Source: an uncultured Leptolinea sp. (GTDB lineage: Bacteria; Chloroflexota; Anaerolineae; Anaerolineales; Anaerolineaceae). From it: 64,000 nucleotides of DNA. Location of the stretch: assembly GCA_964648485.1 (NCBI GenBank), contig CAZYOF010000017.1, positions 3,744-67,743 of the forward strand, given 5' to 3'. The notes below the pieces were generated by a model. The model was not told the DNA's origin, did not search any database, and saw only the letters and a list, made by a program, of their open reading frames with translations. This document shows positions 1 to 64,000 of this stretch, in pieces. A program made the position numbers and the translations under genes. How positions within the stretch are numbered: the first letter of the stretch is position 1; each line of letters begins with the position of its first letter.

Positions 1-1
1 T

Positions 2-422
2 ATGGGGTTGCCCAATTCGGATGTATTTTTCAATGTAGTTTTTTTTTGTAGTCATGACATCCGTATTAATTCAAGGAACTTCCATTCCTAAGGTGGCAAA
101 ATTACTCAAAGTAGCATCAGAACCAGATGATGTCACAAATTATCCGATTGAACCAGTTTCAGGGCAAGAGTGGCAAGGTCAACTGCAAGAAATAGTCATT
201 AAGCCAGATTCGTGGGTTATCGGTAAAGCAATTTATGAATTAAAACTCCCCCAAGAATACCTGGTGGTACTCATCTCTCGTGGAGGAGATTTTGTAATTC
301 CCAATGGAAGTGTAACAATTGAAGCAGGTGATAAAATACTTGGACTTTCCGTAGGAGTGGTTTACGAAAAAGTAAGAGCTTGTTTTGATAGTGTTTCACC
401 AAAGTATCCAGTCAGAGAATAA
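2..422 (+). CDS. 3' end of a CPA1/NhaP-type cation:proton antiporter gene with a C-terminal TrkA-C (RCK_C) domain. The reading frame is interrupted in a T9 tract (39-47), so it may be a pseudogene or a homopolymer sequencing error.
   Basis: Frame 2 (2-46) reads MGLPNSDVFFNVVFF, which looks like a last TM helix. Frame 3 (48-422) reads VVMTSVLIQGTSIPKVAKLL, then a TrkA-C-like segment (VIGKAIYELKLP...VLISRGGDFVIPNGSVTIEAGDKIL). These two parts are contiguous in this protein family. Confidence 0.5.
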
Positions 423-426
423 AAAG

Positions 427-454
427 AAACAGGCTACCATTTGGTAGCCTGTTT
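427..454. terminator. Bidirectional intrinsic terminator hairpin between convergent genes
   Basis: Perfect 12-bp stem aaacaggctacc / ggtagcctgttt with loop attt, flanked by A-run and T-run sequence. It lies between the antiporter stop (422) and the peroxiredoxin stop (487). Confidence 0.7.
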
Positions 455-486
455 ACAAAAAGCACCCGATTATTTAGATTGGATTA

Positions 487-1089
487 TTAAAATGCATCAT
501 CTGGTTTCCAGATTTTCCATACCTTACCAGCGAGGTCTGGACCAGGTGTGAGGGTTGGTTTGCCAGGCTGCCATCCAGAAGGAGTCACTTCTCCAGTCTT
601 TACTACATGCTGGAAAGCTTTTACCTGCCGGATTAGTTCTGATACATTACGACCTACTTCGGGGGTTATTACTTCCATTGCTCGTATTACAAAGTCAGGG
701 TCAATAATGAATCTACCGCGGATATCAACCCCTGCTTCTTCATCATAAACACCATAAACGGTTCCAACTCGCCCGCCAGCATCAGATAGAAGTGGGAACG
801 GGACACCACCCGGGACCATTTTGGATAATTCTTCTTCTTGCCATATCTTGTGTGAGAATCTGCTGTCTGTGCTCATCGCAAAGACTTCAACCCCCATATC
901 TTGTAATTCTTTATATTTGACGGCAACTGCCGACAATTCGGTAGGTCAGACAAAGGTGAAATCGCCTGGATAGAAGCAAATGACAATCCATTTTCCTTTA
1001 TAATCTGACAACTTAATATTCTTGAAGCCATTTCCTACCAGAGCAGATAGTTCAAAATCTGGCGCTGGTTTACCTACTTTAGCAAGCAT
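487..1089 (-). CDS. Peroxiredoxin (AhpC/Prx1 family) with an in-frame TGA (946-948) at the peroxidatic cysteine position; candidate selenocysteine-containing Prx
   Basis: Track ORFs 946..1230 and 487..936 are in the same frame. Joined, they read ...FYPGDFTFV-[TGA][14 protein letters not shown]..., the canonical Prx active-site motif DFTFVCPTE. A strong SD (AAAGGAGG, 7-nt spacer) precedes the ATG at 1089. The length from that start, about 200 aa, is typical of Prx. Confidence 0.8.
915..938 (-). promoter_or_regulatory. SECIS-like recoding hairpin just 3' of the in-frame UGA
   Basis: On the mRNA strand: UGA CCUACCGAA UUG-U-CGGC AGUU GCCG-U-CAA. This gives 7 bp with one U/U mismatch and an AGUU loop containing GU. 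The loop starts 18 nt after the UGA. Confidence 0.45.
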
Positions 1090-1257
1090 CTTGGGGGCCT
1101 CCTTTAACGGTAAATTAGTTTGTTCTGCGGCGACCGTTTCAATGGCAATCGGTCCTTTGGATGGTTTTACGCAACCTTCACCTTTTTCCACCATAAGTTC
1201 TCCTTTCTTAACGGGTGCTTGTATTGCCATTATTATGTATATATTAGTATAGCAATT

Positions 1258-1716
1258 TTATTTATATTTTCTATCTGTATACCATCCGGTATTTTTCGGA
1301 GCAAAACTATCAAATTCAGGAATATAAGGTTTGATGTCAACTAAGGGGGTGCCATCAAGCATATCAGCCCCAATAAAATCCAGTTGACCACTTTGAACCG
1401 ATACTAATTCGACAATAGATATTCCCAAATGGTTAGGGCGGTTTGGATATCTGGTTGAAAAAATGCCATGATAGTTGTCATCCAGAAAAGGCTTAACTTT
1501 CAGTTGAAAACCTTCTCCATAATTATGGAATGTATATAACAAGATAATGTAGGAAAAACCATCTAAGTCAAGAAGCCCTTCTTGGTATTCTTCCTTAATA
1601 ATTACTGAACCGGGTATCTTAGACCTGGCCGATTGTATAGGCATAATATCAATATCAGTATTGGAAAAGGGAGTATGGATGGTTCCAATAGGTTCTAACT
1701 CATATCGTTGAAACAT
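1258..1716 (-). CDS. TsaA/TrmO-like tRNA methyltransferase (YaeB/UPF0066 family), short form
   Basis: Family-typical segments LEPIGTIHTPF, RPNHLGISIVELV, DMLDGTPLVDIKPY. Confidence 0.75.
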   Translation of the reverse strand: MFQRYELEPIGTIHTPFSNTDIDIMPIQSARSKIPGSVIIKEEYQEGLLDLDGFSYIILLYTFHNYGEGFQLKVKPFLDDNYHGIFSTRYPNRPNHLGISIVELVSVQSGQLDFIGADMLDGTPLVDIKPYIPEFDSFAPKNTGWYTDRKYK

Positions 1717-1738
1717 ATTTGACTATTACTTTTGAAAT

Positions 1739-2383
1739 TCAAATTACTGAAACCGACATTGGCATGATATGTTTTGATATCACGCTTTGATCGAACTCAT
1801 CCTGATGCACAATCAACAAGAATTGAGACTCATCACTAGAACCGTTTTCCCAGCAATGCGGACGTGTGGATTCAAATATCAGGCTATCGCCTTGTTCTAA
1901 AATAAATACTTGATTTTCAATGGTGTATTTGATTTTACCCCGAAGGCAGTAGATATATTCATGACCAGGGTGTTCAGCCGGAGAGTTACAAACAGATTCA
2001 CCCGGTTTTAGAGTAATACGAAAAGATTGAATAGAGAGATTGAAGTATTTCTGACTTAAGTTTTCGAGCAAGCTCTCACTGAATTCTTCTTTCGTTGTCG
2101 AAGATGATTTAGTAAAAACAATTCTGCTCAAATTTTCTTCCGATTGAAAGAGAGCAACAATGGGTACCCCAAGTGAATTGGCAATCTGATAGAGTGTATT
2201 TACAGAAGGAGATATCTTCCCATTTTCAACCAGGCTAAGAGTATTAATATTCAAACCACTCATTTGAGATAGCTTTTTTAGGGATATTGATCTTGCTTTT
2301 CTGATTGATTTGATTTGTTGACCAACATTGACTTTTTGTGCTTCATCCTGATGGTTGTTATTTAAGATCGCGGGTTTCTCCAT
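1739..2383 (-). CDS. XRE-family HTH transcriptional regulator with a C-terminal cupin domain
   Basis: HTH_3-like segment IKSIRKARSISLKKLSQMSGLNINTLSLVENGK.SPSVNTLYQIANSLGV. Cupin-like C-terminus (HPGHEYIYCLRGKIKYTI...GDSLIFES.RPH). The ATG at 2383 (MEKPAIL) is the likely start; the longer track ORF is an upstream extension. Confidence 0.75.
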   Translation of the reverse strand: MEKPAILNNNHQDEAQKVNVGQQIKSIRKARSISLKKLSQMSGLNINTLSLVENGKISPSVNTLYQIANSLGVPIVALFQSEENLSRIVFTKSSSTTKEEFSESLLENLSQKYFNLSIQSFRITLKPGESVCNSPAEHPGHEYIYCLRGKIKYTIENQVFILEQGDSLIFESTRPHCWENGSSDESQFLLIVHQDEFDQSVISKHIMPMSVSVI

Positions 2384-2464
2384 GGATCTACACTCCCACT
2401 TAAGTCGAATAGGTTGATGAGAATTATACCAATATAATGATAACAATGATGCCGGAAGAATAAA

Positions 2465-2489
2465 CCTACCCCTATATATCAGGGGTAGG
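2465..2489 (-). terminator. Intrinsic terminator after the small membrane-protein gene
   Basis: 9-bp stem cctacccct / aggggtagg with a 7-nt loop. On the minus strand it is followed by TTTATTCTT. Confidence 0.5.
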
Positions 2490-2517
2490 CTGGAAAGGGA
2501 TAATCTGAAAAATGTTT

Positions 2518-2688
2518 TTAAAGACCTTTAAGTAAATTACCTAATACTAATAAGACCAGCCCAACAAGAACAAACCAGAATGCAAATGGTGCCAGAGCGC
2601 CTATTACGCCAAATTGACCTAATACACCGAGTACACCCAGAACAACTGAAATCCAGAAAACTAATTTGGTAGGTGGTGATAATTTCAT
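2518..2688 (-). CDS. Small hydrophobic membrane protein (56 aa), not in the supplied ORF track
   Basis: Hand translation gives MKLSPPTKLVFWISVVLGVLGVLGQFGVIGALAPFAFWFVLVGLVLLVLGNLLKGL*. A consensus SD (AGGAGGG, 5-nt spacer) precedes the ATG at 2688, and two predicted TM helices are present. Confidence 0.6.
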   Translation of the reverse strand: MKLSPPTKLVFWISVVLGVLGVLGQFGVIGALAPFAFWFVLVGLVLLVLGNLLKGL

Positions 2689-2796
2689 CTTTACCCTCCT
2701 CTTGATATTTTTATCAGATTACCCCATCACACCTGAAATTCCACACAAATTTAGTATATCATGGAATATTTTTGAAACAATAATGCAGGGATTTTT

Positions 2797-4050
2797 TTAT
2801 TGTTCAGTCTTAATTGATTTCTGTGTGAAAAATAACAGGAAGGCAAGCATTCTGATAGAAGCAGCTACCAACAAACCACCGGGTAAACCAATTGTGTCTG
2901 CCAGGTAGGTACCGATTATTGGAGATAATACAGCTGAGAGATACTGCAGGCTTTGGGCAAAAGAGACAAAAGTAGCACTGTAACTGGGTGGAATGGTTCG
3001 CATCAACTCATCAAAAAATACTAGATCCAATCCTGCCTGGAAAATACCTGCCAGTCCTGCAAGAACTGCAACAATTTCTACCCTGCCAGAAAAAGCTACC
3101 AGAGCAGGATATACCGCTAAACCAAAAGTTGTCCACAGGAGCACAGTTCGGGTACCTCTGCTTCGGGACCTATTCACCCAGAAAAAATATCCAATGATCA
3201 TTACTGCTGTGGATGAAGTACTGATTATTCCTATCCAGGTATCTGAAGCCTGAAGGGTTCGGACATAAAACAAAGGTAATAATGGAGTTGCCAGAGATAT
3301 TCCAGAAAGAAATATGAACCTTCGCAGCGCAAATTGTATGAATGGCTTCTCAGAGTTGATTAACAGGAAATATTCCTTAATCGATTCTCCCACCTTCTTG
3401 CTTTTATCAATGAAAATTGGTTGGTTGGGTGGCAGTTCCAATTTGCTGGAAAAGTAAAAACTAATAAGCCCTCCAATGGAGAGCGCTAAAAATACCAACT
3501 GATAATTAATGGGAAAGCCAATTTGATCCAGAACCCGACCAACAATTACCACGGCGATTGCCGTAGTAAAGCCCATGATCGACCATCGGCGGCTCATTAG
3601 TTCGAACCGTCCTTTTGGACCAGCCACCTGACTCATAACCACACTGAATAATATGCTGACAATAGTCTGTGGCAAGGTGGCAGCAGCCCAAATCGATAAA
3701 ATCCCGAATATTAGATATTCCCGGGGAATCACAAAAGGGGCAATTCCGGTTAAAGCATATGAAAGGACTACTAAAAGTCTTGCTGCACTAAAGTATGGAA
3801 CAATGTTATTCCTGGTTTGAAGGAATCGACCAACAAAAATTGCCAGTATTAATCCGGTGAGCGCCGGCATGGAAGTCAGCAAACCAATCTGAAAATTGGA
3901 TGCCCCCAATCGCGTTAAAAATACAGGAAGAAACGGCGCAGCTGCATTTGCCAGACCGATTCCAATAGCATCTATTTGGACAAAGAGGAAATTTTTCTTC
4001 TTGACCTCAGGTCCAATGTTGGGGTGTGTAAACCAATGATAAAGAAACAC
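2797..4050 (-). CDS. MFS transporter
   Basis: 417 aa, about 12 hydrophobic helices, MFS-like loop motifs (FVGRFLQTR). GTG start as given in the track. Confidence 0.7.
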   Translation of the reverse strand: MFLYHWFTHPNIGPEVKKKNFLFVQIDAIGIGLANAAAPFLPVFLTRLGASNFQIGLLTSMPALTGLILAIFVGRFLQTRNNIVPYFSAARLLVVLSYALTGIAPFVIPREYLIFGILSIWAAATLPQTIVSILFSVVMSQVAGPKGRFELMSRRWSIMGFTTAIAVVIVGRVLDQIGFPINYQLVFLALSIGGLISFYFSSKLELPPNQPIFIDKSKKVGESIKEYFLLINSEKPFIQFALRRFIFLSGISLATPLLPLFYVRTLQASDTWIGIISTSSTAVMIIGYFFWVNRSRSRGTRTVLLWTTFGLAVYPALVAFSGRVEIVAVLAGLAGIFQAGLDLVFFDELMRTIPPSYSATFVSFAQSLQYLSAVLSPIIGTYLADTIGLPGGLLVAASIRMLAFLLFFTQKSIKTEQ

Positions 4051-4111
4051 AATACTCTCTTACTGGTTAATACATTAAGCTTGATAGATTGATTCTATCC
4101 TGAATATTAGA

Positions 4112-5920
4112 TTACTTGCTGATTTCTAGATCTAACTTTTCCTCAGATTCTCTGATAAATTGCTGCGTATATAACTGATAATAATGACCGCGTTTACTCA
4201 ACAATTCGTGATGTGTACCGGATTCCTGAATTTTACCCTGATCAATATATAAGATCCTATCGGCTCTTTTAATCGTGGACAATCGGTGAGCGATGATAAA
4301 GCTTGTCCTTCCTTCCGTTAAGGTTTCCATACCTTTCTGAATCATCGCTTCAGTTAATGTATCGACAGAACTGGTGGCTTCATCCATAATGAATATCTCT
4401 GGATTTGCTAAAATAGCGCGTGCTAGACTGATGAGCTGTTTTTGACCAACAGAAAGCTGGTTGCCACCCTCACCGACCTCCTGATCATACTGCTTTTCGA
4501 GTGTCATGATGAATTCATGTGCGCCAGCAGCTTTTGCAGCATTTTCAACCTCGGTATCACTGGCTTTGAGCCTTCCATACCTGATATTTTCACGAATAGT
4601 GCCAGAGAATAGATGTGGAGTTTGCAGCACAACGCCAATCCTCGATTGGATAGAATTTAATGAGATATCTCGATAATCTATACCACCAATCCGGATCGTG
4701 CCATTTCTTGGTTCATAAAACCGGCAGAGCAGGTTGACAATCGTTGTTTTTCCACCCCCGGTGGGTCCCACCAGGGCTATTTTTTCTCCGGGTTTGACTA
4801 GCAGCGAAAAATCGTGTAACACGGGTTTCTCAGATTCATAAAAGAAATCAACATGATCGAACTCAATTTCACTGATAATAGAACCTGGATTCAAGCTATC
4901 TGGTTTTTCCTGAATATCTGGTATGGCGTCTATCAAGGAGAAAATCCGTTCTGCCGATGCAATAGCATGCTGTAATTCTGCATATACTCTTGCCAGGTCT
5001 TGAATAGGCCACATCATGAAGACAATATATGAAACAAATGCCTGGATACCTCCGATGGTGATGAAACCCGGAGCTACCTGGTAACCTCCATACCACAATA
5101 CAGCAGCAAGTGCGAGTGAGCTGATGATTTGCACTACTGGCAAAAATAATGCAGAAAGCCATGCAGCGCGGAAGCCTGAGCGGTACATATCTCCAGTAAG
5201 GATTTTAAATTCATTCAGGTTTTCTTCTTCCCGGACCAGAGCTTTTACAATTCTCACTCCGGTAATATTTTCATTGAATGATGCAGTAATTTTTGAATTT
5301 ATCTTCCGAACCCTTCTAAATTGGACAAGTATTCTTTTTCTGATTTCAATACCAGCATAAACAAGAATAGGGATGATGATAATTACAATTAATGCCAGCC
5401 TCCAGTTGATGCGAAGCATAAAGTAAGCGGATGTTGCCACATTAATTACTGCCCAGGTGGAATCAAGCAAACCCCAGGTGATCATATCTGACACTCTTTC
5501 AGAATCCGAGGTAACCCGAGACATCATCCAGCCAACTGGTGTTTTGCTGTAATAACTTAATGAAAGTTCCTGCAGGTGAGTAAACATCCTGTTACGTAAG
5601 TCGTAACGAATTTTTTCACCTAGCATGGATACAACAAAAATAAATACAAATACTAACAGAGCCTGAACAAGAAGTAGTCCACCATATTGCAATAATAGTT
5701 GTTGAAGCACAGGAACATTTTTAAGAACAATTCCTTCATCAATGATCCTTTTGCTTAAGAATGTAAAGTACCCATCCAAAATGGATACAAATGCGATGGC
5801 TAATAGAAATGTGATGAAAGACCGGTAATGTGGTTTTATCAGCTCAACAATTCGGCGAAAAGTCTGTTGTGTAAAGGATGAAGAAAAATCTTCTTCATCA
5901 AATTCTTCATAATCCGACAT
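4112..5920 (-). CDS. ABC exporter, fused permease/ATPase half-transporter (heterodimer partner B)
   Basis: Six N-terminal TM helices. Walker A GPTGGGKTT, signature LSVGQKQ, Walker B IFIMDEATS. Confidence 0.9.
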   Translation of the reverse strand: MSDYEEFDEEDFSSSFTQQTFRRIVELIKPHYRSFITFLLAIAFVSILDGYFTFLSKRIIDEGIVLKNVPVLQQLLLQYGGLLLVQALLVFVFIFVVSMLGEKIRYDLRNRMFTHLQELSLSYYSKTPVGWMMSRVTSDSERVSDMITWGLLDSTWAVINVATSAYFMLRINWRLALIVIIIIPILVYAGIEIRKRILVQFRRVRKINSKITASFNENITGVRIVKALVREEENLNEFKILTGDMYRSGFRAAWLSALFLPVVQIISSLALAAVLWYGGYQVAPGFITIGGIQAFVSYIVFMMWPIQDLARVYAELQHAIASAERIFSLIDAIPDIQEKPDSLNPGSIISEIEFDHVDFFYESEKPVLHDFSLLVKPGEKIALVGPTGGGKTTIVNLLCRFYEPRNGTIRIGGIDYRDISLNSIQSRIGVVLQTPHLFSGTIRENIRYGRLKASDTEVENAAKAAGAHEFIMTLEKQYDQEVGEGGNQLSVGQKQLISLARAILANPEIFIMDEATSSVDTLTEAMIQKGMETLTEGRTSFIIAHRLSTIKRADRILYIDQGKIQESGTHHELLSKRGHYYQLYTQQFIRESEEKLDLEISK

Positions 5921-7715
5921 GTTTTATTTCCTTCTCAAGTGCAGCGTCGATGCGTGTTTGTAAATCAAATATCTTTTTATACATGCCATCTGTTTTTATG
6001 AGGTCCTTGTGCGTTCCTCGCTGGATAACCTTCCCTTTATCAAATACCAGAATCAAATTTGCTCCCATAATACTCTGGATGCGGTGAGCGATGATAAAGG
6101 TAGTGCGGTTCTTCATTAAGTTATCAAGAGCTGCTCGAATTACAGATTCGGTTTCGAGGTCTATTGCTGAAGTAGAATCATCGAGTATCAGAATTCGGGG
6201 ATTTTTCAGTAATGTTCTGGCAATAGCAACCCTCTGTTTCTGTCCGCCAGAGAGGGTAACCCCTTTTTCCCCAACAAGGGTTTTATACCCGCTGGGGAAA
6301 GTCTCAATCACATCATGAATGGCAGAAGAACGGGCAGCTTCATATACCTCTTCAGGAGATACTTCCCTCCCTACGCCATAGGTGATGTTTTCAAATATTG
6401 TTCTCGAGAATAAGAATGGTTCCTGTTCTACGATACCAATTTGCTCTCGTAATAATCTACGGGAGTATTTGCGAATATCTACACCATCTAGCTTGATGGT
6501 ACCTTCAGCAGCATCATAGAAGCGGGGTAATAAATTTACAAGGGATGTTTTTCCTGATCCTGTGGAGCCTAAGAGAGCTACAATTTCCCCGGGTTTTATG
6601 TGGAAAGAAATGCCTTTTAATATATCGTGGTCTTTCTCATAGGCAAATCCCACATTCTCAAAAGTAATTTCACCTTTGATATTACCGTCTGGAATATATT
6701 CCGCATAATCAAGGTCTTCCCGTTCCTGAGAGATGATCTGGGTTACGCGCTGGTAAGAAACCATACCGGTGGAGGCTTGAACAATGAGCCTACCCAGGTT
6801 GCGCATCGGGAATATCAGATAAACCACCAGTCCTGCATATGCCAGGTAAGTGCCAACAGTAATCTCTCCATTGATTGCCATCATCGCACCAATATAGTAT
6901 CCAGCCAATAGCTGCATACCACACAAAGTGTCAGAGATTGGCCAAAAAAGGGAATGCATTTTGTTAAGCCTTTTACCCCGTTTATATTTTTCGGCGTTAT
7001 CCGCTTCAAACTTGGCAATTTCATAGTCTTGCCTGGCATAAGCCTTAACTACCCGAACACCTGTAAGCTTCTCTTGCAGCGTTGTGGAAAGCGTAGCTTC
7101 CTGTTCCTGATACGCCTCATAAGCAGCAGTAACTTTTTTAAAAAAGTACATTGAAACAATCAGAATAATTGGAATCACTATGATGGATATCCAGGCCAGC
7201 TTCTGATTTAGATTTAACATAGCGATAAAGTTGATGGTAAATAGTAGAATGATGCGTCCAACCGCTATTGCCTGATCTGCAAAGAAGCGGCGCATTGCAT
7301 CCACATCAGACGTACACCTTTGAATAAGCTCACCAGTGGCGGTTTCTGCATGGTAGCTAAAGCTTAATCGTTGAATGTGGTCAAAAAGGTAATTGCGTAA
7401 ACGCCGTACCACACCTTCCGCTGTTTTTGCTGCCAATGATCCGCTGATGAAGGAGCATCCGCCTTCTACAACAGCAAGACCGATAAAGCCCGCAGCAACC
7501 CATGGGATAAGATTGTAATGACCTGGTGATAAAACGTTATCAATGAAATATCGTAAAAGCAGGTAAGTGCCTGTTTTGGATAATGCTGAGATCCCAACCG
7601 CGACCGTAGCTGCCAGGTAGAGCCAGCGAAAACCAGAAAGCATTCGCCATAACCCAAGTAATCGGTTTTTAGATATGGAATTTTTTAAATCATATACAGT
7701 TGATGATGCTGCCAC
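5907..7715 (-). CDS. ABC exporter, fused permease/ATPase half-transporter (heterodimer partner A)
   Basis: Walker A GSTGSGKTS, signature LSGGQKQR, Walker B ILILDDSTS. It overlaps the downstream partner by 14 nt. GTG start preceded by AGGAG. Confidence 0.9.
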   Translation of the reverse strand: MAASSTVYDLKNSISKNRLLGLWRMLSGFRWLYLAATVAVGISALSKTGTYLLLRYFIDNVLSPGHYNLIPWVAAGFIGLAVVEGGCSFISGSLAAKTAEGVVRRLRNYLFDHIQRLSFSYHAETATGELIQRCTSDVDAMRRFFADQAIAVGRIILLFTINFIAMLNLNQKLAWISIIVIPIILIVSMYFFKKVTAAYEAYQEQEATLSTTLQEKLTGVRVVKAYARQDYEIAKFEADNAEKYKRGKRLNKMHSLFWPISDTLCGMQLLAGYYIGAMMAINGEITVGTYLAYAGLVVYLIFPMRNLGRLIVQASTGMVSYQRVTQIISQEREDLDYAEYIPDGNIKGEITFENVGFAYEKDHDILKGISFHIKPGEIVALLGSTGSGKTSLVNLLPRFYDAAEGTIKLDGVDIRKYSRRLLREQIGIVEQEPFLFSRTIFENITYGVGREVSPEEVYEAARSSAIHDVIETFPSGYKTLVGEKGVTLSGGQKQRVAIARTLLKNPRILILDDSTSAIDLETESVIRAALDNLMKNRTTFIIAHRIQSIMGANLILVFDKGKVIQRGTHKDLIKTDGMYKKIFDLQTRIDAALEKEIKHVGL

Positions 7716-8033
7716 GATAATCTCCTGCGCTTGTATAATGCGCGGATGTCATTCTAAACTAATGAGAGCGTTACGTCAAACTACCTTCACTTATTCGAGT
7801 GGAAAGAGTACCCGATTTTCGTGTATAATATTTTTACTCATTTGTTAGTAAGGTTCTATACAAAATTCGAGTAGATGATTGATCAAACGTCTGCATATCA
7901 GGCGTTTAGATCTTATAGCAAGCAATTTTTAGCAGCACAAAATATAAATAAATATACATGGTCTAACTACTCATAAACTAGAGATTATTTGGGTCTTATA
8001 AGTGAGTAAACGGCTCCCTTGAAAGGAGGAATT

Positions 8034-9665
8034 ATGGAATCAAAAACGATGATTGCGGCAGCAATGGGAGATTGTGTCCATGTAGCCGGCATTAACCGGT
8101 TCATGAATCTGGCTGAACAAACCGGGTGGAAGGTAATCTACCTCGGACCGGCAGTCCCCGTAAAAGAAATATCCAGGTCAGCCCGGCAACACAATGCTGA
8201 CCTTGTCGCTGTCTCATACAGATTAACACCAGAAAATGGAGAGAAACTTTTTGGTGAACTTGCAGAAGAAATGGATGACCTCTTTAGGGCAGGTGTACGG
8301 TTCGCTTTTGGTGGAACACCGCCCCTGGCTGAAAAAGCCGAAAAATTCCCATTATTCGAAAAAGTATTTAGCGGAGGAGAAAAGCCAGAAATTACGTTAA
8401 GCTACTTGAGAGGCGAAGTTCAGGGCGCCGGTAAGAATCTAATTCCGCCGCAGAAAGCCATCGATCGAATTTTATGGAAACAACCATATCCAATTATTCG
8501 CCATCATTTCGGCTTACCAACTATGGAATTATCACTGGAAGGAATCCACCAGATTGCAGAAAGTGGAGTATTGGATGTGATCTCACTTGGCATTGACCAG
8601 GATGCGCAGGAGAACTTTTTCCATCCTGAACGTCAGAATCCGTCATCACGCGGCGCAGGCGGAGTACCGGTTCGCAGCAGAGAAGATTACGAAAATCTCT
8701 ACCAGGCATCCCGAAAAGGGAATTATCCGCTGATGCGAACTTATTCAGGAACGGATGATTTTATCCGCCTGGCTGAGATGTATATCGAAACAATTAACAA
8801 TGCCTGGTGTGCCATTCCTCTTTTCTGGTTCAATCAGATGGATGGCAGAGGACCATGGGATTTAGAGGGATCGATTATCGAACATCAAAATGTGATGAAT
8901 TGGTATGGTGAACGGGATATTCCAGTAGAACTGAATGAACCCCACCATTGGGGTATGCGTGATGCACCGGATGTAGTATTTGCTGTTAGTGCTTACCTGG
9001 CGGCGTATAATGCCAAACACTTTGGAGTAAAAAATTACATTGCACAATTAATGTTTAACAGTCCACCTGATCAGTCTGATGCAAATGACCTGGCGAAAAT
9101 GGCTGCAATCTTGGATTTAATCCACCCACTGGAAGACAGTAACTTTAAAATTTGGAAACAGACCCGTACCGGATTACTAAGTTATCCGGTAGATGAAGCC
9201 GAAGCGATGGGTCATCTGGCTTCTTCAGTTTATTTGCAGATGGCATTAAAGCCGCATATTGTTCATGTGGTCGGACACAGTGAAGCGCATCATGCTGCCA
9301 CCGGAGCAGATGTAATTACCGCAGCTAAAATCGCTTCAAGAGCGATTGATAATGCAATACAAGGTGCACCAGATCTTCTCGCAGACCCAAAGGTTCAGGC
9401 GAGAAAAAATGAAATCATCAGAGAAGCAAAGATTACATTGAAGGCGATAACCAACCTGGCAAAAGCATCACAAGGCGATCCGTTTACAAACCCCAAAGTA
9501 CTTACAAAAGCTGTGGAAGTGGGTATCATGGATGCACCACAATTACGCAATAATCCTTTTGCTCGGGGGAAAATCCATACCCGAATTCTACAAGGTGCCT
9601 GTGTAGCAGTAGGCGATGATAATAAACCCATCGATGAGACAACCCGCCTGAAAGAATGGCTTTAA
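8034..9665 (+). CDS. Fusion of a B12-binding-like (MutS/GlmS-type) domain with a glutamate (methylaspartate) mutase epsilon-like TIM-barrel domain
   Basis: The N-terminus MIAAAMGDCVHVAGINRF...VAVSYRL...FAFGG resembles the small mutase subunit. The C-terminal part aligns by eye with GlmE (GVKNYIAQ.., PHIVHVVGHSEAHHAATGADVITAAKIASRAI, AVEVGIMDAPQLRNNPFARGK). SD AAGGAGG lies 5 nt before the ATG at 8034. Confidence 0.55.
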   Translation: MESKTMIAAAMGDCVHVAGINRFMNLAEQTGWKVIYLGPAVPVKEISRSARQHNADLVAVSYRLTPENGEKLFGELAEEMDDLFRAGVRFAFGGTPPLAEKAEKFPLFEKVFSGGEKPEITLSYLRGEVQGAGKNLIPPQKAIDRILWKQPYPIIRHHFGLPTMELSLEGIHQIAESGVLDVISLGIDQDAQENFFHPERQNPSSRGAGGVPVRSREDYENLYQASRKGNYPLMRTYSGTDDFIRLAEMYIETINNAWCAIPLFWFNQMDGRGPWDLEGSIIEHQNVMNWYGERDIPVELNEPHHWGMRDAPDVVFAVSAYLAAYNAKHFGVKNYIAQLMFNSPPDQSDANDLAKMAAILDLIHPLEDSNFKIWKQTRTGLLSYPVDEAEAMGHLASSVYLQMALKPHIVHVVGHSEAHHAATGADVITAAKIASRAIDNAIQGAPDLLADPKVQARKNEIIREAKITLKAITNLAKASQGDPFTNPKVLTKAVEVGIMDAPQLRNNPFARGKIHTRILQGACVAVGDDNKPIDETTRLKEWL

Positions 9666-9680
9666 GAATGGAGATTCGAT

Positions 9681-10793
9681 ATGAGTGACAAAATTAAAAT
9701 GTGTGTAATTGGAGCCGGACACGGCGGTAAAGCAATGGCTGCTCACATGGCATTGATGGGATTTCCCACAAATCTTTACAACAGATCTGAAGACCACATT
9801 TATGCAATCAAAGAATTAGGCGGAATAGATCTCGAAAGTTATGAGAATGGACCTCGTGGATTTGCACGTTTAAATCGCGTAACCAATAATATGGAAGAAG
9901 CACTCGAAGGAGTGAACCTGATTATGGTAGTGGTTCCATCCTCTGCCCATGCAGATGTTGCTAAAGTCTGTGCCCCATTCCTTAAAGATGGGCAGGTTAT
10001 TGTTCTTCATCCCGGAAGGACTTGCGGGGCGATTGAAGTCGCTAAAGTTCTCAAGGATAACAACTGTGAAGCAGATGTTACGGTGGCAGAGGCTGAGACT
10101 TTTATCTATGCCTCCCGGTCTGATGGACCTGCACAGGCGCGTATTTTCAGGATTAAAGAAGCAGTTCCCCTGGCTGCACTGCCTGCAACAAGAACTCGCA
10201 TGGTTCTGGATATGATACATGAAGCATATCCACAATACATTGATGGCGTAAATGTATTGCAGACGGGATTAAATAATATGGGCGCAATATTTCATCCCTC
10301 CCTGACCCTCTTAAATGCAGGAAGGATCGAATCTACACATGGAGATTTTGAATTTTATATTGATGGGGTCACTCCCTCGGTTGCACGTGTATTGGAGGTC
10401 CTTGACCGCGAAAGAGTTACTGTCGCAGCCTCCCTGGGTATCAGGGGTAGAACTGCTTTGGACTGGTTAAAACTTGCCTACAATACCATCGGAGAAGATC
10501 TTCATGAGGCAGTTCATAATCAACCAGGTTACTATGGGATTAAAGCGCCTGCAACCTTGAATCACCGCTATATCTTTGAAGATGTCCCCATGAGTTTGGT
10601 GCCAATCGCTGCTCTGGGTGAACGCTACGGTGTTTCTGTGCGTGGCATGGATTCAATCATCCGTTTAGCTTGTATCATTCACCGGACAGATTACTGGAGG
10701 AAAGGAAGAACCCTCGATAAATTGGGCATCAATAACCTGAGTGTCGGCGAGCTGACTTACTATGTCAATGAAGGTAAACTGACAGAGAATTAA
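9681..10793 (+). CDS. NAD(P)-dependent opine (octopine/nopaline) dehydrogenase family protein
   Basis: N-terminal Rossmann motif VIGAGHGGKAMAAHMAL. Family-like segments ETFIYASR and LNNMGAIFHP. 370 aa. Confidence 0.7.
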   Translation: MSDKIKMCVIGAGHGGKAMAAHMALMGFPTNLYNRSEDHIYAIKELGGIDLESYENGPRGFARLNRVTNNMEEALEGVNLIMVVVPSSAHADVAKVCAPFLKDGQVIVLHPGRTCGAIEVAKVLKDNNCEADVTVAEAETFIYASRSDGPAQARIFRIKEAVPLAALPATRTRMVLDMIHEAYPQYIDGVNVLQTGLNNMGAIFHPSLTLLNAGRIESTHGDFEFYIDGVTPSVARVLEVLDRERVTVAASLGIRGRTALDWLKLAYNTIGEDLHEAVHNQPGYYGIKAPATLNHRYIFEDVPMSLVPIAALGERYGVSVRGMDSIIRLACIIHRTDYWRKGRTLDKLGINNLSVGELTYYVNEGKLTEN

Positions 10794-10961
10794 GTATCTA
10801 TCTTCGAAATTATGTTAATCAGCTTTTATACAATACTGTATTAAGCTGATTTTTCTTAAAATATAGACGATAATAAATTGCATAAATACGGGTATCTTGT
10901 CTGAAGGGACTAAGAAAATAAATACATCCATGGGTAATATCATGGTATGAGGTTAATCTGA

Positions 10962-11507
10962 ATGGATTATTATGCGTATATCATTCTTCCGTTAATCATA
11001 TTTCTGGCAAGAATTTGCGATGTTACGTTGGGCACGATCCGGATTATCCTGATCAACCGCGGACAGCGCAAAATTGCTCCACTCCTTGGATTCGTAGAAG
11101 TATTTATCTGGATTGTCGCAGTAGGTCAGATTGTGCAGCATCTCTCAAATATATTTGCCTATATTGGATACGCCGCCGGTTTCGCAGTGGGGAATTTTGT
11201 TGGTATGTATGTAGAAGAAAAAATGGCTTTGGGTTCAGTTCTGATCCGGACCATTATTCAAAAAGGTGGGGATGAGGTTGCTGCAGAATTGATTGCTGCC
11301 GGCTTTGGTGTTACAAAAATCCGCGCTGAAGGATCAACCGGAGAAGTTCGCCTGATTTTTACAGTTGTCAATCGCAAAGATGCACAACAGGCGTTGGAAA
11401 TCATCCACCGCAATCAGCCAAAAGCATTCATCACGGTTGAAGACATCCGGTCATTGGAAAAAGGTGTTTTCCCAATCCATAAAACTTATCCAGTGAAAAG
11501 AAAGTAA
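10962..11507 (+). CDS. UPF0316/DUF2179 family membrane protein
   Basis: The N-terminal pattern LPLIIFLARICDVTLGTIRIILINRGQRK and the C-terminal DUF2179-like alpha/beta domain are typical of the family. Confidence 0.7.
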   Translation: MDYYAYIILPLIIFLARICDVTLGTIRIILINRGQRKIAPLLGFVEVFIWIVAVGQIVQHLSNIFAYIGYAAGFAVGNFVGMYVEEKMALGSVLIRTIIQKGGDEVAAELIAAGFGVTKIRAEGSTGEVRLIFTVVNRKDAQQALEIIHRNQPKAFITVEDIRSLEKGVFPIHKTYPVKRK

Positions 11508-11526
11508 TCTGCTAAGCAGAGTCTCT

Positions 11527-11568
11527 AGCAAACATATGACGCAAGTCATATGTTTGCTTTCACTTTTA
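11527..11568 (+). terminator. Intrinsic terminator
   Basis: 14-bp perfect stem agcaaacatatgac / gtcatatgtttgct with loop gcaa, followed by ttcactttt. Confidence 0.75.
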
Positions 11569-11607
11569 GTTTCCGGAATGAGTTGATAAAAAGAATATAC
11601 CATTTCA

Positions 11608-12612
11608 ATGAAAGGGATACTTATGTTGAACTTAGTGACTGGAGCAACTGGTCATATTGGAAATGTATTGATTCGGGAATTATTAGCAAAAAATGAAAAA
11701 GTGAGAGCTTTTGTCCTGCCTAATGATTCACTAAATTCACTCTCGGGGCTGGATATCGAAATTGTATATGGGAATATTCTTGATTCCAGATCGTTATCTC
11801 TCGCGATGCAGGGTGTGGATTGTGTTTACCATCTGGCAGGCATGATCTCTATCCTTCCCGGTGATAAAGAAAAACTCTTTACCGTCAACGTACAAGGCAC
11901 GAAAAATGTATTAAGTGAAGCGCAGAATTCAGGGGTAAATAAGTTTATTTATGTAAGTTCTATTCATGCGCTCGGAAGCGTAGATCACGGCATTACGATT
12001 GATGAAACTATTCCATTTAATCCAGATCATGTCATGGGTGATTATGATAAATCGAAGGCGATGGCTTCACAGATTGTTGTTGATGCTGCGGAAAATGGTT
12101 TTAACGCCATCATTGTATGCCCTACCGGTGTTTTAGGTCCATATGATTTTAATCGATCAGAGATTGGTTCACTGGTGGAAAGTATGATTTATTCAGCGGT
12201 TGCATTTTCAGTGAAAGGCAGCTATGACTTTGTAGATGTCAGAGATGTTGCCCGTGGATTGATAATGGCAGCAGAAAAAGGCTCATCCGGTGAGATCTAT
12301 ATACTTTCGGGGGAGTATATCGCCATTAAAGAGATACTTCTTGTTGCCAGTCGTAGTGCGGGTAGAAATATTCCCATCATCAATGTGCCCTTTCCACTGG
12401 CAAAACTTGCCGCTCAGTTTTCTCCGGCATATTGCCGGCTGACTCATCAACGAGCCCACCTTACGCCATATTCATTAAGTACAATCCAGAGTAACTCGAT
12501 TGTTACTCACCAGAAAGCAACACATGAATTAGGGTACAATCCCCGGGGTATTCGAGAATCAATTCAAGATATGGTCAATTGGTTTAGGGATAAGAACCTG
12601 ATAACCCAATAA
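11608..12612 (+). CDS. NAD-dependent epimerase/dehydratase (extended SDR family)
   Basis: VTGATGHIG Rossmann motif and YDKSK catalytic YxxxK. The ATG at 11623 (preceded by AAGGGA) may be the true start. Confidence 0.8.
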   Translation: MKGILMLNLVTGATGHIGNVLIRELLAKNEKVRAFVLPNDSLNSLSGLDIEIVYGNILDSRSLSLAMQGVDCVYHLAGMISILPGDKEKLFTVNVQGTKNVLSEAQNSGVNKFIYVSSIHALGSVDHGITIDETIPFNPDHVMGDYDKSKAMASQIVVDAAENGFNAIIVCPTGVLGPYDFNRSEIGSLVESMIYSAVAFSVKGSYDFVDVRDVARGLIMAAEKGSSGEIYILSGEYIAIKEILLVASRSAGRNIPIINVPFPLAKLAAQFSPAYCRLTHQRAHLTPYSLSTIQSNSIVTHQKATHELGYNPRGIRESIQDMVNWFRDKNLITQ

Positions 12613-12625
12613 ATATTGTATTAGT

Positions 12626-12865
12626 TTATTCTGGGATTAGTTTTCCGGTTTCGTAATCATCCAGTAATTTTCGTGCCTGTGGTGCATCGTCTTCATTCAC
12701 CAAAATATCTACTTTACCGAGAGATCCAAAAGTTAAACCATACGTCATACCGGCGCTCTCCTGTGCAAGACCGGTTGGAATTCCATGCGCTTCAAGATAG
12801 GTCTTTATAATTTCGCCTTCCATGTGACCATGGACTTGATAAATAGATATAATTTTTGAACTCAT
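12626..12865 (-). CDS. DUF2007-like small putative signal-transducing protein
   Basis: 79 aa with the typical pattern G.ME.EIIK.YLEAHGIP......ES.........G.VDILV.EDD...A..LL. Confidence 0.5.
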   Translation of the reverse strand: MSSKIISIYQVHGHMEGEIIKTYLEAHGIPTGLAQESAGMTYGLTFGSLGKVDILVNEDDAPQARKLLDDYETGKLIPE

Positions 12866-12899
12866 GCTTCACCTTTTATCTATTATACAGTCGTGTTAA

Positions 12900-12932
12900 T
12901 GAAAAACATCCCGGTGAAATGATCAACCGGGA
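12900..12932 (-). terminator. Intrinsic terminator downstream of the acyl-CoA synthetase gene
   Basis: On the minus strand: tcccggt-tgatcatttc-accggga followed by tgtttttc. Confidence 0.5.
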
Positions 12933-12954
12933 CGTCTGTGTGGTTTTTATATTA

Positions 12955-15135
12955 CTAAGCTTTCTTCTTTAAGATAACACGGGCATCAACTACTGTTACA
13001 CCCTTGCCTTCTTCATAAACAAGCACAGGATTCGCATCAGTTTCACTGATTTCGTCAGAAAGGTCATAAACCATGGTGGAGTACTTGCAGAGAATGTCTG
13101 CCAATACCTTGCGGTCTCGCGGAGCCTCACCACGAACACCAGCCAGGATTGGAGCACCGCGAATTTCAGAAATCATTTTTGCTGCCTGACCTGCTGAAAC
13201 CGGGGCGACGCGGAAGGTAACATCTTTGAGTACCTCAACAAAAATACCACCCAATCCGAACATGATTGTCGGACCGAAAGTCGCGTCATTGACTGAACCA
13301 ACGATACATTCAGTTCCCCAGGGTGCCATTTCCTGAACTGCAATTCCGTGAATATCAGCATCTGCCTTATACTTCTTGGCGTTTTCCAGAATTACTTTGA
13401 AAGCATCACGTACTGCTGCTTCATCTTTTACGTTGACCTTCACACCACCTGCATCAGATTTGTGCAAAATCTGAGGTGAAACAATTTTCATTACAACCGG
13501 ATAGCCGATTTTTTGAGCCTGGGCAACGGCTTCGTCTTCAGTTTTGGCTAAAACGGTTGGAGCAACTGGCAAACCATATGCTGCAAAGAGGGCTTTACTC
13601 TCCACCTCTGTGAGTGCATCGCGACCATCAGCTCTGGCTTTCGAGATAATTTCTCTGCCAAGTTTACTGCCTTCGGCATCACAGGGGGGAACACCATCTT
13701 CCATCATGGATTTCATATAGGCAAATTCGTGCAGCGTTGCAATAGCATTTACTGCCAGGTCAGGAGCGTTGTATGCGGGGATACCGTTCTCAACCAGCCA
13801 GCGCATCGCTTTGTCAGATTTCTCTCCACCTACGAAGGATACAGTCAGTGGTTTACCGGAAACTCCTGAATCTTTCATTGCCCGAACTATGGATTCAGCG
13901 ATTTCCTGTGGATTCGTCTGAGCTGTTTCGCAATAGAGAACGACTAAACCATCGGTCCATTTATGCCCATAAGCGAATTTTGTAGTTGCATAATACCAAT
14001 CGTTGCCTGCCATACCGGTCATGTCAACCGGGTTTTTAGCTGACCCATACTCTGGCATATGTTTCTTTAATTCATCCTGAACATCTAGTGGAGCAAATTT
14101 CAGAGGTACACCGTAGCGTTCTGCTGCATCTGTAGCCAGAACACCCACACCACCACCATTGGTGAGAACCAGCAGGTTTTCACCTTTCATGGGGGGCTGT
14201 AAGGATAATGCCAGTGTGCGGTCGAATAGATTATTCAAGTCCGATGCACGGACAACACCTGCCTGTTGGAATGCGGCATCATATACTTTTCCTGAACCTG
14301 CCAGTGATCCCGTATGCGAAGCAGCAGCGGCGGCACCATGAGCAGAAACACCAGATTTTAAGGCAATGACTGGCGTGTTGCTATTCTGGCATGCTTCCAT
14401 GAATTTTCGTCCGTCTTTAATCCCTTCAATATACAGGCAGATACAATTCGTATTGGGATCGTTGTCAAGCCATTTAATCAAATCTCCGAAGTCAACATCT
14501 GCCATGTTGCCAAGAGAAACAAGTTTATCGAAACCGACACCGCGAGTATAAGTTGCAGCATCAATAGCGATTAGTAATGCTCCACTTTGAGTGAGCAGGG
14601 AGGCTTTCCCTTGGAGGGGGAGGAATGGTGCAAAGGACGCATTCAAATTATCAGAATTGGATAAGGTGCCAACAATATTGGGACCGAGGACGCACATACC
14701 CTTTTCGTGGGCGAGGTCAACCAGTTGGGTTTCCAAATCTTTATTACCGGTCTCGCTGAATCCTGATGTGATAACGATGAGAGCTTTAACGCCTTTTTGA
14801 CCACATTCTTCAACCGATGGGATCACTACTTTCGCAGGGATTGTGATAACTGCAGCATCTATTTCGCCTGGAACGTCAAGAACTGATTTATACACTTTAA
14901 AACCAAGAATCTCATCGGCTTCAGGATTGATTGGGTAAACTTTACCCGCGTATCCGCTGTCGATGAGATTCTTGATTACGGTGTATCCAATTTTGCCCGG
15001 TTTTGTGGATGCGCCGATAATTGCCAGGCTCTTCGGTTTCATTAAGCTGTTGAGAATGTCCTCTTTCACAAGTTCCTCCTGAAAAATAATGGAAAGGGTG
15101 TGCCCCTTATTAATTTTTGGGGTGTCAGAAATCAA
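12955..15135 (-). CDS. ADP-forming acetyl/acyl-CoA synthetase (fused alpha/beta, NDP-forming family)
   Basis: CoA-binding N-terminus PKSLAIIGAS.KPGKIGY, succinyl-CoA-ligase-like flavodoxin domains and a C-terminal ATP-grasp domain. The track start is a TTG, so the exact start is uncertain. Confidence 0.85.
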   Translation of the reverse strand: MISDTPKINKGHTLSIIFQEELVKEDILNSLMKPKSLAIIGASTKPGKIGYTVIKNLIDSGYAGKVYPINPEADEILGFKVYKSVLDVPGEIDAAVITIPAKVVIPSVEECGQKGVKALIVITSGFSETGNKDLETQLVDLAHEKGMCVLGPNIVGTLSNSDNLNASFAPFLPLQGKASLLTQSGALLIAIDAATYTRGVGFDKLVSLGNMADVDFGDLIKWLDNDPNTNCICLYIEGIKDGRKFMEACQNSNTPVIALKSGVSAHGAAAAASHTGSLAGSGKVYDAAFQQAGVVRASDLNNLFDRTLALSLQPPMKGENLLVLTNGGGVGVLATDAAERYGVPLKFAPLDVQDELKKHMPEYGSAKNPVDMTGMAGNDWYYATTKFAYGHKWTDGLVVLYCETAQTNPQEIAESIVRAMKDSGVSGKPLTVSFVGGEKSDKAMRWLVENGIPAYNAPDLAVNAIATLHEFAYMKSMMEDGVPPCDAEGSKLGREIISKARADGRDALTEVESKALFAAYGLPVAPTVLAKTEDEAVAQAQKIGYPVVMKIVSPQILHKSDAGGVKVNVKDEAAVRDAFKVILENAKKYKADADIHGIAVQEMAPWGTECIVGSVNDATFGPTIMFGLGGIFVEVLKDVTFRVAPVSAGQAAKMISEIRGAPILAGVRGEAPRDRKVLADILCKYSTMVYDLSDEISETDANPVLVYEEGKGVTVVDARVILKKKA

Positions 15136-15283
15136 GTATACAACATTTTCGCTTTCCTTAAATACAGAAACAGGAAAGAAGGGAATGAAGTATACAGAAT
15201 TGATGACATTCTGCGTACGAAAAAGTGAGATAAATCAAAACTCCCCAACAGAGGAGTTAGCATTATGGTGAGAATATATTTTC

Positions 15284-15694
15284 TTATTTTTCCTGGATGA
15301 TTTCAAATGAAGTAGTGATATCTGCTACACCACGAATTGTGGATGCTACGGAGCAGTATTTGGTTTCTGACAGTTCAATTGCCTGCATGAGAGCTTTTTC
15401 TGTCAAACCGATACCCGAAACCTCATAATGTATATGAATTTTTCGGAAAGTCCAGGGTGGATCTGCATCTTGCTCTCCACTCGTTTTTATTATCAGGCTT
15501 TGAATTTTTATTTTCTTCTTTTCTAATATCTCAACCACATCAACAGCTGTACACGATGAAAGCGCTACCAACAAAAGCTCTGAAGGCTTCATACCTACAC
15601 CTTCGGCTGTGGTCGAAAGCACAACGGAATGGTTTGATGAGTCTGTTCCGATAAACTGTTTGCCGGTAACCCAGCGGACTGTCGAGGATGCCAT
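15284..15694 (-). CDS. OsmC/Ohr family (thiol peroxidase-like) protein
   Basis: 136 aa with OsmC-type conserved Cys contexts (LVALSSCTAVDV and ETKYCSVAST). Confidence 0.8.
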   Translation of the reverse strand: MASSTVRWVTGKQFIGTDSSNHSVVLSTTAEGVGMKPSELLLVALSSCTAVDVVEILEKKKIKIQSLIIKTSGEQDADPPWTFRKIHIHYEVSGIGLTEKALMQAIELSETKYCSVASTIRGVADITTSFEIIQEK

Positions 15695-15705
15695 AATTTC
15701 CTTCC

Positions 15706-15978
15706 CTAATCCAGGTATGTAAAAATTTTTGTGATTTCTTCGAGCTTTATTTCTGAATCCTGATCATGCGGAATGCACTCTTTCAGGTAAGTCTGAATTA
15801 AGTCCTGATTGGTAGATTTAACTGCTGAGCGGATTGCCTGGAGTTGCTGCGCAATTTCCCGGCAGTCTCGATCCTCATCAATCATTTTTTGGACTCCCCG
15901 AACCTGTCCCTCGATGCGTCGCAAACGTTGCTGTAGAGTTTTCTTATGTTCTTCGCTGATCATGTAGGTATCTTTCAT
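15706..15978 (-). CDS. CsoR/RcnR/FrmR-family (DUF156) transcriptional repressor with a Cys..Tyr..Cys fingerprint (CstR-like)
   Basis: Typical RL.RIEGQVRGV.KMI..DRDC.EI..QL.A.RSA. Cys39 and Cys68 have the family spacing of 29, but the His normally at +25 is Tyr64. Confidence 0.75.
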   Translation of the reverse strand: MKDTYMISEEHKKTLQQRLRRIEGQVRGVQKMIDEDRDCREIAQQLQAIRSAVKSTNQDLIQTYLKECIPHDQDSEIKLEEITKIFTYLD

Positions 15979-16006
15979 TTACCGCTCACGGCGGTTGTTG
16001 TTAACC

Positions 16007-16213
16007 TCAGGTAAACCGGCCGCCACCTGAGCAACTGGATGTGCTGTCTGAATTACCAAAGGAAGAACCGGATGATGCAAAGGTGGAGACTTTCCGGATT
16101 GTGGAATCACTTTGGCATTCTGGGCAAATATGACCAGCATCCGCTTCAGAAAAACTGACCAATTTCTCAAATTCTTTTCCGCAAGTCAGGCACCGGTATT
16201 CGTATAAAGGCAT
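16007..16213 (-). CDS. FmdB-family zinc-ribbon protein
   Basis: MPLYEYRCLTCGKEFE...CPEC is the family signature. SD AGGAG lies upstream. Confidence 0.8.
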   Translation of the reverse strand: MPLYEYRCLTCGKEFEKLVSFSEADAGHICPECQSDSTIRKVSTFASSGSSFGNSDSTSSCSGGGRFT

Positions 16214-16240
16214 AGTTGAATAAGCTCCTGGAGTAATATA

Positions 16241-16277
16241 CTATACCACAGTATAGCATAATTTGGGTATTCGTCAA
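16241..16277 (-). promoter_or_regulatory. Sigma70-like promoter with an overlapping inverted repeat, upstream of the FmdB/CsoR-like/OsmC operon
   Basis: On the minus strand: TTGACG (16272-16277), 16-nt spacer, TATACT (16250-16255). The inverted repeat ctatac-N4-gtatag (16241-16256) overlaps the -10 element. Confidence 0.5.
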
Positions 16278-16306
16278 GAATGATTGGGAAAATTTATGCG
16301 CAGGGA

Positions 16307-17161
16307 CTACTTTACTGCAATTTCATGACGGTGATCAATAATCCATTCACTCCAGGAGCCCGGGTAAAGGAAAGGTCGGTCTAATCCACAATATATCATT
16401 CCCAGTACATGAACAACAGAGGTGACACCAGATCCACAATAAACAACCGTTTTCTTACTGGATTGTTGATCAGACAAGAATGTGGAGTATAAATTAATAA
16501 GGTGTTCTTTAGATAAAAAATGCCCATCCGGGGTATAGCACTTTGTATAAGGCAAATTTGAAGCCCCGGGGATATGACCACCAGAAACATCAATTATTTC
16601 ATCAAGCCCGTGAAAGCGGTTTTCCGTTCTTGCATCAAGAACAAGCCAATCATCTGCTTTTATAATTTGTTCCATTTGCGGCAGATCCAACATCCAGTTT
16701 GTGTTAAATTTATAATGTGCAACCGAGGAACTTCTGGCGAGAGGGGTATGGTTATAAATTTCATTCCCTTCATTGATCCAGGCTCCTATACCTCCATCAA
16801 GAACTGCTGCTTTTTCATGACCATAAGCCCGTAATAGCCACCATAATCTTCCGGCTGCCATTGCCCCGCCATCTGCATCATATGCAACTACCTGTGTGGT
16901 TGGGTGTATACCCCATGCCTGCAAATTATTAATAAATACATTTTCGTCAGGGAGGGGGTGCCGTCCGCTATGAAGATGGAGTAATCCAGATAAATCCCGG
17001 TTAAGATCCGCGTAGTAGGCTCCAGGGATATGTGCCTCATTGTAATATTCATAACCTACTGCTGGATCAGACAATACAAAGCGGCAATCAATAATCAAAA
17101 AATCAGGGTTATTGATATTTTCTGCCAATGCTGAAGTGGAAATCAAGGTGTCAAATTTCAT
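16307..17161 (-). CDS. Tandem-rhodanese sulfurtransferase (thiosulfate/3-mercaptopyruvate type)
   Basis: Two rhodanese domains with active-site loop VYCGSGVTS. 284 aa. Confidence 0.85.
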   Translation of the reverse strand: MKFDTLISTSALAENINNPDFLIIDCRFVLSDPAVGYEYYNEAHIPGAYYADLNRDLSGLLHLHSGRHPLPDENVFINNLQAWGIHPTTQVVAYDADGGAMAAGRLWWLLRAYGHEKAAVLDGGIGAWINEGNEIYNHTPLARSSSVAHYKFNTNWMLDLPQMEQIIKADDWLVLDARTENRFHGLDEIIDVSGGHIPGASNLPYTKCYTPDGHFLSKEHLINLYSTFLSDQQSSKKTVVYCGSGVTSVVHVLGMIYCGLDRPFLYPGSWSEWIIDHRHEIAVK

Positions 17162-17585
17162 GATTCCGCCGATGAGCCCAAACCAACAAAGCCGAAGTAA
17201 AAATTAACACCAGACCGATGGCATCAAATACAATAAATCGTTGAATAGATGAAACCATGTTATACGAAAGTGTCAATTGACTTTTTATCCAGATTTCTCC
17301 AATCAAACCGGTAAGCTGCATCAGAAGGGCGCAAATGAGTAGAATAAACCATTTATGGGGGTGAAAGATCGCAAATATGTAGGGAATATTCCACATGATG
17401 AACAAAACCCCAATAGATTGAATGACGGCTTTCCCGGTTATATCTGGGGTAAGGTCAAAACTGGGAGCGTAATCTTTTGCAAAAACAATAAATTGAATTG
17501 CGCATAGAATATTCCATGCTGCCACGATAAGGATGAGCACCCTGGGAAGGAGAGATTTAACAATTACCCTCTTATTAACGAACAT
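17151..17585 (-). CDS. Integral membrane protein of unknown function
   Basis: 144 aa with four hydrophobic helices. Its stop overlaps the rhodanese start by 11 nt. Confidence 0.5.
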   Translation of the reverse strand: MFVNKRVIVKSLLPRVLILIVAAWNILCAIQFIVFAKDYAPSFDLTPDITGKAVIQSIGVLFIMWNIPYIFAIFHPHKWFILLICALLMQLTGLIGEIWIKSQLTLSYNMVSSIQRFIVFDAIGLVLIFTSALLVWAHRRNHEI

Positions 17586-17593
17586 GCTTTCTC

Positions 17594-18235
17594 CTAATTT
17601 GTCTGAAAGCCAAACCTGAACCAGTACGCGGCTACCGAAAATGCATTTGCCACATTTAGCGACTCTTTATTTCCGAGCATAGGTAGATGTAGAATACAAT
17701 CGCTTTCTGCCAGAATACCCGGATCTACGCCTGTGTTTTCATTTCCTGCCACGAGCAATACCTTTTTTTTATCTGATGGAAGAGAATAAGTAAAAAGATT
17801 TTGCGCCTCTCTGGTTTTTTCCAATGCTGCAATTAGAAAGCCATCTTTTCTCAATTCTCGAACCGCCGCCAATCCATCCCAATATTGTGTCCAGGGCAAA
17901 TATTCTTCTGCACCTAATGCTGTTTTTTGCATACGGGGGTGAATGGGTGAGGGAGAAATTCCGAATAAATGAATATGTCTCATCCCAACTGCATCAGCTG
18001 TGCGAAATATAGATCCTACATTTAAAATGCTGCGCAGATTATCCAACCCAGCTTCAAGAATCAGGGAGTGATTATCTTCAGATACGGTTTCCTGGTTTTC
18101 GTAATTGGGAAATAATGCAACTACAGTTGTTCCAGCACCGCATTTGGGGCAGGAGAACACTTCTCCATCTGGACCGGGGAAACGAAACATGCAGGCTTTT
18201 CGTACACATTGACGAAATACGGTATTGCTTTTCAT
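17594..18235 (-). CDS. TrmH/SpoU-family RNA 2'-O-methyltransferase with an N-terminal zinc-ribbon
   Basis: CxxC...CPKCG N-terminus. The SpoU motifs (N.GSI.RTADA.G, GNE..G, LNV..A) are recognisable. Confidence 0.75.
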   Translation of the reverse strand: MKSNTVFRQCVRKACMFRFPGPDGEVFSCPKCGAGTTVVALFPNYENQETVSEDNHSLILEAGLDNLRSILNVGSIFRTADAVGMRHIHLFGISPSPIHPRMQKTALGAEEYLPWTQYWDGLAAVRELRKDGFLIAALEKTREAQNLFTYSLPSDKKKVLLVAGNENTGVDPGILAESDCILHLPMLGNKESLNVANAFSVAAYWFRFGFQTN

Positions 18236-18238
18236 GTT

Positions 18239-19201
18239 TTATACTCGTTTGGCAACATTGGGAATTTGATTAACCAGATTCATCAGGGTTGAGTACTCTG
18301 TTGCGGTTAGCATATCTACCATCTCTCTCCGGGGAATGCCAAATCGTTTTAAGTATGCTTTCAAGTGCTTCCGGAAAAAAATAACACCAGCGGGCTCGTC
18401 ATAGAAATTTATCATCTTCAACAAATGATTATGAATGGTTTTTATCGTATCCGCTAAGGAGATATCTTCCAGGTTTTGTCGAGCAAAAATCCATGGGTTA
18501 CCCAGGGATGCTCTGCCAACCATCACACCATCGCATTTGGTTAGATCCAATACTTTTTTAATGTCATCTGCGCTTCGGATATCTCCATTTGCCAGAACAG
18601 GTATTTTTAAATTCTGTTTAATTTCTGCAATAGGTTCCCATCGCGCAGATCCCTGGTAAGCTTGTGCACGAGTTCTGCCATGAACAGCAATCAGAGCTCC
18701 GCCATTATCCTCAATAATGTGAGCAATCTCAAGGTAATTGAGGTTGCGATCATCCCATCCAAGACGGATTTTAGCAGTCACCGGAATAGAAAATTCCTTC
18801 GTTAGTAGTTGAATCGCTTTTGCTACAGATGCTGGTTTCTGGAGGAGCGCTGCGCCGGCTCCGCGGCTGGTGATGGCTCTCGACGGGCAGCCCAAATTAA
18901 TATCCAGGAGATCGGGGTTGAGGTGGATTATTCGTTTGGCAGCCTCCACCATTCTCTCTGGATTGTCATCAAGGAGTTGAAATGCAACCGGGCGTTCTGT
19001 CTCAATAAATGACATTCTTTCATGAATATCACGATTGTCATTAAGAATGTCTATTGTATTCAAAAACTCTGTATAGCTTATGGCAGAACCAAATTCCCTG
19101 GCAAGGGAGCGGGTTGGTTGATCAGAGAGACCGTCCATTGGAGCAAGGATAACTTTGCCATAGATGGGGATATTTTGAATGAAAAAATCTGCAGAGCTCA
19201 T
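18239..19201 (-). CDS. tRNA-dihydrouridine synthase
   Basis: LAPMDG.SD, DINLGCP, TAKIRLGW and HGRTR motifs of the Dus family. Confidence 0.85.
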   Translation of the reverse strand: MSSADFFIQNIPIYGKVILAPMDGLSDQPTRSLAREFGSAISYTEFLNTIDILNDNRDIHERMSFIETERPVAFQLLDDNPERMVEAAKRIIHLNPDLLDINLGCPSRAITSRGAGAALLQKPASVAKAIQLLTKEFSIPVTAKIRLGWDDRNLNYLEIAHIIEDNGGALIAVHGRTRAQAYQGSARWEPIAEIKQNLKIPVLANGDIRSADDIKKVLDLTKCDGVMVGRASLGNPWIFARQNLEDISLADTIKTIHNHLLKMINFYDEPAGVIFFRKHLKAYLKRFGIPRREMVDMLTATEYSTLMNLVNQIPNVAKRV

Positions 19202-19424
19202 ATATGCTGAATTGTAGCGGATATTTATATGATTGGAGAGTTTTAAATTTATACGAAAGGTATTGATTGATGAATATCCTGATTATTTGACAAACATCAC
19301 ATATGGCTTACAAATTGCAAACACCTTAATCAAAATTTCAGCAGTTTTGTTATAGTATAAGTACATTTTGGAATTACCTAAAGAAATGAAATCGTGCGAT
19401 CAGACTGTAAGGTAACCAGATTCT

Positions 19425-22400
19425 ATGCCATCATCATTATGTGTACACTGTGGTTTTAATAATCCGCCAGGGATGCGGTTTTGCGGGAATTGTGGAAAAA
19501 AACTTCCCTTAGATACAAGCGCGCTGGTTGCATCGGCTGCCTCTCGTGAATATATCCCTGAAACAGTAGGCGTGATGATGGGCGCTGACTTGATGGAACG
19601 TTTTAGGGTGGCCGGATTAAACGCTACCGGTCAGCGCAGAACTGTAACAATATTGTTCGCAGATTTATCTGGTTTTACTGTACTCTCAAGGTCGGTAGAT
19701 ACAGAAGAAGTATTCCTGATTATCCAGCAATTTATGAACCTGCTCATTAAGGATGTCTATAAATACGATGGCATGGTAGATAAGATGCTGGGTGATGGAT
19801 TGATGGCAATTTTTGGCGCTCCAATCGCCCATGAAGATCATCCTGAACTAGCGATCAGGGCTGCTGCGGAAATGATGGAAGATGTCAGGAAATTCAATCA
19901 TCAAATCCATGAAATCCATCGCGATAAAATCCCCCATGACCTGCAGCTCTCAATGCATATCGCATTGCATAGTGGTGAAGTCATTGTGGGCGGTATCGGC
20001 TCGAATATGCTCATGAATTACACCGCCATCGGTGACACTGTCAACCTAACCAGTCGATTGCTGGATGCTGCGAACCCGGGTGTAATTCTTGTCAGTGAAA
20101 CCTGTGCTCAACGTGTTCAAAAGATAGCAGAATTCCAACCTGCCGGACCATTCTGGTTAAAAGGATATGAACAACCCGTTTCTGCATACCAATTTGTAGG
20201 ATTACTGGAAGGGGATAGTGCAACCAGACAATTACGCATGATTCGCAGCCCGATTGTTGGCAGAGAGAGCCAGCTCTCAAATATTATGAAGCTCATGTCT
20301 GATGTTCAGACTGAATCAAAAGGGCGCATGGTCTTCTTGCACGGAGAGGCGGGAATTGGTAAGAGCAGGCTGATTTCAGAAATTCGCACAACATTAATAG
20401 AAAAGAATATCATCTCTATTACGGGGCATTGTTTTACTTATAAAAAATCCATCCAATACTGGGTGCTGCAGGATATGCTGCGCCATTTCTTGAATTTGAG
20501 TGGTAATGAAACGCGTACGGAGCAAATTAAGATAATCACTGCACATATCCGTAATCTACCCATGCAAAACAAACCAGATACAGTTATGTTAATACTTTGG
20601 TTGCTGGGAACTCTTCCACAAGCGGAGTTTCAGAAGACCGCAGTATCCTTACTGGATCCGGAACAACTGCAAAGAGAAATATTTTTTACTGTAAGGGATA
20701 TTCTATTTCAAACTGCTTCCGATAGACCATTGGTCTTGATTTTTGAAGATATGCACTGGGCAGATGAATCGTCTTTGCAATTCCTGGCTTTTATTTCACG
20801 GAAAATGTTGGACCTGCCCATCCTGGTAATTGTTGCGACACGGACAGTATCCGATGATAACTTTGTAAACTTGATAAAAATTGCAGGGGCTGAATTGGGT
20901 AACCGCCTTAGCCAGGTCCCGTTGCAACGATTGGATGGATCAGCCTCACGCACTCTGGTTCAGAATCTCTTGCATCCACATTTCATTCCAGAAGGCGTAA
21001 TCAACCGCTTAGTAAATCTCGGTAATGGGAATCCATTTTTCCTTGAAGAACTCGTTCGCATTCTGATTGAACAGGGTCTCATCCATCATGAAGATGGATG
21101 GCGGTCTAATGAAAAAGAGATGGAAGAATTCTCCCTAAAAATTCCAGACACGATTCAGGGGTTGATCTTATCTCGTTTCGATCATTTAAGTGCTGTTCAG
21201 CGTCGTCTTCTTCAGGTTGCTTCAATCATCGGTCGTGACTTCAACTCGAATCTTCTCCGTGAAGTGCTAAAAATAAGCGACCCAATCTTATTCGAAGAAA
21301 TTCTGCAGCAACTCGTTGAGCGTGGAATTCTGGAGAGATATTCGGATTTTAAAGGGCAGGATTTCCGTTTTACGCATATTTTGATGTCTGACACGATCTA
21401 TAGCTCATTGTTGAGCGGAGATAAAAGTGAATTGCATGGCTCGATCGCCCAATCAATCGAGATCCTGTACCAGAATCGAATTGAAGAGTTTATTGATGTG
21501 CTTGCGCGCCATTTCATTTATAGTAATGATCGCGCCAAAGCATTGCAATACTGCATTAAGGCAGGAAACCTTTCTGCCGAAAAGTACGCGGTAGAACAAG
21601 CTCGAAAATACTATAGCCAGGCTGAATCTTTGATGGCAACGGTGCCTCATCAACACTTTCAAGCCGCAGAGGTTTACTCAGGTTTGGGTAATATGCAGGT
21701 ATTCAAAGGAGAGTATTCACAGGCGCTGGATTCATACAGGAAAGCTACCAATCGTTTAGCTGAAGCGGCATGTGGAAGTGATGAGTTCTTGCAATTATCC
21801 AGACTAAACAGGTTAACCGCTGAAGTATATGAAAAGCTGGGGCAATATCCAGAGGCAATTAATTATTTAAATCAGGCGGGTGAGTTATTAAAATTAACAG
21901 ACAATAAAGAGCCCATCGAAAGTATATGGCAGTTGCATGATCTGGGTTGGATTCAATTCAGACAGGGGAATCTGGTTGATGCTGAGAATACCCTTTTGCA
22001 GGCTATCAATAATTTGCAGGAAACAGCTCAACCGGCATTGTATGCATCTCTATGCAATCGGATCGCAGGCGTTTATTACCAGCAGAGTAAATTTCGCGAT
22101 TCGATCGATTACCTACAACGAAGTATTCTCATACGGGAAAAGATCGGAGATAAGGTCGCGGTCTCTCGATCCAGTAATAATCTGGGTCTATTGCAATGGA
22201 AAATGGGAGATTGGGAAGCAGCCTCAGCGAGTTTTCAGCGAAGTTTACAATCACATCAATCGCTTGGAGATATTGAAGGCGAGGTCAACGTCAGGGCAAA
22301 TTTGGGCTTGCTCTGGATGGATAGAGGAGATTTACCAGAATCTCAGTATCAGCTCACAACCGCGCTTAATCTCGCAGAAAAACTGAATTTAACCTATCAC

Positions 22401-22919
22401 GCAGCAATGAATCATCTCCATTTGAGCAAACTTTATTTCCTTAAGGGCGAATTTGATAAAGGCATAGAAGCAACGCTAAGTGGTAGCTCACTCTTTGCAG
22501 AAATCAATGCGCAAGAAATTCTTCCTGACCTCAAAGTATCTGAAGGATTGAACTGGTACGGAAATGGAGATTTTGCAAAAGCGAAGACTTGCGCTCAAGA
22601 TGCATTGAAGTTGGCAGATGAAATTAACTCCGCAAATAAAATCACTGATGACCGTGGAAGAGCATATCGTTTATTGGCAGAAGTAGCATTACAGGAAAAC
22701 GATATTGATCGGGCGGGTAAATACCTTAATCAGGCTGATCTTATATTTAAGAAAACCGGTGATGAACTGGAACAGGCGCGTGATATGGTATTAAATGCTG
22801 AAATATCTGAGCATTCTAATGACAAGGTTTCAGCTGTTACTTTCCAGCGGCTTGCCCGGGAAATATTTACAAGGCATGGCGCAGAGATAGATCTGAAACG
22901 CATGGATGCAAAAAAATAA
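19425..22919 (+). CDS. Multidomain signalling protein: zinc-ribbon, class III adenylate/guanylate cyclase, AAA/STAND ATPase and TPR repeats
   Basis: CVHCGF...FCGNCG. Cyclase motifs TILFADLSGFT and GDGLMAIFG. Walker A GEAGIGKS. Long TPR-like C-terminus. Confidence 0.85.
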   Translation: MPSSLCVHCGFNNPPGMRFCGNCGKKLPLDTSALVASAASREYIPETVGVMMGADLMERFRVAGLNATGQRRTVTILFADLSGFTVLSRSVDTEEVFLIIQQFMNLLIKDVYKYDGMVDKMLGDGLMAIFGAPIAHEDHPELAIRAAAEMMEDVRKFNHQIHEIHRDKIPHDLQLSMHIALHSGEVIVGGIGSNMLMNYTAIGDTVNLTSRLLDAANPGVILVSETCAQRVQKIAEFQPAGPFWLKGYEQPVSAYQFVGLLEGDSATRQLRMIRSPIVGRESQLSNIMKLMSDVQTESKGRMVFLHGEAGIGKSRLISEIRTTLIEKNIISITGHCFTYKKSIQYWVLQDMLRHFLNLSGNETRTEQIKIITAHIRNLPMQNKPDTVMLILWLLGTLPQAEFQKTAVSLLDPEQLQREIFFTVRDILFQTASDRPLVLIFEDMHWADESSLQFLAFISRKMLDLPILVIVATRTVSDDNFVNLIKIAGAELGNRLSQVPLQRLDGSASRTLVQNLLHPHFIPEGVINRLVNLGNGNPFFLEELVRILIEQGLIHHEDGWRSNEKEMEEFSLKIPDTIQGLILSRFDHLSAVQRRLLQVASIIGRDFNSNLLREVLKISDPILFEEILQQLVERGILERYSDFKGQDFRFTHILMSDTIYSSLLSGDKSELHGSIAQSIEILYQNRIEEFIDVLARHFIYSNDRAKALQYCIKAGNLSAEKYAVEQARKYYSQAESLMATVPHQHFQAAEVYSGLGNMQVFKGEYSQALDSYRKATNRLAEAACGSDEFLQLSRLNRLTAEVYEKLGQYPEAINYLNQAGELLKLTDNKEPIESIWQLHDLGWIQFRQGNLVDAENTLLQAINNLQETAQPALYASLCNRIAGVYYQQSKFRDSIDYLQRSILIREKIGDKVAVSRSSNNLGLLQWKMGDWEAASASFQRSLQSHQSLGDIEGEVNVRANLGLLWMDRGDLPESQYQLTTALNLAEKLNLTYHAAMNHLHLSKLYFLKGEFDKGIEATLSGSSLFAEINAQEILPDLKVSEGLNWYGNGDFAKAKTCAQDALKLADEINSANKITDDRGRAYRLLAEVALQENDIDRAGKYLNQADLIFKKTGDELEQARDMVLNAEISEHSNDKVSAVTFQRLAREIFTRHGAEIDLKRMDAKK

Positions 22920-22949
22920 GAGGGCGAGAGATCGCCCTCTTATTTTTTT
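22918..22949. terminator. Bidirectional intrinsic terminator between convergent genes
   Basis: 10-bp stem aagagggcga / tcgccctctt with loop gaga, followed by a T-run. Confidence 0.8.
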
Positions 22950-22955
22950 ATGTAG

Positions 22956-24782
22956 TTATTTCTTCTTCTTTGGTTCAGTTACCCAATTGGATATGGATGC
23001 ATTGGTTGTTGTTGAGGGTTCAGCCGCGCCATTCAGGAAATTATTGGCAAAGGTCGTTCCTGCAAATGTGCTGCCTGCCCAGGGGATTGCTCCCGTCCAG
23101 GCAGTGGGACCACCTGCCCAGGTGCCATAACCGCCACTCCATAAGCCGTAGCTGCCGGACCACAACCCGTAAGATCCGCTCCACAACCCGTACGAACCCG
23201 ACCATAACCCGAAACTGCCGCTCCACAGCCCGTACGAACCAGACCACAGCCCGAAGCTGCCGCTCCACAGCCCGTAAGAACCGGACCATAAACCGTATGA
23301 TCCACTCCACAAGCCGTATGAACCGGATGCCGCTTCATCTTCGTAGAGCTTGAAGAGCCCGTCACTTTCATCGAAATAGGAGTAGCCCTGATAATGCTCA
23401 GCACCATCCAGGTCGGCGTGGATATCCATGCCGTAATTGGCAGAACCGCTGATATCGGCAAAGACCGCATCTGGTGCGTTAACTCTTCCTGCCCCCTGTT
23501 GCCAGACGCTGTAAAGTGCCTCACCTGAGTCGGGGTTTGTCCAGGGGAAGGAGGTGTACATGACGCGATATTTCACCTCATCCGGTGAGAGTCCGCCATT
23601 GTTTGCCAGCATGAGAGCTGCAATGCCTGAGACAACTCCGGCTGCCTGTGATGTCCCCGCCATGGAGAAATACTGATTGGCTACCCGATTGGCATCATGT
23701 GATTTGGCGATGTATGAATTTGGCAGCATGGTTGAGACCATGTGCGCGCCGGGCGCCATCACATCCGGTTTGACGAAACCATCTAATGTAGGACCTGCGG
23801 AAGAGAATGGGGCGATATAGTCATCGGACCAGTCATCTACGGTGTAATTATCAGTGAAAGCGCCAGCGGTGATGACGTACGGGTTATTCCCGGGAACACC
23901 TACCGTCATGGGGTCAGAGCCGGTGTTGCCGGCTGCCACCACCACGGTGATGCCCTCTGCCCAGGCGCGCATGATGGCTTTATTCAGCGGATCCGCCCAA
24001 TAAGGCGATTGCACCGCCGCAACCAGTGACATGTTCATCACTTTTATGTTGTACTCATCCTTGTGTTCAATTACCCAATCGATGGCTTTAATGACTGTTT
24101 TATATGTGCCTTTCCCCTTTTTATCCAGCACACGGATACCTACCAGATCGACACCGGGAGCCATGCCGTTCCATTCACCATCTGCACCGGTCTGACTGTT
24201 GGCAATAATACCGGCGATGTGCGTACCATGCCCGTTGGGGTCAAAGGGTTTCTTGTTTTTCTTATCCACCAGGTCCAGCCAGGCTACGATGCGGGTCTTG
24301 CGATCTTCATCAAGCCCTTTCAGCAAGCCGATATGTCTGCCGATGCCGGTATCCAGGATGGCGACGGTGACACCTTCACCGGTCACACCCTGCTCCCAAA
24401 CGAGATCTGCCCCGGTGACATCGGGGTAATCAGTCGATGGTGAGTCTTTTCCGAAACCGCCTTCTTCATCCCATTCGTCGTCTCCCTGCAGCATGACCTC
24501 GCTATCAGGGAATACATCGACATCTGGCAGGCAGGCAAGCAGGTCTGCCTCCGCCCTGGTAAGACGCGCTTCCACGCCGGTGATGCTGCTGAACGGTTCC
24601 ACAACCGTCCCTCCGACCCGCTGCACCGCACTGGTGACCGCGTCCATGCTAAACCCTGTTACGATGTAACTGCTTCCATGCGAGACTGCACTTGCGGTGG
24701 GGGTGGCCAGGGACAGCGCGATAACCAGCAGCAAGGCGATACTGACTGCCTTATTAAGATAATTTCTGATTCTGCTGTTCAT
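22956..24782 (-). CDS. Secreted S8 (subtilisin-family) serine peptidase with a C-terminal heptad-repeat tail
   Basis: Signal peptide. Catalytic triad contexts AILDTGI, HGTHIAG and GTSQAAG. The C-terminus carries 9 tandem SGS(Y/F)GLW heptads. Confidence 0.9.
   Translation of the reverse strand: MNSRIRNYLNKAVSIALLLVIALSLATPTASAVSHGSSYIVTGFSMDAVTSAVQRVGGTVVEPFSSITGVEARLTRAEADLLACLPDVDVFPDSEVMLQGDDEWDEEGGFGKDSPSTDYPDVTGADLVWEQGVTGEGVTVAILDTGIGRHIGLLKGLDEDRKTRIVAWLDLVDKKNKKPFDPNGHGTHIAGIIANSQTGADGEWNGMAPGVDLVGIRVLDKKGKGTYKTVIKAIDWVIEHKDEYNIKVMNMSLVAAVQSPYWADPLNKAIMRAWAEGITVVVAAGNTGSDPMTVGVPGNNPYVITAGAFTDNYTVDDWSDDYIAPFSSAGPTLDGFVKPDVMAPGAHMVSTMLPNSYIAKSHDANRVANQYFSMAGTSQAAGVVSGIAALMLANNGGLSPDEVKYRVMYTSFPWTNPDSGEALYSVWQQGAGRVNAPDAVFADISGSANYGMDIHADLDGAEHYQGYSYFDESDGLFKLYEDEAASGSYGLWSGSYGLWSGSYGLWSGSFGLWSGSYGLWSGSFGLWSGSYGLWSGSYGLWSGSYGLWSGGYGTWAGGPTAWTGAIPWAGSTFAGTTFANNFLNGAAEPSTTTNASISNWVTEPKKKK
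23076..23327 (-). repeat. In-frame 21-nt tandem repeat array encoding (SGS[YF]GLW)x9 plus 3 degenerate units
   Basis: Period-21 repeats are visible in the DNA. The units differ at synonymous positions, for example ccataagccgtagctgccgga, ccacaacccgtaagatccgct and ccacaacccgtacgaacccga. Confidence 0.9.
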
Positions 24783-24893
24783 GGCATTTCTCCCGAAAAT
24801 AACTGCTTATGGATGAATTGACCCTCCATATCTTTCTGCGAGGGCAATTTCAATATAGCATGCGGGAGACAGTTTGAACCTTACAGCTACTTT

Positions 24894-25820
24894 TCAATTA
24901 GGATTCGGTTTGTTAGACAATTCCTTCTCGATCATATCCACAGTTACACGGGTTCCGGTACCCCCATACCCGCGCACCGAATAAGACGCAATAATATTCC
25001 CCCAGGCAAGGCACTCCGCCACTGATTTTCCATCGAGATATGCCTTCAGAAAGCCGGCATCATAACAATCACCCGCGCCGGTGGTATCGAGTGGTTTGAC
25101 CGGTGTGACCGGCACATGGGTGATCTCGCCTTTCACGCAGGCGTAACTGCCATCTGGACCGTTCTTGACCACCACCAGCGGACACAGCTCCCCCAGCACG
25201 CGGATGGCATCTGCCAGATCCGCCTTCTGTGTGAGGGAACAGGCTTCCTGCGCGTTAGGTAGAAAGATATCGGTCTGCTTCAATGCCCGTTGCAATGGCT
25301 TTTCAGTGATGCGTGACTCAGGGCTACAGTTGCCATCCATCATTAAGATCATCTTCTTCATCTTAATTACCGGCACTGCCATATCAAACATCTTGCCGTA
25401 CAACATGCCGGGGATAAATACCGCCCGTGCGTTCACCTTTGCCAGGGCAGCCACCCCCGCGGGGATGGTCGGCTCGGGGTCGTAGTAGGTCATGAACCCA
25501 CGGTCCGGACCGACAGATGCAGCCGATGAGATACGCCGGTAAGGGCGGTTGTGATGTACGAAAAAGCGCTCATCCATGCCCTCGGCGCGGACAAAATCGA
25601 GGATGATCTTGCTGATAAGGTCGTTGCCCCAATCCGCCGCCCATGCGACCTTCATGCCCAGCCGATGCATCGCCGCCGCCGCGGTGTAAGCCTCTCCGGG
25701 CAGCATGTCGAAACCCTCAGCCAGCGTATCTTCGTGCAGAATGGGCAGACGCGGCAGGTTGGCGTAGATCACATCCAGACTGGCATCGCCCACCACGAGC
25801 ACATCGTACTTTTCTGCCAT
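24894..25820 (-). CDS. PfkB-family carbohydrate kinase
   Basis: MAEKYDVLVVGDASLDV N-terminus and the DTTGAGD motif near the C-terminus. The ATG at 25820 lies 1 nt after the upstream gene's stop. Confidence 0.8.
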   Translation of the reverse strand: MAEKYDVLVVGDASLDVIYANLPRLPILHEDTLAEGFDMLPGEAYTAAAAMHRLGMKVAWAADWGNDLISKIILDFVRAEGMDERFFVHHNRPYRRISSAASVGPDRGFMTYYDPEPTIPAGVAALAKVNARAVFIPGMLYGKMFDMAVPVIKMKKMILMMDGNCSPESRITEKPLQRALKQTDIFLPNAQEACSLTQKADLADAIRVLGELCPLVVVKNGPDGSYACVKGEITHVPVTPVKPLDTTGAGDCYDAGFLKAYLDGKSVAECLAWGNIIASYSVRGYGGTGTRVTVDMIEKELSNKPNPN

Positions 25821-25821
25821 A

Positions 25822-27177
25822 TCAGCGCAACCTCGGGAAGTAATCACCATGCCGGGCGAGGTAGGCATCTACCAGCGCCTGTGCGCCGAGGTAATCTGCC
25901 ACCAGCGGATGGATGGTGAGGGCGTGGATGGCTTTCGCACGGCTGCCTTCCACCGCCGCTTCGATGGTCTTCTGCTCGTAGGCTTTGACGGTTTGCATGA
26001 GCCCCAGGCAGTGGATGGGAATCTCGCCCACCGGAATGCCTTCCACTTTATCACGGCTGACCCGCGCGGCGATCTCGACCACTTCGTCATCCTGCATCCC
26101 CTGCACGCAACCCCGGTTGGGGATGTTCACGATAAGCGTGCGCTGTTCACCTCCCACCAGCGCCTCGATCAGGTTGAGCGCCAGGCGCGCGTATCCCAGC
26201 TCGGCATCGCGGACGGTCGTCTCATCCACCTTGACCTGCGTTTCATCCCCACCCCAGTGCGCCCTGCCGCGCTCGATGAGGTAGCGGTTGTACACGCGCT
26301 GCAAGCCTTCGGCATCTTCCTTCTGGCGCGCCTCGCGCACCATGGCAAAGAAGGCGTGGTTCATGCGCGCCACTTCTTCTCCACGCAGCTCGGCAGCGGA
26401 TTTCATGTGCGCGTACTCTTCACGCGACTGGTAGTAATACTTGAGATAGTAATTGGGCAGCAACCCCAACGCTGCAGCCACCTGCGGGCGGACCTCGTAG
26501 CCGGGAATATCTTCTTCTTGCGCAAGGAAAGCAAGGATCTGCCCGATCAGCTCCTGATCGCCCACCTTCACCGAACGGATCCAGCCCAGGTGGTTCAAGC
26601 CAAAATACTCCGCCTGGATCTGGCTCTCATACAGCAGCAGCGAATCGGCAATGGCGGAGATCATGTCCGAGGGACCATCGCAGATGCCCACCGCGCGTTG
26701 CCATCCACCCACACTGGCAACCGCCTCTGCCAGCATCCCACTGGGATTGGCGAAGTTGATGAGCCACGCGTTGGGACAGAGCGTTTTCATCTGCTCCACG
26801 TATGCCAGCAGAACGGGGATAGAGCGCAAACCCATGGCAAAGCCACCCGCGCCGGTGGTCTCTTGCCCGATGTAGCCCAGATCGACCGCCACGCGCTCAT
26901 CGATCACGCGCGAGTCGATGCCGCCCACACGGAAGATGGTGATCACGTAATCCGCGCCGCGCAGGGCATCTTCTGCCTTCGTGGTGCGGTGGATGCGGAA
27001 TTTGACCGCCGGGTCGCTTTCGAGCAGCATGGTGATGGCGCCGATCAGCTCCAGCCGCTCGGCATCCACATCCATCAGCCAGAGTTCTGTAATCCCCAGC
27101 GCGTTTTGCCGGGTGATGATTTCCTGCACAATCAGCGGCGTTCGTACCCCCGCCGCACCTAAAATGGTCAGTTTCAT
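25822..27177 (-). CDS. Glycoside hydrolase family 4 (6-phospho-glucosidase-like, NAD/Mn-dependent)
   Basis: The MKLTILGAAGVRTP Rossmann start, overall length and ..NFANPSG.. motif are typical of GH4. Confidence 0.8.
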   Translation of the reverse strand: MKLTILGAAGVRTPLIVQEIITRQNALGITELWLMDVDAERLELIGAITMLLESDPAVKFRIHRTTKAEDALRGADYVITIFRVGGIDSRVIDERVAVDLGYIGQETTGAGGFAMGLRSIPVLLAYVEQMKTLCPNAWLINFANPSGMLAEAVASVGGWQRAVGICDGPSDMISAIADSLLLYESQIQAEYFGLNHLGWIRSVKVGDQELIGQILAFLAQEEDIPGYEVRPQVAAALGLLPNYYLKYYYQSREEYAHMKSAAELRGEEVARMNHAFFAMVREARQKEDAEGLQRVYNRYLIERGRAHWGGDETQVKVDETTVRDAELGYARLALNLIEALVGGEQRTLIVNIPNRGCVQGMQDDEVVEIAARVSRDKVEGIPVGEIPIHCLGLMQTVKAYEQKTIEAAVEGSRAKAIHALTIHPLVADYLGAQALVDAYLARHGDYFPRLR

Positions 27178-27313
27178 ATGCCACCTGTAATATTGGGTTG
27201 AGCAAATTATACCTGATGCCCGCCCGCGCCCGGAACTGTTCGATAGTTCTCCTGTATAATTTTAATGCAACGGCAGCGCGGATTCCACGTATATTTGTGT
27301 GAGGATAAAGAAG

Positions 27314-27730
27314 ATGGGCAAAAAACATAAGGATGAGAAGAAATTGAAACAACCCTGGCGCAATTTGCACGGCGCCATCTGGCTGATCGGATTAGGCTAC
27401 CTGTTCATCAGCGGCAACTGGTTCCCCGGTATTCTGTGGCTGATCGGGGTGAGCATGATCCTCGAAGCCGTGCTGATGATGGCGGTACCCGATGCCTACG
27501 AAGAAGAGGAACCAAAGGAAACCAAACCCGAACCGACCCCCGGACCGGCGGTGTTGGAGACCGATTTCAGCATTCCGGCGCCCGCTCCCAGAGCGGAGCC
27601 GCGCCCCTACGCTTCTCTGCCCACCAACTGCCCGCGCTGCGGCGCCCCTGCCCGTGGACACGAGGTGATCTGGCACGGCAGCCATTCTGCCGATTGCGCC
27701 TTCTGCGGTGCGAGTTTGCCCATCAAATAA
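27314..27730 (+). CDS. Small membrane protein with a Pro/Glu-rich linker and a C-terminal Cys4 zinc-ribbon
   Basis: Two TM helices, then CPRCGAP...CAFCGAS. GAGGA lies 8 nt before the ATG at 27314. Confidence 0.5.
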   Translation: MGKKHKDEKKLKQPWRNLHGAIWLIGLGYLFISGNWFPGILWLIGVSMILEAVLMMAVPDAYEEEEPKETKPEPTPGPAVLETDFSIPAPAPRAEPRPYASLPTNCPRCGAPARGHEVIWHGSHSADCAFCGASLPIK

Positions 27731-27798
27731 TCAAATTCCTCTCTCCCCAATCTTCGATTGGGGAGAGTATGTTTGTTCCCTACTTTGCTAATTAAACT

Positions 27799-28023
27799 GT
27801 CATTCTGCCTTGCCCTGGCGGGCTAGGCCAGGGAGCGCAGCGAAGAATCTCTACCAATGTTTAACTTAATGATTCATCACATCATGCCAGACCACAATAC
27901 GAAGTAGAGATGCTTCACGTTGTTCAGCATGACAAACTGGGGTTAATAAATATATCCTGTTTTTTTACTGTCAACCTACCTCAGTCTATCATTCTGCCTT
28001 GCCCTATTGGGTATAAGCCAGGC
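27799..28023. repeat. Cluster of REP/MITE-like intergenic repeats
   Basis: A 17-nt identical core tcattctgccttgccct occurs at 27800-27816 and 27989-28005. An imperfect 30-nt inverted repeat pairs 27799-27854 (with a 26-nt insertion) against 27904-27933. An internal 7-bp hairpin is ccctggc/gccaggg. Confidence 0.65.
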
Positions 28024-28031
28024 TTAAATTT

Positions 28032-28784
28032 CTATCTATACTCCGCATCCCAGGGGGTGCGGCTGGTAATGATGAGGAGATAATCTGTCTCATCAATATC
28101 CACCATAAGTTCGTACGGGGTGTGTTTACCCACCAACTTCACAAATCCATCGTCTGTCAACACCGTGACTGAGAAAGCATCTCTATCTTCAGTAGAAAAT
28201 TTCACCGTCCCCGGACCTCCGCGCAAAAATACAATATCACTCCCCATCCCCGTATAAGAAAAACCCAGGGTTAGAATATGCGAATCCAAAACATGACCCA
28301 GTGGGATAATATCCATAGTCCATAACCCATCGGTATCTACATCAACGTATTGATAAATTTGATCCAGCATAAATAATGGGACGTACGCATCATACAACCC
28401 GATGTCATCCATGATCACACCGAGCTGATTATTGTCTTCATCCAGTGCGGTGATTGTAAAGTACGTGGCACCCGCGGTGGCGATCCTCGCCACGGGCAGA
28501 TACTCAAAGCAATTCAGGTCCAATTCAAAAGTTGAGCCGCCATCTCCGGCGAAGACCAGGTATTCTTCTACATACTGCGGATCGCAAGAGCCCTCCGGTG
28601 TAGGTTGCATGGTAGGTAAAACCGTAGGCGTAACCACGGGCAGATGTGTGGACGTGGGCACCCAGGGCAGATTCACCTCGGGCGGGGATGACACGGTTTG
28701 TACCAAACGCGTAAGGTTTTCTGCCGAAAAGCAAGACAGGCATAAAAAGCTGACAAACATGGATAGCGCCAATAATCTTTTCAT
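28032..28784 (-). CDS. Secreted protein or lipoprotein of unknown function
   Basis: N-terminal signal peptide MKRLLALSMFVSFLCLSCFS. No recognisable catalytic motif. Confidence 0.5.
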   Translation of the reverse strand: MKRLLALSMFVSFLCLSCFSAENLTRLVQTVSSPPEVNLPWVPTSTHLPVVTPTVLPTMQPTPEGSCDPQYVEEYLVFAGDGGSTFELDLNCFEYLPVARIATAGATYFTITALDEDNNQLGVIMDDIGLYDAYVPLFMLDQIYQYVDVDTDGLWTMDIIPLGHVLDSHILTLGFSYTGMGSDIVFLRGGPGTVKFSTEDRDAFSVTVLTDDGFVKLVGKHTPYELMVDIDETDYLLIITSRTPWDAEYR

Positions 28785-28858
28785 CGTTCCCCTCTACATC
28801 CTATTATAGGCAGTTCACCAAATTTATTCACTGTTTTGCAAGCCCAATTTGCATGGAA

Positions 28859-29353
28859 TCAACCTTTCACCCCCCTGCGTTTCTCCTCCTGCATCATTAG
28901 CGCCATATTCTTATAAAACAGCAGCCCCACGATCATATCATTCCAATTACGAAAGAGATGATTGAGCGGCATGAGGAAAGGCTTGCCGTAGTCTCGCTGC
29001 TGGTAGAGCTTGCCCGATGCCCACAGCTTCCACAGATCCACACCCGTGCGGTCGCGCAGATCGGTGAAAAGGGCATCGAGGATGGCTTCCCACACGCCCG
29101 CTTTCACCCAGCCGGTGTAGCGCCTGAAACAGGTGGTGTAGGGTGGATAGCCCTCGGGCAGCTCCATCCACTGGATGTCACGCAGGATGACATAGAGGAT
29201 GCCCTCGAGCACATCGCGGTCGTTGGCGGGTTTGCGCCCCACCGTGCCCTCTGCCCGCGGGGGGATGACCCCCTGCACGAGCTGCCAGCGCCGGTCGTTG
29301 AGGAAGGTGGTTTTACGCTGCATGGTATTTAGTAATGAAATGAAATTTTGCAA
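28859..29353 (-). mobile_element. IS5/IS4-family transposase N-terminal (DUF4096-like) domain gene with no DDE domain following; probable IS remnant
   Basis: LNDRRWQLVQGVIPP...GRKPANDRDVLEGILYVILRDIQWMELP..YPPYTTCFRRYTGWVKAGVWEAIL matches the typical IS5-group OrfA N-terminal pattern. It sits exactly at the high-GC to low-GC transition. Confidence 0.55.
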
Positions 29354-29387
29354 TTTTTGCGATCAAATGTGCGAAGTATGGTTTCAT

Positions 29388-29419
29388 ACCCCCAGTTTAC
29401 GCACAAAATGGGGGTTTTT
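29388..29419 (+). terminator. Terminator-like hairpin at the left edge of the defense island
   Basis: accccca-N14-tgggggt followed by ttttt. No plus-strand gene lies directly upstream, so its function is uncertain. Confidence 0.3.
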
Positions 29420-29641
29420 CTACCTGTCACGTGTGACAATTGTTTTGAAAATAAATAGGTGAATTTTTCAGGAATTATGAGGTAATTAGATAAGGCACAC
29501 AAACCAATATGAAAAAATGGAGTGACCTAAACTGCCAATAATTTCATTAATTACTGAATTTGCAGGATGTAAATTTCTTTGCACTCACTATTTGAAAAAA
29601 TGAAAGCTTGTATAATTAAATACTAATACGAGGAGGGTAAA

Positions 29642-30715
29642 ATGCCGATTGAAATTGGAATTTGGCGTATTGAAGATAAGTTAGCCAAAGTCGAATACAT
29701 ACCAATTGAAAATGAAAAAAAACTCGAACAGATCATAATAAAAAATATCCAGATTATCGATAAAGATCTGTTAGTTATTGGTAACCAAATCACCACCGCG
29801 TATGGAAATAAACTAGATATTCTAGCAATTAATAAGAATGCTGAGTTAGTACTAATAGAATTAAAGCGAAATAAGACACCTCGCGATGTTGTAGCCCAAT
29901 TACTTGATTATGCGACCTGGGTTGAGCACCTAAGTTATGATGACGTTAATGCGTTCTATGAAGAAAATCACCCAACAAAAAAACTAGAGCAAGCATTTAA
30001 TGAACATTTTGAGCTTGATATCCCAGATGAATTCAATGAAACCCATAAGTTAATTATTGTCTCTTCAGAATTAGATAACAGTACAGAAAGAATAATTCAT
30101 TATCTATCAGACAATGGTATAGCGATTAATGCAATATTCTTTAAATTTTTCAAAGAAAATGATAAAGAGTACATCACAAGAAGTTGGTTAATCGACCCAT
30201 TCACAACTGATGAAAATGTAAAGAAAACAACAAAAAGATCAAAAAACCTATTTTGGAATGGCAGAGATTGGTATGTGTCTCTTGGTGTAGATGAAAGCCG
30301 CAACTGGGATGATTGTAAAAAATATGGGTTTATATCGGCTGGAGGTGGTAAATGGTACAGTAATACTTTGGCTTTATTACCACTTGAAGCAAGGGTATTT
30401 GTTTGCATACCGAAAGTTGGATATGTAGGTGTCGGTATTGTAAAAAAACAAGCTGTGCCAGTAAAAGAATTCCTTGTTGAGATTGATGAGAAGGAGAGGC
30501 CAATTCTTGAAGCAGAATTAAAAGCAACAAAAATGGGCGAATTTGCAGATGATTTGGAAAAATCTGAGTATTTGGTTGGTGTTGAATGGCTAAAGACTGT
30601 ACCGATAACCAAAGCTATTTGGGAAAAAGGTATGTTTGCCAACCAGAATTCTGCATGTAAACTGCGGAATAGCTTCACGATTGAGCGTTTAACCAAGATC
30701 TTCGAATTAGAATAA
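29642..30715 (+). CDS. NucS-like PD-(D/E)xK nuclease domain fused to an unassigned C-terminal domain (candidate modification-dependent or type IV-like restriction protein)
   Basis: N-terminal [38 protein letters not shown] matches the D..ExK..Q..Y core of NucS-like nucleases. The C-terminal 150 aa ([23 protein letters not shown]...[16 protein letters not shown]) is unassigned. TATAAT lies at 29611-29616 and AGGAGGG 5 nt before the ATG. The line 29701-29760 counts at about 25% G+C. Confidence 0.6.
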
Positions 30716-30735
30716 AGAAATGCCAGGATAAACAC

Positions 30736-32262
30736 ATGACAGATAATTCAAACGAACTTGAAAAAACACTATGGGCAGCCGCAGATAAAATGCGCTCGAA
30801 TATGGACGCAGCTGAATATAAACACGTCGTATTAGGATTGATTTTTCTCAAATACATTTCTGATGCATTCAACGATTTGTACCAAAAGCTCGCAGAGAAC
30901 AAAGGCGAATATGAGGGCTCTGATCCTGAAGACCCAGATGAGTACCTGGCTAACAATGTCTTTTTCGTACCTGAAAAAGCGCGCTGGCAATACCTGCAGG
31001 ACCGCGCCAAACAGCCAGAAATCGGCAAATATCTTGATGACGCCATGGATGCCATCGAACGGATTAACCCGCCGCTCAAGGGTGTGCTTCCCAAAATTTA
31101 TGCAGACCCAGAGTTAAACAAGCCGCGGTTGGGGGAATTAATTGATTTAATTGGCACAATCGGTTTTCGCCAGGATGCGCACGCGTCCCAGGACCTGCTG
31201 GGGCGTGTCTATGAATATTTCTTAGGCCAATTTGCCGACGCCGAAGGGAAAAAAGGCGGACAATTTTACACCCCTGCCAGTATTGTTAAACTACTTGTCG
31301 AGATGATTGAACCTTTTAACGGCCGTGTCTATGACGGCTGCTGCGGCAGCGGCGGTATGTTTGTTCAGAGTGAAAAGTTTGTCCGTAACCACCAGGGGAA
31401 CATCAAAGACCTGTCGATCTTTGGACAAGAGTCCAACCCCACCACCCTGCGGCTGGCGCGCATGAACCTGGCTATTCGCGGGATCGACGCCAAACTGGAA
31501 CTAGGCGATACCTTCCTCAATGACCGCCATCCAGACCTCAAAGCGGATTTCATTCTAGCTAACCCGCCTTTCAATGTGAGTGATTGGAGCGGCGAGCAGC
31601 TGCGCGATGACATTCGTTGGAAGTACGGACTGCCGCCAGTCGGTAACGCCAATTATGCCTGGCTGCAGCATTTTATCCATAAACTCAGCCCCACGGGTAC
31701 CGCCGGAATTGTGCTCGCAAACGGAAGTATGAACAGCAACACTGGCGGTGAAGGCGAGATTCGCAAGAATATGATCGAAGCTAACATAGTGGACTGCATG
31801 GTTGCCCTGCCTGCCCAGCTTTTTTATAATACGATGATCCCTGCCTGTCTATGGTTCCTGGCTAGAGACAGGACGAATCATAAATTTCGCAACCGTTCCA
31901 ACGAGCTATTATTCATTGATGCCCGCAAACTGGGATCGATGATTAATCGCCGCAACAAAGAGTTTGCACCCGAAGATATCTCCAAAATCGCTGGCACCTA
32001 CCACGCCTGGCGCGGCGAGGGCGGTGTGTATGAAGACCAGCCCGGTTTTTGCAAAGCGGCAACCATGGATGAAGTTCGCGCTAACAATTACGTACTGATG
32101 CCCGGGCGATATGTGGGCACGGAAGAAGCCGAAGATGACGGCATCCCGTTTGAAGACAAAATGAATGCGCTGACGGCTCAACTGGCTGAACAGTTCGCCC
32201 GTGGAAATGAACTACAGCAACGGATTCGCGAGAATTTGAAAGGGATCGGTTATGAATTCTGA
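30736..32262 (+). CDS. hsdM: Type I restriction-modification system, DNA methyltransferase subunit (N6-adenine)
   Basis: HsdM N-terminal domain ([32 protein letters not shown]), AdoMet motif [10 protein letters not shown] and catalytic NPPF. Confidence 0.95.
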
Positions 32263-33376
32263 AGTAAAACTTCTTCCGCCAGCCAGGTTGGAAGAAACCA
32301 AACCCATCTTAAAAAAACTGGCATCCGCACACCGTTACCTGGCAGAGTTAAAGGGTGTAGCTGCATCGATCCCCAACCAAACCATCCTGATTAACACGCT
32401 CGCGCTGCAGGAAGCCAAAGACAGTTCTGCGATTGAGAATATCATTACTACACATGATGCTCTGTATAAGGAGCAGTTATTCAGCGATGTGATTAGCGAC
32501 GCCGCTGCAAAGGAAGTCAGCCTTTACGCGGAAGCGCTCAAACATGGTTTTGATCTGGCTACGAAAAATCACATGCTCACACTAAACCATGTTGTCGAAA
32601 TCCAGAAACGGCTGGAACAGAATGACGCCGGCATACGCAAAATTCCAGGCACGGTACTGGTCAACCCGGCTAGTGGATCGGTTATTTATACACCTCCTCA
32701 GGAGTATCAGACCATTCTGAGATTAATGGATAATCTGATGGCGTATATCAATAACCAAGAAATGCATGATGTGGACCCCTTAATCAAAATGGCGGTTATT
32801 CACTACCAGTTTGAAACCATCCATCCCTTTTATGACGGCAATGGACGCACCGGCAGGATCATTAATTTGCTTTACTTGGTCATGGAAGGGTTATTAACCT
32901 TACCAGTTTTATACCTCAGCCGCTACATCATTCGCAACAAAGGCGAATATTACCGTCAGCTGCAAAGCGTGCGGGACACTGACGAATGGGAACCCTGGAT
33001 ATTGTACATGCTAGAAGCAGTGGAACAAACCTCACAGCAAACCATTCTGCTGGTGAACGGCATTAAAGACCTGATGATGGATTACAAACACCGTATCCGC
33101 AGTGGGTATCCCCGGCTTTACAGCCAGGATCTGATCAACAACTTATTCAGGCATCCTTACACCAAGATCGAATTCTTAATGCGAGATTTGAACATCAGCC
33201 GGCTGACAGCTGCCAAATACCTGGACACGCTGGCAGCGGATGGTTTTCTGGTCAAAGAGAAAATTTGGCGCAGCAATTACTATGTCAACCTCCCGTTATT
33301 TAACCTGCTAAAAGGAGATAACGGGCCGGTCGATACAGAACCGGTTGTCCTCACCCGCCGTATGGATCAGGTATAA
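32252..33376 (+). CDS. Fic/DOC-family protein (Fic_N, Fic and a C-terminal wHTH-like domain) embedded in the R-M operon
   Basis: Canonical Fic motif [12 protein letters not shown]. The N-terminal inhibitory-helix motif SSAIEN fits [ST]xxxE[GN]. The start overlaps the hsdM stop by 11 nt. Confidence 0.9.
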
Positions 33377-33530
33377 AAACAGATGAAAAGTAAACACGAT
33401 CAATTTGTCATGCATAAAATAGCAAAAAATTTATACATGAAACAAATGTCATGCATAAATCCAGTAATGACCTTTAAGTTAGAAGATAATCAAGAGAAGT
33501 CCATTCACCAGAAATTTGGGGGTATGAGTT

Positions 33531-34778
33531 ATGAGTTCTAATGAATGGAGAAAATATAAATTAGAGGAAATTGCTGAGATTATTGGAGGCGGTACTCCAT
33601 CAACAACAAATCCAGATTTTTGGGGCGAAGAGATACCTTGGGTAACTCCTCGCGATTTAGCCAGTACTGATGAACGTTTTATCTCATGCGGGGAAAGGAA
33701 TATTACAAAAAAGGGTCTACAAAACTCAAGTGCACGGTTGCTACCCGCAGGAACAGTTTTACTGACAACACGAGCCCCAATAGGTTATTTGAGAATTGCA
33801 TTGAATCCAATTTGCACAAACCAAGGATTTAAAAGTCTAATTCCAAAAGCAGATATTGCTGATAACCAATTTCTTTTCTATTTGCTTAAAAACAATGTTG
33901 AGTATTTAAAATCGGTTGGCGTAGGAACCACATTTGCTGAAATATCTGGAAGTGCACTACGGCAAATTGAATTTCAATTTCCTCCCCTCCCCACACAACG
34001 CCGCATCGCCGAAATCCTCTCCGCGCTGGATGACAAGATCGAACTCAACCGCCAGACCAATGCCACCCTGGAAGCCATCGCCCAGGCCATTTTCAAGGAG
34101 TGGTTTATCAATTTCAACTTCCCCGGTTCAACCGGTGAGATGGTCGAGAGTGAACTGGGGATGATTCCCAAGGGGTGGAGAGTGGGGAAGCTGGGAGATG
34201 TATGCAAGTTGATTAAAGGCGTATCTTATAAAAGTAGCGAGTTACAACATTCGGATTCAGCTCTTGTAACTTTAAAATCCATAAATCGTGGAGGTGGGTT
34301 TAATAATGATGGATTTAAAGAATATTTAGGTACTTTTAAAACCTCACAGTGCCTAAAAGAAGGGGATTTGATTTTTGCACAAACTGATATAACTCAGAAT
34401 GCGGATGTTGTCGGTAGCCCTGCAATAGTAGAAAATCCCTTTAATTATAAAAATCTTGTCGCTTCTCTTGATATTGTCAAATGCGAACCCACAAACGAAA
34501 TGCCTAGTAGCGGCACACTTTATTATTTTTTACAACGCCAAGAATTTAAAGATTACTGTTTGAGTCAAACAAATGGTTCGACTGTCTTACATTTGCGTAG
34601 CTCAGAAGTCCCGAATTATTTGATGATCATACCCTATTCAAGTATTTTAAGAGAATTCAATTCTACAATAACTCCTATCAGGCAAATTATCCTAGAAAAT
34701 AATCAGCAGAATCAAATTTTACGAGAAATTCGTGATGAATTATTGCCCAAATTGATGAATGGGGAAATTGAGGTATGA
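33531..34778 (+). CDS. hsdS: Type I restriction-modification system, specificity subunit (two target-recognition domains)
   Basis: Typical TRD start EIAEIIGGGTPST..P.FWGEEIPWVTPRDL, central conserved region PPLPTQRRIAEILSALDDKIELN and distal conserved helix [20 protein letters not shown]. Confidence 0.95.
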   Translation: MSSNEWRKYKLEEIAEIIGGGTPSTTNPDFWGEEIPWVTPRDLASTDERFISCGERNITKKGLQNSSARLLPAGTVLLTTRAPIGYLRIALNPICTNQGFKSLIPKADIADNQFLFYLLKNNVEYLKSVGVGTTFAEISGSALRQIEFQFPPLPTQRRIAEILSALDDKIELNRQTNATLEAIAQAIFKEWFINFNFPGSTGEMVESELGMIPKGWRVGKLGDVCKLIKGVSYKSSELQHSDSALVTLKSINRGGGFNNDGFKEYLGTFKTSQCLKEGDLIFAQTDITQNADVVGSPAIVENPFNYKNLVASLDIVKCEPTNEMPSSGTLYYFLQRQEFKDYCLSQTNGSTVLHLRSSEVPNYLMIIPYSSILREFNSTITPIRQIILENNQQNQILREIRDELLPKLMNGEIEV

Positions 34779-35824
34779 GCGGATTTAAATATGAGGATGA
34801 CAATTGTAGGCGATTTAATGACTCCCTCGATGAAGAAGGTCTGGTATACATCGCGGGGATTGAATTTCAAAGAAGCCGCATCCTCTATGAATTGGCAACC
34901 ACTACATATATTGATGCGTATAACGAGTTTCAAGAACAGGAATTTCAAGAGTTAAAGCAGACTGTTTTTGATTCATATCCAGCCTGTGTCGCCTATAATT
35001 TTCGGCTATCTGAAAGGGGGGAAGGCGCAAACGATCCTGTACGAAAGCTCTTGCATTTGAAGGATTCCTGGGAAGCAATCGTTTTCGTTTTATATGCTTT
35101 GGTTATGGGGGAAGTGAGATTTAGAAATATTGACATGAAGACATCACAAATATTCGTTTCACTAGGAACTGGAGGAAACCCTGTTTACGCCAATTTCAAT
35201 ACAGACAGGATCCTTTCAGATGCTATCAAACAAAAAGTTCAAAACATTAAAGCCATAATTCTCCATTGTAAAAACAATCATCTGGGATTCAAATGCGAAG
35301 AAATCGATGAGACTTTGCTAGATGACCTGTTGGATTTGCAGGATATTCGCAACGATATTTCACACCATACAGCTCCAACGCGTGAACAGGCAGAGGCTGA
35401 ACTTGCTTTAGTGATCCCATTGTTTCAAAAAATGTTGACGAAAACAAAGTTTTTGGAACGCTGCAATATTCTTCGATTTGATAGTTACTCATCATCTTGT
35501 CGATGTGAATCCTTCAATGGACATTCCCTCAACCGGGAGTATGATAACTACCCATTCCATGATCCGCAAAAAACAATGGTGTTAGGCCTTGGACAGGAAC
35601 AATTGTTTGTAAACTGGGATGGGGAATGCTTTAGCCTGTCTCCTTTCCTTCATTTTGACCGCGATAATTCTGGACATGAGTCTTATTTATGCTTTTATAA
35701 AGGAAAGAAAAACAGCAAATATTGGTTTGAGCCAGTAAAAATTCGAACTGAGAAATCATTTGATTCCATTCAATCTCGTTTTGAAATAGAAAAAGACGAT
35801 CTTGTCAGACTTTTGGTGCCATGA
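34775..35824 (+). CDS. Uncharacterised 349-aa protein translationally coupled between hsdS and hsdR; candidate HEPN-like (Rx4H) effector
   Basis: ATGA overlaps at both ends (34775-34778 and 35821-35824). The motif [14 protein letters not shown] gives R-N-x3-H in a predicted helical region. No Walker A motif and no match to a family I can name. The line 35101-35160 counts at 35% G+C, against 60% in the hsdR line 36721-36780. Confidence 0.6.
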
Positions 35825-38800
35825 TGATATTATACGAATCCGAAATTGAACAAATATCCCTCGAATTACTCCGTGACGAGAACGGCTATGTCATCCTTTA
35901 TGGTCCAGACCTATTAGAAGGCGCCTCTCCCGAGCGTGGTTATAGCGAGGTGGTTCTTAAAAACCGCTTACGCGCTGCCATTAACCTGATTAACCCGCGC
36001 ATTCCAGAGGAAGCGCGTGAAGAAGCCTACAAAAAAGCGTTGCGTACCCAGGCGCTGACTGTAATCGACAACAACGAAGCCTTCCACCACCTGCTAACCG
36101 AAGGCGTGGATGTGAAATTCAGTGTTGGTGATGGCAAAAGCCGCACTGATAAGGTCTGGCTGGTGGACTTCGCGGTTCCGGAGAATAATGAGTTTTTAGC
36201 CGTCAACCAGTTCACCGTGGTGGAAAATAACATCAACAAAAGGCCGGATATCGTCCTCTTCATCAACGGCTTGCCGTTGGTGGTCATCGAACTGAAGAAT
36301 GCTGCTGATGAAAAAGCGGATGTGCAGGCAGCCTTTCACCAGTTACAAACCTACCAACAGGTGATTCCTTCCCTGTTTACATTTACCGCCTTTGAAGTGA
36401 TCAGTGACGGTTGGTTTGCCAAAGCCGGCACCATCTCCAGCGACTATTCCCGCTTCATGGAATGGAAAAGCCTGGACGGCGTCCATGTGGTGGATTCAAA
36501 ACACGAACCCGAACTGGAACCTTTGATCAGGGGGTTGTTAAACAAGACGACACTGCTGGATATCATCCGTCACTTTATCGTTTTTGAAAAGACCAAAGAA
36601 AAAACAATCAAAAAAGTGGCCGCCTACCACCAGTATTTTGCTGTCAATAAAGCCATCATCTCCACCTTGCGCGCCTCAGCTAATGAAAACGGGCATTTCG
36701 CCGCTGAACACCCGGCCGTTTATGGGCTGCCAACTGTCGATCACCAACCCAAAGGCGATAAACGCGCCGGGGTGGTGTGGCACACCCAGGGCAGCGGCAA
36801 GAGCCTTTCCATGGTGTTTTATGCCGGCAAGCTGGTGCTTGCAGAAGAAATGAATAATCCCACTCTGGTGGTGCTGACCGACCGAAATGACCTCGACCAG
36901 CAGCTCTACGAGACGTTCAGCAATTGCCAGCAGTTATTACGCCAGACACCGGTGCAGGCTACCAACCGCGAAGATCTGAAAAAATTGCTTTCGGTGGCTT
37001 CCGGCGGGATTGTCTTTACCACCATTCAAAAATTTTTGCCGGAAGAAAACGGCGGGGTGTATCCAACACTGACCGAACGACGCAACGTGGTTGTCATCGC
37101 GGATGAAGCTCACCGCAGCCAGTACGATTTCATTGACGGCTTTGCCCGGCATATGCGCGATGCTCTGCCGAATGCCTCATTCATCGGGTTTACCGGTACC
37201 CCGATTGAGAAAGAAGATAAAAATACCCAGGCGGTTTTTGGCAATTATGTGGATATCTATGATATTCAGCAGGCTGTGGAAGATGGTGCGACTGTGCGCA
37301 TCTTTTACGAAAGCCGGTTGGCAAAAATTGAACTATCTGCTGCGGATCAAAAAATCCTCGATGAACGCGTTGAAGAAATCACCGAAGATGATGAACTGAC
37401 CGAAAAGCAAAAACGCTTTGCCCGCTGGACTGGCAAGGAAGCCGTGGTGGGAAGCAAAGATCGTATCAAACAGGTGGCAGCGGATATTGTCAGTCATTTT
37501 GAGCAGCGCCTTTCTGCCGCAGAGGGCAAAGGCATGATCGTCTGCATGAGCCGGCGCATCTGTGTTGCACTGCACAAAGAAATTATCAAATTACGCCCTC
37601 AATGGTACAGCCCGGAGGATGACAAAGGCGCCATTAAAATCGTAATGACCGGCTCAGCCAGTGATCCACTCGATTGGCAGGAGCATATCCGCAATAAAGA
37701 TCGGCGCAAGGCCATTGGCAATCGTCTGAAAGACCCCAACGATACGCTCAAGCTGATCATTGTCCGGGATATGTTCCTGACCGGTTTTGATGCGCCTTGC
37801 CTGCACACCATGTATATTGATAAACCCATGAACGGGCATACCCTCATGCAGGCTATCGCCCGGGTCAACCGGGTCTTTGGCGACAAAGAAGGCGGGCTGA
37901 TTGTCGATTACATCGGCATCGCCCAGGATTTAAAAAATGCGCTTTTAGTGTATGCTGCCAGCCAGGGCAAAGGACAGATCACCTTCGATCAGGAAGAAGC
38001 AGTCGCCAAGATGCTGGAATATTATGAAATCGTGGTGGATATGTTCGGGCGTTTTGATTATCGTCGCTATTTCGCATTGGAACCCAAGAAAAAACTCACC
38101 TTCATCCTTGACGCAGCCAATTACATTGCCGACCTGTCTGAAGTAAAAGAGGGCACAACTATCCGCAATGGGAAAGAGAGATTCAAGGAGAACGTCATTA
38201 AGTTACAAAAGGCCTTTGGTTTGGCAGTTCCGCACCCCAAAGCGCTCGAAATCCGCGATGATCTGGCTTTTTTTCAGGCGATCAAAGCCCGTTTCACCAA
38301 GTTTGACGAGACAACAAAGACGCGCACGAACGAAGAAATCGAAACGGCCATCCGGCAAATTATTAATGACGCAATTATTTCCAGTGAAGTCATCGATGTC
38401 TTCGATGCCGCCGGCATTCGCAAACCGGATATTTCCATCCTTTCGGATGAGTTTTTGTCCGAGATTCAGGGCATGGAACGTCGAAATCTGGCGCTTGAAC
38501 TGCTCAAACGATTGCTCAACGATGAGATAAAAACCCGAGGACAAATGAATATGGTCCAGGGACGCAAATTCTCTGAAATGCTGGCGGAAGCAGTGAAACG
38601 CTATCAGAATGGATTAATTGATTCGGCTAAGATCATTGAAGAATTAATTCTATTGGCGAAGGATATCCGCGCAGCGGATCAACGCGGCGAAAAGTTGAAT
38701 CTCCGCCAGGATGAATTGGCCTTTTACGACGCTCTTGCAGATAACCCAAATGCTGAAAATCTGCTTGGTGATCAAATCCTGAAGCAAATCGCCCACGAGC

Positions 38801-39003
38801 TCACCGAAAGCGTTAGGAATAATACTTCAATCGACTGGCAATATAAGCAGAGTGTGCAGGCAAAATTGCGGGTATTAGTGAAGCGTATATTACGGAAATA
38901 CAAATATCCACCGGATGATCCGGCGACTGGCGAATATACAATATCTGTAAATAAAGTATTGGATCAGGCAACTCAATTAGCAGGTTTTTGGGCTGGTCAA
39001 TAA
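35821..39003 (+). CDS. hsdR: Type I restriction-modification system, restriction/translocase subunit
   Basis: N-terminal PD-(D/E)xK nuclease ([19 protein letters not shown]). SF2 helicase motifs ([17 protein letters not shown]). 1060 aa. Confidence 0.95.
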
Positions 39004-39045
39004 ATTAGAATTAATACCTAACTTTCCAAGAACAGGGGCGAGTCA

Positions 39046-39297
39046 TTACACTCCCCAGCGCAGCGGGTTGTGGATGATGTATTCGCGGATGCGCGCTAAA
39101 TCCGCTTCGCCGCGGATGATATGCTCATAATAATTGCGCTGCCAGATCGGCGTGCCCTGGGTATCGTTGATCTCTTTGATCCGTTTGGTGACGGCGGATT
39201 TGTATGCCCGGACGATCGTGGGGAGGGTCGTTGGGGCGCAGCGCGCTGCGCCCGTACGAGGGGCGCTAGTTGGGGTACAGCGTGCTGTGCCCGTACG
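39046..39297 (-). pseudogene. 3' fragment of an IS200/IS605-family Y1 (RAYT-like) transposase gene
   Basis: Hand translation of the minus strand gives RTGTARCTPTSAPRTGAARCAPTTLPTIVRAYKSAVTKRIKEINDTQGTPIWQRNYYEHIIRGEADLARIREYIIHNPLRWGV*. The motif WQRNYYEHIIR..YI..NP is the conserved C-terminal block of this family. The HUH-containing N-terminal half is absent. Confidence 0.7.
39231..39297. repeat. Two REP-like GC-rich palindromic units (40-nt period)
   Basis: gggcgcagcgcgctgcgccc (39234-39253) is a perfect 20-nt palindrome. gggtacagcgtgctgtgccc (39273-39292) is an imperfect copy. Each is preceded by tt/g and followed by gtacg. Confidence 0.75.
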
Positions 39298-42200
39298 CTA
39301 GGGCGCGATTTTTTCGAGCACAGCCAGCAGAGTCTCCTGCCAGGCGGCATCCGCCGGGTCGAAGGGCAGCCAGTAGGCGTTCTTGCCGGCGCGGGCAAGC
39401 GTGCCCAGGTTGGGCAGGTTGCGCTGGGTGATGCCCTCGGGCAGGGGAGGGTAGCGCAGCACGATCTGTCCGCTTTCGGCGCTGATCGATGCCAGGCGGG
39501 CGCTTTCTGCCAGCAGCTTTACCTTGATCTGGTACAGCAGGTTGCGCACGGTTTCGGGCGGCTCGCCAAAGCGGTCTGTAAATTCACCCTGCAGCTCATC
39601 CACACCGGCGGCGTTATCCAGATCTGCCATGCGGCGGTAGAGCTTGAGACGCATGCCCATATCGGGCACGTAACTTTCGGGGATCTCGACCGCCAGCGGC
39701 AGATCCACCTGCACTGGCAAGCCAATCTCCTTCTCGAGCAGCGGGGCGGTGGATTCAGAATCGGGCATGCCGCGCAGGTTGCGCTGCATCTTCACCGCCG
39801 AAGCCAGCAGGCGGGTGTATAGATGAAAGCCGACCGTGGCTATGTATCCGCTCTGGCGGCTGCCGAGCAGTTCGCCCGCGCCGCGCATTTCGAGGTCGCG
39901 CATGGCAATGGAATAACCCGCGCCCAGCTGGGTGTTCTCGGCGATCACCTCGAGCCGTTCCTGCCCTTCGAGCGTGGGCGCGCGGTGTTTGTGGCGGAAG
40001 AAGTACGCGTAGGCGCGCTGGGCGCCGCGTCCCACCCGTCCGCGCAGCTGGTAGAGCTGCGCCAAGCCAAAGGTGTCGGCGCGGTCCACGATGAGCGTGT
40101 TCGCGTTGGGGATATCCAACCCCGATTCGATGATGGAGGTGCACAGCAGCACATCGATCTCTCCGGCGGTGAACTGCTGCATCACGCGCGAGAGCGCGCC
40201 TTCCTCCATCTGCCCGTGACCGATGCCGATACGCGCTTCGGGCAGCAGCTTTTTCAGGTGCATCATCATCGCCGGGATGGTCTGCACGCGGTTGTGGAGG
40301 AAGAAAACCTGTCCGCCGCGTTCGAGTTCGCGGCTGATCGCCTGCTTCACCAGGCGGGGAGAGTACGGTCCCACGTGGGTGATGATGGGCAGGCGCTCGT
40401 CGGGCGGGGTGTTGATGGTGGAGATGTCGCGTACGCCGGTCAGCGCCATGTAGAGCGTGCGGGGGATGGGTGTGGCGGTGAGCGTGAGCACATCCACTTC
40501 GGTGCGCAGCTTTTTGAGATGCTCCTTGTGGGTCACGCCGAAGCGCTGCTCTTCATCGATGATCACCAGCCCGAGGTCTTTGAAGCTGACATCCTCGCTG
40601 ATGAGGCGGTGGGTGCCGATGACGATATCCACCTGCCCGAGCATGAGTTTGCGGATGATCTCATCCTGTTCGCGGGCAGAGCGGAAGCGCGAGAGCATCT
40701 CAACATTGGCGGGGAAGGGCTGCAAGCGCTGGCGGAAGGTCTCATAATGCTGCTGCGCCAGAACGGTGGTGGGCACGAGCACGGCAACCTGTTTGCCATC
40801 CATCACCGCTTTGAAGGCGGCGCGCAGGGCAACCTCGGTTTTGCCGTAGCCTACATCCCCGCACAAGAGCCGGTCCATGGGGCGGGCGTTCTCCATATCG
40901 CGCTTCACGGCAGTAATGGCATCCATCTGGTCGGGCGTCTCCACATAGGGGAAGCTGCCCTCGAGCTCAAACTGCCAGGCGCTGTCTTTGGAGAAGGAGA
41001 AACCCTTCGCCACCTGGCGCTCGGCGTACAGGTCGAGCAGGTCCTGCGCAATCTCTTCCACCGCGCCGCGAACCTTGCTCTTGGTGTGCATCCACTCCTG
41101 GCTGCCGAGGCGCGAGAGGGCGGGGCGCTGGTTGCTGGTGCCGATGTAGCGGGTGAGCCTGTCCGCCTGGGGGATGGGGACGAAGAGCTGGTCGCCGCCG
41201 TCGTAATCGATGGCGATAAACTCGCGGGTGATATTGTCGATGGTGCGCCGCACGAGCCCCTGGAAGATGCCGATGCCGTGATCCATGTGCACCACCAGGT
41301 CGCCGATCTGAAAGTCGCCATATTGGGCTTCGGGCGCCTCCACGGTGTGGATCTGCTTGCGGCGCGGCTGGGGTTTTTCCCAGCCGAATACCTCGCTGTC
41401 GGTGTAGAGGAAGACGGGCTTGCCATCTTCCTGGTAGTGAATGAAGCCAGAGAGCAGGCTGCCATCCATAAATTCGGGCTGGGTGAGGGGCACATCCACC
41501 AGGTGGGTGCGCTCATTCCACAATTCGTACAGGCGCGGGCGCTGGCGGGTGATGATGGTCTGCTGAAAGCCCTTGCTGGCGGCATCGAAGAGCGCATCGA
41601 TGAAGGCAGGCTGGCGTCCGGCAAAACGCTGGTTCGCCTGGAAGGCATCTGCCAGAGGAGAGGATTCGCCGCCGGTACCGAAACCCAGATCCACGGCGGG
41701 GTTGCTGCCGATCGAATCCTGTATCTCAGACCAGGTCAGGTAGGGCACGGGGTAGCTGGAGGGCAGATCCCCTGCCCAGACAGCTTCGTTGCGGTTGCCC
41801 ACCGCTTCCTCTTCGATGAGGGTCACGGCGCTTTCGAGCTTGGCGGAATCATCCAGAATGACGAGTGTTCCGCGCGGCAGGTAATCGAGCAGGGAAGAGG
41901 GGAACGCGTGCAGCAGCGCCAGGTGGAACTCGGTGTAAGGTTGTCCCTGCATCTCGGGGTCAGGGGTGAGCGGCTGGAGGAACTCGCGCGCGGGGGGCAG
42001 CAGGTATTTTTCGAGCGGCTGGATGGCGCGCTGGCTGGCGGGGTCGAAGAGCTTGATGGTATCGACCTCGTCGCCGAAGTAATCGAGCCGGATGGGATGG
42101 TCGGCGGTCATGGACCAGATATCGAGGATGCCGCCGCGGCGGGCGAACTGCCCGGGTTCGGCAACAATCTCCACCGCCTCGTAACCGAGCGTAACCAGCT

Positions 42201-42678
42201 GCTGGAGCAGCTTCTCCTGCGGCAGGCTCATCCCACGGGTGAGGCGCGCCAGCGCCTTGAGGAAGTCGCGGCGCGGCATCGAGCGGGTCATCACCGCCTT
42301 GGCGGAGGCGAAAATGAGTGGGTGGCTTTGCGGATTGCCACCCGGTAAATGGTATTCTGCCAGTGCTGTTAGGGTTTGCAGCCGGTCACGGCGGGTTTGG
42401 GCTCCCCAGGGGTCTTTTTCATAGAAGAGAGAATTGGGTTCAGCGAAGATCACCCGCTGCAGGTTCGGCTGCCAGAAGCCGGCTTCATCATAGTAAGTAG
42501 TCACGCGGTCCATGCGGTCGGTGATCACCAGCACCGGGGTGGGGGAATCCGCTGCGAGGGCAGCCATGAGCAGCGGGCGGGCGGATCGCAGCAGCGCCAG
42601 CGGAGGGGAACTCACCCCGCTCTGGATCTGCTTCAGTAGATTGCGGTATGCAGAATGGCTCTGGAGATGTTCAAGCAT
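39298..42678 (-). CDS. mfd: Transcription-repair coupling factor
   Basis: 1126 aa with a UvrB-homology N-terminus, a CarD-like domain, SF2 helicase motifs (GDVGYGKTEVA, IIDEEQRFGV) and a TRG region. Very GC-rich; the line 40021-40080 counts at 73% G+C. Confidence 0.95.
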   Translation of the reverse strand: MLEHLQSHSAYRNLLKQIQSGVSSPPLALLRSARPLLMAALAADSPTPVLVITDRMDRVTTYYDEAGFWQPNLQRVIFAEPNSLFYEKDPWGAQTRRDRLQTLTALAEYHLPGGNPQSHPLIFASAKAVMTRSMPRRDFLKALARLTRGMSLPQEKLLQQLVTLGYEAVEIVAEPGQFARRGGILDIWSMTADHPIRLDYFGDEVDTIKLFDPASQRAIQPLEKYLLPPAREFLQPLTPDPEMQGQPYTEFHLALLHAFPSSLLDYLPRGTLVILDDSAKLESAVTLIEEEAVGNRNEAVWAGDLPSSYPVPYLTWSEIQDSIGSNPAVDLGFGTGGESSPLADAFQANQRFAGRQPAFIDALFDAASKGFQQTIITRQRPRLYELWNERTHLVDVPLTQPEFMDGSLLSGFIHYQEDGKPVFLYTDSEVFGWEKPQPRRKQIHTVEAPEAQYGDFQIGDLVVHMDHGIGIFQGLVRRTIDNITREFIAIDYDGGDQLFVPIPQADRLTRYIGTSNQRPALSRLGSQEWMHTKSKVRGAVEEIAQDLLDLYAERQVAKGFSFSKDSAWQFELEGSFPYVETPDQMDAITAVKRDMENARPMDRLLCGDVGYGKTEVALRAAFKAVMDGKQVAVLVPTTVLAQQHYETFRQRLQPFPANVEMLSRFRSAREQDEIIRKLMLGQVDIVIGTHRLISEDVSFKDLGLVIIDEEQRFGVTHKEHLKKLRTEVDVLTLTATPIPRTLYMALTGVRDISTINTPPDERLPIITHVGPYSPRLVKQAISRELERGGQVFFLHNRVQTIPAMMMHLKKLLPEARIGIGHGQMEEGALSRVMQQFTAGEIDVLLCTSIIESGLDIPNANTLIVDRADTFGLAQLYQLRGRVGRGAQRAYAYFFRHKHRAPTLEGQERLEVIAENTQLGAGYSIAMRDLEMRGAGELLGSRQSGYIATVGFHLYTRLLASAVKMQRNLRGMPDSESTAPLLEKEIGLPVQVDLPLAVEIPESYVPDMGMRLKLYRRMADLDNAAGVDELQGEFTDRFGEPPETVRNLLYQIKVKLLAESARLASISAESGQIVLRYPPLPEGITQRNLPNLGTLARAGKNAYWLPFDPADAAWQETLLAVLEKIAP

Positions 42679-42681
42679 ACT

Positions 42682-43284
42682 TTACGCTTCTCCCATCACC
42701 TCACCGTTGTAGGTGTTCATGGCTTTGTCGAGTCCTTCGAGCACGAAGGTCCGCGCCGCCTGGCTGGCTTCGGCGATCACTTTCTCCATGACAGGCTGAT
42801 CCGCTTTTGGGAAGTCTTGCAGCACGTAGTCGGCGGCTTCCATGCGACCGGGAGGTCTGCCCACGCCGATGCGCAGACGGGGGAAGGCTTGTGTACCCAG
42901 CTTTTCGATGATGGAAGCCAGACCGCGCTGTCCGGCGGATCCACCCCCGGGGCGGATGCGGATGGTACCCACCGGCAGGTCGATATCGTCGTGGATGACG
43001 ATCATCTGCTCGAGGGGGATGCGGTAGAAGCGCAGCAGGGAGGTGACGCTCTGCCCGGAAAGGTTCATGAAGGTCTGCGGCTTGACCAGAATCAGCTTGC
43101 GCCCATCCACGAGGGCAGTACCTATGAGAGCTTTACTCTGCACTTTGGAAAGACGGATGGAGAGATCCACGGCAAGTTTGTCGATGGTCATGAAGCCGAT
43201 GTTGTGGCGGGTGTGCTTGTACTCGCGTCCGGGGTTGCCCAGTCCGACGATCAGGTAGTTGTTGGAAGGTTGTTCAGGTAGCAT
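42682..43284 (-). CDS. pth: Peptidyl-tRNA hydrolase
   Basis: LIVGLGNPGREYKHTRHNIGF signature. 200 aa. It lies 3 nt upstream of mfd. Confidence 0.95.
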   Translation of the reverse strand: MLPEQPSNNYLIVGLGNPGREYKHTRHNIGFMTIDKLAVDLSIRLSKVQSKALIGTALVDGRKLILVKPQTFMNLSGQSVTSLLRFYRIPLEQMIVIHDDIDLPVGTIRIRPGGGSAGQRGLASIIEKLGTQAFPRLRIGVGRPPGRMEAADYVLQDFPKADQPVMEKVIAEASQAARTFVLEGLDKAMNTYNGEVMGEA

Positions 43285-43286
43285 GG

Positions 43287-43895
43287 TTATGATCCGGGGT
43301 TGCGTTTGTTGAATATGAGTGCCAGTCCGACCGCGAGAATGATTCCAATGCCCAGAGAGATGATTATGAGCCTCTGTAACCCTGCCTGGGTGAGGGCAGC
43401 CGGGTTGGGCGCTGCTGGTTTTGCGGTTGCGCCGCTGGGGAGCAGGCTCGGCTTGGTGGGCTGCTCTGTGATGGCGGTTTGCGGTTCTGCCGGATTGGGT
43501 GTAACTGTTTCCATCGTGGAATAGTTCCGTACCCGTATGCCGCTGACGATGTGCTCGCTGATCTCACCACCGCTGAAATATACGCGTAAACGGAGGGAAT
43601 AGTTGCCATCGGATATGGAGGTGGTATCCCAGCTACCAAGCAGCCCTTCTTCGGCGGGTCTTTCGGCTGAAGCGATGGGCAGCCAACCGGCAACTTCCCT
43701 GCCGGTGAAAGCAAATTCCAGGTCGTAACGGGTGTATCCGGTAGCTTTGATGTATCCGGTTACCAATACCTGTCCTTTTACCCCTTCACCATCCACAGGA
43801 GAGAGGATGGCGACATCGCCACCCTGTCCACTGGCGGCGTGGAAGGGTAAAACGAATAAAATAACGACCAGGAGGGAAGAAAAAAGTGCTTTCAT
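43287..43895 (-). CDS. Secreted, C-terminally membrane-anchored protein with an Ig-like domain; function unknown
   Basis: Signal peptide, a beta-rich about 100-aa domain, a Pro/Thr/Ala-rich linker, a C-terminal TM helix and a basic tail. Confidence 0.5.
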   Translation of the reverse strand: MKALFSSLLVVILFVLPFHAASGQGGDVAILSPVDGEGVKGQVLVTGYIKATGYTRYDLEFAFTGREVAGWLPIASAERPAEEGLLGSWDTTSISDGNYSLRLRVYFSGGEISEHIVSGIRVRNYSTMETVTPNPAEPQTAITEQPTKPSLLPSGATAKPAAPNPAALTQAGLQRLIIISLGIGIILAVGLALIFNKRNPGS

Positions 43896-43967
43896 CGCAA
43901 TCTGTTAGTTTACACCATCGGCAAAAAGATTGCAAATTCCCCCCTTACAAACAGAACGCCGCCTTTG

Positions 43968-43995
43968 TTGACAGGGCAATCTGCTGATATATAAT
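43968..43995 (+). promoter_or_regulatory. Sigma70-like promoter of the PadR-family gene
   Basis: TTGACA (43968-43973), 16-nt spacer, TATAAT (43990-43995), 22 nt before the ATG at 44018. Confidence 0.55.
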
Positions 43996-44017
43996 ATTCA
44001 ATAATTGAGTATTTATC

Positions 44018-44557
44018 ATGCCAAGAAACGTTCAACCTCTTTCCGTGGAATTTATCCTTTTGGGAGTATTGATGCAGAAACCCATGCATGGATACGACCT
44101 CTTCAAGTATCTGAACACCGATTGCGTGCTCAACCAGATCTGGAATATCAAGCAGAGCCTGTTGTACGCCATGCTCGATAAGCTGGAGGAAATGGGTCTC
44201 ATCCGAGCAGAACTGCTCAACACGGGAACTCTGCCGGTGAAAAGGGAGTTCCACATTACCGGGAAAGGCGAGAATCTCTTCTGGGAGTGGGTGAACACAC
44301 CTGTCGAGCATCCACGGGAGATGCGGATAGAATTTCTTGCCAAGGTGACCTTTCTGCAAATATTAGACCGCCAGAAATGTGCCGATTTGCTTGCTACTCA
44401 AAAAGATGTAGCGCAAAGTTGGCTGGAGGGTCTGCATCAACGCATGGCTGAAGAAGAGAGTGATATCCCCGGTAAAATGGTGATGGATTACAAGCAATCG
44501 CAGATCGAGGCGATGATCACCTGGCTGGATTTCAATTTGAAAAACATGCACGGTTGA
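44018..44557 (+). CDS. PadR-family transcriptional regulator
   Basis: wHTH pattern LLGVLMQKPMHGYDLFKYL......W.IKQSLLYAMLDKLEEMGLI. Confidence 0.8.
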   Translation: MPRNVQPLSVEFILLGVLMQKPMHGYDLFKYLNTDCVLNQIWNIKQSLLYAMLDKLEEMGLIRAELLNTGTLPVKREFHITGKGENLFWEWVNTPVEHPREMRIEFLAKVTFLQILDRQKCADLLATQKDVAQSWLEGLHQRMAEEESDIPGKMVMDYKQSQIEAMITWLDFNLKNMHG

Positions 44558-44648
44558 GCCGGGAGAATTTTAACGGTTGATTGCAGCCCTATCTGGAACA
44601 GGATACAATTAACCCTATTCAATCTTTGAAAGAATACTAAAGAAAACT

Positions 44649-47600
44649 ATGAGCGAATCCCAGACATCTCAAAGTAACCATTCCTGGTTAGAAAAGCCGG
44701 TCGCTGACTGGTTTCGGAATTTCAACGTAGAGAAGATCATCTTCACACTCATCCTTCTGCTGACGGTTGTGAGCCGCTTTGCCATTCTGGATGCTCGGGT
44801 GATGAGCCACGACGAGGTCAATCACGTGCGACCATCGTGGGAGCTCTACCAGGGGCAGGGATACAGACATGACCCGGTGACGCATGGTCCGATGCAGTTT
44901 CATCTGGTTGCTCTGGCGTACAGTCTGTTCGGAGATAATGATTTCACCTCCCGACTGCCGCAGGCGTTATTCTCGATTGCCACCGTATGGATGGTATGGA
45001 AATTCCGCCGGTACCTGGGCAAGATTGGCGCGATGGCTGCCGCGGTGATGATGCTCATCTCACCGTACATGCTCTTCTATGGAAGATACACCCGCAATGA
45101 AGCCTTTGTCGCCCTTTTCGGCGTGCTGACTCTTTACCTGATGCTGCGTTATCTGGAGAAACCGGAACCCAAATACCTGCTCGGATTAGCTGCGGTGTTT
45201 GCGCTACAATTTGCGACTAAAGAAACTTCCTACATCTACACCGCACAAGCACTGTTGTTCCTGCTCTTTCTATTTATCAAGCGATTGTGGGATATGGAAT
45301 GGTTGGAACCTCGCTCGCGCCGAACGTTTGCGATCGGGCTGGTCGTTGGAGCAATCTGTCTGATCGCTGCGATGGCAGTGGGCATTATTATGTCAGAGGC
45401 TGTCGCTGCTAACAGTGCTGCTTTATCTGAATTAGGGGGAGGAAATGTAGCTGCTGCATCCATTCCCGAACCCTTTAATTACATCATCCTTGTTCTTGCA
45501 GGGATGGGCGTTCTCGCTCTGGGAATGGCTGCCGTCTTTACCGTCATGGGTGTCGGGCTGGAAAAAATCCGGACCGAGCGCAGTTTTGACCTGATCATAA
45601 TGATCGGTACGCTCATCCTGCCGCAACTGACCGCTTTCCCGGTAAAGTTGCTAGGCTGGGATCCATTGGATTATTCTACTGAGGGCATGCTGCGTACCGG
45701 AATCATCCTGGCAATCATCACCGCTGCATCGATTTTGCTGGGTTTATGGTGGAAACGAGATGTATGGTGGAAAGCTGCCGTCATCTTTTATGCCATTTAT
45801 ATATTCTTCTACACCACAGTCTTCACCAATGGTCAGGGTATATTCACCGGTATCATTGGTTCACTGGGATACTGGCTCAATCAGCAGGGCGTTCAACGAG
45901 GCAGCCAACCCTGGTATTTTTATGGCGGCATCCAGATTCCCATCTATGAATTTTTACCCGCCATTGGCGCAATCATCGCGACGATTTATGCGGTGATCCG
46001 CTGGATGAACCCGAATAATCTTGATGTAGAGAAACGGTATTCCATTAAACAGGATTATCCAGACGATGAAGCTCCGATTGGAATCGATGACCAACTACCC
46101 GTCTGGTTACTAATTTACTGGAGTATTATTTCACTGGTTGCCTACAGCATTGCAGGAGAAAAGATGCCATGGCTGACAGTGCACATCGCCTGGCCAATAA
46201 TCCTTCTGGCAGGGTGGAGCTTCGGTATCATCTTAAAACGAATTCATTGGAAAGCCTTATTTACACCTGTAGGCGGGCTCAGCCTGCTTACAGTCATCAT
46301 CTTTGTAGTTGGATTGATCCGGCTGGTAATGCAGTTAAATACCCAGCCGCTACCATTTGCCGGTAATCAACTGGATCAGCTTTCCACCACCTCTGTTTTC
46401 CTATTAACCCTGGTGTTCATTGTCGGATCACTGATGTCGATGTTTTATCTGAAGCGAAAAAATCCTGAAATCCACTTTGGTCAATTAACGGGAGCACTGG
46501 TTTTATTCGTTTTGTTCATCCTTACCGTTCGCGCTTCATACCGGGCGAATTATATTAATTATGATTCAGCCAAAGAGTATCTGGTCTATGCACATGCTGC
46601 CAGAGGGCCCAAAGATATTTTAGAGCAGGTTGAAGAAATATCAGAAAGGGTTACCGGTGGGAAGACTCTGCGAATTGGTTATGACAACTCATCCCTTTAC
46701 CCATACTGGTGGTACCTGCGGGACTATACCAACCTGGATTATTTCGCCGATCAGCCATCCAAGGCAGTCAGGGATGATGCTATTATCCTGGTCGGGAATC
46801 CCAATTATGCAAAGATTGAACCACTTGTTGGAAAAGGGTTTTACAGTTTTGAATACGCCAGATTGTGGTGGCCGAACCAGGATTATTTCAACCTGGATGG
46901 GGCAAGGATCTGGGAAGCTATCTCCAACCCGGATATCCGCGCGGGAATTTTTGATATCTGGTTAAACAGAGATTATCGAAAATACGCGGAAGCTACCAAT
47001 AATCAGAATTTGACAGATGAAACCTGGGAACCTGCTGAAAGGATCCGCCTGTATGTGAAGAAGGATATTGCAGTCCAGATCTGGAACTATGGTCTTTCTC
47101 CTGCTCCAGAAGAAGTTCAGGTTGATCCGTATGAGAGTCAACGAATAGAATTGATGCCTGAATTTGCTTTTGGATCTAGCGGCGATCAACCCGGGCAGTT
47201 TTCTGCTCCGCGCGGGCTGGCGGTTTCTCCAGATGGAACACTTTATGTGGCGGATTCGCGCAATCACCGGATACAACGCTTCTCTGCAGGCGGCGATTTT
47301 ATGCAGGCATGGGGCGGATTTGGAGACCAAACCCAGGGAAGTGTTCCTGGTGGATTATTTAACGAACCGTGGGGTGTCGCCGTTGGACCGGATGGAAGTG
47401 TCTTTGTCACAGATACCTGGAACCATCGAATACAAAAATTCAACGCTAATGGTGAGTTTATTTCCATGTGGGGATACTTCGGGCAGGGCGAAAACCTGAA
47501 CGCTTTGTGGGGTCCACGTGGGATAGCTGTGGACAGCAAAGGAAATGTTTTTGTTGCTGATACCGGGAACAAACGGATTGTAGTTTACGCGTCTGATGGC

Positions 47601-48038
47601 ACCCCGATAACTTCCTTTGGGGAATATGGTTTAGGTCCCGGTCAATTCGATGAACCTGTAGGGGTTGCAATTGACCAGAATGGGTATATCTATGTTACTG
47701 ATACCTGGAATCAGCGGATTCAGGTTTTCACACCTGATATAACCGGAACCGAATATACACTGATTACCTCCTGGGAGATCGCCGGCTGGTATGGTCAATC
47801 ATTGGAGAACAAGCCATTTATTACCATTGGTAAAGATGGCTCGGTATTTGTTACCGACCCGGAACTCTACCGAGTACTGCAGTTTTCAGCCACCGGAGAA
47901 TTTGTCAGAACATGGGGAGATTACAGCACGGAAACAGATGGAATTGGTTTGGCGGCAGGGATAGCCAGTGATCCGGGAGGTGGCATCTACGTCAGCGATG
48001 CACTGAATAACCGGATACTCCATTACATCATCCCATAG
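44649..48038 (+). CDS. Large membrane protein: GT-C/PMT_2-like (ArnT-type) polytopic domain fused to a C-terminal NHL-repeat beta-propeller
   Basis: The N-terminal 600 aa or so is polytopic with an early DE..H motif (MSHDEVNHV). The C-terminus has six repeats of the form G.F..P.G[VI]A[VI]...G.[IV][FY]V[AT]D..N.RI[QV].F. Confidence 0.7.
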   Translation: MSESQTSQSNHSWLEKPVADWFRNFNVEKIIFTLILLLTVVSRFAILDARVMSHDEVNHVRPSWELYQGQGYRHDPVTHGPMQFHLVALAYSLFGDNDFTSRLPQALFSIATVWMVWKFRRYLGKIGAMAAAVMMLISPYMLFYGRYTRNEAFVALFGVLTLYLMLRYLEKPEPKYLLGLAAVFALQFATKETSYIYTAQALLFLLFLFIKRLWDMEWLEPRSRRTFAIGLVVGAICLIAAMAVGIIMSEAVAANSAALSELGGGNVAAASIPEPFNYIILVLAGMGVLALGMAAVFTVMGVGLEKIRTERSFDLIIMIGTLILPQLTAFPVKLLGWDPLDYSTEGMLRTGIILAIITAASILLGLWWKRDVWWKAAVIFYAIYIFFYTTVFTNGQGIFTGIIGSLGYWLNQQGVQRGSQPWYFYGGIQIPIYEFLPAIGAIIATIYAVIRWMNPNNLDVEKRYSIKQDYPDDEAPIGIDDQLPVWLLIYWSIISLVAYSIAGEKMPWLTVHIAWPIILLAGWSFGIILKRIHWKALFTPVGGLSLLTVIIFVVGLIRLVMQLNTQPLPFAGNQLDQLSTTSVFLLTLVFIVGSLMSMFYLKRKNPEIHFGQLTGALVLFVLFILTVRASYRANYINYDSAKEYLVYAHAARGPKDILEQVEEISERVTGGKTLRIGYDNSSLYPYWWYLRDYTNLDYFADQPSKAVRDDAIILVGNPNYAKIEPLVGKGFYSFEYARLWWPNQDYFNLDGARIWEAISNPDIRAGIFDIWLNRDYRKYAEATNNQNLTDETWEPAERIRLYVKKDIAVQIWNYGLSPAPEEVQVDPYESQRIELMPEFAFGSSGDQPGQFSAPRGLAVSPDGTLYVADSRNHRIQRFSAGGDFMQAWGGFGDQTQGSVPGGLFNEPWGVAVGPDGSVFVTDTWNHRIQKFNANGEFISMWGYFGQGENLNALWGPRGIAVDSKGNVFVADTGNKRIVVYASDGTPITSFGEYGLGPGQFDEPVGVAIDQNGYIYVTDTWNQRIQVFTPDITGTEYTLITSWEIAGWYGQSLENKPFITIGKDGSVFVTDPELYRVLQFSATGEFVRTWGDYSTETDGIGLAAGIASDPGGGIYVSDALNNRILHYIIP

Positions 48039-48050
48039 CGATTAATTTCC

Positions 48051-48086
48051 ATACCGGAAGCTTAAGCAAGCTTCCGGTATTTTTAT
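48051..48086. terminator. Bidirectional intrinsic terminator between convergent genes
   Basis: 13-bp perfect stem ataccggaagctt / aagcttccggtat with loop aagc, followed by ttttt. Confidence 0.8.
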
Positions 48087-48089
48087 ATT

Positions 48090-48986
48090 TTATTCGGGTA
48101 AAGATGACCAGCGTGCATATAGGGCATGGGAAATAAATTTACCCTGTGTGTTATCTTTTGAAGCAAGCTCGCCTACCTGAAGAACCCCTTTGTGTTCGCT
48201 CATCATCTCATCAATCGCCCCATGCAGGGTTAATGCAGAGGATTTAACTGCGTAGGCTGTCATCACAATAAACAGGGGATTGGAAGATAACACCTGCCTG
48301 CATGCAGCCAGGAGGTCCGGGATAAGATCAAAAAATTCCCAGATTTCACCTTTAGGACCCCGGCCAAATTTGGGGGGGTCAAGAATGATCCCATCATAGA
48401 AGTTTTCTCTACGGGCTTCCCTTTGCGTGAATTTCAGGGCATCATCCACAATCCAGCGAACTGGTTTGTCGAGTAATTCAGATAAAACTTGATTATCCTT
48501 CGCGTAGATAATCGCTTTTTTGGACGCATCTACGTGGGTGACCTGAGCTCCTGCTGACGCTGCTGCCAGCGAAGCCATCCCTGTATAGCCAAACAGGTTG
48601 AGGACGCGAACTGGTCGATTCGCAAGATCAATCTGATTGTGAATCCAATCCCAGTGGGTAGCCTGTTCTGGGAAGAGACCCACATGGCGGGAAGCCGTAG
48701 GCTGCACCCAGCATTTTAAGTCTTTATATTGAATCGGCCATCTTGCCGGTAATTGATTATTGAATACCCAGTGACCGCCATTTTCTTCCCGGGTAACCTG
48801 GAAAAACGCATCTGCTTTATTCCATCTTGCAGGGGGGAGTGCTTTCGACCATACTGCCTGAGCTTCAGGCCTGGCAAATATGAATTTACCAAATCGTTCG
48901 AGTTTGTAACCTTCTCCGGTGTCAATTAATTCATAGTCACGCCAGGCGTTGGAGCAGAGAGTGTGGATGAGAGGTATCTTGTTCAT
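48090..48986 (-). CDS. Class I SAM-dependent methyltransferase (RlmI/PF10672-like RNA methyltransferase)
   Basis: VLNLFGYTGMASLAAA (motif I) and ILDPPKFGRG (motif IV, DPP). 298 aa. Confidence 0.7.
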   Translation of the reverse strand: MNKIPLIHTLCSNAWRDYELIDTGEGYKLERFGKFIFARPEAQAVWSKALPPARWNKADAFFQVTREENGGHWVFNNQLPARWPIQYKDLKCWVQPTASRHVGLFPEQATHWDWIHNQIDLANRPVRVLNLFGYTGMASLAAASAGAQVTHVDASKKAIIYAKDNQVLSELLDKPVRWIVDDALKFTQREARRENFYDGIILDPPKFGRGPKGEIWEFFDLIPDLLAACRQVLSSNPLFIVMTAYAVKSSALTLHGAIDEMMSEHKGVLQVGELASKDNTQGKFISHALYARWSSLPE

Positions 48987-49129
48987 AAAGAAAAGTATAA
49001 TCTAATTTTTTGTAGGAGATGAAAGATCCAGTAATGAGAGCCAGCTCTAATAATATAGAACAAATGTCTATAATATGATAAAATGATCCATCTGATAGAG
49101 AATTTGTATTTATCCGGTAAGAGGGAAAA

Positions 49130-51169
49130 ATGGACTTTGAACTTCATGCACCATATCAGGCAACAGGAGATCAGCCCGAGGCGATTAAACAATTAGTCCG
49201 TGGGATTGAATCAGGCATGAAACATCAGGTCTTATTAGGAGCAACTGGAACCGGAAAGACATTCACGATTGCCAAAATCATTCAACAAATACAGAAACCA
49301 ACACTGGTAATGGCACATAATAAAACGCTCGCAGCCCAGCTATATGCGGAGTTTAAGGAGTTTTTTCCAAATAATGCAGTAGAGTATTTTGTTTCTTACT
49401 ATGATTACTACCAGCCTGAAGCATACGTACCGAGACGGGATTTGTATATCGAAAAAGAAACAGATATTAATGAGGAAATTGAGAGGTTGCGGCTTGCAGC
49501 TACAACCGCATTGATGAGTCGAAAAGATGTAATTATTGTTGCTTCCGTTTCCTGCATTTATGGATTGGGAAATCCAGAAGAGTTTGGTAAAGGATTAGTG
49601 CATTTAGTAAAAGGGGAGATTTACAGACGAAATGCACTGCTCAGGCAATTGGTAGAAAGCCAGTACCAGCGTAATGATGTGGAGATTAAACCGGGTGCAT
49701 TCCGGATTCGCGGAGATATGCTTGAGGTTATGCCGGCGTATGAAAAAGAACACATTTACCGGATCAGTTTTTTTGGGGATGAGGTGGAATGGATCAGAGA
49801 TGTGCATCCGGTCACCGGGGAAATATTTCAGGATCTGGCAGAATTAGATATCTATCCGGCGAAGCATTACATCACTGAGGATGAGAGATTGAAAACGGCT
49901 ATCCACAATATTGAAGCAGAGCTGGATGAAAGAATTGAATATTTTAAAAAAAATAACATGTTATTAGAAGCTCAACGGATTGAACAGCGCTGTCGTTATG
50001 ACCTGGAGATGCTAAAAGAAGTAGGTTATTGTTCTGGAATAGAAAATTATTCAAGACATATTGATGAACGACCACAGGGGAGTGCTCCCTGGACATTAAT
50101 AGATTATTTACCGACTGACTATCTGCTGGTATTAGATGAAAGCCATATGACAGTTCCACAAATCAGAGGCATGTACAATGGCGACCAGAGCCGTAAGCAG
50201 GTTCTGGTTGATTACGGTTTCAGACTACCCTCGGCTCTGGATAACCGTCCGCTGAAATTTGAAGAGTTTGAAACGCACATGGAGCGGGTGATCTATACCT
50301 CGGCAACCCCCGGACCGTATGAGATGAAAAAGGCAGATCAGGTGGTTGAGCAGATTATTCGACCTACCGGACTACTGGATCCGGAGGTGGAAGTGTTACC
50401 GACAGCCGGACAGATCGATCACCTTATCGGAGAAATTAAAAAAAGAGTTGCCAACAGTGAAAGAGTGCTGGTGACCACACTTACCAAACGGATGGCAGAA
50501 GATCTTGCCAAGTATCTTGAAGAAATTGGTACCAAGGTGCAATATCTTCACTCTGAAGTGGAAACGCTGGAGAGGGTAAGCATATTGCGGGATTTGCGGA
50601 TGGGCGCATATGATGTTCTGGTGGGCATCAACCTGCTCAGAGAAGGACTTGACCTCCCGGAAGTATCTCTTGTCGCGATATTAGATGCGGATAAGGAAGG
50701 GTTTTTAAGATCTGATACTTCCCTCATCCAGACAATAGGTAGGGCAGCCAGGCATGTCAATGGTAAAGTTATCATGTACGCCGATAAAATGACGGATTCC
50801 ATGAAAAGGGCATTGGACGAAACCAACCGGCGCAGGAAAAAACAATACGATTACAATCAGAAACATGGGATTGAACCGGTAAGTATCCATAAAGAGGTAA
50901 GAGACCTCACATCCAGATTGACCTCTGGCGCAATGATCTCTGAAAAACAAGCCGAGTACCGGACAGGAAAGCATCCTGTTATGATGCCCAAAGGTGAATT
51001 TATCAAAGTCATAGCAGAAATGGAAAAGCAGATGAAAGCGCTCGCCAGGGATATGGAATTTGAACGGGCTGCTGTTTTACGCGATGAGATTTATGAATTA
51101 AAAAATATGTATGCCGAGATGTCTGATTTACCGCCCTGGGAAAAAGCTGCAATTCTGGCAATGAAATGA
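49130..51169 (+). CDS. uvrB: Excinuclease ABC subunit B
   Basis: GDQP.AI..L, Walker [13 protein letters not shown] box, beta-hairpin region and a C-terminal UVR domain ([11 protein letters not shown]). Confidence 0.97.
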
Positions 51170-51176
51170 AACAAAA

Positions 51177-51467
51177 TTACTCCGATACCCAGGTGGTACG
51201 GATATCAAATGAAGAGAATTCTCCGGTGGCAAATTCCCACTCAATTTTCACGTCAGTAACATGAGCCGGAGGCTGACCTTGAGAAACTTTCGCAAGAAAT
51301 GGAATCAGTTGTGTCTCTTCTCCTTCTGCCACAACTTCCACTTCACCAGAATAGAGATTCCTTACCCAACCAGTAACGTTTTCCTGTGATGCAATTATTT
51401 CTACAAAATTGCGAAAACCAACACGTTGAACCCTTCCCTGGATAATCGTGTGTAATCGCTTTTTCAT
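51177..51467 (-). CDS. Acylphosphatase
   Basis: 96 aa. IQGRVQRVGFRNF and GWVRN signatures. Confidence 0.85.
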   Translation of the reverse strand: MKKRLHTIIQGRVQRVGFRNFVEIIASQENVTGWVRNLYSGEVEVVAEGEETQLIPFLAKVSQGQPPAHVTDVKIEWEFATGEFSSFDIRTTWVSE

Positions 51468-51477
51468 TTTTCCCCCA

Positions 51478-52452
51478 TTAATCTGATGTTTCTTCCTCTA
51501 CATCAAGCAGATCAAAATTTGCCAATCCATCGTTAAATGCCAGATTATCCATCGCATTTTCAATAAAATCGGCAAGTTCATCATCAATATCACTTTCCAT
51601 AATTTCTTCGAATTTGTCTTTTACGCCCTGTCCGCCTATCTGCGAAAGGGTCCATATGGCAGCGTAATAGACTTCTTCATCAAGATCAGATTGATCAATC
51701 AAATCCAGCAAATCTTCGCGAATTTCCTGGATTTCCAATTCTCCAGCTGCCCTGATGGCTTCCAGTTGAACCAGAGGTGAGTTGTGATAGATATTTGATT
51801 GAACAAGTTGATTCCACTGATCATCTGCAGATCTGCCCATCGCAAATAGCGCACTCGCGATATCTTCAATCCGATTTGATTGGTACATGGCATTAATATA
51901 TTGATCTACTGCATCGCGACTGGAAAAACCCAGTGATTCGAGAGCCCGTCTTTTGACTTCTGGAGAGCGGGTTGAATTATAGGTATCCATAACCGCATCC
52001 ACTATCTTGTTCAAAGTCTTTTCAGGGATTTCTTCCAACTCACCTTCATAAATAAATGAACCGAGCGCAGAAGCTGCCGCAGCCTGTACCATTTGATCTG
52101 GATCGGTTTGCATCATCTGGATAAATGTATCAGCAAGTTTGAGATCTTCACATTCCCAGAGAAGCCGAATAGCCAATACTCGTACATTAGGATCAGGGTC
52201 GTTCAAAGCGTGCAGGGCAATGGCATCAAAATTTGTCAGCGTATCAGATTCGGCGAGGTTTTCTAAATCGCTCAAAAGATTTATTCGCCGATCTACCGTT
52301 ATTTGATCCCAAACAGCTACCAGGGAAGATAGATCAGCATTGTTAATATCAGAAAAATTCATCAAATACCTGGCAGGAAACATGTGTTCCTGGTCAAGGA
52401 GTGATTTGATTATGTCAGAAAAGAGAGTTTTGCTTTGTGAGGGCATGATCAC
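51478..52452 (-). CDS. Acidic HEAT-repeat protein
   Basis: Repeated D.DP.VR..A...L type helical repeats. Strongly acidic C-terminus. Confidence 0.55.
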   Translation of the reverse strand: MIMPSQSKTLFSDIIKSLLDQEHMFPARYLMNFSDINNADLSSLVAVWDQITVDRRINLLSDLENLAESDTLTNFDAIALHALNDPDPNVRVLAIRLLWECEDLKLADTFIQMMQTDPDQMVQAAAASALGSFIYEGELEEIPEKTLNKIVDAVMDTYNSTRSPEVKRRALESLGFSSRDAVDQYINAMYQSNRIEDIASALFAMGRSADDQWNQLVQSNIYHNSPLVQLEAIRAAGELEIQEIREDLLDLIDQSDLDEEVYYAAIWTLSQIGGQGVKDKFEEIMESDIDDELADFIENAMDNLAFNDGLANFDLLDVEEETSD

Positions 52453-52454
52453 CT

Positions 52455-53537
52455 TTATGGAAGTTTGATTGGATTGAACAGATCTTGTAATGTAACGAAA
52501 GCCATAAACAGCAACAATGCGGTAAATCCCACCATGTGCAGGAAGTTTTCATACTTTGCCGGTACCCGCCGCTTAAGGAAAAGCTCAGGCAAGGTGAATA
52601 AAATTCTCCCACCATCCAATGCTGGTATTGGCAGCAGATTTGTAATACCCAAAGCTATTGAAATATATGCGATAAAGGTCATCACGCTTGTGGCGGGTTG
52701 CGAACTGGGCATGCTCTGTACTTCCTGATCACGTTCGTTTGCAGCCTCATAAATACTGAATATCCCGATTGGTCCGACCACACGTGCCTGATCTGCAGGA
52801 ACATCTCCCCTGATGAGGCGGACTGGCATGGTCATGGTCTGATAGCTTAAATCCAATGTCGTCAAACCCGCCATGGGAAGCGCCTGAAAAACAGTAATAG
52901 GTGTCGTTGGATTGCCCATCACAATTCCAAGCGGTCCCTGCCCTTCAGGCGGGGTTGCCCGCGGAGTTGTGGATAAGGTTATCTGCGAGCCATTTCTTTC
53001 AACCAGGATATCTATTGCTTTACCTTTTTCTGATTGAACAATTTGATGAATGCTCTCCATGCTCGAAATTTTTTGACCATTTATCTCCAGCACAATATCA
53101 CCAATCAACAGTCCAGATTGAGCTGCCGGAGAATCTGGTACTACATCTTGAATCTGAACTCGGGAAATATCAGGGGAGCCAATACGAGTAAACATAAATG
53201 TAAAAATAAGAAATCCGACCAGTAAATTCATGACAGGTCCACCAAACAGGACTGCCAGACGTACCCATGGATTTGCAGAAGCCAATCCACCTGGAGTATC
53301 AGGGTCATTCTCACCTTTAGGACGAACAAATGCTCCGAAAGGAATCCAATTTAGTGTAAAATCAGTCCCCTGAAAAGTGAATAATTTTTTTGCTCTGGGA
53401 GGGAAACCAAAGCCAAATTCCTCCACTTCGATTTTGAATAATCTCGCCATAATATAATGACCAAACTCATGGGCGAAAATAAGTAATCCGAGGACAATGA
53501 CAAACTGAAGAATTGTGAGTAATAAATTTCCGGTCAT
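52455..53537 (-). CDS. M50-family site-2 (RseP-type) intramembrane zinc metalloprotease with a PDZ domain
   Basis: HEFGHY zinc motif in TM1, a central PDZ domain (GDIVLEINGQKI) and a C-terminal NLLPIPALDGG motif. Confidence 0.9.
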   Translation of the reverse strand: MTGNLLLTILQFVIVLGLLIFAHEFGHYIMARLFKIEVEEFGFGFPPRAKKLFTFQGTDFTLNWIPFGAFVRPKGENDPDTPGGLASANPWVRLAVLFGGPVMNLLVGFLIFTFMFTRIGSPDISRVQIQDVVPDSPAAQSGLLIGDIVLEINGQKISSMESIHQIVQSEKGKAIDILVERNGSQITLSTTPRATPPEGQGPLGIVMGNPTTPITVFQALPMAGLTTLDLSYQTMTMPVRLIRGDVPADQARVVGPIGIFSIYEAANERDQEVQSMPSSQPATSVMTFIAYISIALGITNLLPIPALDGGRILFTLPELFLKRRVPAKYENFLHMVGFTALLLFMAFVTLQDLFNPIKLP

Positions 53538-53602
53538 CTATACACCTATAAGGACATTATAACGTGTGAATATTAGATTTTCATAACAGCCTGATGAAGG
53601 TT

Positions 53603-54583
53603 TTATGCAGAAAGTAATCTCGCTGAACCGCCAGGATGGGCAATGTAATGTGCCTGGATAAATGAGATTTTATTGATTTCTGCAATTAGGGCGGTGGTGT
53701 TCTCAGCAATTGTAATCAGATGAACATTAGGTCCAGCGTCAATAGTAAAAGCTATCGAGAGCCCATTTTTACGCCAAAGCCTGACCTGCTCAATGATTTG
53801 GTAGGTTAAAGAATTCCAATAGAAGAGAGGAGGTGTTGAAGTCATCATTACGGCATGCATCATTAAACAATCCAACTCAACAATCTCAGCGAATACTGAA
53901 AAATCTTTGGCCAGAAGCGCTGCTCTACAGATATCCAGACGGCGAGGTGCATCTGATACTCTTGCACTTTGAAAGGGAGAAGTTGACGCCAGGTGATGGC
54001 CTTCGCTTGATCCGGTTTTTTTATGTGCCTGATCAAGAACTAGGACAACATCCACCAGATCCCATCCACCGGGGGGCAGGATGGAGAAAGCGTAAGATGA
54101 GAGGTCGTCTTCTCCGGGAGACCATTCCACAAATCCGGCAGGAATAGAACGAGAAGCGGAACCTGATCCGAGCCTGGCTAGTCGTGAAAGTTCAGATTCG
54201 GTAAGATTTATCCCCAGGGCAGCAGAACCGGCGAGAGCTAAAGCGGCAAAAGCTGAAGCAGAGGATGCTATTCCACTGCCTGTGGGGAAATTGTTTGTAG
54301 ATTGGATAACCGCCTGAGACCGATTTCCAGATTGTTTGCGTAGAATATCCAGAAAATCGGAAACCCGTTTCGATTGGGTCGGGTCTGCCTGTATCCCATT
54401 GATTATTATTTTATCTGATTTGAGATTTTCATTAAAGGTGACAGTGGTCCGAGTTTCTAATTCCATTAAATTCATCGAAATGGACCCGTTCGAAGGAATC
54501 CGTAAACGGTCATCCCGGTTCCCCCAGTATTTAATAAAGGCAATGTTCGGATGTGCAATGGCAGTAGCAGATAATTCGGTCAA
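53603..54583 (-). CDS. Mevalonate-pathway decarboxylase of the GHMP superfamily (diphosphomevalonate or phosphomevalonate decarboxylase)
   Basis: AHPNIAFIKYWGNRD, GSGIASSASAFAAL and RLGSGSASRS motifs. Confidence 0.85.
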   Translation of the reverse strand: MTELSATAIAHPNIAFIKYWGNRDDRLRIPSNGSISMNLMELETRTTVTFNENLKSDKIIINGIQADPTQSKRVSDFLDILRKQSGNRSQAVIQSTNNFPTGSGIASSASAFAALALAGSAALGINLTESELSRLARLGSGSASRSIPAGFVEWSPGEDDLSSYAFSILPPGGWDLVDVVLVLDQAHKKTGSSEGHHLASTSPFQSARVSDAPRRLDICRAALLAKDFSVFAEIVELDCLMMHAVMMTSTPPLFYWNSLTYQIIEQVRLWRKNGLSIAFTIDAGPNVHLITIAENTTALIAEINKISFIQAHYIAHPGGSARLLSA

Positions 54584-54621
54584 CTCAGTCTTTCCCTCAT
54601 ATTCGGATATGCTTTATTTTA

Positions 54622-55356
54622 TCAGCGAACCGGATACGCAAAGGAAAGACTTGTATCATCAATCGACCCAACAATTTCTCCATCCATTACTGTGGCACTC
54701 CAGAATGGCGTAGTTTTTTCAGCTGAATATCCAAGGCAGTAATGACCTTCAAAGGTTGAAGAATAATTACCAAAACCCGAATATGTGCAGGTATCTTTAT
54801 TATAGATGCCGAAAAAATCAAAATCTATGTTTACTTTACATTCAGAATTTAAACTTGTGTCAATAAATTCGATTTGGATATACCCATTTACTTTTCGATC
54901 TGTAAGTGGGTAATTTAAAACAAAATCATTATCATTATCTCGGTAATAATACCTGCTATCTCTGATTTGAATTTCTCCATCGAATTTCTGTAATCCTTCA
55001 ATTATGGATGAACAAAACTGTAACGCTTCTTCGGCGGTTTCGCCACCCTGCATGACTTCGAGAAGGCAAGGTTTGTATTCATCTTCGATCACCGAGTTGC
55101 AGTGCAGGTTATTTTCTTTCAACCTATTAAGTTCTTCTTCCCACAACTGATCAAAAGAATAATCCCTGATATCAGCATAAGGTGTAGGCTCAGAGTACGA
55201 ATCAGGATCTATCAGGTAAATTACCCTATCATAGATCGTCTGTGGTAACTTACATGAAATACTTATAATCACAAGAATAATTAATAACGTTATTAACTGA
55301 GGAGGAAAACCATATGAATGTTTATGATTATCAGAAGTATTCATAATTCCCTCCAT
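54622..55356 (-). CDS. Membrane-anchored hypothetical protein
   Basis: A single N-terminal TM helix followed by a soluble Cys-containing domain. No recognisable family. Confidence 0.4.
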   Translation of the reverse strand: MEGIMNTSDNHKHSYGFPPQLITLLIILVIISISCKLPQTIYDRVIYLIDPDSYSEPTPYADIRDYSFDQLWEEELNRLKENNLHCNSVIEDEYKPCLLEVMQGGETAEEALQFCSSIIEGLQKFDGEIQIRDSRYYYRDNDNDFVLNYPLTDRKVNGYIQIEFIDTSLNSECKVNIDFDFFGIYNKDTCTYSGFGNYSSTFEGHYCLGYSAEKTTPFWSATVMDGEIVGSIDDTSLSFAYPVR

Positions 55357-55492
55357 CTAATTATTTGATAATAGAAAAGAGGAAGTAGAATCTTTCTTTA
55401 TACTCTTATCATAGCAAAAACCTGATATTCCACAATATCCTCTCTCCTTTCGGTAGTTTGAATCCATAAAAGATAATTATTAAAAAATTATA

Positions 55493-55549
55493 TTGACAAA
55501 GGAGAAATGTGATTGTATAGTATTTATACTTGTTATAACAACATAACAA
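55493..55549 (+). promoter_or_regulatory. Consensus sigma70 promoter plus a palindromic GntR-type operator
   Basis: TTGACA (55493-55498), 17-nt spacer, TATAGT (55516-55521). The perfect palindrome TTGTTATAACAA (55530-55541) is followed by an extra half-site ATAACAA. Confidence 0.65.
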
Positions 55550-55565
55550 TATATCAAAAAAAAAT

Positions 55566-56285
55566 ATGACTCAACCTCACCTTCCCCTATATTTCAAAAT
55601 TGAAAAAGAGATCCTGGATTCCATCCAAAACGATGTTTACAAAGCTGGCGAACAGTTACCCAGCGAAGCAGAGATTGCTCAACAATACCAGGTAAGCAGA
55701 ATCACAGCAAAAAGAGCGTTGGACGATCTGGTTAATCAGGGATGGGCTTACCGACAACAAGGAAAAGGTACTTTTGTCTCACAAGCCCGAATCAAAGAAA
55801 TGTCTGGATTCAGGAGTTTTACTGAAGATATCCTCTCGAAGGGTTTAAAACCCAGTTCAAAAATAATCAAATTTGAGAGTCAGATTGCTGATGATTTCAT
55901 TGCGAAGCAGCTAAGAATTCGGCAAGGGGATCAGATTTATTTACTTCAAAGAATCCGACAGGCAGATAACCAGCCAGTTGCGTATGAGACTGCTTATCTA
56001 CCAGAGTATTTATTCCCTAATTTACTTGCATATGATCTCAGCCAATCATTGTTTAAGGTGTTACGAGAACAATATCACATCAATCCAGTTTGGGCAGATG
56101 CAGAGATCCAGGCAGCCAGTGCAAACAATGAAATTGCTCAGGCATTGGGAATGCGGGTGGGTGAGCCTGTATTAATTGCAAACCGCCTGACTTATTCTGA
56201 AACATTTGAAATCGTGGAGTTTGTGGTTTCTGTATATTGCGGAAGCCGCTTTACATTTTATATTGGACGGCAGTCCATACCATAA
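55566..56285 (+). CDS. GntR-family (HutC subfamily, UTRA effector domain) transcriptional regulator
   Basis: LPSEAEIAQQYQVSRITAKRALDDLVNQG wHTH, followed by a UTRA-like C-terminus. Confidence 0.85.
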   Translation: MTQPHLPLYFKIEKEILDSIQNDVYKAGEQLPSEAEIAQQYQVSRITAKRALDDLVNQGWAYRQQGKGTFVSQARIKEMSGFRSFTEDILSKGLKPSSKIIKFESQIADDFIAKQLRIRQGDQIYLLQRIRQADNQPVAYETAYLPEYLFPNLLAYDLSQSLFKVLREQYHINPVWADAEIQAASANNEIAQALGMRVGEPVLIANRLTYSETFEIVEFVVSVYCGSRFTFYIGRQSIP

Positions 56286-56313
56286 ACCCAAACAAATTAC
56301 CAAGGAGGAAGAA

Positions 56314-57606
56314 ATGTCAAAGTTGTACCGAATCACTATGCTGGTCGTGCTAGTTGCAATGGTTCTCGGCATGACCGCCTGTGGAGCCAAGCCGGAATCC
56401 ACAGTGAAAGAAGTTAAAGTTCTCGCTATGCAGCAAGCGGGTCCCACTCCCGAGGAAATGAATGAGATTGTTGCTAAATTTAATAAAAGCAACCCGGATG
56501 TAAATGTTACCATTGATTATGTTTCTTACGACGCCCTGCATGACAAAATTGCAACCTCAATGGCTACCAATCCACCCGCTTACGATGTTGTGTTAGTAGA
56601 TGACATCTGGTATGCGGAATTCGCTAAGAACGGTTACCTTTGGGATGTAACCAGCAAGATCGCTCCGGAAACCAAAGATGCGATTTTTGCTGCTGCATGG
56701 GATATCACCACAGTGAATGGTGTTACATACGGCATGCCCTGGCTTTTGGATGAGAAGTACTTCTTCTACAATGAAAAAATGTTAGCGGATGCCGGCATTG
56801 CTGCGCCTCCAAAAACTTGGGAAGAATTAGAAGCACAGTCTCTGATCTTGAAAGAAAAGGGAATCGTGGAATATCCGATTGTCTGGTCATGGGCTCAGGC
56901 AGAAACAGCAATTTGTGACTTTGTCGCTTTACTCTATGGAAATGGTGGAAGATTCACCGATGAAAATGGCAACCCTGCTTTTAATGAAGCCGCTGGCGTG
57001 GAAACACTCCAATGGATGGTTGATTCAATTGATAAGGGTATTGTCAATCCAGCTTCCATATCCTATGTAGAAGAAGACGTCCGTAATACATTCTCACAGG
57101 GAAAAGCAGCATTTGCGATTAACTGGCTCTATATGTACGAACTTGCAGCCATTAATCCGGATGAATCGCAGGTTGTTGGACAAGTAAAAATGAGCTTAAT
57201 TCCAGTTTTTGAAGGAAATGCTGCCCCAAGCTCGAGTATCAATGGTTCCATGGGATTCTCTGTTGTCGATAAATCTCCCAACCGGGAAGCTGCATGGAAG
57301 TATGTTGAATTCCTGACCAGCGAAGATATCCAACGCGAATATTCTGCGCATCTTCCTCCTGTCTGGAGTGGAAATTATGAAGGTGAAGCTCTTAACGAAC
57401 TGATGGCGTTGAATGAATCCAATCCCGTAACTGTTCCCATGTTTAAAGAGCAGTTCCCCTATTCACATGTACGCCCGAAAGTGCCTTATTATGCTGAGGG
57501 TTCAAAAGCACTGCAATTGGCATTACAAGAAGCATTAACCAAGACAAAAACTCCGCAGCAAGCATTGGATGACGCTGCAGCAAAATGGATTGAACTCGCC
57601 AAGTAA
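56314..57606 (+). CDS. Sugar ABC transporter substrate-binding lipoprotein (family 1)
   Basis: Lipobox LGMTAC. SD AAGGAGG before the ATG at 56314. Family-1 SBP pattern throughout. Confidence 0.85.
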   Translation: MSKLYRITMLVVLVAMVLGMTACGAKPESTVKEVKVLAMQQAGPTPEEMNEIVAKFNKSNPDVNVTIDYVSYDALHDKIATSMATNPPAYDVVLVDDIWYAEFAKNGYLWDVTSKIAPETKDAIFAAAWDITTVNGVTYGMPWLLDEKYFFYNEKMLADAGIAAPPKTWEELEAQSLILKEKGIVEYPIVWSWAQAETAICDFVALLYGNGGRFTDENGNPAFNEAAGVETLQWMVDSIDKGIVNPASISYVEEDVRNTFSQGKAAFAINWLYMYELAAINPDESQVVGQVKMSLIPVFEGNAAPSSSINGSMGFSVVDKSPNREAAWKYVEFLTSEDIQREYSAHLPPVWSGNYEGEALNELMALNESNPVTVPMFKEQFPYSHVRPKVPYYAEGSKALQLALQEALTKTKTPQQALDDAAAKWIELAK

Positions 57607-57623
57607 AACAATATTATCTTTAA

Positions 57624-57650
57624 GGATTGGGCGGTAAACCCGCCCAATCC
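57624..57650 (+). other. Intercistronic stem-loop directly after the SBP gene
   Basis: 11-bp stem ggattgggcgg / ccgcccaatcc with a 5-nt loop (taaac) and no T-run. Confidence 0.6.
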
Positions 57651-57668
57651 GTTCCAGGATTATTCTTG

Positions 57669-58568
57669 ATGCGAAAATTGTTCTCTTTACACCAGCAAGA
57701 GGAACGCGATGGTTTATTGATGCTTCTGCCTGCCATTGGTGTTATCGGGGTGATTTCATTATTACCGGTTCTATTCACCCTGGTATTAAGTTTCACAGAT
57801 ACTCCTTTATCCAATCCGACACCACAAAATTTTGTAGGTTTAAAGAACTTTTTAGAATTTATCAATAGTAGAGATTTCTGGTCATCGATCTGGCGGACAT
57901 TTTATTTCACGGCAGTTTCTGTTGGATTGGAATTGATACTTGGAATGGGCATTGCGTTGTTGATCCACGCAAAACCATTTGGGTGGCAATTTTTACGCGC
58001 CAGTCTAATCATTCCATGGGCTGTTCCGACCATCGTGAACGGGGCTATCTGGCGGTGGATTTACAATGCAGATTATGGGGCGTTGAACGGATTGTTGTAT
58101 TCATTGGGAATTATTGAGAAATATCAAGCATGGTTGACCAAACCTTTTCTGGCGATGAATCTTGTCATCATTGCCGATGTATGGCATAGCGTACCATTTA
58201 TTGCTCTAATCCTTCAGGCTGCACTGGCAACCATTCCAAGTGAGATCGAAGAAGCTTCTATGATTGATGGTGCAAGTGTGTGGCAAAGATTTGTTCATAT
58301 TCGCTTGCAATTATTACGCCCAGCCATCCTGGTTGCTCTTGTCGTACGTACGGTTGAAGCATTCAGAGTGTTTGACATTATCTATGTGATCACACAAGGT
58401 GGACCAGCATTTGGCACTGTTACCATCTCTTACCTCACTTATCTCGAATCGTTTACATATAGACACCTCGGATCAGGAGCTGCTTTATCTTTCCTGATAT
58501 CTGCAATTACACTTTTACTGGCATTAATATATATTCGAATACTATATCGGCCGGAGATGCAAAAATGA
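57669..58568 (+). CDS. Sugar ABC transporter permease (MalF/UgpA-like)
   Basis: Six TM helices. EAA-loop EEASMIDGAS..QRF..I.LQLLRPA. Confidence 0.85.
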   Translation: MRKLFSLHQQEERDGLLMLLPAIGVIGVISLLPVLFTLVLSFTDTPLSNPTPQNFVGLKNFLEFINSRDFWSSIWRTFYFTAVSVGLELILGMGIALLIHAKPFGWQFLRASLIIPWAVPTIVNGAIWRWIYNADYGALNGLLYSLGIIEKYQAWLTKPFLAMNLVIIADVWHSVPFIALILQAALATIPSEIEEASMIDGASVWQRFVHIRLQLLRPAILVALVVRTVEAFRVFDIIYVITQGGPAFGTVTISYLTYLESFTYRHLGSGAALSFLISAITLLLALIYIRILYRPEMQK

Positions 58569-59425
58569 AACAAATTAGACGCTTCATTAAAAAATCCTGG
58601 CTGGTTGTTTTTATGGTCCCTGTCCTCTTGTTCATCTATGCCCCTATCACCTGGCTGGTCACATCATCCATATCGACCCGGGCTGAACTGTTAGCAATGC
58701 CCCCCAGGTTTTTTCCAGAAAACCCCACATTAAAAAACTATTTGGATATTTTAGTTCCGGGAACTGCTGTTTCAGAAGTGGCACGCACGTTTAAAATAAC
58801 CCTGGCAAATTCACTCATTGTAGCTTTGACGACTACGGCTATTTGTTTATTGATCGCATCACTGTCTGCGTATGCTCTGGCAAGATTGAAATTACGCTAT
58901 AAGAATTCATTTATGATGGGAATTCTAAGTATCCGCATGATTCCCGAAATTTCACTGGTGATTCCCCTCTTTATTGCCGCGGCAAAATTAGGATGGCTCG
59001 ATAAACCTCTGGTTCTTATTGTTACTTACCTTAGTTTTGCCCTCCCATTCGCCATATGGATGTTGACTACATTTTTTGAGACTATCCCCATTGAAATGGA
59101 AGATGCTGCATTGATAGATGGGTCATCCAGATTAAATACATTATTTAAAGTGATATTACCTCTGGCAACACCTGGTATTGTATCAACTGCGCTGTTTATT
59201 TTCTTGCTTGCATGGGATGAATTTTTCTTTGCTCTGATCTTTACCAGTACAACTGCGGCAAAAACCGTACCGGTGGCAATTGCAGAGTTCACAGGGAGAT
59301 ATGCAGTAGATATTACTGCCATGATGACCGGCGGTGTGCTCGCAGCGTTACCGCCTGTAATCCTTGCACTGATTTTCCAACGTTACATCGTCAGTGGGCT
59401 TTCTGCTGGAGCTGTGAAGGGATGA
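58565..59425 (+). CDS. Sugar ABC transporter permease (MalG/UgpE-like)
   Basis: EAA-loop EDAALIDGSSRLNTLFKVILPLATPG. 4-nt overlap with the upstream permease gene. Confidence 0.85.
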   Translation: MKQIRRFIKKSWLVVFMVPVLLFIYAPITWLVTSSISTRAELLAMPPRFFPENPTLKNYLDILVPGTAVSEVARTFKITLANSLIVALTTTAICLLIASLSAYALARLKLRYKNSFMMGILSIRMIPEISLVIPLFIAAAKLGWLDKPLVLIVTYLSFALPFAIWMLTTFFETIPIEMEDAALIDGSSRLNTLFKVILPLATPGIVSTALFIFLLAWDEFFFALIFTSTTAAKTVPVAIAEFTGRYAVDITAMMTGGVLAALPPVILALIFQRYIVSGLSAGAVKG

Positions 59426-60384
59426 AGAAATCTGTATTTATTGGAATTGATCTGGGCGGTACAAATGTACGCATTGGATTAGTAACAGAGCATGGAGAAA
59501 TTCTATTTCGAGTATCTAAGTCTATTCAAGCTAAGGCAGGACCGGAAAATGGAATTCGAAAAATAACAGACTTAATTGATGAAATAATAAAGAATACAGG
59601 ATTTCAACCTGAAGGGATTGGTTTTGGAGCAACGGGTCCCGTTGACCATCTACAAGGAGTCATTAACAACCCATACACATTACCAACTTGGGAGAATGTG
59701 GATGTAGTAACACCAATACAAGAGAAATTCAAACTTCCAGTTTCTCTGGAGAATGATGCAGACGTTGCCGCACTTGGAGAGACCTGGATAGGAGCGGGAA
59801 AAGGATATAGAAATGTAGCAGTTGTCACGGTAGGGACAGGGATTGGCACAGCTTTTATTCGTGATGGAAGGATATTAAGGGGATTTAACCAATATCACCC
59901 CGAAGGAGGGCATATTCCATTAGATCCGAATGGGCCCAAGTGTTACTGTGGTGCATTTGGTTGCTGGGAATCCCTAGCATCAGGTAGTGCCATCGCGGAA
60001 CACGCTAAAAGGATGCTGCCAGTGTATCCACATTCAACATTAAATGAAGATATAACTACTAATAATTTGACAGCAAAAAATGTGATACAGGCAGCACAAA
60101 AAGGCGATGAATTAGGGGAAAAAGTATTTCTACAATCTGCAAAATATCTTGGTTTGGGTTTAGTGAGCTTAATTCACTTCCATATGCCCGAATGTATCAT
60201 TCTGACTGGTGGTGTCATGGAATCATTCTCCCTTTATTCCCCAGTATTAGCGGAAGTCATCCAACAACATAGTGTGATGAATCCCCTTAATGAAATACCC
60301 ATAGTTCTGGCAAAGATTGGTCAAGAGGCAGGTATGGTCGGAGCAGCCAGGGCTGCAATGTTAGAAAGTTCACCACAATCATAA
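59422..60384 (+). CDS. ROK-family sugar kinase
   Basis: GIDLGGTN ATP-binding start and ROK zinc motif CYCGAFGCWE. Confidence 0.85.
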   Translation: MKKSVFIGIDLGGTNVRIGLVTEHGEILFRVSKSIQAKAGPENGIRKITDLIDEIIKNTGFQPEGIGFGATGPVDHLQGVINNPYTLPTWENVDVVTPIQEKFKLPVSLENDADVAALGETWIGAGKGYRNVAVVTVGTGIGTAFIRDGRILRGFNQYHPEGGHIPLDPNGPKCYCGAFGCWESLASGSAIAEHAKRMLPVYPHSTLNEDITTNNLTAKNVIQAAQKGDELGEKVFLQSAKYLGLGLVSLIHFHMPECIILTGGVMESFSLYSPVLAEVIQQHSVMNPLNEIPIVLAKIGQEAGMVGAARAAMLESSPQS

Positions 60385-60396
60385 GGGATAAAAAAG

Positions 60397-61437
60397 ATGC
60401 AACCATCACCATATATACTCGATATTCTGGCTCAGCCAGGCGCATTGCGAACTGCAATTCAGAATTTTCCGTATGAAAAACTAGAAGAAGTGCGCACCAA
60501 AATCAACAATCAGGATGTAAAAAAGATTATTCTCACTGGAATGGGATCTTCATACAATAGTGCCTATCCAGCATTTCTGGATCTTCAATCACTATCCATT
60601 CCTTCTGTATTAATAAATTCTGCCGAGCTTCTTCATTATGGACTTTCATCCATTGATGAACGAACTTTATTGTGGATGAATTCTCAATCCGGGCGAAGCG
60701 TAGAAATTGTGCGTATTATTGAAAAACTGAAAAACAATAGACCTGGTTTTCAATTGAGCATGACGAATTATTTAGACAGTCCTCTCGCATTAAGTGCAGA
60801 TATGGCAGTCCATATTCATGCAGGAGCCGAAGCGACTGTCAGTACAAAAACATACATCAATACAACATCTCTACTACTTTTGACAACCCATCTACTCCGG
60901 GGAAAGGATTGGGAAGGACTGCAAAAACAGATGTTGCGAGCAGCAGACGCCATTGAAGAATATCTCAGCCGATGGCAGGAAAGAATAACCAGGTTGGATC
61001 ATTTGTTGGGTGAAGTGAAGAAGCTGGTCATTCTTGGAAGGGGACCATCCATGGGGGCAGTATGGAATGGTTCGCTTGTCAATAAAGAAGCTGCCAAATG
61101 TACTTTTGAAGGAATGAATTCAGCAGATTTCAGACATGGTCCTCTTGAACTTGTAGATAAAGATTTTACAGTCCTCATTTTTGAAGGTTCAGAAAAAACT
61201 GCGAAAATTAATTATGATCTGGCAAAGGAAGTGGTAAATCTAAAAGGGAAAGCTTTTTGGATTTCTCCCCGTATTGATGATTCCCTGCCAACAATTCAAA
61301 TTCCCCTGGTTCAAGAGGACGTATTACCTCTTGTAGAAATTTTGCCCTTACAATTGTTAAGTATATTAATGGCTAATCGCAACGGTTTTATACCCGGTCA
61401 GTTTAGATTTATTGGAAAAGTTACTGAAAAGGAATAG
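60397..61437 (+). CDS. Tandem-SIS-domain sugar-phosphate isomerase/deglycase (GlmS C-terminal, FrlB or AgaS-like)
   Basis: ILTGMGSSYNSA and a second SIS repeat ILGRGPSMGA. 346 aa. Confidence 0.75.
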   Translation: MQPSPYILDILAQPGALRTAIQNFPYEKLEEVRTKINNQDVKKIILTGMGSSYNSAYPAFLDLQSLSIPSVLINSAELLHYGLSSIDERTLLWMNSQSGRSVEIVRIIEKLKNNRPGFQLSMTNYLDSPLALSADMAVHIHAGAEATVSTKTYINTTSLLLLTTHLLRGKDWEGLQKQMLRAADAIEEYLSRWQERITRLDHLLGEVKKLVILGRGPSMGAVWNGSLVNKEAAKCTFEGMNSADFRHGPLELVDKDFTVLIFEGSEKTAKINYDLAKEVVNLKGKAFWISPRIDDSLPTIQIPLVQEDVLPLVEILPLQLLSILMANRNGFIPGQFRFIGKVTEKE

Positions 61438-61500
61438 TTTTTATAAAATATCTTTTAAAAAGTAAAAAAGATAACAAATCAGATTGATTCAGGTTAAACA

Positions 61501-61540
61501 AAAAAATATCTCCCGAAATTTGATTGGGAGATATTTTTTT
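61501..61540. terminator. Bidirectional intrinsic terminator between convergent operons
   Basis: aaaaaatatctccc-N11-gggagatatttttt. Confidence 0.75.
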
Positions 61541-61557
61541 CTTGCAGTGTGTACTGC

Positions 61558-62670
61558 TTATCCTTTTACACCGCCAACTGCCAATCCGCTTACGAGATAC
61601 CGTTGAAGGAAGGCAAAAATTAGAATCGGTGGGATAGAAATCAATATTGCCATCGCAGAGAATTCAGACCAGGGAGTTCCCGAGGCGTACTGTCCAACCA
61701 TACCTCGTAATACCATTGGCAGAGTGAAAGTGGATGGATTCGTTAAGAAGGTCCAGGAGAGGATAAACTCAGACCAGCCTGTCAGAAAGCCCCATAAGGC
61801 GGTCACGGCGATACCAGGTACGGCAAGGGGCAGGATCACACGAATGAATCCTTGCGCCCTCGTACAGCCGTCAATCTGGGCTGCTTCCTCCAGGTCATAC
61901 GGGAGAGAGTCAATATAACCCTTCATATTCCATATTGCAAACGGTAATGCAGTTGAGGTAAATGCAATTGCAAGACCTAAGAGTGAATTTCTCAATCCGA
62001 CCGAGTTCAACAGTACAAATAGGGGCGCAAGGGTTCCACCTGGCGGGATCATCAATACAAGAACAAATCCGAGCATACCCAATCTGCGACCCGGGAAAAC
62101 AAGACGTGAAAATGCATACGCTGCGGTGATGCCAATGATTACTGATCCGAAAGCTGTACCACCAGCAACCAAAAGACTGTTTCGGAGCAATTCAGGGAAA
62201 GTGACAGGATTGGGTGAAGGTTTTTGGAGTATCGAAATGAATGAATTAAGTGTCGCACCGGGCGGGATAATGGTAATACCCTGAGGACGTGAGAAATCGC
62301 GCGGATCCAGTGCCATGGAGATGATCCATAAAACCGGGAACAAAACAGTTGCCAATATGACAAGCAGGATAATCTGCAATAAATCAATACGCATGGTTTC
62401 CCGTGCGCGTTTAAAATCCTTTCCCTTGCGTATAGCAATCAGGAGTGATAAATAACGTTTAAAAACCAAACCCCCAAAAGCTATCAGAAAGATCCCAAGT
62501 ACAATTCGCGGAGCCGCTACAATCGTTTCCGTTGATACAATTCCCAGGATGAGGGAATATGCACCATAACCAATTAATCCTATTGAAATTGCGAAAACCA
62601 AATAAGCCCATCCAATAGCAATTCCGGTTTTAGTTTCCAATTGCGCGCGAGAGGTTTCCAGCGTTGTCAT
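61558..62670 (-). CDS. Sugar ABC transporter permease (MalG-like with an N-terminal extension)
   Basis: EAA-loop EEAAQIDGCTRAQGFIRVILPLAVPG. Polytopic. Confidence 0.85.
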   Translation of the reverse strand: MTTLETSRAQLETKTGIAIGWAYLVFAISIGLIGYGAYSLILGIVSTETIVAAPRIVLGIFLIAFGGLVFKRYLSLLIAIRKGKDFKRARETMRIDLLQIILLVILATVLFPVLWIISMALDPRDFSRPQGITIIPPGATLNSFISILQKPSPNPVTFPELLRNSLLVAGGTAFGSVIIGITAAYAFSRLVFPGRRLGMLGFVLVLMIPPGGTLAPLFVLLNSVGLRNSLLGLAIAFTSTALPFAIWNMKGYIDSLPYDLEEAAQIDGCTRAQGFIRVILPLAVPGIAVTALWGFLTGWSEFILSWTFLTNPSTFTLPMVLRGMVGQYASGTPWSEFSAMAILISIPPILIFAFLQRYLVSGLAVGGVKG

Positions 62671-62682
62671 AGCTTTTCTCCT

Positions 62683-63690
62683 TTACGCGTAGTAAGGCTC
62701 GGTAGCCTTAGTAATTTTATTTGTGATCAACGTAATGATCGCAAGGATGATGAAAACTATAATATTGAAAGCTGATGCAACCCCATACCAACCCTGTGGA
62801 TTAACCAGCTTAAAGCCCTGAGTTACGAGGATTTCAGTCAATCCGACTGGTCCTCCACCTGTAACGAAGTAGATGATATTGAATTGATTAAACGTCATCA
62901 TAATTCCGATCATGATTGCCGGCACCATCGCAGGGCGGATGAGAGGAAGGGTAATCAGCCAGATTTTATTCAAACCTGAAATTCCATCCATTTCAGCAGC
63001 TTCATAGACTTCTTTTGGAATACTCTGTAATGCTCCTGTTGCTATAACCATCATAAATGGCCAGCCAAGCCAGACATTGGCAATCAGAACGGCGATAAAT
63101 GCCAACGGAAGTACTAATCCAATCTGGGGAAGATTTATAAAAGGTGTAGGCTCCAAAAGCCAGCGGATATTACCCCTAAGCCCAATCTCCTGTAGAAGCA
63201 GGTTGATCCCACCAAATTTATCATGCCACATATTAGCCCACATCATCCCGGCTACCAGTGAAGGAAGAGCCCAGGGGATGACAAAAAGGCTTCGATAAAT
63301 CCGTTTTCCGGGCATGCTATCCTGGTTTAAGATTAAGGCAACAGCAATACCAATTACTACATGAAGGAAAACGTTAATAAAAGTCCAAAAGAGATTAAAA
63401 ATAAAAATTCTGAAAAAATCGTAATTTGTTACCGGTAATCCACGAAAGATAACGTTAATATAGTTTGTTAAACCTACCAGATTCGGATCCATCAGACGCA
63501 GGTTTTTAAGTTGAAAATCCGTAAATGACATCCAAACCTGGTAAAGCAATGGATAGAATGTAATAAATAACATGATTAACAGGGCAGGCAATATATATAG
63601 ATATGCCAAGCCCATATTGGGGTATTTGTGTGTTAAATTTTGGAACCAATTGCGTTTTTTAGCGGATAGATCTGTTGATGTTGATTCCAT
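62683..63690 (-). CDS. Sugar ABC transporter permease (MalF-like)
   Basis: EAA-loop YEAAEMDGISGLNKIWLITLPLIRPA. SD GGAGGG before the ATG. Confidence 0.85.
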   Translation of the reverse strand: MESTSTDLSAKKRNWFQNLTHKYPNMGLAYLYILPALLIMLFITFYPLLYQVWMSFTDFQLKNLRLMDPNLVGLTNYINVIFRGLPVTNYDFFRIFIFNLFWTFINVFLHVVIGIAVALILNQDSMPGKRIYRSLFVIPWALPSLVAGMMWANMWHDKFGGINLLLQEIGLRGNIRWLLEPTPFINLPQIGLVLPLAFIAVLIANVWLGWPFMMVIATGALQSIPKEVYEAAEMDGISGLNKIWLITLPLIRPAMVPAIMIGIMMTFNQFNIIYFVTGGGPVGLTEILVTQGFKLVNPQGWYGVASAFNIIVFIILAIITLITNKITKATEPYYA

Positions 63691-63750
63691 TTTCCCTCCT
63701 ATGAAACCTAACAGATTATGAACTTAAGACTGTGGAGAGGAAAAGATAAG

Positions 63751-63784
63751 AAAATGGTGGGTAGAATATTCTACCCACCATTTT
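63751..63784 (-). terminator. 34-nt perfect palindrome (hairpin) between the SBP gene and the permease genes; attenuator or mRNA-stabilising stem-loop
   Basis: aaaatggtgggtagaat|attctacccaccatttt begins 10 nt after the SBP stop. U-rich sequence follows on the minus strand. Confidence 0.65.
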
Positions 63785-63794
63785 AGATAATACG

Positions 63795-64000
63795 TTACTT
63801 GTTATTGGTTGTATTGATGAGGGAAGCAGCTTCAGCCAAAGCATCGGCAGGTGATTTAACGCCTTCGAGGATTTGGGTCATTGCATTTCCCATGGGATCC
63901 CAGGTTGCCCCGAGCTCAGATGCTACCGGGAAAGGATCAGAGGAAGGAACCTGTTTCAGGAAGCCGCCTACAACAGGATTGGAGGAGGTGTCGACAGAGG
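63795..64000 (-). CDS. 3' end of a sugar ABC transporter substrate-binding protein gene (5' end outside the window)
   Basis: Hand translation gives ...ELGATWDPMGNAMTQILEGVKSPADALAEAASLINTTNNK*, with the stop at 63795-63797. This is a typical family-1 SBP C-terminus. Confidence 0.6.
   Translation of the reverse strand, partial: SVDTSSNPVVGGFLKQVPSSDPFPVASELGATWDPMGNAMTQILEGVKSPADALAEAASLINTTNNK

Follow-up and report, generated by a model that had tools for sequence, protein, structure and literature searches.

Two open reading frames on the minus strand of the window, by which we mean the whole 64-kb stretch of DNA analysed here, are separated by a single TGA codon. The question raised by this locus is whether that TGA is a genuine stop, as the standard code would have it in splitting the gene, prxU, into ORFs of 94 aa and 149 aa, or whether it encodes selenocysteine (Sec) within one continuous protein. 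Judging from sequence comparisons, the locus is very probably one intact gene for a functional Sec-containing peroxiredoxin (Prx) of the PrxU family, with the Prx1/AhpC fold. The Sec-containing peroxiredoxins (TxxU) were founded as a family on the Eubacterium acidaminophilum protein (Sohling 2001), and PMC13188914 lists the family as experimentally verified. A 2006 bacterial survey (PMC1794560) counted 12 members, and the Sargasso Sea data (PMC1088965) yielded 43.

One reading frame interrupted by a single TGA

The ORFs at 946..1230 (-) and 487..936 (-) form a single frame, the sole interruption of which is the TGA at 948-946. The following features were placed on this frame:

487..1194, minus strand: prxU, long form, from ATG 1194-1192 to TAA 489-487; 235 codons, with the candidate Sec at residue 83 (Sec83)
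946..948, minus strand: UGA codon, candidate Sec, at the peroxidatic position of PxxxTxxU; TGA conserved in relatives
976..978, minus strand: codon of Cys73 (ICFYPGD), 10 residues before Sec
583..585, minus strand: Thr204 (in GEVTPSGW), where typical 2-Cys Prx have their C-terminal resolving Cys, by alignment to GEVCPANW of tryparedoxin peroxidase and to Prx2

The peroxidatic context FTFV-TGA-PTEL aligns with FYPLDFTFVCPTEI in both human Prx2 and the tryparedoxin peroxidase of T. cruzi, and the active-site residues P76, T80, U83, and R159 are all present, in columns that are invariant or nearly so in the family alignments. Homologues match query residues 1-235, which supports the extent of the long form. 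Cys73 was found in all 81 Sec-clade loci and in the four Cys forms examined, with its conservation falling below 90% in a wider alignment of 99 sequences. The region of the resolving Cys is conserved across the family as EVTP[SA]GW.

An earlier note on this DNA had joined the two ORFs into one frame split only by the TGA at 946-948, had placed that codon at the peroxidatic Cys, and had read GEVTPSGW where the resolving Cys usually lies. All three readings agree with the translation across the junction and with the alignments to Prx2 and tryparedoxin peroxidase, which put Thr204 at the last of these positions. The gene bounds given there, 487-1089, are those of a short form described below, but the family-wide ORF reaches 1194, and ATG 1089 is one of two conserved starts.

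Protein family and fold

The joined protein, with the UGA read as Cys, scored 386.3 bits against the NCBIfam equivalog model NF040737 (peroxi_PrxU, cutoff 270). Positions 2-232 of the 233 in this profile were covered only when the N-terminal part of the protein was included; the short form from ATG 1089 reached 372.2 bits, the N-terminal part adding 14 bits. The AhpC model TIGR03137 gave 184 bits, below its cutoff of 272, and all Prx6-type NCBIfam models stayed below their cutoffs. In Pfam, AhpC-TSA matched at 130 bits, together with the C-terminal domain 1-cysPrx_C (PF10417). The best solved relatives were human Prx2, human Prx4, and tryparedoxin peroxidase (E ~1e-49), with ~45-50% identity to Prx2 and Prx4. 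An AlphaFold2 model of a natural Cys orthologue (P0021) had a pLDDT of 89.7, and its comparison with Prx4, Prx2, and AhpC gave target-normalised TM scores of 0.90-0.94 over the ~190-residue Prx domain.

The predicted protein thus has the fold of the typical 2-Cys peroxiredoxins (human Prx2 and Prx4, Salmonella AhpC) and is 40-50% identical to them; like them, it has the Pro, Thr, and Arg of the active site and the C-terminal domain. It differs from them in having a candidate Sec in place of Cys, Thr204 in place of the resolving Cys, and an N-terminal Cys arm without counterpart in the solved structures. Its likeness to PrxU of E. (Peptoclostridium) acidaminophilum and to NF040737 lies in the Sec of PxxxTxxU and in the missing C-terminal resolving Cys, whereas the window gene comes from another phylum, its best homologues pointing to Anaerolineae as the probable source, and carries a 35-aa N-terminal Cys arm. 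Sec-containing peroxiredoxin is already an established selenoprotein family, for which NCBI keeps a dedicated model, and the window gene is a new, well-behaved member of it; the call is correct and would not surprise a specialist.

Conservation of the TGA and selection downstream of it

To see which codon relatives carry at the Sec site, we surveyed species-representative genomes and took the best 80 related loci, with 67-84% identity. They came from Anaerolineae, Dehalococcoidia, Syntrophaceae and other Deltaproteobacteria, Ignavibacteria, Actinomycetota, Acidobacteriota, Zixibacteria, Nitrospiraceae, Armatimonadota, Planctomycetia, and others. The codon is TGA in 79 of these 80 loci and TGC in one (L078), a comparison of TGA with TGC/TGT that the earlier note had proposed as a check on its reading. 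One locus (L026) holds two TGA-bearing copies, and more distant orthologues have Cys at the site. The frame stays open for 148-159 codons beyond the TGA in every surveyed locus.

Selection on the part downstream of the TGA was evident from the distribution of substitutions. Between the window and locus L004, differences at codon positions 1, 2, and 3 numbered 15, 6, and 92, at 91% amino-acid identity, and the third-position excess was repeated in 12 other comparisons. An identical C-terminal protein with the same TGA was found in three independent Logan assemblies (SRR13447936/7, ERR1121785). In the strain variant among these three (L003), the 148 downstream codons differ at 12 nucleotides, 11 of which are third positions; no amino acid changes, and the TGA is kept.

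These observations bear on three alternatives. A nonsense mutation from TGC or TGT to TGA, inactivating an ordinary Cys peroxiredoxin in this strain, would agree with the two-ORF reading of the standard code and with the fact that no Sec machinery is seen in the window. It is extremely improbable, however, when the same codon is TGA in 79 of 80 species across phyla, the downstream frame is under strong purifying selection (third-position changes dominate, at 78-93% amino-acid identity), the strain variant changes no amino acid, and the SECIS hairpin is conserved and covarying. An error of sequencing or assembly at one base of a Cys codon might be suspected, given that the source is a MAG contig and that MAGs carry errors; with the identical TGA recovered from different runs, in three Logan assemblies that are independent of one another, and seen in 79 further genomes, the chance of this is negligible.

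The third alternative is that the UGA is decoded in some other way, either through reassignment of TGA (code 4 or 25) or through a near-cognate or suppressor tRNA that inserts Trp or Cys. The database proteins closest to the window protein are of two kinds: C-terminal fragments of 149 aa, with 85-93% identity, and full-length sequences that show 'W' in the active site. The many copies with Trp would fit such decoding, as would a Sec machinery that is presumed for this genome. Nevertheless, the 'W' is a gene-caller artefact on short contigs; in the DNA of one such entry, we found a TGA that had been translated with the wrong code. TGA is also the stop of 12 of the 46 long ORFs in the window, from which we conclude that the code has not been reassigned genome-wide. 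Trp would be unable to act as the peroxidatic residue, and plain read-through would have no need of a conserved hairpin of SelB type whose GU apex is invariant. We therefore regard decoding as Trp or Cys as very unlikely. Taken together, the conservation of the TGA, the selection downstream of it, the independent assemblies, and the ordinary use of TGA as a stop effectively refute a nonsense mutation, a sequencing error, and a reassigned code.

For annotation, this means that prxU should be entered as a single selenoprotein gene, with a translation exception recorded for 948-946, and neither split into two ORFs nor labelled a pseudogene. The remark in the earlier note that genes of this kind are usually mis-annotated holds for the database copies seen here, which are split or mistranslated: many PrxU-family copies in public protein sets have been cut down to 149 aa or show Trp, wrongly, in the active site.

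A conserved and covarying hairpin after the UGA

A hairpin follows the UGA within the coding sequence:

917..936, minus strand: candidate SECIS hairpin; stem of 936-929 with 924-917, U.U mismatch 933/920, apex A928-G927-U926-U925

Its sequence is UUGUCGGC-AGUU-GCCGUCAA, with seven pairs, the U.U mismatch, and a G as the second loop base. The hairpin begins 9 nt after the UGA, and its core stem 11 nt after. It is the minimum-free-energy fold of the 41 nt that follow the UGA (-8.9 kcal/mol). On the single sequence this is marginal (z = -1.99), as 9 of 200 shuffles fold equally well, and the significance of the hairpin comes instead from its retention, through compensatory changes, across 81 distinct homologous sequences. 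These were compared in an ungapped alignment of the 45 nt from the TGA (82 sequences, 81 distinct), in which G22 and U23 are invariant and the apex reads R-G-U-Y. The informative pairs in this alignment are:

Pair 18-27, two synonymous third positions: GC 61, AU 13, GU 4, CG 2, UA 1; none unpaired
Pair 21-24, third positions of Ala and Val: AU 45, GC 35, GU 1; none unpaired
Pair 16-29, not third positions: GC 27, AU 12, UA 4, GU 2, U.U 30, and 6 other mismatches
Pair 15-30, two third positions: GC 62, AU 5, GU 3, CG 1, UA 1; 9 unpaired

At pair 16-29, even the amino-acid changes (Ser/Val, Thr/Val, Ala/Ala) track the pairing. The covariation score of the whole structure was 0.285, compared with 0.147 in shuffles (0 of 500 reached the observed score) and at most 0.127 for slid partners. 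When mutual information was computed for the 91 pairs of third-codon columns, the top three were 21-24 (0.90 bit), 18-27 (0.73), and 15-30 (0.28), with the rest at or below 0.21, and RNAalifold run on the 45-nt alignment returned those three top pairs only. We also considered whether a bias in GC content lies behind the 21-24 correlation and rejected this explanation. GC3 at the other wobble sites was similar in the classes with A and G in column 21 (0.53 and 0.58), so base composition is not the cause, and no other wobble pair exceeded 0.21 bits.

Part of the stem carries no weight of its own. The GC pairs 19-26 and 20-25 (GCNGC...GCNGC) are imposed by Ala codons and therefore prove nothing by themselves; Cys forms keep part of the stem too. 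The recently converted Cys form with TGC (L078) retains the whole hairpin. Among five deeper Cys forms, three (L085, L086, L091) break the R-G-U-Y apex or pair 18-27, as against none of the 80 Sec forms (hypergeometric ~1e-4). No Rfam family matched the hairpin.

In the E. coli fdhF SECIS, the upper hairpin is placed 11 nt from the UGA; its U17 is unpaired, and G23/U24 in its apical loop are essential (PMC8659212). The prxU hairpin resembles it in lying within the coding sequence ~11 nt after the UGA, in an apical G-U that is essential there and invariant here (G22/U23), and in an unpaired U six bases 5' of the G (U17 there, U16 in prxU). It differs in that its register is shifted by one base, and in that the U is part of a U.U mismatch, not a bulge, which is often replaced by a Watson-Crick pair in homologues (GC 27, AU 12, UA 4). 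This uniform SECIS design, with an R-G-U-Y apex ~11 nt after the UGA, is extended by the present loci over at least eight phyla.

The hairpin that the earlier note had described, 9 nt after the UGA and with 7 bp, a U/U mismatch, and an AGUU loop with G second, is present in full at 936-917. Its proposed fit to the bacterial SECIS model gains from the invariant G22/U23 and from covariation at synonymous sites. The hairpin pairing in orthologues, which the note had suggested as a further check, speaks the same way, as not one of the 81 sequences has a mispair at 18-27 or 21-24. The identification of a Sec peroxiredoxin, likewise made there, is strengthened by this covariation together with the NF040737 score above cutoff, the TGA in 79 of 80 loci, and the selection downstream of it.

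An N-terminal arm and two conserved starts

Upstream of the Prx domain, three further features were identified:

1147..1185, minus strand: N-terminal arm motif, with Cys8 at 1173-1171; conserved as C-V-x-P-x-x-G-P-I
1200..1206, minus strand: Shine-Dalgarno sequence AAAGGAG, 5 nt before ATG 1194
1087..1103, minus strand: internal Shine-Dalgarno sequence AGGAGG (1103-1098), an 8-nt spacer, and ATG 1089-1087, start of a short form of 200 aa with Sec48

The arm motif, E-x-K-D-G-C-V-K-P-A-K-G-P-I, was found in 84 of 86 gene copies, and its residues are conserved as follows: Val in 80 of 84, Pro in 76, Gly in all 84, the second Pro in 77, and Ile in 73. All four bases are used at the third codon positions of these residues, and the combination of conserved residues with free third positions points to selection at the protein level. 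A variable linker of ~20-25 residues follows the motif. In the P0021 model, the arm has a pLDDT of 61-67 and the linker falls below 50.

Both starts have their own ribosome-binding sites. Of 81 homologues, 67 have a Shine-Dalgarno-like motif ahead of the corresponding first ATG, which typically stands 7 codons before the Cys. Internally, 69 of 81 homologues carry AGGAGG or GGGAGG at 23-32 nt before the VGK Val codon, 51 of them at exactly 26 nt, and the hexamer is followed by 8 nt and then by ATG (55) or GTG (13). The residues encoded by the internal hexamer vary (KEE, KEV, QEV, KEA, KGG, RRE, and others), as does its codon register, and since the hexamer is kept while both change, its conservation must lie at the nucleotide level. 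With two conserved Shine-Dalgarno/start pairs, at 1194 and 1089, two isoforms are possible, and the data suggest that the gene may yield both a long, arm-bearing product and a short one that lacks the arm.

It could also be that the Sec peroxiredoxin is made solely in its short form, from ATG 1089, the in-frame region upstream being an untranslated leader. The internal AGGAGG-N8-ATG is indeed better conserved (69-79 of 81) than the Shine-Dalgarno sequence of the first ATG (67 of 81). Natural short Cys forms begin at the position of the internal start; one of them (L091) lacks the arm and begins there after a GGAAGGAGA site. The purified E. acidaminophilum PrxU is also ~203 aa long, which corresponds to the short form. 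Nevertheless, 80 of 82 copies keep the upstream region open and in frame, and C-V-x-P-x-x-G-P-I is conserved as amino acids with third positions free, which requires translation. The arm also belongs to the NF040737 profile, where it accounts for the additional 14 bits, and the C. sticklandii protein is annotated at 240 aa with Sec84. We consider exclusive production of the short form unlikely.

The C. sticklandii seleno-peroxiredoxin CLOST_2406, with Sec84 of 240 aa (PMC3091704), has the same long architecture as the window protein, with Sec83 of 235 aa. Clostridia-type homologues (L088-90, Sec84 of 240) share with it the Cys of the N-arm and the two Shine-Dalgarno/start pairs, and they place an AGUU-loop hairpin at an equal distance. 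This type (P0085) differs from the window protein in sequence, at ~60% identity, in having Ala, not Pro, after Sec, and in a fully paired stem with U-A for U.U. If the locus holds anything new, it is the N-terminal Cys arm shared across the family and the conservation of the internal ribosome-binding site. A narrow literature search on PrxU itself returned no description of a tethered Cys arm or of two isoforms.

Proposed mechanism and mechanistic class

In E. coli, the fdhF SECIS recruits SelB carrying Sec-tRNA(Sec). To judge by its conservation, the UGA at 948-946 would likewise be recoded to Sec during translation of a single mRNA, and the hairpin at 936-917 is predicted to display its invariant apex G-U and to recruit SelB with Sec-tRNA(Sec) to the ribosome. 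By homology with Prx1/AhpC, Sec83, together with Pro76, Thr80, and Arg159, would reduce the peroxide and become a selenenic acid. Because Thr204 replaces the C-terminal resolving Cys, recycling might then either be carried out directly by thioredoxin or pass through a selenenylsulfide that involves Cys8, a conserved residue of the flexible arm. The name of the NF040737 family model includes the term thioredoxin-dependent. It is possible, and we offer this tentatively, that a Cys arm tethered by a flexible linker of ~25 residues resolves Sec83, as a selenenylsulfide, in place of the C-terminal Cys and that the dual starts tune the ratio of arm-bearing to arm-less subunits. We infer actual Sec insertion, peroxidase activity, a role for Cys8, and the use of both starts from the genes compared.

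The mechanistic class of the enzyme was also evaluated. The EVCP resolving Cys of typical 2-Cys peroxiredoxins is replaced here by GEVTPSGW, and TIGR03137 stays below its cutoff, yet the fold is still Prx1/AhpC-like. The earlier note had assigned the protein to a 1-Sec type. The C-terminal resolving Cys on which that assignment was based is indeed missing, but the class is not established, because Cys8 lies on a conserved arm (84 of 86 copies) outside the coordinates given in the note, and Cys73, at -10 from Sec, is conserved throughout the Sec clade.

Sec machinery and genomic surroundings

We looked for selA, selB, selD, and tRNA-Sec in the 64-kb window with ARAGORN, Rfam, reading of ORFs of at least 180 aa, and rough SelA/SelB/SelD motifs, and found none, a result that is uninformative on the genome as a whole. 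None of these genes was observed in the 8 kb beyond the left end of the window (L001), the rough SelA/SelB/SelD motif searches over all fetched loci returned nothing, and no tRNA-Sec was linked to prxU in 60 homologous loci. A scan of the window for TGA-split frames gave prxU as the only credible selenoprotein gene. That the organism decodes Sec is something we infer from prxU itself and from its relatives.

There was no universal partner in the gene neighbourhood of prxU across genomes, only recurrent oxidative-stress genes. Fur/PerR-like, rubrerythrin-like, and desulfoferrodoxin-like ORFs, named by eye from sequence, were each found near prxU at 8 loci in other genomes, and a glutaredoxin gene (Pfam match) lies near it in the Clostridia-type loci. 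This neighbourhood fits a role in the peroxide defence of anaerobes, and the gene would indicate that peroxide defence in this Anaerolineae-like organism depends on selenium.

Two candidate transcription signals flank the gene:

421..454, minus strand: strong intrinsic terminator; 12-bp stem (454-427), AAAT loop, CTTTTT; 33 nt past the TAA stop
1246..1273, minus strand: weak sigma-70-like promoter candidate TAGAAA-16-TGnTATACT, between the stop of the trmO-like gene and prxU

The promoter candidate is a consensus match only, and promoter-like sites in this region are no more numerous than in shuffled sequence. Upstream of prxU, on the same strand, are the TrmO-like gene (1258-1716) and an XRE/cupin regulator.

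Variation of prxU in other genomes

Among the 80 best loci homologous to the selenocysteine peroxiredoxin gene prxU, only one copy (L078:10247, from an Acidobacteriota MAG) was found to carry TGC (Cys) in place of the TGA. Because its hairpin is still complete and it closely resembles the TGA copy L060, this copy appears to have switched from Sec to Cys recently and to retain a fossil SECIS. Two prxU paralogues were observed in one Deltaproteobacteria MAG (L026:5910 and L026:11252, 5.3 kb apart), and the TGA and hairpin are present in both. The N-terminal arm, an extension of prxU with a conserved Cys, deviates at two loci. At L012 (~10190), there is an in-frame stop 21 codons 5' of the TGA, which may stem from an indel error in long reads, and at L077 the arm has no Cys and reads DGIQPVTGS.

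Other genes and base composition of the window

Other features noted in the window are as follows:

8019-10793 (+): 548-aa protein, then 370-aa NAD-dependent dehydrogenase-like protein; weak family matches only
15284-15694 (-): OsmC-family protein
16307-17161 (-): two-domain rhodanese/3-mercaptopyruvate sulfurtransferase-like protein
22956-24782 (-): subtilisin-like protease, 608 aa, with a C-terminal repeat run
23200-29200: GC-rich island 1, 52-61% GC, with subtilase, PfkB kinase and a 451-aa ORF
29642-30715: 357-aa ORF, 5' of the putative restriction-modification cluster
30736-39003 (+): putative type I restriction-modification cluster, in the order hsdM, Fic/DOC-like gene, hsdS, 349-aa ORF, hsdR
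32252-33376 (+): Fic/DOC-like gene, between hsdM and hsdS
34775-35824 (+): 349-aa ORF, between hsdS and hsdR
39400-43600: GC-rich island 2, 57-64% GC, with mfd and pth

The OsmC-family and rhodanese-like genes lie 14 kb from prxU, with no TGA involved; the rhodanese-like protein faintly resembles rhodanese-related (seleno)protein models. A weak N-terminal match to a cobalamin-binding domain was seen in the 548-aa protein.

Background GC in the contig is ~40-43%, interrupted by the two GC-rich islands, which may have originated by horizontal transfer or reflect a chimeric MAG contig. Long antisense ORFs there are probably GC artefacts, and the 451-aa ORF was taken, judged by eye, for a family-4 glycosidase. 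The genes of the putative type I restriction-modification cluster, along with the preceding 357-aa ORF, were identified from translations only. In the 608-aa protease, the C-terminal repeats read (S/F)GLWSGSYGLWSG, and the corresponding repeat DNA (23129-23327) is tandem, with a period of 21/42/84.

Follow-up and report, generated by a model that had tools for sequence, protein, structure and literature searches.

The locus lies at positions 29642-39003 of the window (the whole stretch of 64,000 nucleotides that was analysed) and consists of six ORFs on the forward strand, as given in the ORF list of the window. The first two genes are 20 nt apart, the second and third overlap by 11 nt, the third and fourth are 154 nt apart and the last two junctions are 4-nt ATGA overlaps, exactly as described in the initial annotation. 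The features of the region are:

28859..29353, reverse strand: IS4/IS5-type transposase fragment (Pfam DUF4096, E 9.8e-22)
29611-29616, forward strand: promoter-like −10 element TATAAT ahead of the g1 ATG, read from the sequence
29630-29636, forward strand: Shine-Dalgarno sequence GAGGAGG ahead of the g1 ATG, read from the sequence
29642-30715, forward strand: g1, 357 aa
30736-32262, forward strand: hsdM, 508 aa
32252-33376, forward strand: Fic gene, 374 aa
33383-33541, forward strand: decayed duplicate of the hsdM 3′ end, a 52-aa ORF ending in GGMSYEF and a stop codon
33406-33418 and 33447-33459, forward strand: two copies of TGTCATGCATAAA, 41 nt apart in the Fic-hsdS spacer, read from the sequence
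33531-34778, forward strand: hsdS, 415 aa
34775-35824, forward strand: g5, 349 aa
35821-39003, forward strand: hsdR, 1060 aa
39286..39307, forward strand: terminator-like hairpin with T-run, by consensus match only

The transposase fragment forms the left edge of a low-GC insertion and, in independent assemblies too, precedes an identical g1; the locus would represent a horizontally acquired insertion of about 10 kb. The terminator-like hairpin is located 283 nt past the hsdR stop, where the convergent mfd gene has its 3′ end. Both the −10-like element and the Shine-Dalgarno sequence expected before the first gene were present, and the consensus promoter scan made no call at this site because it has no −35 element. 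Over the whole region 24 promoter-like sites were found against 19.4 ± 3.8 expected from shuffled sequence. As this is no excess, transcription of the six genes from one promoter is plausible but unproven.

Profile matches agreed with the domain calls made earlier for five of the six proteins (NucS_C-like, HsdM, Fic, HsdS and HsdR), with g5 unmatched, and bore out the description of a complete type I restriction-modification (R-M) operon with three non-canonical, defence-type passengers. The hsdM, hsdS and hsdR genes are all intact. HsdM is a type I N6-adenine methyltransferase with an NPPF motif (Pfam N6_Mtase, E 5.5e-110; HsdM_N, E 8.2e-27; PADLOC MTase_I, E 9.8e-217). HsdS, with two Pfam Methylase_S stretches (E 3.5e-46), is the specificity subunit and has two target-recognition domains. 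In a sister operon (L001) that is otherwise 97-99% identical to that of the window, hsdS is just 36% identical, which indicates a specificity swap. HsdR combines a PD-(D/E)xK nuclease, a Walker A motif (GSGKS) and a DEAH motif with a HindI-like C-terminus; it matched Pfam HSDR_N, SWI2_SNF2, T1R_D3-like and T1RH-like_C (the last with E 8.8e-120), and TIGR00348 with 622 bits against a cut-off of 285 bits. Among solved structures EcoR124I HsdR comes closest (E 1e-30), over the motor region only.

The first gene, g1, belongs to the PDC-S11 family, with a PADLOC match (PDLC04916, E 1.5e-151) over positions 1-356 of 358. Its product has an N-terminal NucS-like PD-(D/E)xK domain (D59, E73, K75; Pfam NucS_C at residues 25-101) and an uncharacterised C-terminal domain. 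PDC-S11 was renamed ‘Madara’ in a 2026 preprint (bioRxiv 10.64898/2026.09.05.749240). There the family is one of single genes, the member that was tested acts as a nuclease of the modification-dependent (type IV-like) kind, and mutation of D63 abolishes its defence. Besides the full-length HMM match, g1 shares with Madara the N-terminal NucS-like domain with its D...ExK residues, D59 taking the position of Madara D63, and a methylation-based defence system as neighbour, in keeping with one system covering modified and the other unmodified phage DNA. The tested Madara, however, comes from E. coli ECOR34 and lies beside BREX, whereas g1 lies beside a type I R-M operon, and PDC-S11 comprises at least eight HMM subgroups in PADLOC (PDLC04909-04916), so that the tested member may belong to another one than g1. 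More than 3782 homologues of g1 are named ‘NucS domain-containing/DUF91’, homologues stand alone in other genomes, and g1 was present in none of 103 related operons. The nuclease would thus act alone, as a neighbour of the operon and not a regular partner, and the idea that the R-M complex licenses it as a latent toxin was abandoned.

The Fic protein showed the Pfam domains Fic_N, Fic and SoFic-like_C, a PADLOC SoFic match (E 7.8e-117) and full-length similarity to the SoFic structures 3EQX, 3ZCN and 9TC4 (E about 1e-80); with the NCBIfam SoFic equivalog it scored 376 bits, under the 550-bit cut-off. Both the catalytic motif HPFxDGNGRxxR (H191 to 202) and the inhibitory motif SxxxEN (S58, E62, N63) are intact, the former as the initial annotation had it. 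By sequence it is a SoFic-type class II Fic AMPylase and a homologue of SoFic, which in published accounts is an autonomous single-gene abortive-infection system and stands alone in S. thermophilus. It has the three-domain architecture of SoFic from Shewanella oneidensis and differs in being embedded at the hsdM/hsdS junction.

The 154-nt gap between Fic and hsdS had the length reported but was not empty. It holds the 52-aa ORF, whose last 11 nt run into the start of hsdS, a stop/start overlap resembling that at the hsdM/Fic junction. Small ORFs at five other Fic-bearing sister loci end in (K/G)(G/A/E)I(G/S)YEF, and the ends of these small ORFs resemble the hsdM C-terminus (...NLKGIGYEF). The small ORF downstream of Fic is a remnant of hsdM and not a recognisable AS1 antitoxin, and it represents the scar left when the Fic cassette was inserted. 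The cassette would have arrived with a duplicated hsdM 3′ end, because of which hsdS keeps a stop/start overlap with its upstream ORF. Across related operons the hsdM/hsdS slot holds SoFic, YhcG/DUF1016, PIN toxin-antitoxin pairs or nothing. With an autonomous relative and an interchangeable cassette, the claim that Fic is licensed by the R-M complex did not hold. The pair of TGTCATGCATAAA copies in the spacer may be a putative operator or internal promoter region. The spacer also contains a weak promoter-like site at 33391-33420.

No covering match to g5 was found in Pfam, PADLOC, NCBIfam, PHROGs or PDB. The Rx4H motif reported for this protein is present (R192-N-D-I-S-H197). The g5 superfamily counts about 240 clusters, and only R192 and H197 are invariant across 81 members with 19-58% identity, N193 being conserved in more than 90%. 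Sub-threshold matches to Pfam HEPN_Swt1 were obtained for 12 of these 81 relatives (best E 1.1e-5), to HEPN_RiboL-PSP for five and to HEPN_Cthe2314 for three. These were the most frequent matches, every other family being matched by at most one member, and two of those single-member matches are again HEPN models. The matched stretches include the motif; the Pfam threshold was reached for none of the 81 members and the HEPN models gave no match at all on g5 of the window.

An AlphaFold model of g5 (pLDDT 96.8, pTM 0.93) shows a helical domain at about residues 1-229, including the R192/H197 motif, followed by a beta-rich C-terminal domain (about 230-330). In the model R192 and N193 end helix 179-196 and H197 lies in the next loop. 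The long helix before it, which carries the conserved E100 and E113, is separated from the motif helix by an insert. HEPN domains have this arrangement according to PMC3710099, so that the confident model shows the invariant Rx4H motif at the place that is canonical for HEPN. Foldseek searches with the model returned no significant structural relative in PDB or BFVD, the best HEPN match being HepT 6m6u_D (TM 0.49, target-normalised; probability 0.30). Two g5 variants with other effector-type domains (C-terminal PNP_UDP_1; EAD7) are without the R/N/H residues, which suggests a conserved scaffold with an exchangeable effector. On these sequence and model grounds g5 falls into a HEPN-like family that has no name and whose members are probably toxins that cut RNA.

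Members of the g5 superfamily were found exclusively beside type I R-M genes. In the 32 contexts not picked through hsd genes (23 genome loci and nine remote members), g5 always adjoined these genes, and it lay between hsdS and hsdR in 30. The 23 genome loci, found through g5 alone, all carry it on the same strand between hsdS and hsdR; all nine remote members, 20-30% identical, adjoin type I R-M genes, seven between hsdS and hsdR and two directly after hsdR. Co-occurrence with hsd genes, which the initial annotation suggested analysing for homologues of the 349-aa and the 357-aa protein, holds for the former (g5) and fails for the latter (g1).

The hsdS/hsdR slot was surveyed in 66 informative operons gathered by HsdR similarity (68-98% identity). 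In only two does hsdS abut hsdR; 26 carry a g5-superfamily gene at the junction and 38 other cargo, among which Y1 transposase-like genes, RhuM, DUF3644-HEPN, Kiwa KwaA/B, an OLD-like ATPase and Abi_C, as well as an unannotated 430-aa family with an RNHAFH motif. Both internal junctions of this operon lineage would serve as cargo slots for defence genes. Since the slot also holds the autonomous Kiwa, position alone is no proof of coupling of g5. HsdR proteins 98% identical to that of the window occur without g5 (L024, L059) and near-identical HsdR backbones carry g5 subfamilies mutually just 28% identical; there is therefore no co-evolution signal for a specific interface.

That type I R-M operons can harbour embedded Fic, RhuM, HEPN and type IV genes has been documented before (PMC3710099; bioRxiv 10.1101/2024.01.29.577857; PMC11411939), and the arrangement is undescribed only as to its exact trio of passengers. 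The locus resembles TgvAB (Vibrio cholerae VPI-2, PMC11411939) and the ‘guilt-by-embedding’ cases of Payne et al. in having same-orientation defence genes inside a type I R-M operon and a type IV-like partner, here predicted, covering modified DNA. The embedded proteins differ, and the type IV-like gene lies upstream of hsdM and not inside the operon. With stand-alone HEPN families (the Abi2/Swt1-like clade, ApeA, and EC042_2821/DUF3644, which is HEC-08) g5 shares the Rx4-6H motif and a helical HEPN core. Like those of R-M/Hma operons it is embedded in defence operons, and DUF3644 genes fill the same hsdS/hsdR slot in sister operons. Defence by HEC-08 depends on the motif histidine (PMC3710099 and bioRxiv 10.1101/2024.01.29.577857). 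Unlike these families, g5 gave no model match at threshold and has a different C-terminal domain; hhalign of g5 against the DUF3644 proteins of sister operons found nothing.

The closest parallel is PrrC, singled out by Payne et al. as found almost exclusively embedded in type I R-M. As in EcoprrI (type IC, hsdM-hsdS-prrC-hsdR), g5 stands between hsdS and hsdR and runs in their direction, has a HEPN-type catalytic signature, belongs to a family essentially confined to type I R-M operons and has no separate antitoxin gene. It differs from PrrC in carrying a beta-rich C-terminal domain instead of the N-terminal ABC-ATPase (AAA_13), and the HsdR of its operon has a C-terminus of the T1RH-like_C and not of the EcoR124_C type. 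The ABC-ATPase is the module through which PrrC is regulated. The two proteins share no detectable sequence similarity, and masking of g5 by the R-M enzyme is only predicted.

We consider it fairly probable that the locus is an intact type I operon with two autonomous genes, g1 and SoFic, and a PrrC-like HEPN RNase, g5, tied to the R-M enzyme. For g5 we infer that it is a latent RNase, that it is toxic, that it depends on the Hsd proteins either physically or functionally, and that disruption of the type I complex sets it off. Of the proposal that the R-M complex guards latent toxins, this part stands as a reasonable reading, and the parts concerning g1 and Fic do not. A less probable, though serious, alternative is that all three passengers are autonomous defence or selfish genes without functional dependence on the R-M enzyme, the operon being a mere safe, co-transcribed and co-transferred landing site. 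The many unrelated cargos at both junctions, including stand-alone Kiwa, SoFic and OLD-like ATPase, their turnover among operons with HsdR at least 95% identical (L001, L024, L025, L059) and the lack of g5/HsdR co-evolution all favour it. Autonomous systems such as g1 and the SoFic of S. thermophilus, however, also occur outside R-M operons, whereas the g5 superfamily stays beside hsd genes down to 20% identity, and a HEPN toxin without a cognate antitoxin gene needs another restraint.

It is rather unlikely that g5 serves the type I enzyme as an accessory or regulatory subunit without toxicity, for instance in sensing nucleic acid or in controlling restriction alleviation, the R/H pair perhaps being used for binding and not for RNA cleavage. 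The ATGA overlaps of g5 with hsdS and with hsdR suggest translational coupling, which would suit a subunit of the complex, as would the exclusive association, the two variants that retain the scaffold without the R/H pair and the missing antitoxin gene; but R192 and H197 are the sole invariant residues, a pattern that a catalytic pair would give, g5 is missing beside closely related enzymes (L024, L053), and the slot in sister operons holds recognised abortive-infection effectors, several of them HEPN proteins (DUF3644/HEC-08, Abi_C), and the RNHAFH family. An integrated six-gene system, in which the R-M complex guards or licenses latent Fic and Rx4H toxins and the nuclease fusion is included, is very improbable despite the tight co-directional spacing and the frequent co-occurrence of PrrC-type genes with Fic/Doc or RhuM in R-M operons (PMC3710099), given that g1 is absent from the related operons, just 2 of the 23 genome loci with g5 contain Fic, which swaps with YhcG, PIN pairs or nothing, SoFic and PDC-S11 each reportedly function as a single gene, and the trio was seen in no other locus examined.

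Multi-level defence has been proposed for R-M operons with PrrC-type and Fic/Doc or RhuM genes (PMC3710099). In the preferred reading of this locus, with g5 as PrrC-like RNase, the type I enzyme would form the first layer, methylating self DNA and restricting unmodified foreign DNA; g1 would then cut hypermodified phage DNA that escapes it, and the SoFic cassette, a predicted auto-inhibited AMPylase, would act autonomously by abortive infection. The families of g1 and Fic have already been named, whereas that of g5 is unnamed. As a fourth layer g5, a candidate HEPN-type RNase with an extra beta-rich domain, placed at the hsdS/hsdR junction with ATGA overlaps on either side that point to translational coupling, would stay inactive while the type I complex is intact, like PrrC, and would fire as an RNA-cutting suicide effector once a phage disables that complex.

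The cluster at positions 29642–39003 consists of six open reading frames (ORFs) on the forward strand, in the order g1 (357 aa), hsdM, fic (374 aa), hsdS, g5 (349 aa, with an Rx4H motif) and hsdR. The ORF listing agreed with the initial annotation on coordinates and spacers, with a 20-nt gap, an 11-nt overlap, a 154-nt gap and two ATGA overlaps. The elements taken as a promoter-like -10 box, TATAAT (29611–29616), and as a Shine-Dalgarno sequence, GAGGAGG (29630–29636), do precede the first ATG, but a full promoter was not called in the consensus scan. Promoter-like and terminator-like sites in the region showed no excess over shuffled sequence, so that 'one operon' stays a reasonable candidate reading of the six genes.

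The G+C content of the cluster is 37–51% and that of the flanking genes (GH4/PfkB on the left, mfd on the right) approximately 62%, and a fragment of an IS4/IS5 transposase lies at the left edge. On sequence grounds, the cluster looks like a discrete acquired insertion. A larger defence island was rejected because housekeeping genes lie on either side (GH4 and PfkB upstream, Mfd downstream and UvrB farther downstream). Across the window the G+C content is very uneven, at 0.52–0.63 in the GH4/PfkB and mfd blocks (23000–28000 and 39000–44000) and 0.37–0.47 in most of the window, including uvrB; either may be the native composition. At 19425–22919, the forward strand encodes a 1164-aa protein of STAND-like signalling architecture, in which a zinc ribbon and an adenylate/guanylate cyclase domain occur together with an AAA_16 ATPase and TPR repeats.

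The identification of canonical hsdM, hsdS and hsdR genes was confirmed, with all three products passing curated models and keeping their catalytic motifs. HsdM matched N6_Mtase (E 5.5e-110) and HsdM_N (E 8.2e-27) of Pfam, and its NPPF motif is seen as ANPPFN in the translation. HsdS has two target-recognition domains, found as two Methylase_S stretches (Pfam, E 3.5e-46) and as Specificity_I (PADLOC, E 1.1e-87). In HsdR, the expected N-terminal PD-(D/E)xK nuclease, SF2 motor and C-terminal assembly domain were recognized through the Pfam domains HSDR_N, SWI2_SNF2, T1R_D3-like and T1RH-like_C, the score with TIGR00348 was 622 bits (cut-off 285 bits), and Walker A (GSGKS) and DEAH are both present in the translation. 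The HsdR C-terminus is of the HindI-like PF11867 type and not of the EcoR124_C type; in one Bacillus locus, an HsdR of the latter type had a PrrC-like AAA_13 gene as its neighbour.

The first gene had been described as a NucS-like nuclease fusion. A NucS_C-like N-terminus of the PD-(D/E)xK nuclease type is indeed present (Pfam, E 8.7e-8, residues 25–101, with D59, E73 and K75 read from the translation), in a protein that already has a name, since g1 matched the PADLOC model PDC-S11 (PDLC04916) over its full length (positions 1–356 of 358, E 1.5e-151). No Pfam match covered residues 200–357. The PDC models go back to genes found inside BREX, DISARM and type I R-M systems (Payne et al.), and PDC-S11 was renamed 'Madara' in a preprint of September 2026 (bioRxiv 10.64898/2026.09.05.749240). 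According to this preprint, Madara of E. coli ECOR34 restricts glucosyl-hmC T4 and not T4(C), depends on the nuclease aspartate for defence and complements the neighbouring BREX. Restriction limited to hypermodified-cytosine phages was shown for that ECOR34 protein, and a C-terminal EVE-like modified-base reader is among the features by which PDC-S11/Madara proteins are judged.

More than 3782 homologues of g1 were counted, mostly labelled 'NucS domain-containing/DUF91'. Those in Leptolyngbya stand alone, and in Bacillus about 2 kb separate one homologue from a type IC hsdR that is unrelated. Because its homologues stand alone in other genomes and none of the 103 related operons collected carries one, g1 is, as judged from these relatives, an autonomous neighbour. 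A type IV-like nuclease together with a methylation-based system was nevertheless a recurring pair among the contexts examined, and TgvAB, defence genes embedded in type I R-M, presents the same pairing (PMC11411939). Genes flanking two groups of g5-bearing operons echo the place of g1 in the window:

Loci L120 and L121, 1127–2548, same strand as the type I operon: GmrSD_N gene upstream of hsdM
Locus L122, 10183–11319, same strand: Mrr/Mrr_cat gene downstream of hsdR
Locus L123, 8146–9282, same strand: Mrr/Mrr_cat gene downstream of hsdR

The Fic protein has Fic_N, Fic and SoFic-like C-terminal domains (Pfam) and matched the SoFic structures 3EQX and 3ZCN over residues 11–356 (E ~1e-80). With 376 bits it falls under the 550-bit cut-off of the NCBIfam SoFic equivalog and is a homologue, not a certified equivalog. 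It was correctly described as catalytically intact, the translation having the motif HxFx(D/E)GNGRxxR from H191; the inhibitory class II motif S58-SAI-E62-N63 is intact as well. SoFic is described in the literature as a single-gene abortive-infection system, active against T5.

The gap between fic and hsdS is filled by a 52-aa ORF that ends in GGMSYEF and overlaps the hsdS start, a mirror of the arrangement upstream, where hsdM ends in GIGYEF and overlaps the fic start. Small ORFs ending in (K/G)(G/A/E)I(G/S)YEF were present in five other Fic-bearing sister loci, with DNA that aligns with the hsdM 3′ end. By this alignment the 52-aa ORF is a decayed copy of the hsdM 3′ end, and the simplest reading is a fic cassette at the hsdM/hsdS junction with the junction duplicated. 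A 47-aa antitoxin downstream of SoFic, AS1, has been described by one group in E. coli H397 (PMC12249575). An AS1-like function for the 52-aa ORF was provisionally set aside, since the 3′ part of the ORF can be aligned to the end of hsdM and its C-terminal half tracks the hsdS swap and not Fic: in locus L001, from a Caldisericales MAG, this half is replaced together with the swapped hsdS, Fic still being 99% identical. In place of fic, the hsdM/hsdS slot contained YhcG/DUF1016 nucleases, PIN toxin-antitoxin pairs or a 141-aa ORF that has an RNKTSH motif, or it was empty. The fic–hsdS spacer also contains a repeat pair, which may be a candidate operator or internal promoter for hsdS-g5-hsdR:

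33406–33459: two copies of TGTCATGCATAAA, 41 nt apart, overlapping a weak promoter-like site at 33391–33420

The third passenger, g5, gave no match in Pfam (even at E 10), PADLOC, NCBIfam, PHROGs or the PDB sequences, whether used as a single sequence or as a profile. Its 211 close relatives, of about 350 aa and from many phyla, are all 'hypothetical' or unnamed, and a profile search of 1.84 billion representatives placed them in a superfamily of 240 clusters. Among 81 aligned members (19–58% identity) no column is invariant except those of R192 and H197, which form an Rx4-6H motif. N193 is kept in 77 of the 81, E100 in 80 and E113 in 73, both glutamates lying on the modelled helix 88–117.

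The three most frequent Pfam matches of these 81 members, all of them HEPN and sub-threshold, were HEPN_Swt1 (12 members, best E 1.1e-5), RiboL-PSP (five) and Cthe2314 (three). MAE_28990 and Apea were matched by one member each, also sub-threshold, and no other Pfam family by more than one. In three further relatives the sub-threshold HEPN-matched stretches span the motif. At threshold, no curated HEPN profile was matched by g5 of the window or by its relatives. PADLOC has no model for the family and gave seven stray single-member matches, three of which are HEPN proteins of CRISPR systems (CARF_HEPN, Cas13b and Csx1). Comparison of the g5 profile with DUF3644-HEPN and with a 430-aa family carrying an RNHAFH motif by hhalign yielded nothing, the templates consisting of just three to four sequences.

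An AlphaFold model of g5 built on the 81-sequence alignment reached a pLDDT of 96.8 and a pTM of 0.93, and superseded an earlier run on 26 close homologues (pLDDT 76, the motif being poorly resolved in confidence terms). The model comprises helix 88–117, an insert (118–178), helix 179–196 ending with R192-N193, H197 in the next loop, helix 203–223 and a beta-rich domain. Judged from the secondary-structure string, this predicted layout matches the description of HEPN domains in PMC3710099. Foldseek searches of both models against the PDB and BFVD returned no significant match (in the PDB, none with E < 1e-3); the best HEPN match was HepT 6m6u_D, with a target-normalised TM of 0.49 and a probability of 0.30. 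Sequence and model make it very probable that g5 consists of a divergent HEPN domain and, fused to it, a C-terminal domain of no recognised family; its matches to curated HEPN profiles and in Foldseek fall short of significance. About 52 residues of the model superpose closely on the small uncharacterised actinophage proteins D0U252 and A0A482JLW4 of BFVD (rmsd 1.2–2.5 Å, 26–30% identity, probability 1.0).

Two superfamily variants have gained an effector-type domain, PNP_UDP_1 or EAD7:

Locus L107, 7001–8995: P0202
Locus L108, 5611–6909: P0250

In both variants the R/N/H residues are lost, a hint that the scaffold is conserved and the effector can be exchanged. The PNP variant sits after hsdR, beside genes with SMODS and SAVED domains of the CBASS type.

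Association of the 349-aa family with hsd genes had been set beforehand as a test, and type I R-M genes were found beside it in 32 out of 32 contexts. A pattern search for g5 only, with one genome per species, gave 23 loci, and in every one of them g5 is directly flanked by hsdS on one side and by an hsdR belonging to the same subfamily on the other, all on one strand. Nine remote members (20–30% identity) were taken from the profile search regardless of context; all nine adjoin type I R-M genes, the hsdS/hsdR junction being the site of seven, while the other two follow hsdR immediately. In none of the 32 contexts was g5 seen without the genes of the R-M enzyme, and such an embedded-only pattern has been singled out for PrrC (Payne et al.).

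The association does not hold in the other direction. Sixty-six informative operons were collected by HsdR similarity, and the hsdS/hsdR junction contained a g5-superfamily member in 26 (13 of them close, the other 13 in a subfamily at about 28% identity) and other cargo in 38, with hsdS abutting hsdR in the remaining two. The other cargo included Y1 transposase-like ORFs, RhuM, DUF3644/HEC-08 HEPN, Kiwa, an OLD-like ATPase, Abi_C, P-loop proteins, a DarT-like/macro-domain pair and the unannotated 430-aa family with its RNHAFH motif. Since the cargo differs even among operons with 95–98% identical HsdR (L001, L024, L025 and L059), the R-M enzyme does not need g5. The exact boundaries of the g5 insertion were sought through L024 (HsdR 98% identical, without g5), and no clean breakpoint was found because the 3′ half of hsdS also differs in that locus.

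Two groups of occupants of this slot were located as follows:

Y1-like ORFs, just upstream of hsdR: L025, L028, L030, L032–L035, L037, L038, L040, L041, L043–L046, L059, L070, L089 and L099–L101; also L021, 10584–11273
Family of about 430 aa, between hsdS and hsdR: L031, 2633–3922; L052, 5082–6380; L055, 2046–3341; L099, 2125–3405; L051, 246–899

The Y1-like ORFs are the commonest non-g5 occupant (about 22 sister operons), have a length of ~100–310 aa (mostly ~190–230 aa) and weakly resemble IS200-type Y1 transposases. Pfam Y1_Tnp matched their C-terminal part only (E 8.6e-6), and they can be read as the mobiliser of cargo or as cargo themselves. The 430-aa family has an invariant HEPN-like ARN(H/K)(A/S)FH motif; the one member scanned was without Pfam match.

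Compared with the window, hsdM, fic, g5 and hsdR of L001 are 97–99% identical and hsdS just 36%. In L023, a short contig of a Verrucomicrobiota MAG, g5 is 98% and hsdS 88% identical. The two MAGs are assigned to different phyla, which points either to a recent inter-phylum transfer with a specificity swap or to a binning error.

PrrC and the Rlo genes are documented examples of defence genes that sit inside type I R-M operons. PrrC and RloC possess an N-terminal ABC/Rad50-like ATPase, whereas g5 is without it (no AAA_13 or P-loop match, and a model of helical and beta domains). Its position between hsdS and hsdR and its near exclusivity to type I R-M are what PrrC has in common with g5. As the defining architecture is lacking, g5 would at most work like PrrC and would not be a member of that family. 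Embedded HEPN families are many and co-occur with Fic and RhuM (PMC3710099), and more than half of the embedded genes are still unexplained according to the 'guilt-by-embedding' survey of Payne et al. The g5 family fits a known kind of embedded defence gene. The view first put forward that the combination is undescribed is true of this exact trio only; two of the three passengers were already named, the third being the unnamed g5 family, and embedding in type I R-M is well documented.

The locus is probably, by a modest measure, an R-M backbone with two passengers that are named and autonomous and a third, of the HEPN type, that depends on the R-M system. The initial proposal that the R-M complex guards or licenses latent toxins does not extend to Fic, a homologue of SoFic, which is described as a single-gene system, or to the autonomous g1; for g5 we infer a PrrC-like role. 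In this role, g5 would be a predicted latent HEPN RNase backing up the type I enzyme, restrained as PrrC is while the type I complex is intact and released once a phage blocks that complex. Several observations suggest such a mechanism: the catalytic-type pair is invariant, embedding is exclusive, g5 has ATGA overlaps on both sides, no antitoxin gene is present, and HEPN and Abi effectors are frequent in the slot. The stop/start overlaps on either side of g5 suggest translational coupling with its neighbours. Against it, g5 is without an ATPase switch and without co-evolution with HsdR, and autonomous systems share its slot. A PrrC-like latent RNase is therefore put forward tentatively, with a chance slightly short of even, and both the latency and the release by phage anti-restriction are what we infer for it.

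A broader version, which we regard as rather unlikely, would make the superfamily a second, ATPase-independent solution of the PrrC type. A scaffold present in many phyla would dock on HindI-like type I complexes and, on neutralisation of the enzyme by a phage, fire the HEPN RNase built into it; rare variants would have swapped the RNase for a PNP-type nucleosidase or an EAD7 adaptor. On this view the hsdS/hsdR junction would serve specifically as a 'guard' slot and be more than a landing pad.

In terms of annotation the cluster is mostly ordinary, with two of its three 'non-canonical' genes named already. The two internal junctions of this operon lineage are hardly ever vacant, the hsdS/hsdR junction being occupied in 64 of the 66 sister operons, and several occupants are unannotated, which makes these junctions a practical hunting ground for new defence genes. 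The literature singles out PrrC as an effector that a restriction enzyme keeps latent until a phage disables the enzyme. If the PrrC-like reading is true, g5 would be a compact test case of about 350 residues, with a confident model at hand and two obvious residues. Should the g5 family work as PrrC does, this guarding logic would be more widespread and could be built without an ATPase switch.

Follow-up and report, generated by a model that had tools for sequence, protein, structure and literature searches.

A PDC-S11-family protein of an uncultured Leptolinea sp. joins a NucS-like nuclease module to a predicted EVE/YTH-like domain and is a probable modification-dependent nuclease

The window analysed here (the whole stretch of 64,000 nucleotides from an uncultured Leptolinea sp.) carries on its forward strand, at positions 29642-30715, an open reading frame that runs from ATG to TAA and encodes a protein of 357 aa. 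We found that this protein belongs to the PDC-S11 family, that its N-terminal half is a NucS-like PD-(D/E)xK nuclease module with conserved catalytic residues and that its C-terminal domain is predicted to adopt the fold of EVE/YTH-like base readers. Taken together, these data suggest that the protein probably functions as a self-contained, single-polypeptide restriction nuclease that depends on DNA modification (type IV-like). A first-pass annotation made from the letters of the sequence had already pointed to a type IV enzyme. This idea has gained weight from the PDC-S11 assignment, from the published phenotype of the family member Madara and from the fusion of the same C-terminal domain to GmrSD type IV enzymes.

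A homologue search with the 357-aa protein returned 3784 homologues at E <= 0.001, and thus, the frame is not accidental and the open reading frame is a real gene. When the protein was compared with the PADLOC models, the PDC-S11 model PDLC04916 matched residues 1-356 of 357 (E 1.5e-151) and a second model of this family (PDLC04915, E 1.3e-106) also matched over the full length, while three other PDC-S11 HMMs covered residues ~24-197 only. The full-length AlphaFold2 model (mean pLDDT 85) consists of two domains that are connected by a disordered linker. The coordinates of the gene, of its protein modules and of the candidate expression signals are summarized in Table 1.

Table 1. Coordinates of the gene, its upstream signals and the encoded protein modules (positions of the window)
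Feature	Position	Strand	Basis
PDC-S11-family protein gene, stop codon included	29642..30715	+	ORF list, translation, PADLOC, homologues
Perfect TATAAT, -10-like candidate	29611..29616	+	by eye; ~26 nt before start codon
GAGGAGG, Shine-Dalgarno-like	29630..29636	+	by eye; 5 nt ahead of ATG
N-terminal module, residues 1-187	29642..30202	+	Pfam NucS_C, family profile vs PDB, Foldseek
Catalytic triad codons D59 (29816-29818), E73 (29858-29860), K75 (29864-29866)	29816..29866	+	invariance, NucS alignment
Q86-x2-D89-Y90 motif after the core	29897..29911	+	invariant in 118 homologues
Flexible linker, residues 188-203	30203..30250	+	sole segment with pLDDT <50; variable and gapped in alignment
EVE/YTH-like (PUA-superfamily) domain, residues 204-357, predicted modified-base sensor	30251..30712	+	AF2 model, Foldseek

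The N-terminal module comprises a NucS_C-type PD-(D/E)xK core (residues ~25-101) and a conserved alpha/beta subdomain (~100-187). Pfam NucS_C (PF01939) matched residues 25-101 with an E-value of 8.7e-8 and 32.6 bits (cut-off 24). A profile of 118 homologues matched the NucS of P. abyssi (PDB 2vld) with an E-value of 3e-4, and in this profile alignment D59 and E73-x-K75 are located opposite the VD..VVLELKR catalytic strand pair of the P. abyssi enzyme. The predicted fold of the module matched EndoMS (5gke) and NucS (2vld) in Foldseek. The first-pass annotation had read this half of the protein as a NucS-like PD-(D/E)xK nuclease, and the Pfam, profile and fold matches are all consistent with this reading. 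The motifs it quoted (D59-ILAI, LIE73-L-K75, Q86-LLD89-Y90) are present in the translation. Loss of the D/E/K residues in homologues, which it had named as counter-evidence, was not observed: D59, E73 and K75, as well as Q86, D89 and Y90, are invariant in all 118 sequences (118/118).

NucS is known as a repair nuclease that acts on mismatches or branched DNA. We rejected the possibility that the 357-aa protein is an orthologue of this repair enzyme, since the score obtained with the NCBIfam equivalog NF003270 (34.5 bits) was far below the cut-off of 216 and the gene is of accessory distribution (see below). Furthermore, the NF003270 match covers model positions 127-200 only, which correspond to the nuclease part, and Pfam gave no match for the N-terminal DNA-binding domain of NucS in our protein.

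For the C-terminal domain, the strings listed in the first-pass annotation, including WYVSLGV and EWL, were found in the translation. Residues 188-357 alone did not match any Pfam family even at E <= 10, so that there was no match to EVE (PF01878), and NCBIfam yielded nothing relevant for this domain. Whether the single sequence or the family profile served as query, searches of the PDB retrieved NucS for the N-terminal half only and did not retrieve an EVE chain. When residues 200-357 were modelled alone (AF2, 99 sequences), a pLDDT of 91.4 and a pTM of 0.87 were obtained. In a Foldseek search of the PDB, the top 16 matches and nearly all of the 50 listed were base readers of the PUA superfamily. 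The EVE matches included 2p5d, 1wmm/2hd9, 2eve, 2g2x, 1zce and human THYN1 bound to 5mC DNA (5j3e), and the EVE-HNH type IV enzyme VcaM4I (6yex) was the second-best structural match (E 5e-5). The EVE chains were followed by YTH and then by ASCH domains among the matches listed. The reader matches had E-values of 3e-5 to 1e-2, probabilities of 0.9-1.0, TM-scores of ~0.45-0.57 and sequence identities of 10-14%. The DrmA chains of the DISARM DrmAB complex (7s9v, 7s9w) were also among the matches listed. In a corresponding search of viral structures (BFVD), no match reached E <= 0.001, and the hits that stayed short of this threshold were weak and either ASCH-like or uncharacterised. EVE and YTH domains are also known to read modified RNA.

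Judged from these models, the EVE likeness of the C-terminal domain is distant, purely structural and modest (TM ~0.5). The suggestion of the first-pass annotation that this part of the protein resembles a PUA-like reader (EVE or ASCH) agrees with the ranking of EVE, YTH and ASCH chains at the top of the Foldseek results. The structural search of residues ~200-357, which had been proposed there, pointed to a nucleic-acid-reader fold and not to a non-nucleic-acid-binding one. A type IV enzyme with a PUA-type sensor should combine an intact nuclease with such a reader; the nuclease residues are intact in the 118 homologues and the PUA-superfamily reader is recognized by predicted fold only.

The modest TM-score and the lack of a sequence link to EVE would also be compatible with a PUA-fold domain that does not discriminate modified bases but responds to structure, sequence or damage and binds DNA or a ligand. 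If so, our protein would be a conventional or a repair-type nuclease that is reader-like in fold alone, and such an interpretation might draw on the functional diversity of PUA-fold domains and on the repair function of NucS. However, we consider it rather improbable. The protein lacks the NucS N-terminal domain and scores far below the NucS equivalog cut-off (34.5 bits vs 216), and the patchy, plasmid-borne and defence-island-associated spread of its homologues is unlike that of a repair gene. Moreover, a sequence-specific cutter of unmodified DNA needs a protecting methyltransferase, but most homologous loci are without an adjacent one.

One PDC-S11 protein, that of E. coli ECOR34, has been characterized in a preprint of September 2026 and was renamed Madara (bioRxiv 10.64898/2026.09.05.749240). 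T4 with its glucosyl-hmC is restricted by Madara, as are other Tevenvirinae, whereas T4(C) is not, and the Asp63Ala exchange (D63A) abolishes this defence activity. Madara works alone from a plasmid. Its authors left open whether phage DNA is cleaved or whether a 'non-specific abortive response' is elicited, and they described its C-terminal domain as 'distantly resembling an EVE fold' (bioRxiv 10.64898/2026.09.05.749240).

We scanned 401 Enterobacteriaceae genomes with PDLC04913, followed the hits by blastn into complete E. coli genomes and inspected the annotated contexts. Here, we found two types of PDC-S11 proteins in E. coli. The first type (387-400 aa, PDLC04913) carries a DUF4268 C-terminus and was flanked by the hsdS and hsdR genes of a type I operon in the three E. 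coli genomes inspected (3/3). The second type (332-338 aa) matched PDLC04909 with an E-value of 4.9e-113 and had relatives in 549 of 5426 E. coli genomes (blastn). In both genomes inspected, it was oriented divergently beside brxA (DUF1819) of a BREX-1 cluster and carried an Asp at position 63. Because of its PDC-S11 match, its divergent orientation to brxA and its Asp63, the type-two protein P0242 is, at the level of sequence and context, a probable orthologue of Madara. When we aligned P0242 with our 357-aa protein (BLASTP), 27% identity was observed over residues 28-212 only (E 6e-15); D59 was paired with D63, and the alignment did not extend past residue 212.

A fourth C-terminal type (motif SFSLEKS..LTPRF) was detected at the loci retrieved with a Klebsiella homologue. 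Blastn of a Klebsiella EVE-type homologue against the E. coli genomes returned nothing. Pairwise hhalign comparison of the four PDC-S11 C-terminal types gave probabilities <8% for every pair, and a value of 0.5% was obtained for the type of our protein versus the Madara type, as represented by the inferred orthologue P0242. A hidden common sensor across PDC-S11 thus lacks support at the sequence level. The whole N-terminal module, and nothing else, is common to our protein and the other PDC-S11 subfamilies. Judged by sequence, PDC-S11 appears to be one nuclease chassis with swappable C-terminal domains of at least four unrelated types.

Our protein and Madara share the PADLOC PDC-S11 name, the single-gene format and the nuclease-linker-sensor layout. 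Their NucS-like modules of ~200 aa are homologous, their catalytic Asp residues are equivalent, and both adjoin a methylation-based defence system (BREX for Madara, type I R-M here). They differ in the matching HMM (PDLC04909 for the BREX-adjacent E. coli protein, PDLC04916 here) and in their C-terminal domains, which are without detectable sequence homology and for which an EVE/YTH-like fold is predicted in our protein. Glucosyl-hmC specificity has been shown for Madara only. Since the C-terminal domains are unrelated by sequence, the Madara phenotype lends support to the role of the nuclease module and to the overall logic proposed for our protein, but not to its specificity, and the modified base that our protein may read cannot be transferred from Madara. 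The same holds true for the family label: as PDC-S11/Madara spans at least four unrelated C-terminal domains, a phenotype established for one of them is not transferable to the PDLC04916 subfamily.

When the C-terminal domain alone was used as query in an exhaustive HMMER search, 1282 cluster representatives (50% identity clusters) were obtained, 616 of them at E <= 1e-10. Among the best 149 of these 1282, a NucS-like module was present in 70, 28 were shorter than 200 aa (stand-alone domains or fragments), four contained two copies of the domain and nine had a length of at least 600 aa. The architectures were defined by Pfam scans of 20 domain carriers. Five proteins (P0281, P0284, P0296, P0304, P0343) combined GmrSD_N and GmrSD_C with the domain at the C-terminus (39-62% identity); they came from the first scanned batch, of which they made up 5/10. 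Two of the 20 scanned proteins carried GmrSD_C alone, two carried a TIR domain with two tandem copies and one was a further TIR fusion. In addition, one protein kinase fusion, two Schlafen AlbA_2 fusions, a DUF5655 fusion and one protein with DUF4268 followed by the C-terminal domain were found in this set. Counted by effector type, at least six can be distinguished: the NucS-like nuclease, complete GmrSD, GmrSD_C by itself, TIR (with the domain in tandem copies), protein kinase and Schlafen AlbA_2. Across these architectures, R220, W222, D224, G229-F230, G260-Y261-V262-G263, G265, E309 and W316 are conserved, and these residues are candidates for a base-binding pocket.

The fusions to GmrSD, TIR, kinase and Schlafen-type modules fit the concept of a portable sensor on defence effectors, and its repeated attachment to type IV nucleases and abortive-infection effectors is best explained by a function in sensing foreign nucleic acid. 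It is possible, although we put this forward only tentatively, that the domain defines a branch of EVE/YTH-like readers without a Pfam model, which is combined as a portable sensor with six or more types of effector and may read bases other than the 5mC/5hmC of canonical EVE enzymes, for instance glucosylated or hypermodified ones. If this is true, the branch would represent a separate specificity class of modification-dependent immunity, and the PDC-S11 label would group together four or more sensors that differ in mechanism but share a nuclease chassis.

The TIR, kinase and Schlafen-type partners are typical of abortive systems, and this raises the question of an abortive or indiscriminate effector. 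According to such a scenario, the EVE-like domain senses a phage cue (modified RNA, a modified nucleotide or modified DNA that acts as signal only) and the nuclease attacks host and phage nucleic acids, which leads to cell arrest or death. YTH and some EVE domains read RNA (PMC6765204), and the authors of Madara left 'a non-specific abortive response' open. However, the domain is also present on GmrSD, a direct type IV DNA endonuclease, and the characterised EVE-nuclease fusions VcaM4I and TspA15I cut modified DNA directly (PMC7897488, PMC6765204). Furthermore, the PLD member of the related NucS-like END family was reported to be non-abortive. Taking both sides into account, we consider an abortive mechanism unlikely, albeit worth bearing in mind, and prefer direct modification-dependent cleavage.

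Several known systems resemble our protein in part. Type IV activity has been demonstrated for the EVE-HNH enzymes VcaM4I and TspA15I (PMC7897488, PMC6765204), and like our protein they combine an EVE-type PUA reader and a nuclease in a single chain and do not need a methyltransferase. In contrast to our protein, in which a PD-(D/E)xK nuclease is followed by a C-terminal reader, they carry an HNH nuclease and an N-terminal reader, and their EVE domains are recognisable by sequence, whereas the domain described here is recognized by predicted fold only. A type IV function has also been predicted for EVE-PD(D/E)XK fusions (Bell, Wolf and Koonin 2020; PMC7641849). Our protein conforms to this prediction in its logic and in its domain classes, but the survey does not mention NucS or DUF91 and the sensor branch described here escapes the Pfam EVE model. 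END(Mag) consists of a NucS-like PD-DExK nuclease and an inactive EndoIII/Ogg1-like sensor (bioRxiv 10.1101/2025.03.31.646159). Going by its description, it shares with our protein a NucS-like effector in a modification-dependent defence enzyme and a swappable C-terminal sensor; it differs in that its sensor is HhH-glycosylase-like and modified guanines are targeted. With NucS/EndoMS (2vld, 5gke), our protein shares the catalytic fold and the D..ExK..Q..Y motifs, but it does not have the N-terminal DNA-binding domain of NucS, misses the equivalog cut-off by a wide margin and is encoded by an accessory and not by a core gene. The GmrSD type IV enzymes have the same C-terminal domain appended (45-50% identity to that of our protein), but their effector consists of a DUF262 NTPase and a DUF1524 HNH-like nuclease.

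The gene was absent from all seven same-genus genomes (7/7), and no full-length match was found in 30 relatives. Homologues are present in Chloroflexota, Paenibacillus, Bacillus, cyanobacteria and Planctomycetes, and plasmid homologues were found in haloarchaea, Deinococcus, Kocuria, Rhodococcus, Pseudomonas, Klebsiella, Providencia and Proteus. These data and the low G+C content of the gene (34.5% against 45.5% for the window) indicate that it is accessory or mobile. A tblastn search of 50,697 phage records gave no match. The neighbours of the homologues vary from a STAND NTPase with a type III R-M system to type I R-M with AbiH and integrases and to housekeeping genes alone; one homologue stands by itself among ribosomal and housekeeping genes. 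When we compared 22 EVE-type loci, type I R-M genes were located nearby in four of them, 18 did not carry any in their flanks and a homologue of SoFic or of the 349-aa gene (see below) was present in none (0/22). Thus, we are dealing with a stand-alone gene without conserved partner. The 18 loci without a type I gene and the homologue surrounded by housekeeping genes also indicate that an obligatory cognate methyltransferase is not needed.

In the window, the nuclease gene is the first of a co-directional row that continues with hsdM, SoFic, hsdS, an unknown 349-aa gene and hsdR, and a fragment of an IS5-family transposase is located at the left edge. hsdM begins 20 nt downstream of the nuclease gene in the same orientation, a terminator was not predicted between the two, and it might be asked whether our protein is an accessory subunit of the type I R-M system that is co-transcribed and acts with HsdMSR, for example as back-up nuclease when R-M is inhibited. 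The position of the sibling DUF4268-type PDC-S11 proteins inside hsdS-hsdR in the three E. coli genomes inspected and the type I genes near four of the 22 EVE-type loci are in line with such a role. However, there is no type I R-M in the flanks of the other 18 loci, one homologue is located among housekeeping genes and another one beside a type III system, and Madara works alone from a plasmid. The G+C content of the nuclease gene (34.5%, GC3 28.8%) also differs sharply from that of hsdM (49.9%, GC3 55%), which argues for a separate origin. We therefore assign a very low probability to this explanation; an obligate accessory function in particular was judged unlikely on the grounds of the housekeeping-flanked homologue and the 18/22 loci.

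The locus is thus best read as an independent module that landed in a defence island and may be co-transcribed with it. The first-pass annotation had suggested that the enzyme complements the adjacent type I system. Functionally, this is plausible, but the two are not coupled in a conserved manner, as type I genes are located nearby in four of the 22 loci only.

In the host genome (97% complete), no C5-cytosine methyltransferase (PF00145) was found, while ~7 N6/N4 methyltransferases of the PF01555 family are present in addition to HsdM. We infer from this absence that 5mC, 5hmC or glucosyl-type cytosines would be permissible targets. Conversely, the PF01555 enzymes and HsdM suggest that the cell must tolerate its own m6A and/or m4C, and a sensor that reads m6A or m4C would risk self-attack. 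The methyltransferase set of the host thus constrains the possible target but does not identify it.

For a modification-dependent nuclease of this architecture, the following mechanism may be envisaged. The C-terminal EVE-like domain would scan DNA and capture a modified base in a pocket that has conserved aromatic and charged residues as its lining (W222, Y261, W316, R220, D224 and E309 are candidates). This base would probably be a modified cytosine or another hypermodified base of phage DNA, held in a flipped-out state. Base binding would position or dimerise the N-terminal NucS-type PD-(D/E)xK domains, and these domains, probably as a dimer, would cut the invading DNA by D59/E73/K75 catalysis, which is presumably Mg2+-dependent. 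Host DNA without that modification would be spared and a cognate methyltransferase would not be needed. Such an enzyme would act independently of the downstream type I R-M operon and would cover phages that evade type I restriction by means of modified DNA. For the host, we predict an additional layer of defence against such phages, in parallel to the pairs BREX-BrxU and BREX-Madara.

The combination of a nuclease with a modified-base reader follows the established logic of type IV enzymes and does not constitute a new category. PDC-S11 had been catalogued and one member tested before, and NucS-like nucleases with other sensors are also known. What appears modestly new is the reuse of an EVE-like sensor branch without a family model on many effectors, as well as the heterogeneity of the sensor domains within PDC-S11/Madara. 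Since this EVE-like domain recurs on GmrSD, TIR, kinase and Schlafen-type effectors although it has no family model, a new sensor specificity may well be found in it, and it might serve as a reagent to detect a DNA modification.

Upstream of the gene, an AT-rich spacer of 288 bp contains the TATAAT box listed in Table 1. A sigma-70 consensus scan around the gene gave five promoter-like sites versus 7.0 expected in shuffled sequence and thus no enrichment, and a terminator scan of the same region also showed no enrichment over shuffles; the box is only a candidate promoter element. The G+C content of the whole window is 45.5%, and the lowest-G+C stretches of 1074 nt in the entire 64 kb start at 29301-29501 (0.329-0.331), closely followed by a second stretch near 54.5 kb (0.336). 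The statement of the first-pass annotation that this gene has the lowest G+C content in the window therefore holds for the gene plus its upstream spacer, and narrowly so.

The Fic-domain gene of the type I operon matched the PADLOC SoFic model PDLC03963 (E 7.8e-117), and its Pfam matches were Fic_N, Fic and SoFic-like_C. Since this gene is inserted between the methylase and specificity genes, the type I operon contains a known single-gene defence system. The 349-aa ORF, which follows hsdS in the same row, gave no match in Pfam, PADLOC or NCBIfam. When we inspected three E. coli genomes, we found that a PDC-S11 protein of the DUF4268 type filled the hsdS-hsdR slot in all of them. Because this slot is occupied by such a protein in these E. 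coli genomes and by the 349-aa ORF here, it seems to be a place where accessory defence genes can dock. The coordinates of these and the other features are summarized in the table.

Location of the features in the window and at the related loci (L003, L088 and L089)
Feature	Location	Strand	Remarks
164-aa ORF	window 28859-29353	-	DUF4096 match
Fic-domain gene	window 32252-33376	+	between hsdM and hsdS; overlaps hsdM stop
349-aa ORF	window 34775-35824	+	between hsdS and hsdR; start/stop codons overlapping
Probable Madara orthologue	L089 8964-9962; L088 8964-9980		E. coli chromosomes
364-aa protein	L003 1471-2565 (same genome as the window, contig C5, about 191 kb)	+	second match to the PDC-S11 module

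The base composition of the window (1-64000) is strongly mosaic. Values of about 0.37-0.47 were obtained for the first part (1-23 kb) and 0.52-0.62 for the following 5 kb (23-28 kb). The defence island ranges from 0.35 to 0.51, the mfd region (39-43 kb) reaches 0.62-0.63 and beyond mfd the values are about 0.36-0.50. On its left side, the AT-rich island is bounded by the 164-aa ORF. DUF4096, which this ORF matches, constitutes the N-terminal part of IS4/IS5-family transposases, and the DDE domain is absent from the ORF.

Among the homologous proteins, several domain architectures were observed. Four metagenomic proteins (P0243, P0247, P0250, P0252) carry the EVE-like domain of the window protein in two tandem copies. 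In the two of them that were scanned (P0243, P0247), these copies are preceded by an N-terminal TIR domain and this arrangement points to a TIR effector under the control of a double reader. P0377 (476 aa) involves a DUF4268 domain (residues 185-285) followed by the EVE-like domain (329-465), and thus, two alternative C-terminal modules of PDC-S11 can coexist in one chain. Seven other homologues (P0033, P0056, P0080, P0098, P0103, P0108, P0119; about 437-467 aa) share 53-57% identity with the window protein and bear an N-terminal extension of ~80 aa annotated as PF18755, which we take to be the RAMA domain. RAMA domains are associated with restriction enzymes and methylases, and the extension would be an additional DNA-related module on the PDC-S11 chassis.

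For the probable Madara orthologue of E. coli, the RefSeq labels vary between 'membrane protein', 'hypothetical protein' and 'PDDEXK family nuclease'. In both genomes inspected, its gene has BREX-1 brxA on one side and a phosphorothioated-DNA-binding restriction endonuclease on the other, and the locus lies near the fim/nan region. A blastn search of 5426 complete E. coli genomes detected relatives in 549 of them.

The genome from which the window originates encodes a second PDC-S11-like protein. The N-terminal ~220 aa of this 364-aa protein match the nuclease module (E 2.4e-16), and its unassigned C-terminal half differs from that of the window protein. Its gene is adjoined by a 432-aa ORF, which looked like a candidate phage portal protein.

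Follow-up and report, generated by a model that had tools for sequence, protein, structure and literature searches.

The window analysed here, a stretch of 64,000 nucleotides of DNA from an uncultured Leptolinea sp., contains a Type I restriction-modification (R-M) operon with a small gene, X, between hsdS and hsdR. The X family most likely is a new family of a well-known kind. With somewhat more confidence than doubt, we posit that X is a predicted HEPN RNase that docks on the Type I R-M complex and is freed when restriction is disabled, acting as a suicide or arrest effector in the style of PrrC. The general idea that R-M operons can harbour an HEPN RNase was already established in 2012-2013, and the advance is therefore incremental rather than conceptual. 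The features of the operon are listed in Table 1.

Table 1. Coordinates of gene X, its predicted parts and its operon neighbours in the window.
Feature	Position	Strand	Basis or remark
PDC-S11 / NucS_C-like nuclease gene	29642..30715	+	PADLOC PDC-S11, E=1.5e-151; NucS_C, E=8.7e-8
hsdM	30736..32262	+	N6_Mtase, E=5.5e-110
SoFic-type Fic/DOC protein	32252..33376	+	PADLOC SoFic, E=7.8e-117; Fic_N, Fic, SoFic-like_C
hsdS, two TRDs	33531..34778	+	Methylase_S, E=3.5e-46
hsdS/X ATGA stop/start overlap	34775..34778	+	hsdS stop at 34778
Gene X, 349 aa	34775..35824	+	ORF; unnamed conserved family, predicted HEPN-like R-M accessory protein
X N-terminal module, residues 1-84	34775..35026	+	Helices and beta-hairpin (AlphaFold secondary structure)
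X putative HEPN core, residues 85-229	35027..35461	+	AlphaFold secondary structure; HEPN definition of PMC3710099
E100, conserved acidic residue of the pre-insert helix (HEPN 'helix-2' acidic residue)	35072..35074	+	103/104 representatives
R192-N-D-I-S-H197, Rx4H (RNxxxH) motif	35348..35365	+	Translation checked
X C-terminal beta-rich domain, residues 230-349, with terminal helix	35462..35824	+	AlphaFold
X/hsdR ATGA stop/start overlap	35821..35824	+	hsdR start at 35821
hsdR with T1RH-like_C tail	35821..39003	+	Profile match; invariant neighbour of X

The first-pass annotation of this DNA had placed a single gene here, locked to both neighbours by ATGA overlaps, and this reading holds: X is the sole long ORF at its position, and both overlaps are present. 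Tight junctions are also common among related loci, where hsdS and X overlap or lie at most 25 nt apart in about 41 of 47 cases, and X and hsdR overlap or lie at most 15 nt apart in about 36 of 42. A scan for promoters and terminators within hsdS-X-hsdR yielded nothing above chance. Judging from sequence comparison, X is a real, constrained gene under purifying selection, since it has 211 close homologues and about 170 representative clusters (50% identity) in many phyla, and since the L001 relative (98%) differs from it by 19 synonymous and 7 nonsynonymous codons. Relative to L001 the body of hsdS has been swapped, while its terminal ~60 nt remain linked to X and hsdR, which places X on the hsdR side of the swap boundary.

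An origin of X as an inserted cassette had been deduced from base composition. The G+C values quoted for this are exact (35% at positions 35101-35160, 60% at 36721-36780); the deduction is not borne out. X has a G+C content of 39%, near the window baseline of ~42%, and lies below hsdR in 36 of 36 loci, in which it resembles hsdS. As this offset is family-wide and common to hsdS, and as the divergence of X tracks that of HsdR and HsdM, the low G+C content does not mark a cassette.

The AlphaFold model of X (pLDDT 89, pTM 0.87) suggests three parts. The N-terminal module carries the conserved pattern FNxxLD...PSxxL...Y...(F/Y)PxxIA. Relatives fused to TRD or HsdR_N segments do not contain residues 1-58, their alignment beginning at query residue ~59-68, and this module is therefore a candidate docking element. 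The putative HEPN core is predicted to consist of a helix (88-117), a beta-hairpin (125-140), helices within 151-176, and two further helices (179-196 and 203-223); HEPN helix-1 probably lies upstream of residue 85, at residues 42-80. In the model, E100 sits within helix 88-117, the insert 118-178 comprises the beta-hairpin and short helices, and helix 179-196 ends at S196, so that H197 opens the loop preceding helix 203-223. At the level of predicted secondary structure, the placement of the motif, the upstream Glu and the insert matches the published HEPN definition (PMC3710099).

The last ~120 residues are predicted to form beta strands and one helix, in agreement with the beta-like C-terminus proposed earlier. 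This domain weakly resembles small SH3/Tudor/KOW-like barrels in the model and is a candidate sensor or docking module; its weak Foldseek neighbours, none of them significant, were the 53BP1 Tudor domain, EF-P-like proteins and RNA polymerase II elongation complex entries. The Cys/His-rich character that the first-pass annotation had ascribed to it applies to the close clade and is lost beyond it (H293 is present in 61 of 104 representatives, and C242 and C244 fall outside the broad-family consensus). A C-terminal zinc site formed by these residues was rejected for the same reason.

Conservation was counted over 104 full-length representatives, and the 85-sequence alignment has a mean column identity of 23%. 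Against this background R192 (103/104), H197 (102/104) and E100 are nearly the sole invariant positions. N193 is retained in 98 of 104, and P0140 carries an Rx5H variant. The RNDISH motif read by the first annotator is encoded as described, and the R/H pair remains nearly invariant down to ~23% identity. Within the C-terminal domain, G249 and P290 are nearly invariant.

Profile searches point in the same direction below threshold. A Pfam scan of 85 members gave 19 sub-threshold HEPN matches: HEPN_Swt1 in 11 members (best 26.1 bits, in P0125, vs a cutoff of 27.5), HEPN_RiboL-PSP in 5, and MAE_28990, Apea and Cthe_2314 in one each. Non-HEPN Pfam families appeared among these members as singletons only. 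The motif falls on the same HEPN profile positions in different members, and the sub-threshold HEPN_Swt1, RiboL-PSP and Abi_2 matches in relatives map to the region of residues 85-229. In PADLOC, the matches recurring in the family were limited to Cas13b and one CARF-HEPN model, with single matches to Csx1, further CARF-HEPN models and RT-HEPN. These weak matches hinge on the motif and therefore do not count as evidence separate from it.

No HEPN model reached its curated threshold for X or its relatives. X itself had no match to HEPN_Swt1 (PF18731, gathering threshold 27.5 bits), and no member matched DUF4145 (PF13643), for which one family consensus gave E=0.89 and 10.1 bits. Direct scans of X found no match in Pfam, NCBIfam, PADLOC, PHROGs or PDB sequences. 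Against Pfam, consensus sequences derived from A1, A2 and A4 brought no improvement; a Trans_coact match of a consensus was discarded as spurious, arising from low complexity. Family profile A2 gave no HEPN or other meaningful match among PDB sequences, P0125 and P0187 matched nothing there, and a transitivity search by way of P0125 relatives retrieved two proteins only, neither with a Pfam annotation. With hhalign, A2 showed no relationship to DUF2939, to a Myroides hypothetical protein, or to one NTase_sub_bind HEPN sequence, with which the 14-residue motif alone aligned. Whole-chain Foldseek searches against PDB and BFVD returned nothing significant; in PDB, HepT (6m6u) ranked 12th with E=0.59, although its probability (0.35) and target-normalised TM-score (0.47) were the highest of the list. 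The model of residues 85-232 retrieved only generic helical bundles from PDB, a weak negative as this construct does not include the probable HEPN helix-1.

Loci were retrieved by similarity to X, and they therefore describe the neighbours of X rather than its frequency in the hsdR lineage. Within this scope, the survey of homologues called for by the first-pass annotation placed X beside hsdR at every locus with enough flank. The order hsdS-X-hsdR was found in 24 of 24 genome loci whose contig extends far enough, and across the whole clade of 24-35% identity; a minority order, hsdR-X, still overlaps. The search for divergent loci with A4 covered metagenome contigs only. Identity of X correlates with that of HsdR (Spearman 0.91) and HsdM (0.87), and in P0260, P0261 and P0268 the X module is fused to HSDR_N, ResIII or TRD segments. 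One locus, L057, was considered as an exception to hsdR linkage and rejected, X being split there by an IS21-like element (judged by eye).

We regard X as a putative accessory guardian and not as a core R-M subunit, given that unrelated genes fill the same slot in sister hsdR lineages. In 208 plasmid records an HsdR relative was found over at least 80% of the query, the best at 52-54% identity, while X had no plasmid match; in the two plasmids inspected, the slot beside these ~53%-identity relatives holds DUF2939, or a hypothetical gene and a PLD-like gene. By tblastn, X had no match in phages or in 72,556 plasmids. X is also disrupted in otherwise intact operons, by frameshifts (L050, L051) and by the IS interruption in L057. 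Only two representatives are without the R/H pair, and both have gained another domain: PNP_UDP_1 in P0208 and an effector-recruiting EAD7 adaptor (E=8e-18) in P0255. Both are still within hsd operons; the effector-swap argument is drawn from these two clusters.

The PDC-S11 / NucS_C-like gene heads the operon and is variable cargo, as is the SoFic gene, which occurs in 2 of 24 related genome loci only. The hsdM-hsdS and X-hsdR gaps of related operons gather unrelated defence cargo (YhcG, RhuM, DarTG, SoFic), and toxin modules in X-bearing operons include SoFic, RhuM, DarTG and PIN. The operon is mobile: MAGs placed in different phyla contain near-identical copies of it, and an IS fragment lies at the edge of the island.

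Among characterized proteins, PrrC of the E. coli Type IC system EcoprrI is the closest counterpart in position. It belongs to a precedent that includes at least 16 R-M-linked HEPN clades, is encoded between hsdS and hsdR, and responds to a phage anti-restriction peptide (PMC3710099; PMC12707154). X shares with it the place in a Type I operon, a predicted HEPN-type R/E/H site and the presumed role of a latent effector guarding R-M, and the closest solved relative of its HsdR is that of Type IC EcoR124I (E~1e-30). Unlike PrrC, X has no ABC-ATPase/P-loop N-domain; it bears no sequence similarity to PrrC and is not recognized by PADLOC. The earlier exclusion of a PrrC or RloC homologue agrees with this, as X contains no GxxxxGK[ST] and matches no ATPase, PrrC or RloC model. 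The N-terminal helical and C-terminal beta modules are particular to X, and PrrC-like regulation by NTP/dTTP is therefore unlikely.

X also shares the RNxxxH motif and R-M context with the R-M-embedded HEPN families (Swt1/Abi2 clade, Abi2/AbiD/AbiF, DUF4145, ApeA, EC042_2821), and the window resembles the 'three-level' arrangement of R-M, HEPN and DOC/Fic (Anantharaman et al. 2013, PMC3710099). Its best weak profile matches are to HEPN_Swt1, RiboL-PSP and Abi_2, yet X and its relatives stay below every curated threshold, and the main text of PMC3710099 describes no ~350-aa architecture of three modules with strict hsdS-X-hsdR synteny. HepT of the MntA-HepT (MNT-HEPN) toxin-antitoxin system, a four-helix HEPN RNase, also carries an Rx4H motif, but the Foldseek match to it is not significant, and HepT is a stand-alone protein of ~130 aa that is neutralized by an adjacent nucleotidyltransferase, whereas no MNT partner accompanies X. 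PARIS (AriA/AriB) and other 'R-M guardian' systems follow a logic like the one proposed here, in which inhibition of restriction is sensed and leads to growth arrest (PMC12707154). The proteins are unrelated, however: the PARIS genes lie away from the R-M genes and the system detects Ocr directly, whereas X forms part of the hsd operon, with which it co-evolves.

We therefore envisage X as a three-part protein, with an N-terminal helical module, an HEPN-type RNase core and a C-terminal beta-barrel-like module, that would be made together with HsdS and HsdR, its translation probably coupled to theirs through the overlapping stop and start codons. The invariant adjacency, co-divergence and fusions suggest that the non-catalytic modules of X dock it on the restriction complex, most probably on HsdR. 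While docked, the predicted site E100/R192/H197 would be silent, by analogy with PrrC-EcoprrI. Once the complex is disabled or dissociated by a phage anti-restriction factor or other damage, X would be freed, probably dimerize like HEPN RNases and cut tRNA, rRNA or mRNA, so that translation would stop and the infection be aborted.

A further, more tentative reading, possible in our opinion and clearly the less probable one, is that X is a modular 'restriction-status sensor', whose N- and C-terminal modules dock on HsdR and read the state of the Type I enzyme, and whose effector is interchangeable. The effector would mostly be an HEPN RNase, replaced by an ATP- or nucleoside-cleaving PNP in P0208 and in P0255 by EAD7, an adaptor that would recruit an effector from elsewhere; the scaffold of some lineages would be covalently fused to HsdR_N, helicase or TRD parts. 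If true, X would represent a new compact, ATPase-free guard family for Type I R-M, with a mode of sensing unlike that of PrrC.

The strict adjacency to hsdR, the translational overlaps, a co-divergence with HsdR and HsdM comparable to that of a core subunit, and the fusions to HsdR_N, helicase and TRD segments would also suit a constitutive fourth subunit that aids restriction without killing the cell, for example an RNase clearing nascent phage transcripts or R-loops together with HsdR, or a tuner of HsdR assembly or restriction alleviation. We regard this as unlikely. The ~53%-identity sister lineages, with unrelated genes in the slot, indicate that X is dispensable for Type I function, the disrupted copies in L050, L051 and L057 lie in otherwise intact operons, and the HEPN-dead variants took up a PNP nucleosidase-type domain or EAD7, both characteristic of suicide or arrest effectors rather than of cofactors for restriction. 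Rather improbable, too, is that X is an addiction toxin stabilizing the R-M island by post-segregational killing, with Hsd as the antitoxin and no dedicated phage sensing. The silencing logic would be that of the guardian model, and the mobility of the operon, its near-identical copies across phyla, the IS fragment and the accompanying toxin modules fit such a role, but X is found in neither the plasmid nor the phage collection, the settings richest in addiction modules, and PrrC, the sole characterized protein in this position, answers a phage peptide.

We give about as little weight to the possibility that X is not an HEPN RNase, its R, H and E serving another chemistry or the binding of ligands or nucleic acids in a novel helical fold with motif-level likeness only. 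The missed curated thresholds, the generic bundles retrieved with residues 85-232 and the hhalign result confined to the motif are in line with this; the near-invariance of R, N, H and the upstream Glu, the position of the motif at the canonical helix end and loop start, the fact that in two libraries the recurrent matches were to HEPN families alone, and an R-M setting of the kind usual for HEPN proteins argue against it. That X is an independent abortive-infection gene, merely residing in a defence hotspot inside the hsd operon with no functional link to R-M, appears very improbable. The gaps on either side of hsdS-X do gather YhcG, RhuM, DarTG and SoFic, and other lineages carry other genes in the X slot, but X is constant and overlaps its neighbours, unlike cargo, co-diverges with HsdR, keeps its place beside hsdR under a changed gene order and occurs fused to R-M domains.

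What is known of R-M 'guardian' effectors comes mainly from PrrC, which relies on a large ABC-ATPase regulatory domain. X, in contrast, is a single ATPase-free protein in the PrrC position, and its family offers a near-invariant predicted catalytic triad, naturally occurring variants with a dead catalytic site or a swapped effector, and covalent R-M fusions. If the docked-RNase model holds, X may provide a small, tractable system for studying how cells sense a disabled restriction enzyme, and would add an unannotated family, currently missed by Pfam, NCBIfam and PADLOC, to the defence catalogues. Operons of this family were found in at least eight phyla, and its cultured hosts include Algoriphagus marinus am2 and Clostridium estertheticum.

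The gene examined here (X) codes for a 349-aa protein and sits in a Type I restriction-modification (R-M) operon whose features are collected in the table. Its description in the first-pass annotation is borne out: the open reading frame, the ATGA overlaps at both ends, the RNDISH motif (R192 to H197) and the lack of a Walker A motif in the sequence of X were all confirmed. SoFic was found in just 2 of 24 related genome loci, and it is therefore, together with the PDC-S11/NucS_C-like gene, read as variable cargo of the operon.

Features of the R-M island and its borders in the window
Feature	Position	Strand	Remark
DUF4096 IS4/5 transposase fragment	28859-29353	-	left edge of R-M island
PDC-S11 (PADLOC) / NucS_C-like nuclease gene	29642-30715		operon head, 20 nt upstream of hsdM
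hsdM	30736-32262		
SoFic-type Fic protein	32252-33376		start overlaps hsdM end by 11 nt
hsdS	33531-34778		
hsdS/X junction, ATGA	34775-34778	+	X ATG overlaps hsdS stop
X ORF, 349 aa	34775-35824	+	ORF call
RNDISH coding stretch in X	35348-35365	+	translation
X/hsdR junction, ATGA	35821-35824	+	X stop overlaps hsdR start
hsdR	35821-39003		
mfd/TRCF	39298-42678	-	inside right high-G+C block

X is without a match in Pfam, NCBIfam, PADLOC, PHROGs or PDB sequences. A sequence search (E<=1e-3) returned 211 homologues, whose hosts include Desulfobacterota, Bacteroidota, Chloroflexota, Planctomycetota, Ignavibacteriota, Caldisericota, Verrucomicrobiota and further phyla; the best 120 of the 211 are nearly all about 350 aa long and 58-96% identical, and the few homologues that carry any source name are hypothetical or uncharacterised. 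When 1.8 billion cluster representatives were searched exhaustively, about 170 clusters emerged, the most distant at about 23% identity. Compared with a 98%-identical relative in locus L001, X differs by 19 synonymous and 7 nonsynonymous codon changes, a pattern of purifying selection.

Gene order was read wherever the contig extends far enough in the 24 genome loci retrieved with the X family: hsdS, X and hsdR adjoin directly on the same strand in 24/24, and the arrangement holds across the whole of a distant clade with 24-35% identity to X. In about 41 of 47 loci hsdS and X overlap or lie at most 25 nt apart; X and hsdR overlap or lie at most 15 nt apart in about 36 of 42. Most exceptions are inserted defence cargo (RhuM, DarT-DarG, HATPase+DUF4325+PIN), others being damaged copies of X (frameshifted in L050 and L051, IS-interrupted in L057). 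A minority order, hsdM-hsdS-hsdR-X, occurs with the X relatives P0125 and P0208 and in Clostridium estertheticum (8-nt hsdR/X overlap). Since X stands beside hsdR in both gene orders, hsdR is its invariant neighbour. Identity of X correlates with that of HsdR (Spearman 0.91, n=36) and of HsdM (0.87, n=31). The DNA of the window and L001 is about 93.5% identical across hsdM and SoFic, the body of hsdS has been exchanged, and the same identity resumes at the last ~60 nt of hsdS and continues through X and hsdR; X therefore travels with hsdR across the boundary of what is a textbook hsdS specificity swap.

In order to assess the claim that X is HEPN-like, conservation was counted in an alignment of all 104 full-length representatives. 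R192 is present in 103, H197 in 102, the upstream acidic residue E100 in 103, N193 in 98 and L188 in 102; an 85-sequence alignment (mean column identity 23%) has invariant columns only at E100, L188, R192 and H197. According to a confident AlphaFold model (pLDDT 89, pTM 0.87), R-N-D-I-S ends helix 179-196, H197 opens a loop and helix 203-223 comes next, while E100 lies within a long helix (88-117) that is separated from the motif helix by an insert of a beta-hairpin and short helices. At the level of secondary structure, this layout agrees with the definition of HEPN domains in PMC3710099. Scanned singly against Pfam, 85 members matched HEPN_Swt1 11 times, HEPN_RiboL-PSP 5 times, MAE_28990, Apea and Cthe_2314 once each, and each non-HEPN family once. 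In PADLOC, Cas13b (3) and one CARF-HEPN model (2) were the sole models matched more than once, with Csx1, three further CARF-HEPN models and RT-HEPN appearing once each. The motif falls on approximately the same HEPN profile positions in different members. None of the matches in the family reached a curated HEPN cutoff (best 26.1 bits vs 27.5), and these sub-threshold matches are anchored on the motif, which makes them dependent on it. The HEPN case gained nothing from scoring of consensus sequences, from a profile search against PDB sequences or from an attempt at transitivity. Foldseek with the whole-chain model gave no significant match; the HepT toxin (HEPN; 6m6u) had the top probability (0.35) and target-normalised TM-score (0.47) of that list at an E-value of 0.59, and residues 85-232, a construct without the probable helix 1, retrieved generic bundles only. 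The claim draws on the near-invariant R/H pair, the position of the motif in the model and the recurrence of weak matches to HEPN families only, and has against it that no curated cutoff was reached. We consider it quite probable that X belongs to the HEPN superfamily, and place it in no named HEPN family.

The R/H pair is missing in just two representatives. P0208 reads R-I-G-L-S-D at the motif position, bears an acquired PNP_UDP_1 domain at its C-terminus and is placed after hsdM-hsdS-hsdR, beside a CBASS system. In P0255, which follows hsdS with a 4-nt overlap, the acquired domain is EAD7 (E=8e-18), described as a non-enzymatic adaptor recruiting effectors (PMC7159879). Such effector replacement on an otherwise intact scaffold, seen in these two cases, would be expected if HEPN acts as the effector and the remaining parts of X as a putative sensor or dock, a dead HEPN being swapped for another effector or a recruiter. 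In three proteins of about 800 aa (P0260, P0261, P0268), matches to R-M domain models (HSDR_N/ResIII/Methylase_S-type segments) are followed by a C-terminal X module that begins at about residue 59 of X and keeps RNxxSH intact; P0262 has the same layout without a Pfam match. The absence of residues 1-58 from these fusions suggests that this part of stand-alone X may be a docking element.

The gene, its conservation, its catalytic-type triad, its tight operon coupling, its co-inheritance with hsdR, its accessory status and its effector-swap variants are established, and as their best explanation we lean towards a latent HEPN effector released on loss of restriction, similar to PrrC, the paradigm of an R-M-guarding effector (PMC3710099; PMC12707154), though without the ABC-ATPase regulator of PrrC. 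X would be co-translated with HsdS and HsdR and would remain silent while docked on the restriction complex, probably at its HsdR subunit. Inhibition or dismantling of the complex by anti-restriction factors such as DNA mimics or peptides, for instance, would release X, which would then probably dimerise as HEPN RNases do and cleave cellular RNA, leading to arrest or abortive infection. We regard it as unlikely that X is instead a non-suicidal cofactor of restriction. An addiction toxin that serves the R-M island is somewhat less probable still, and the same holds for a protein with non-HEPN chemistry. It seems very improbable that X is an Abi gene in its own right that became lodged in a hotspot.

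The text of a 2013 survey of HEPN (PMC3710099) links at least 16 HEPN clades to R-M operons and already proposes a 'three-level defence' of R-M, HEPN and DOC/Fic, of which the window is an instance because it also carries SoFic; the three-module architecture of X is absent from that text. A HEPN effector in an R-M operon is an established concept. Unlike the concept, the X family, unannotated in every library searched, is new, and so are the strictness of its link to hsdR across phyla and the occurrence of fused and effector-swapped members. We see in X a well-defined, tractable candidate that would not surprise a specialist.

The G+C content of X is below that of hsdR in 36/36 loci (mean -8.7 points) and indistinguishable from that of hsdS (mean -1.3 points, X lower in 20/39); at 39%, X is nearer the window baseline of about 40-44% than hsdR or hsdM. 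The first-pass annotation gave exact figures (35% for 35101-35160, 60% for 36721-36780), from which it derived an inserted cassette; we rejected this candidate, as the offset recurs in every locus and X matches hsdS and is close to the baseline. X is accessory on a longer timescale. Damaged copies in otherwise intact hsd operons (L050 2157-3156 and L051 1032-2031, frameshifted; L057 17-373, interrupted by an IS21-type element, as judged by eye, that has IstA/IstB-like genes) show that X can go while the R-M genes stay. X had no match in 72,556 plasmids, among which 208 records hold a near-full-length HsdR relative (>=80% of the query); the best are 52-54% identical, and the HsdRs of the distant clade that carries X are equally far away. 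In two plasmid loci inspected, with HsdR about 53% identical, the place between hsdS and hsdR is taken by a 342-aa DUF2939 protein (L063 6883-7911, Acinetobacter plasmids) or by a 537-aa hypothetical and an 838-aa PLD-like protein (L062 3822-7939, Myroides plasmid), all unrelated to X by hhalign. They may be further uncharacterised R-M guardians.

Several observations concern the surroundings and relatives of X. A conserved 132-aa P-loop protein (MRIIALTG..CGKTTTLN; weak nSTAND3/ABC_tran matches only) adjoins X in four Bacteroidota loci (L012 1575-1973, L013 4807-5205, L020 9583-9981, L022 8200-8598). In three of these it separates hsdS from X, and in the fourth it follows X; it recalls the ATPase domain of PrrC and could be a clade-specific NTPase partner. 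Three actinophage proteins of 84-132 aa (BFVD D0U252, A0A482JLW4, A0A7D5G079) match the X model in Foldseek over 52-60 residues (25-30% identity, probability >=0.98, weak E-values of 0.08-0.4), and tblastn of X against phage genomes gave no match; the likeness could reflect a common small domain or a phage mimic of a docking element. The C-terminal segment of the X relative P0253 (466 aa) matches the end of the T1RH-like_C domain of HsdR just under the cutoff (E=6e-6); the protein is either a true fusion of X to an HsdR tail or the product of a frameshift or assembly error.

The operon (30751-38150) is about 93.5% identical in DNA to L001, a Caldisericales MAG, apart from the swapped hsdS body, and shares 98.5% identity over 1.1 kb with a contig of a Verrucomicrobiota MAG (L024), which points to recent horizontal transfer between phyla or binning errors. 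High-G+C blocks (55-63%) at 24000-28800 and 39100-44000 flank the R-M island and could mark a region that is mosaic or was acquired horizontally, or else a chimeric assembly. Cargo slots in the hsdM-hsdS and X-hsdR gaps of eight loci (L002, L003, L004, L005, L012, L021, L022, L023) hold a YhcG/DUF1016 nuclease, RhuM, an NTase_sub_bind HEPN protein, HATPase_c+DUF4325+PIN and, accompanied by an IS200-like gene, both members of a DarT-DarG pair. The P0268 locus (L059, JGI Ga0679490_0000087, 1-18556) is Tn7-like cargo with TniB and TniQ/TnsD; its 1155-aa DEAD/ResIII helicase, 851-aa HSDR_N-ResIII-TRD-X fusion, HsdM-zinc ribbon-Ser/Thr kinase fusion and NACHT NTPase together look like an unusual R-M-derived defence assembly.
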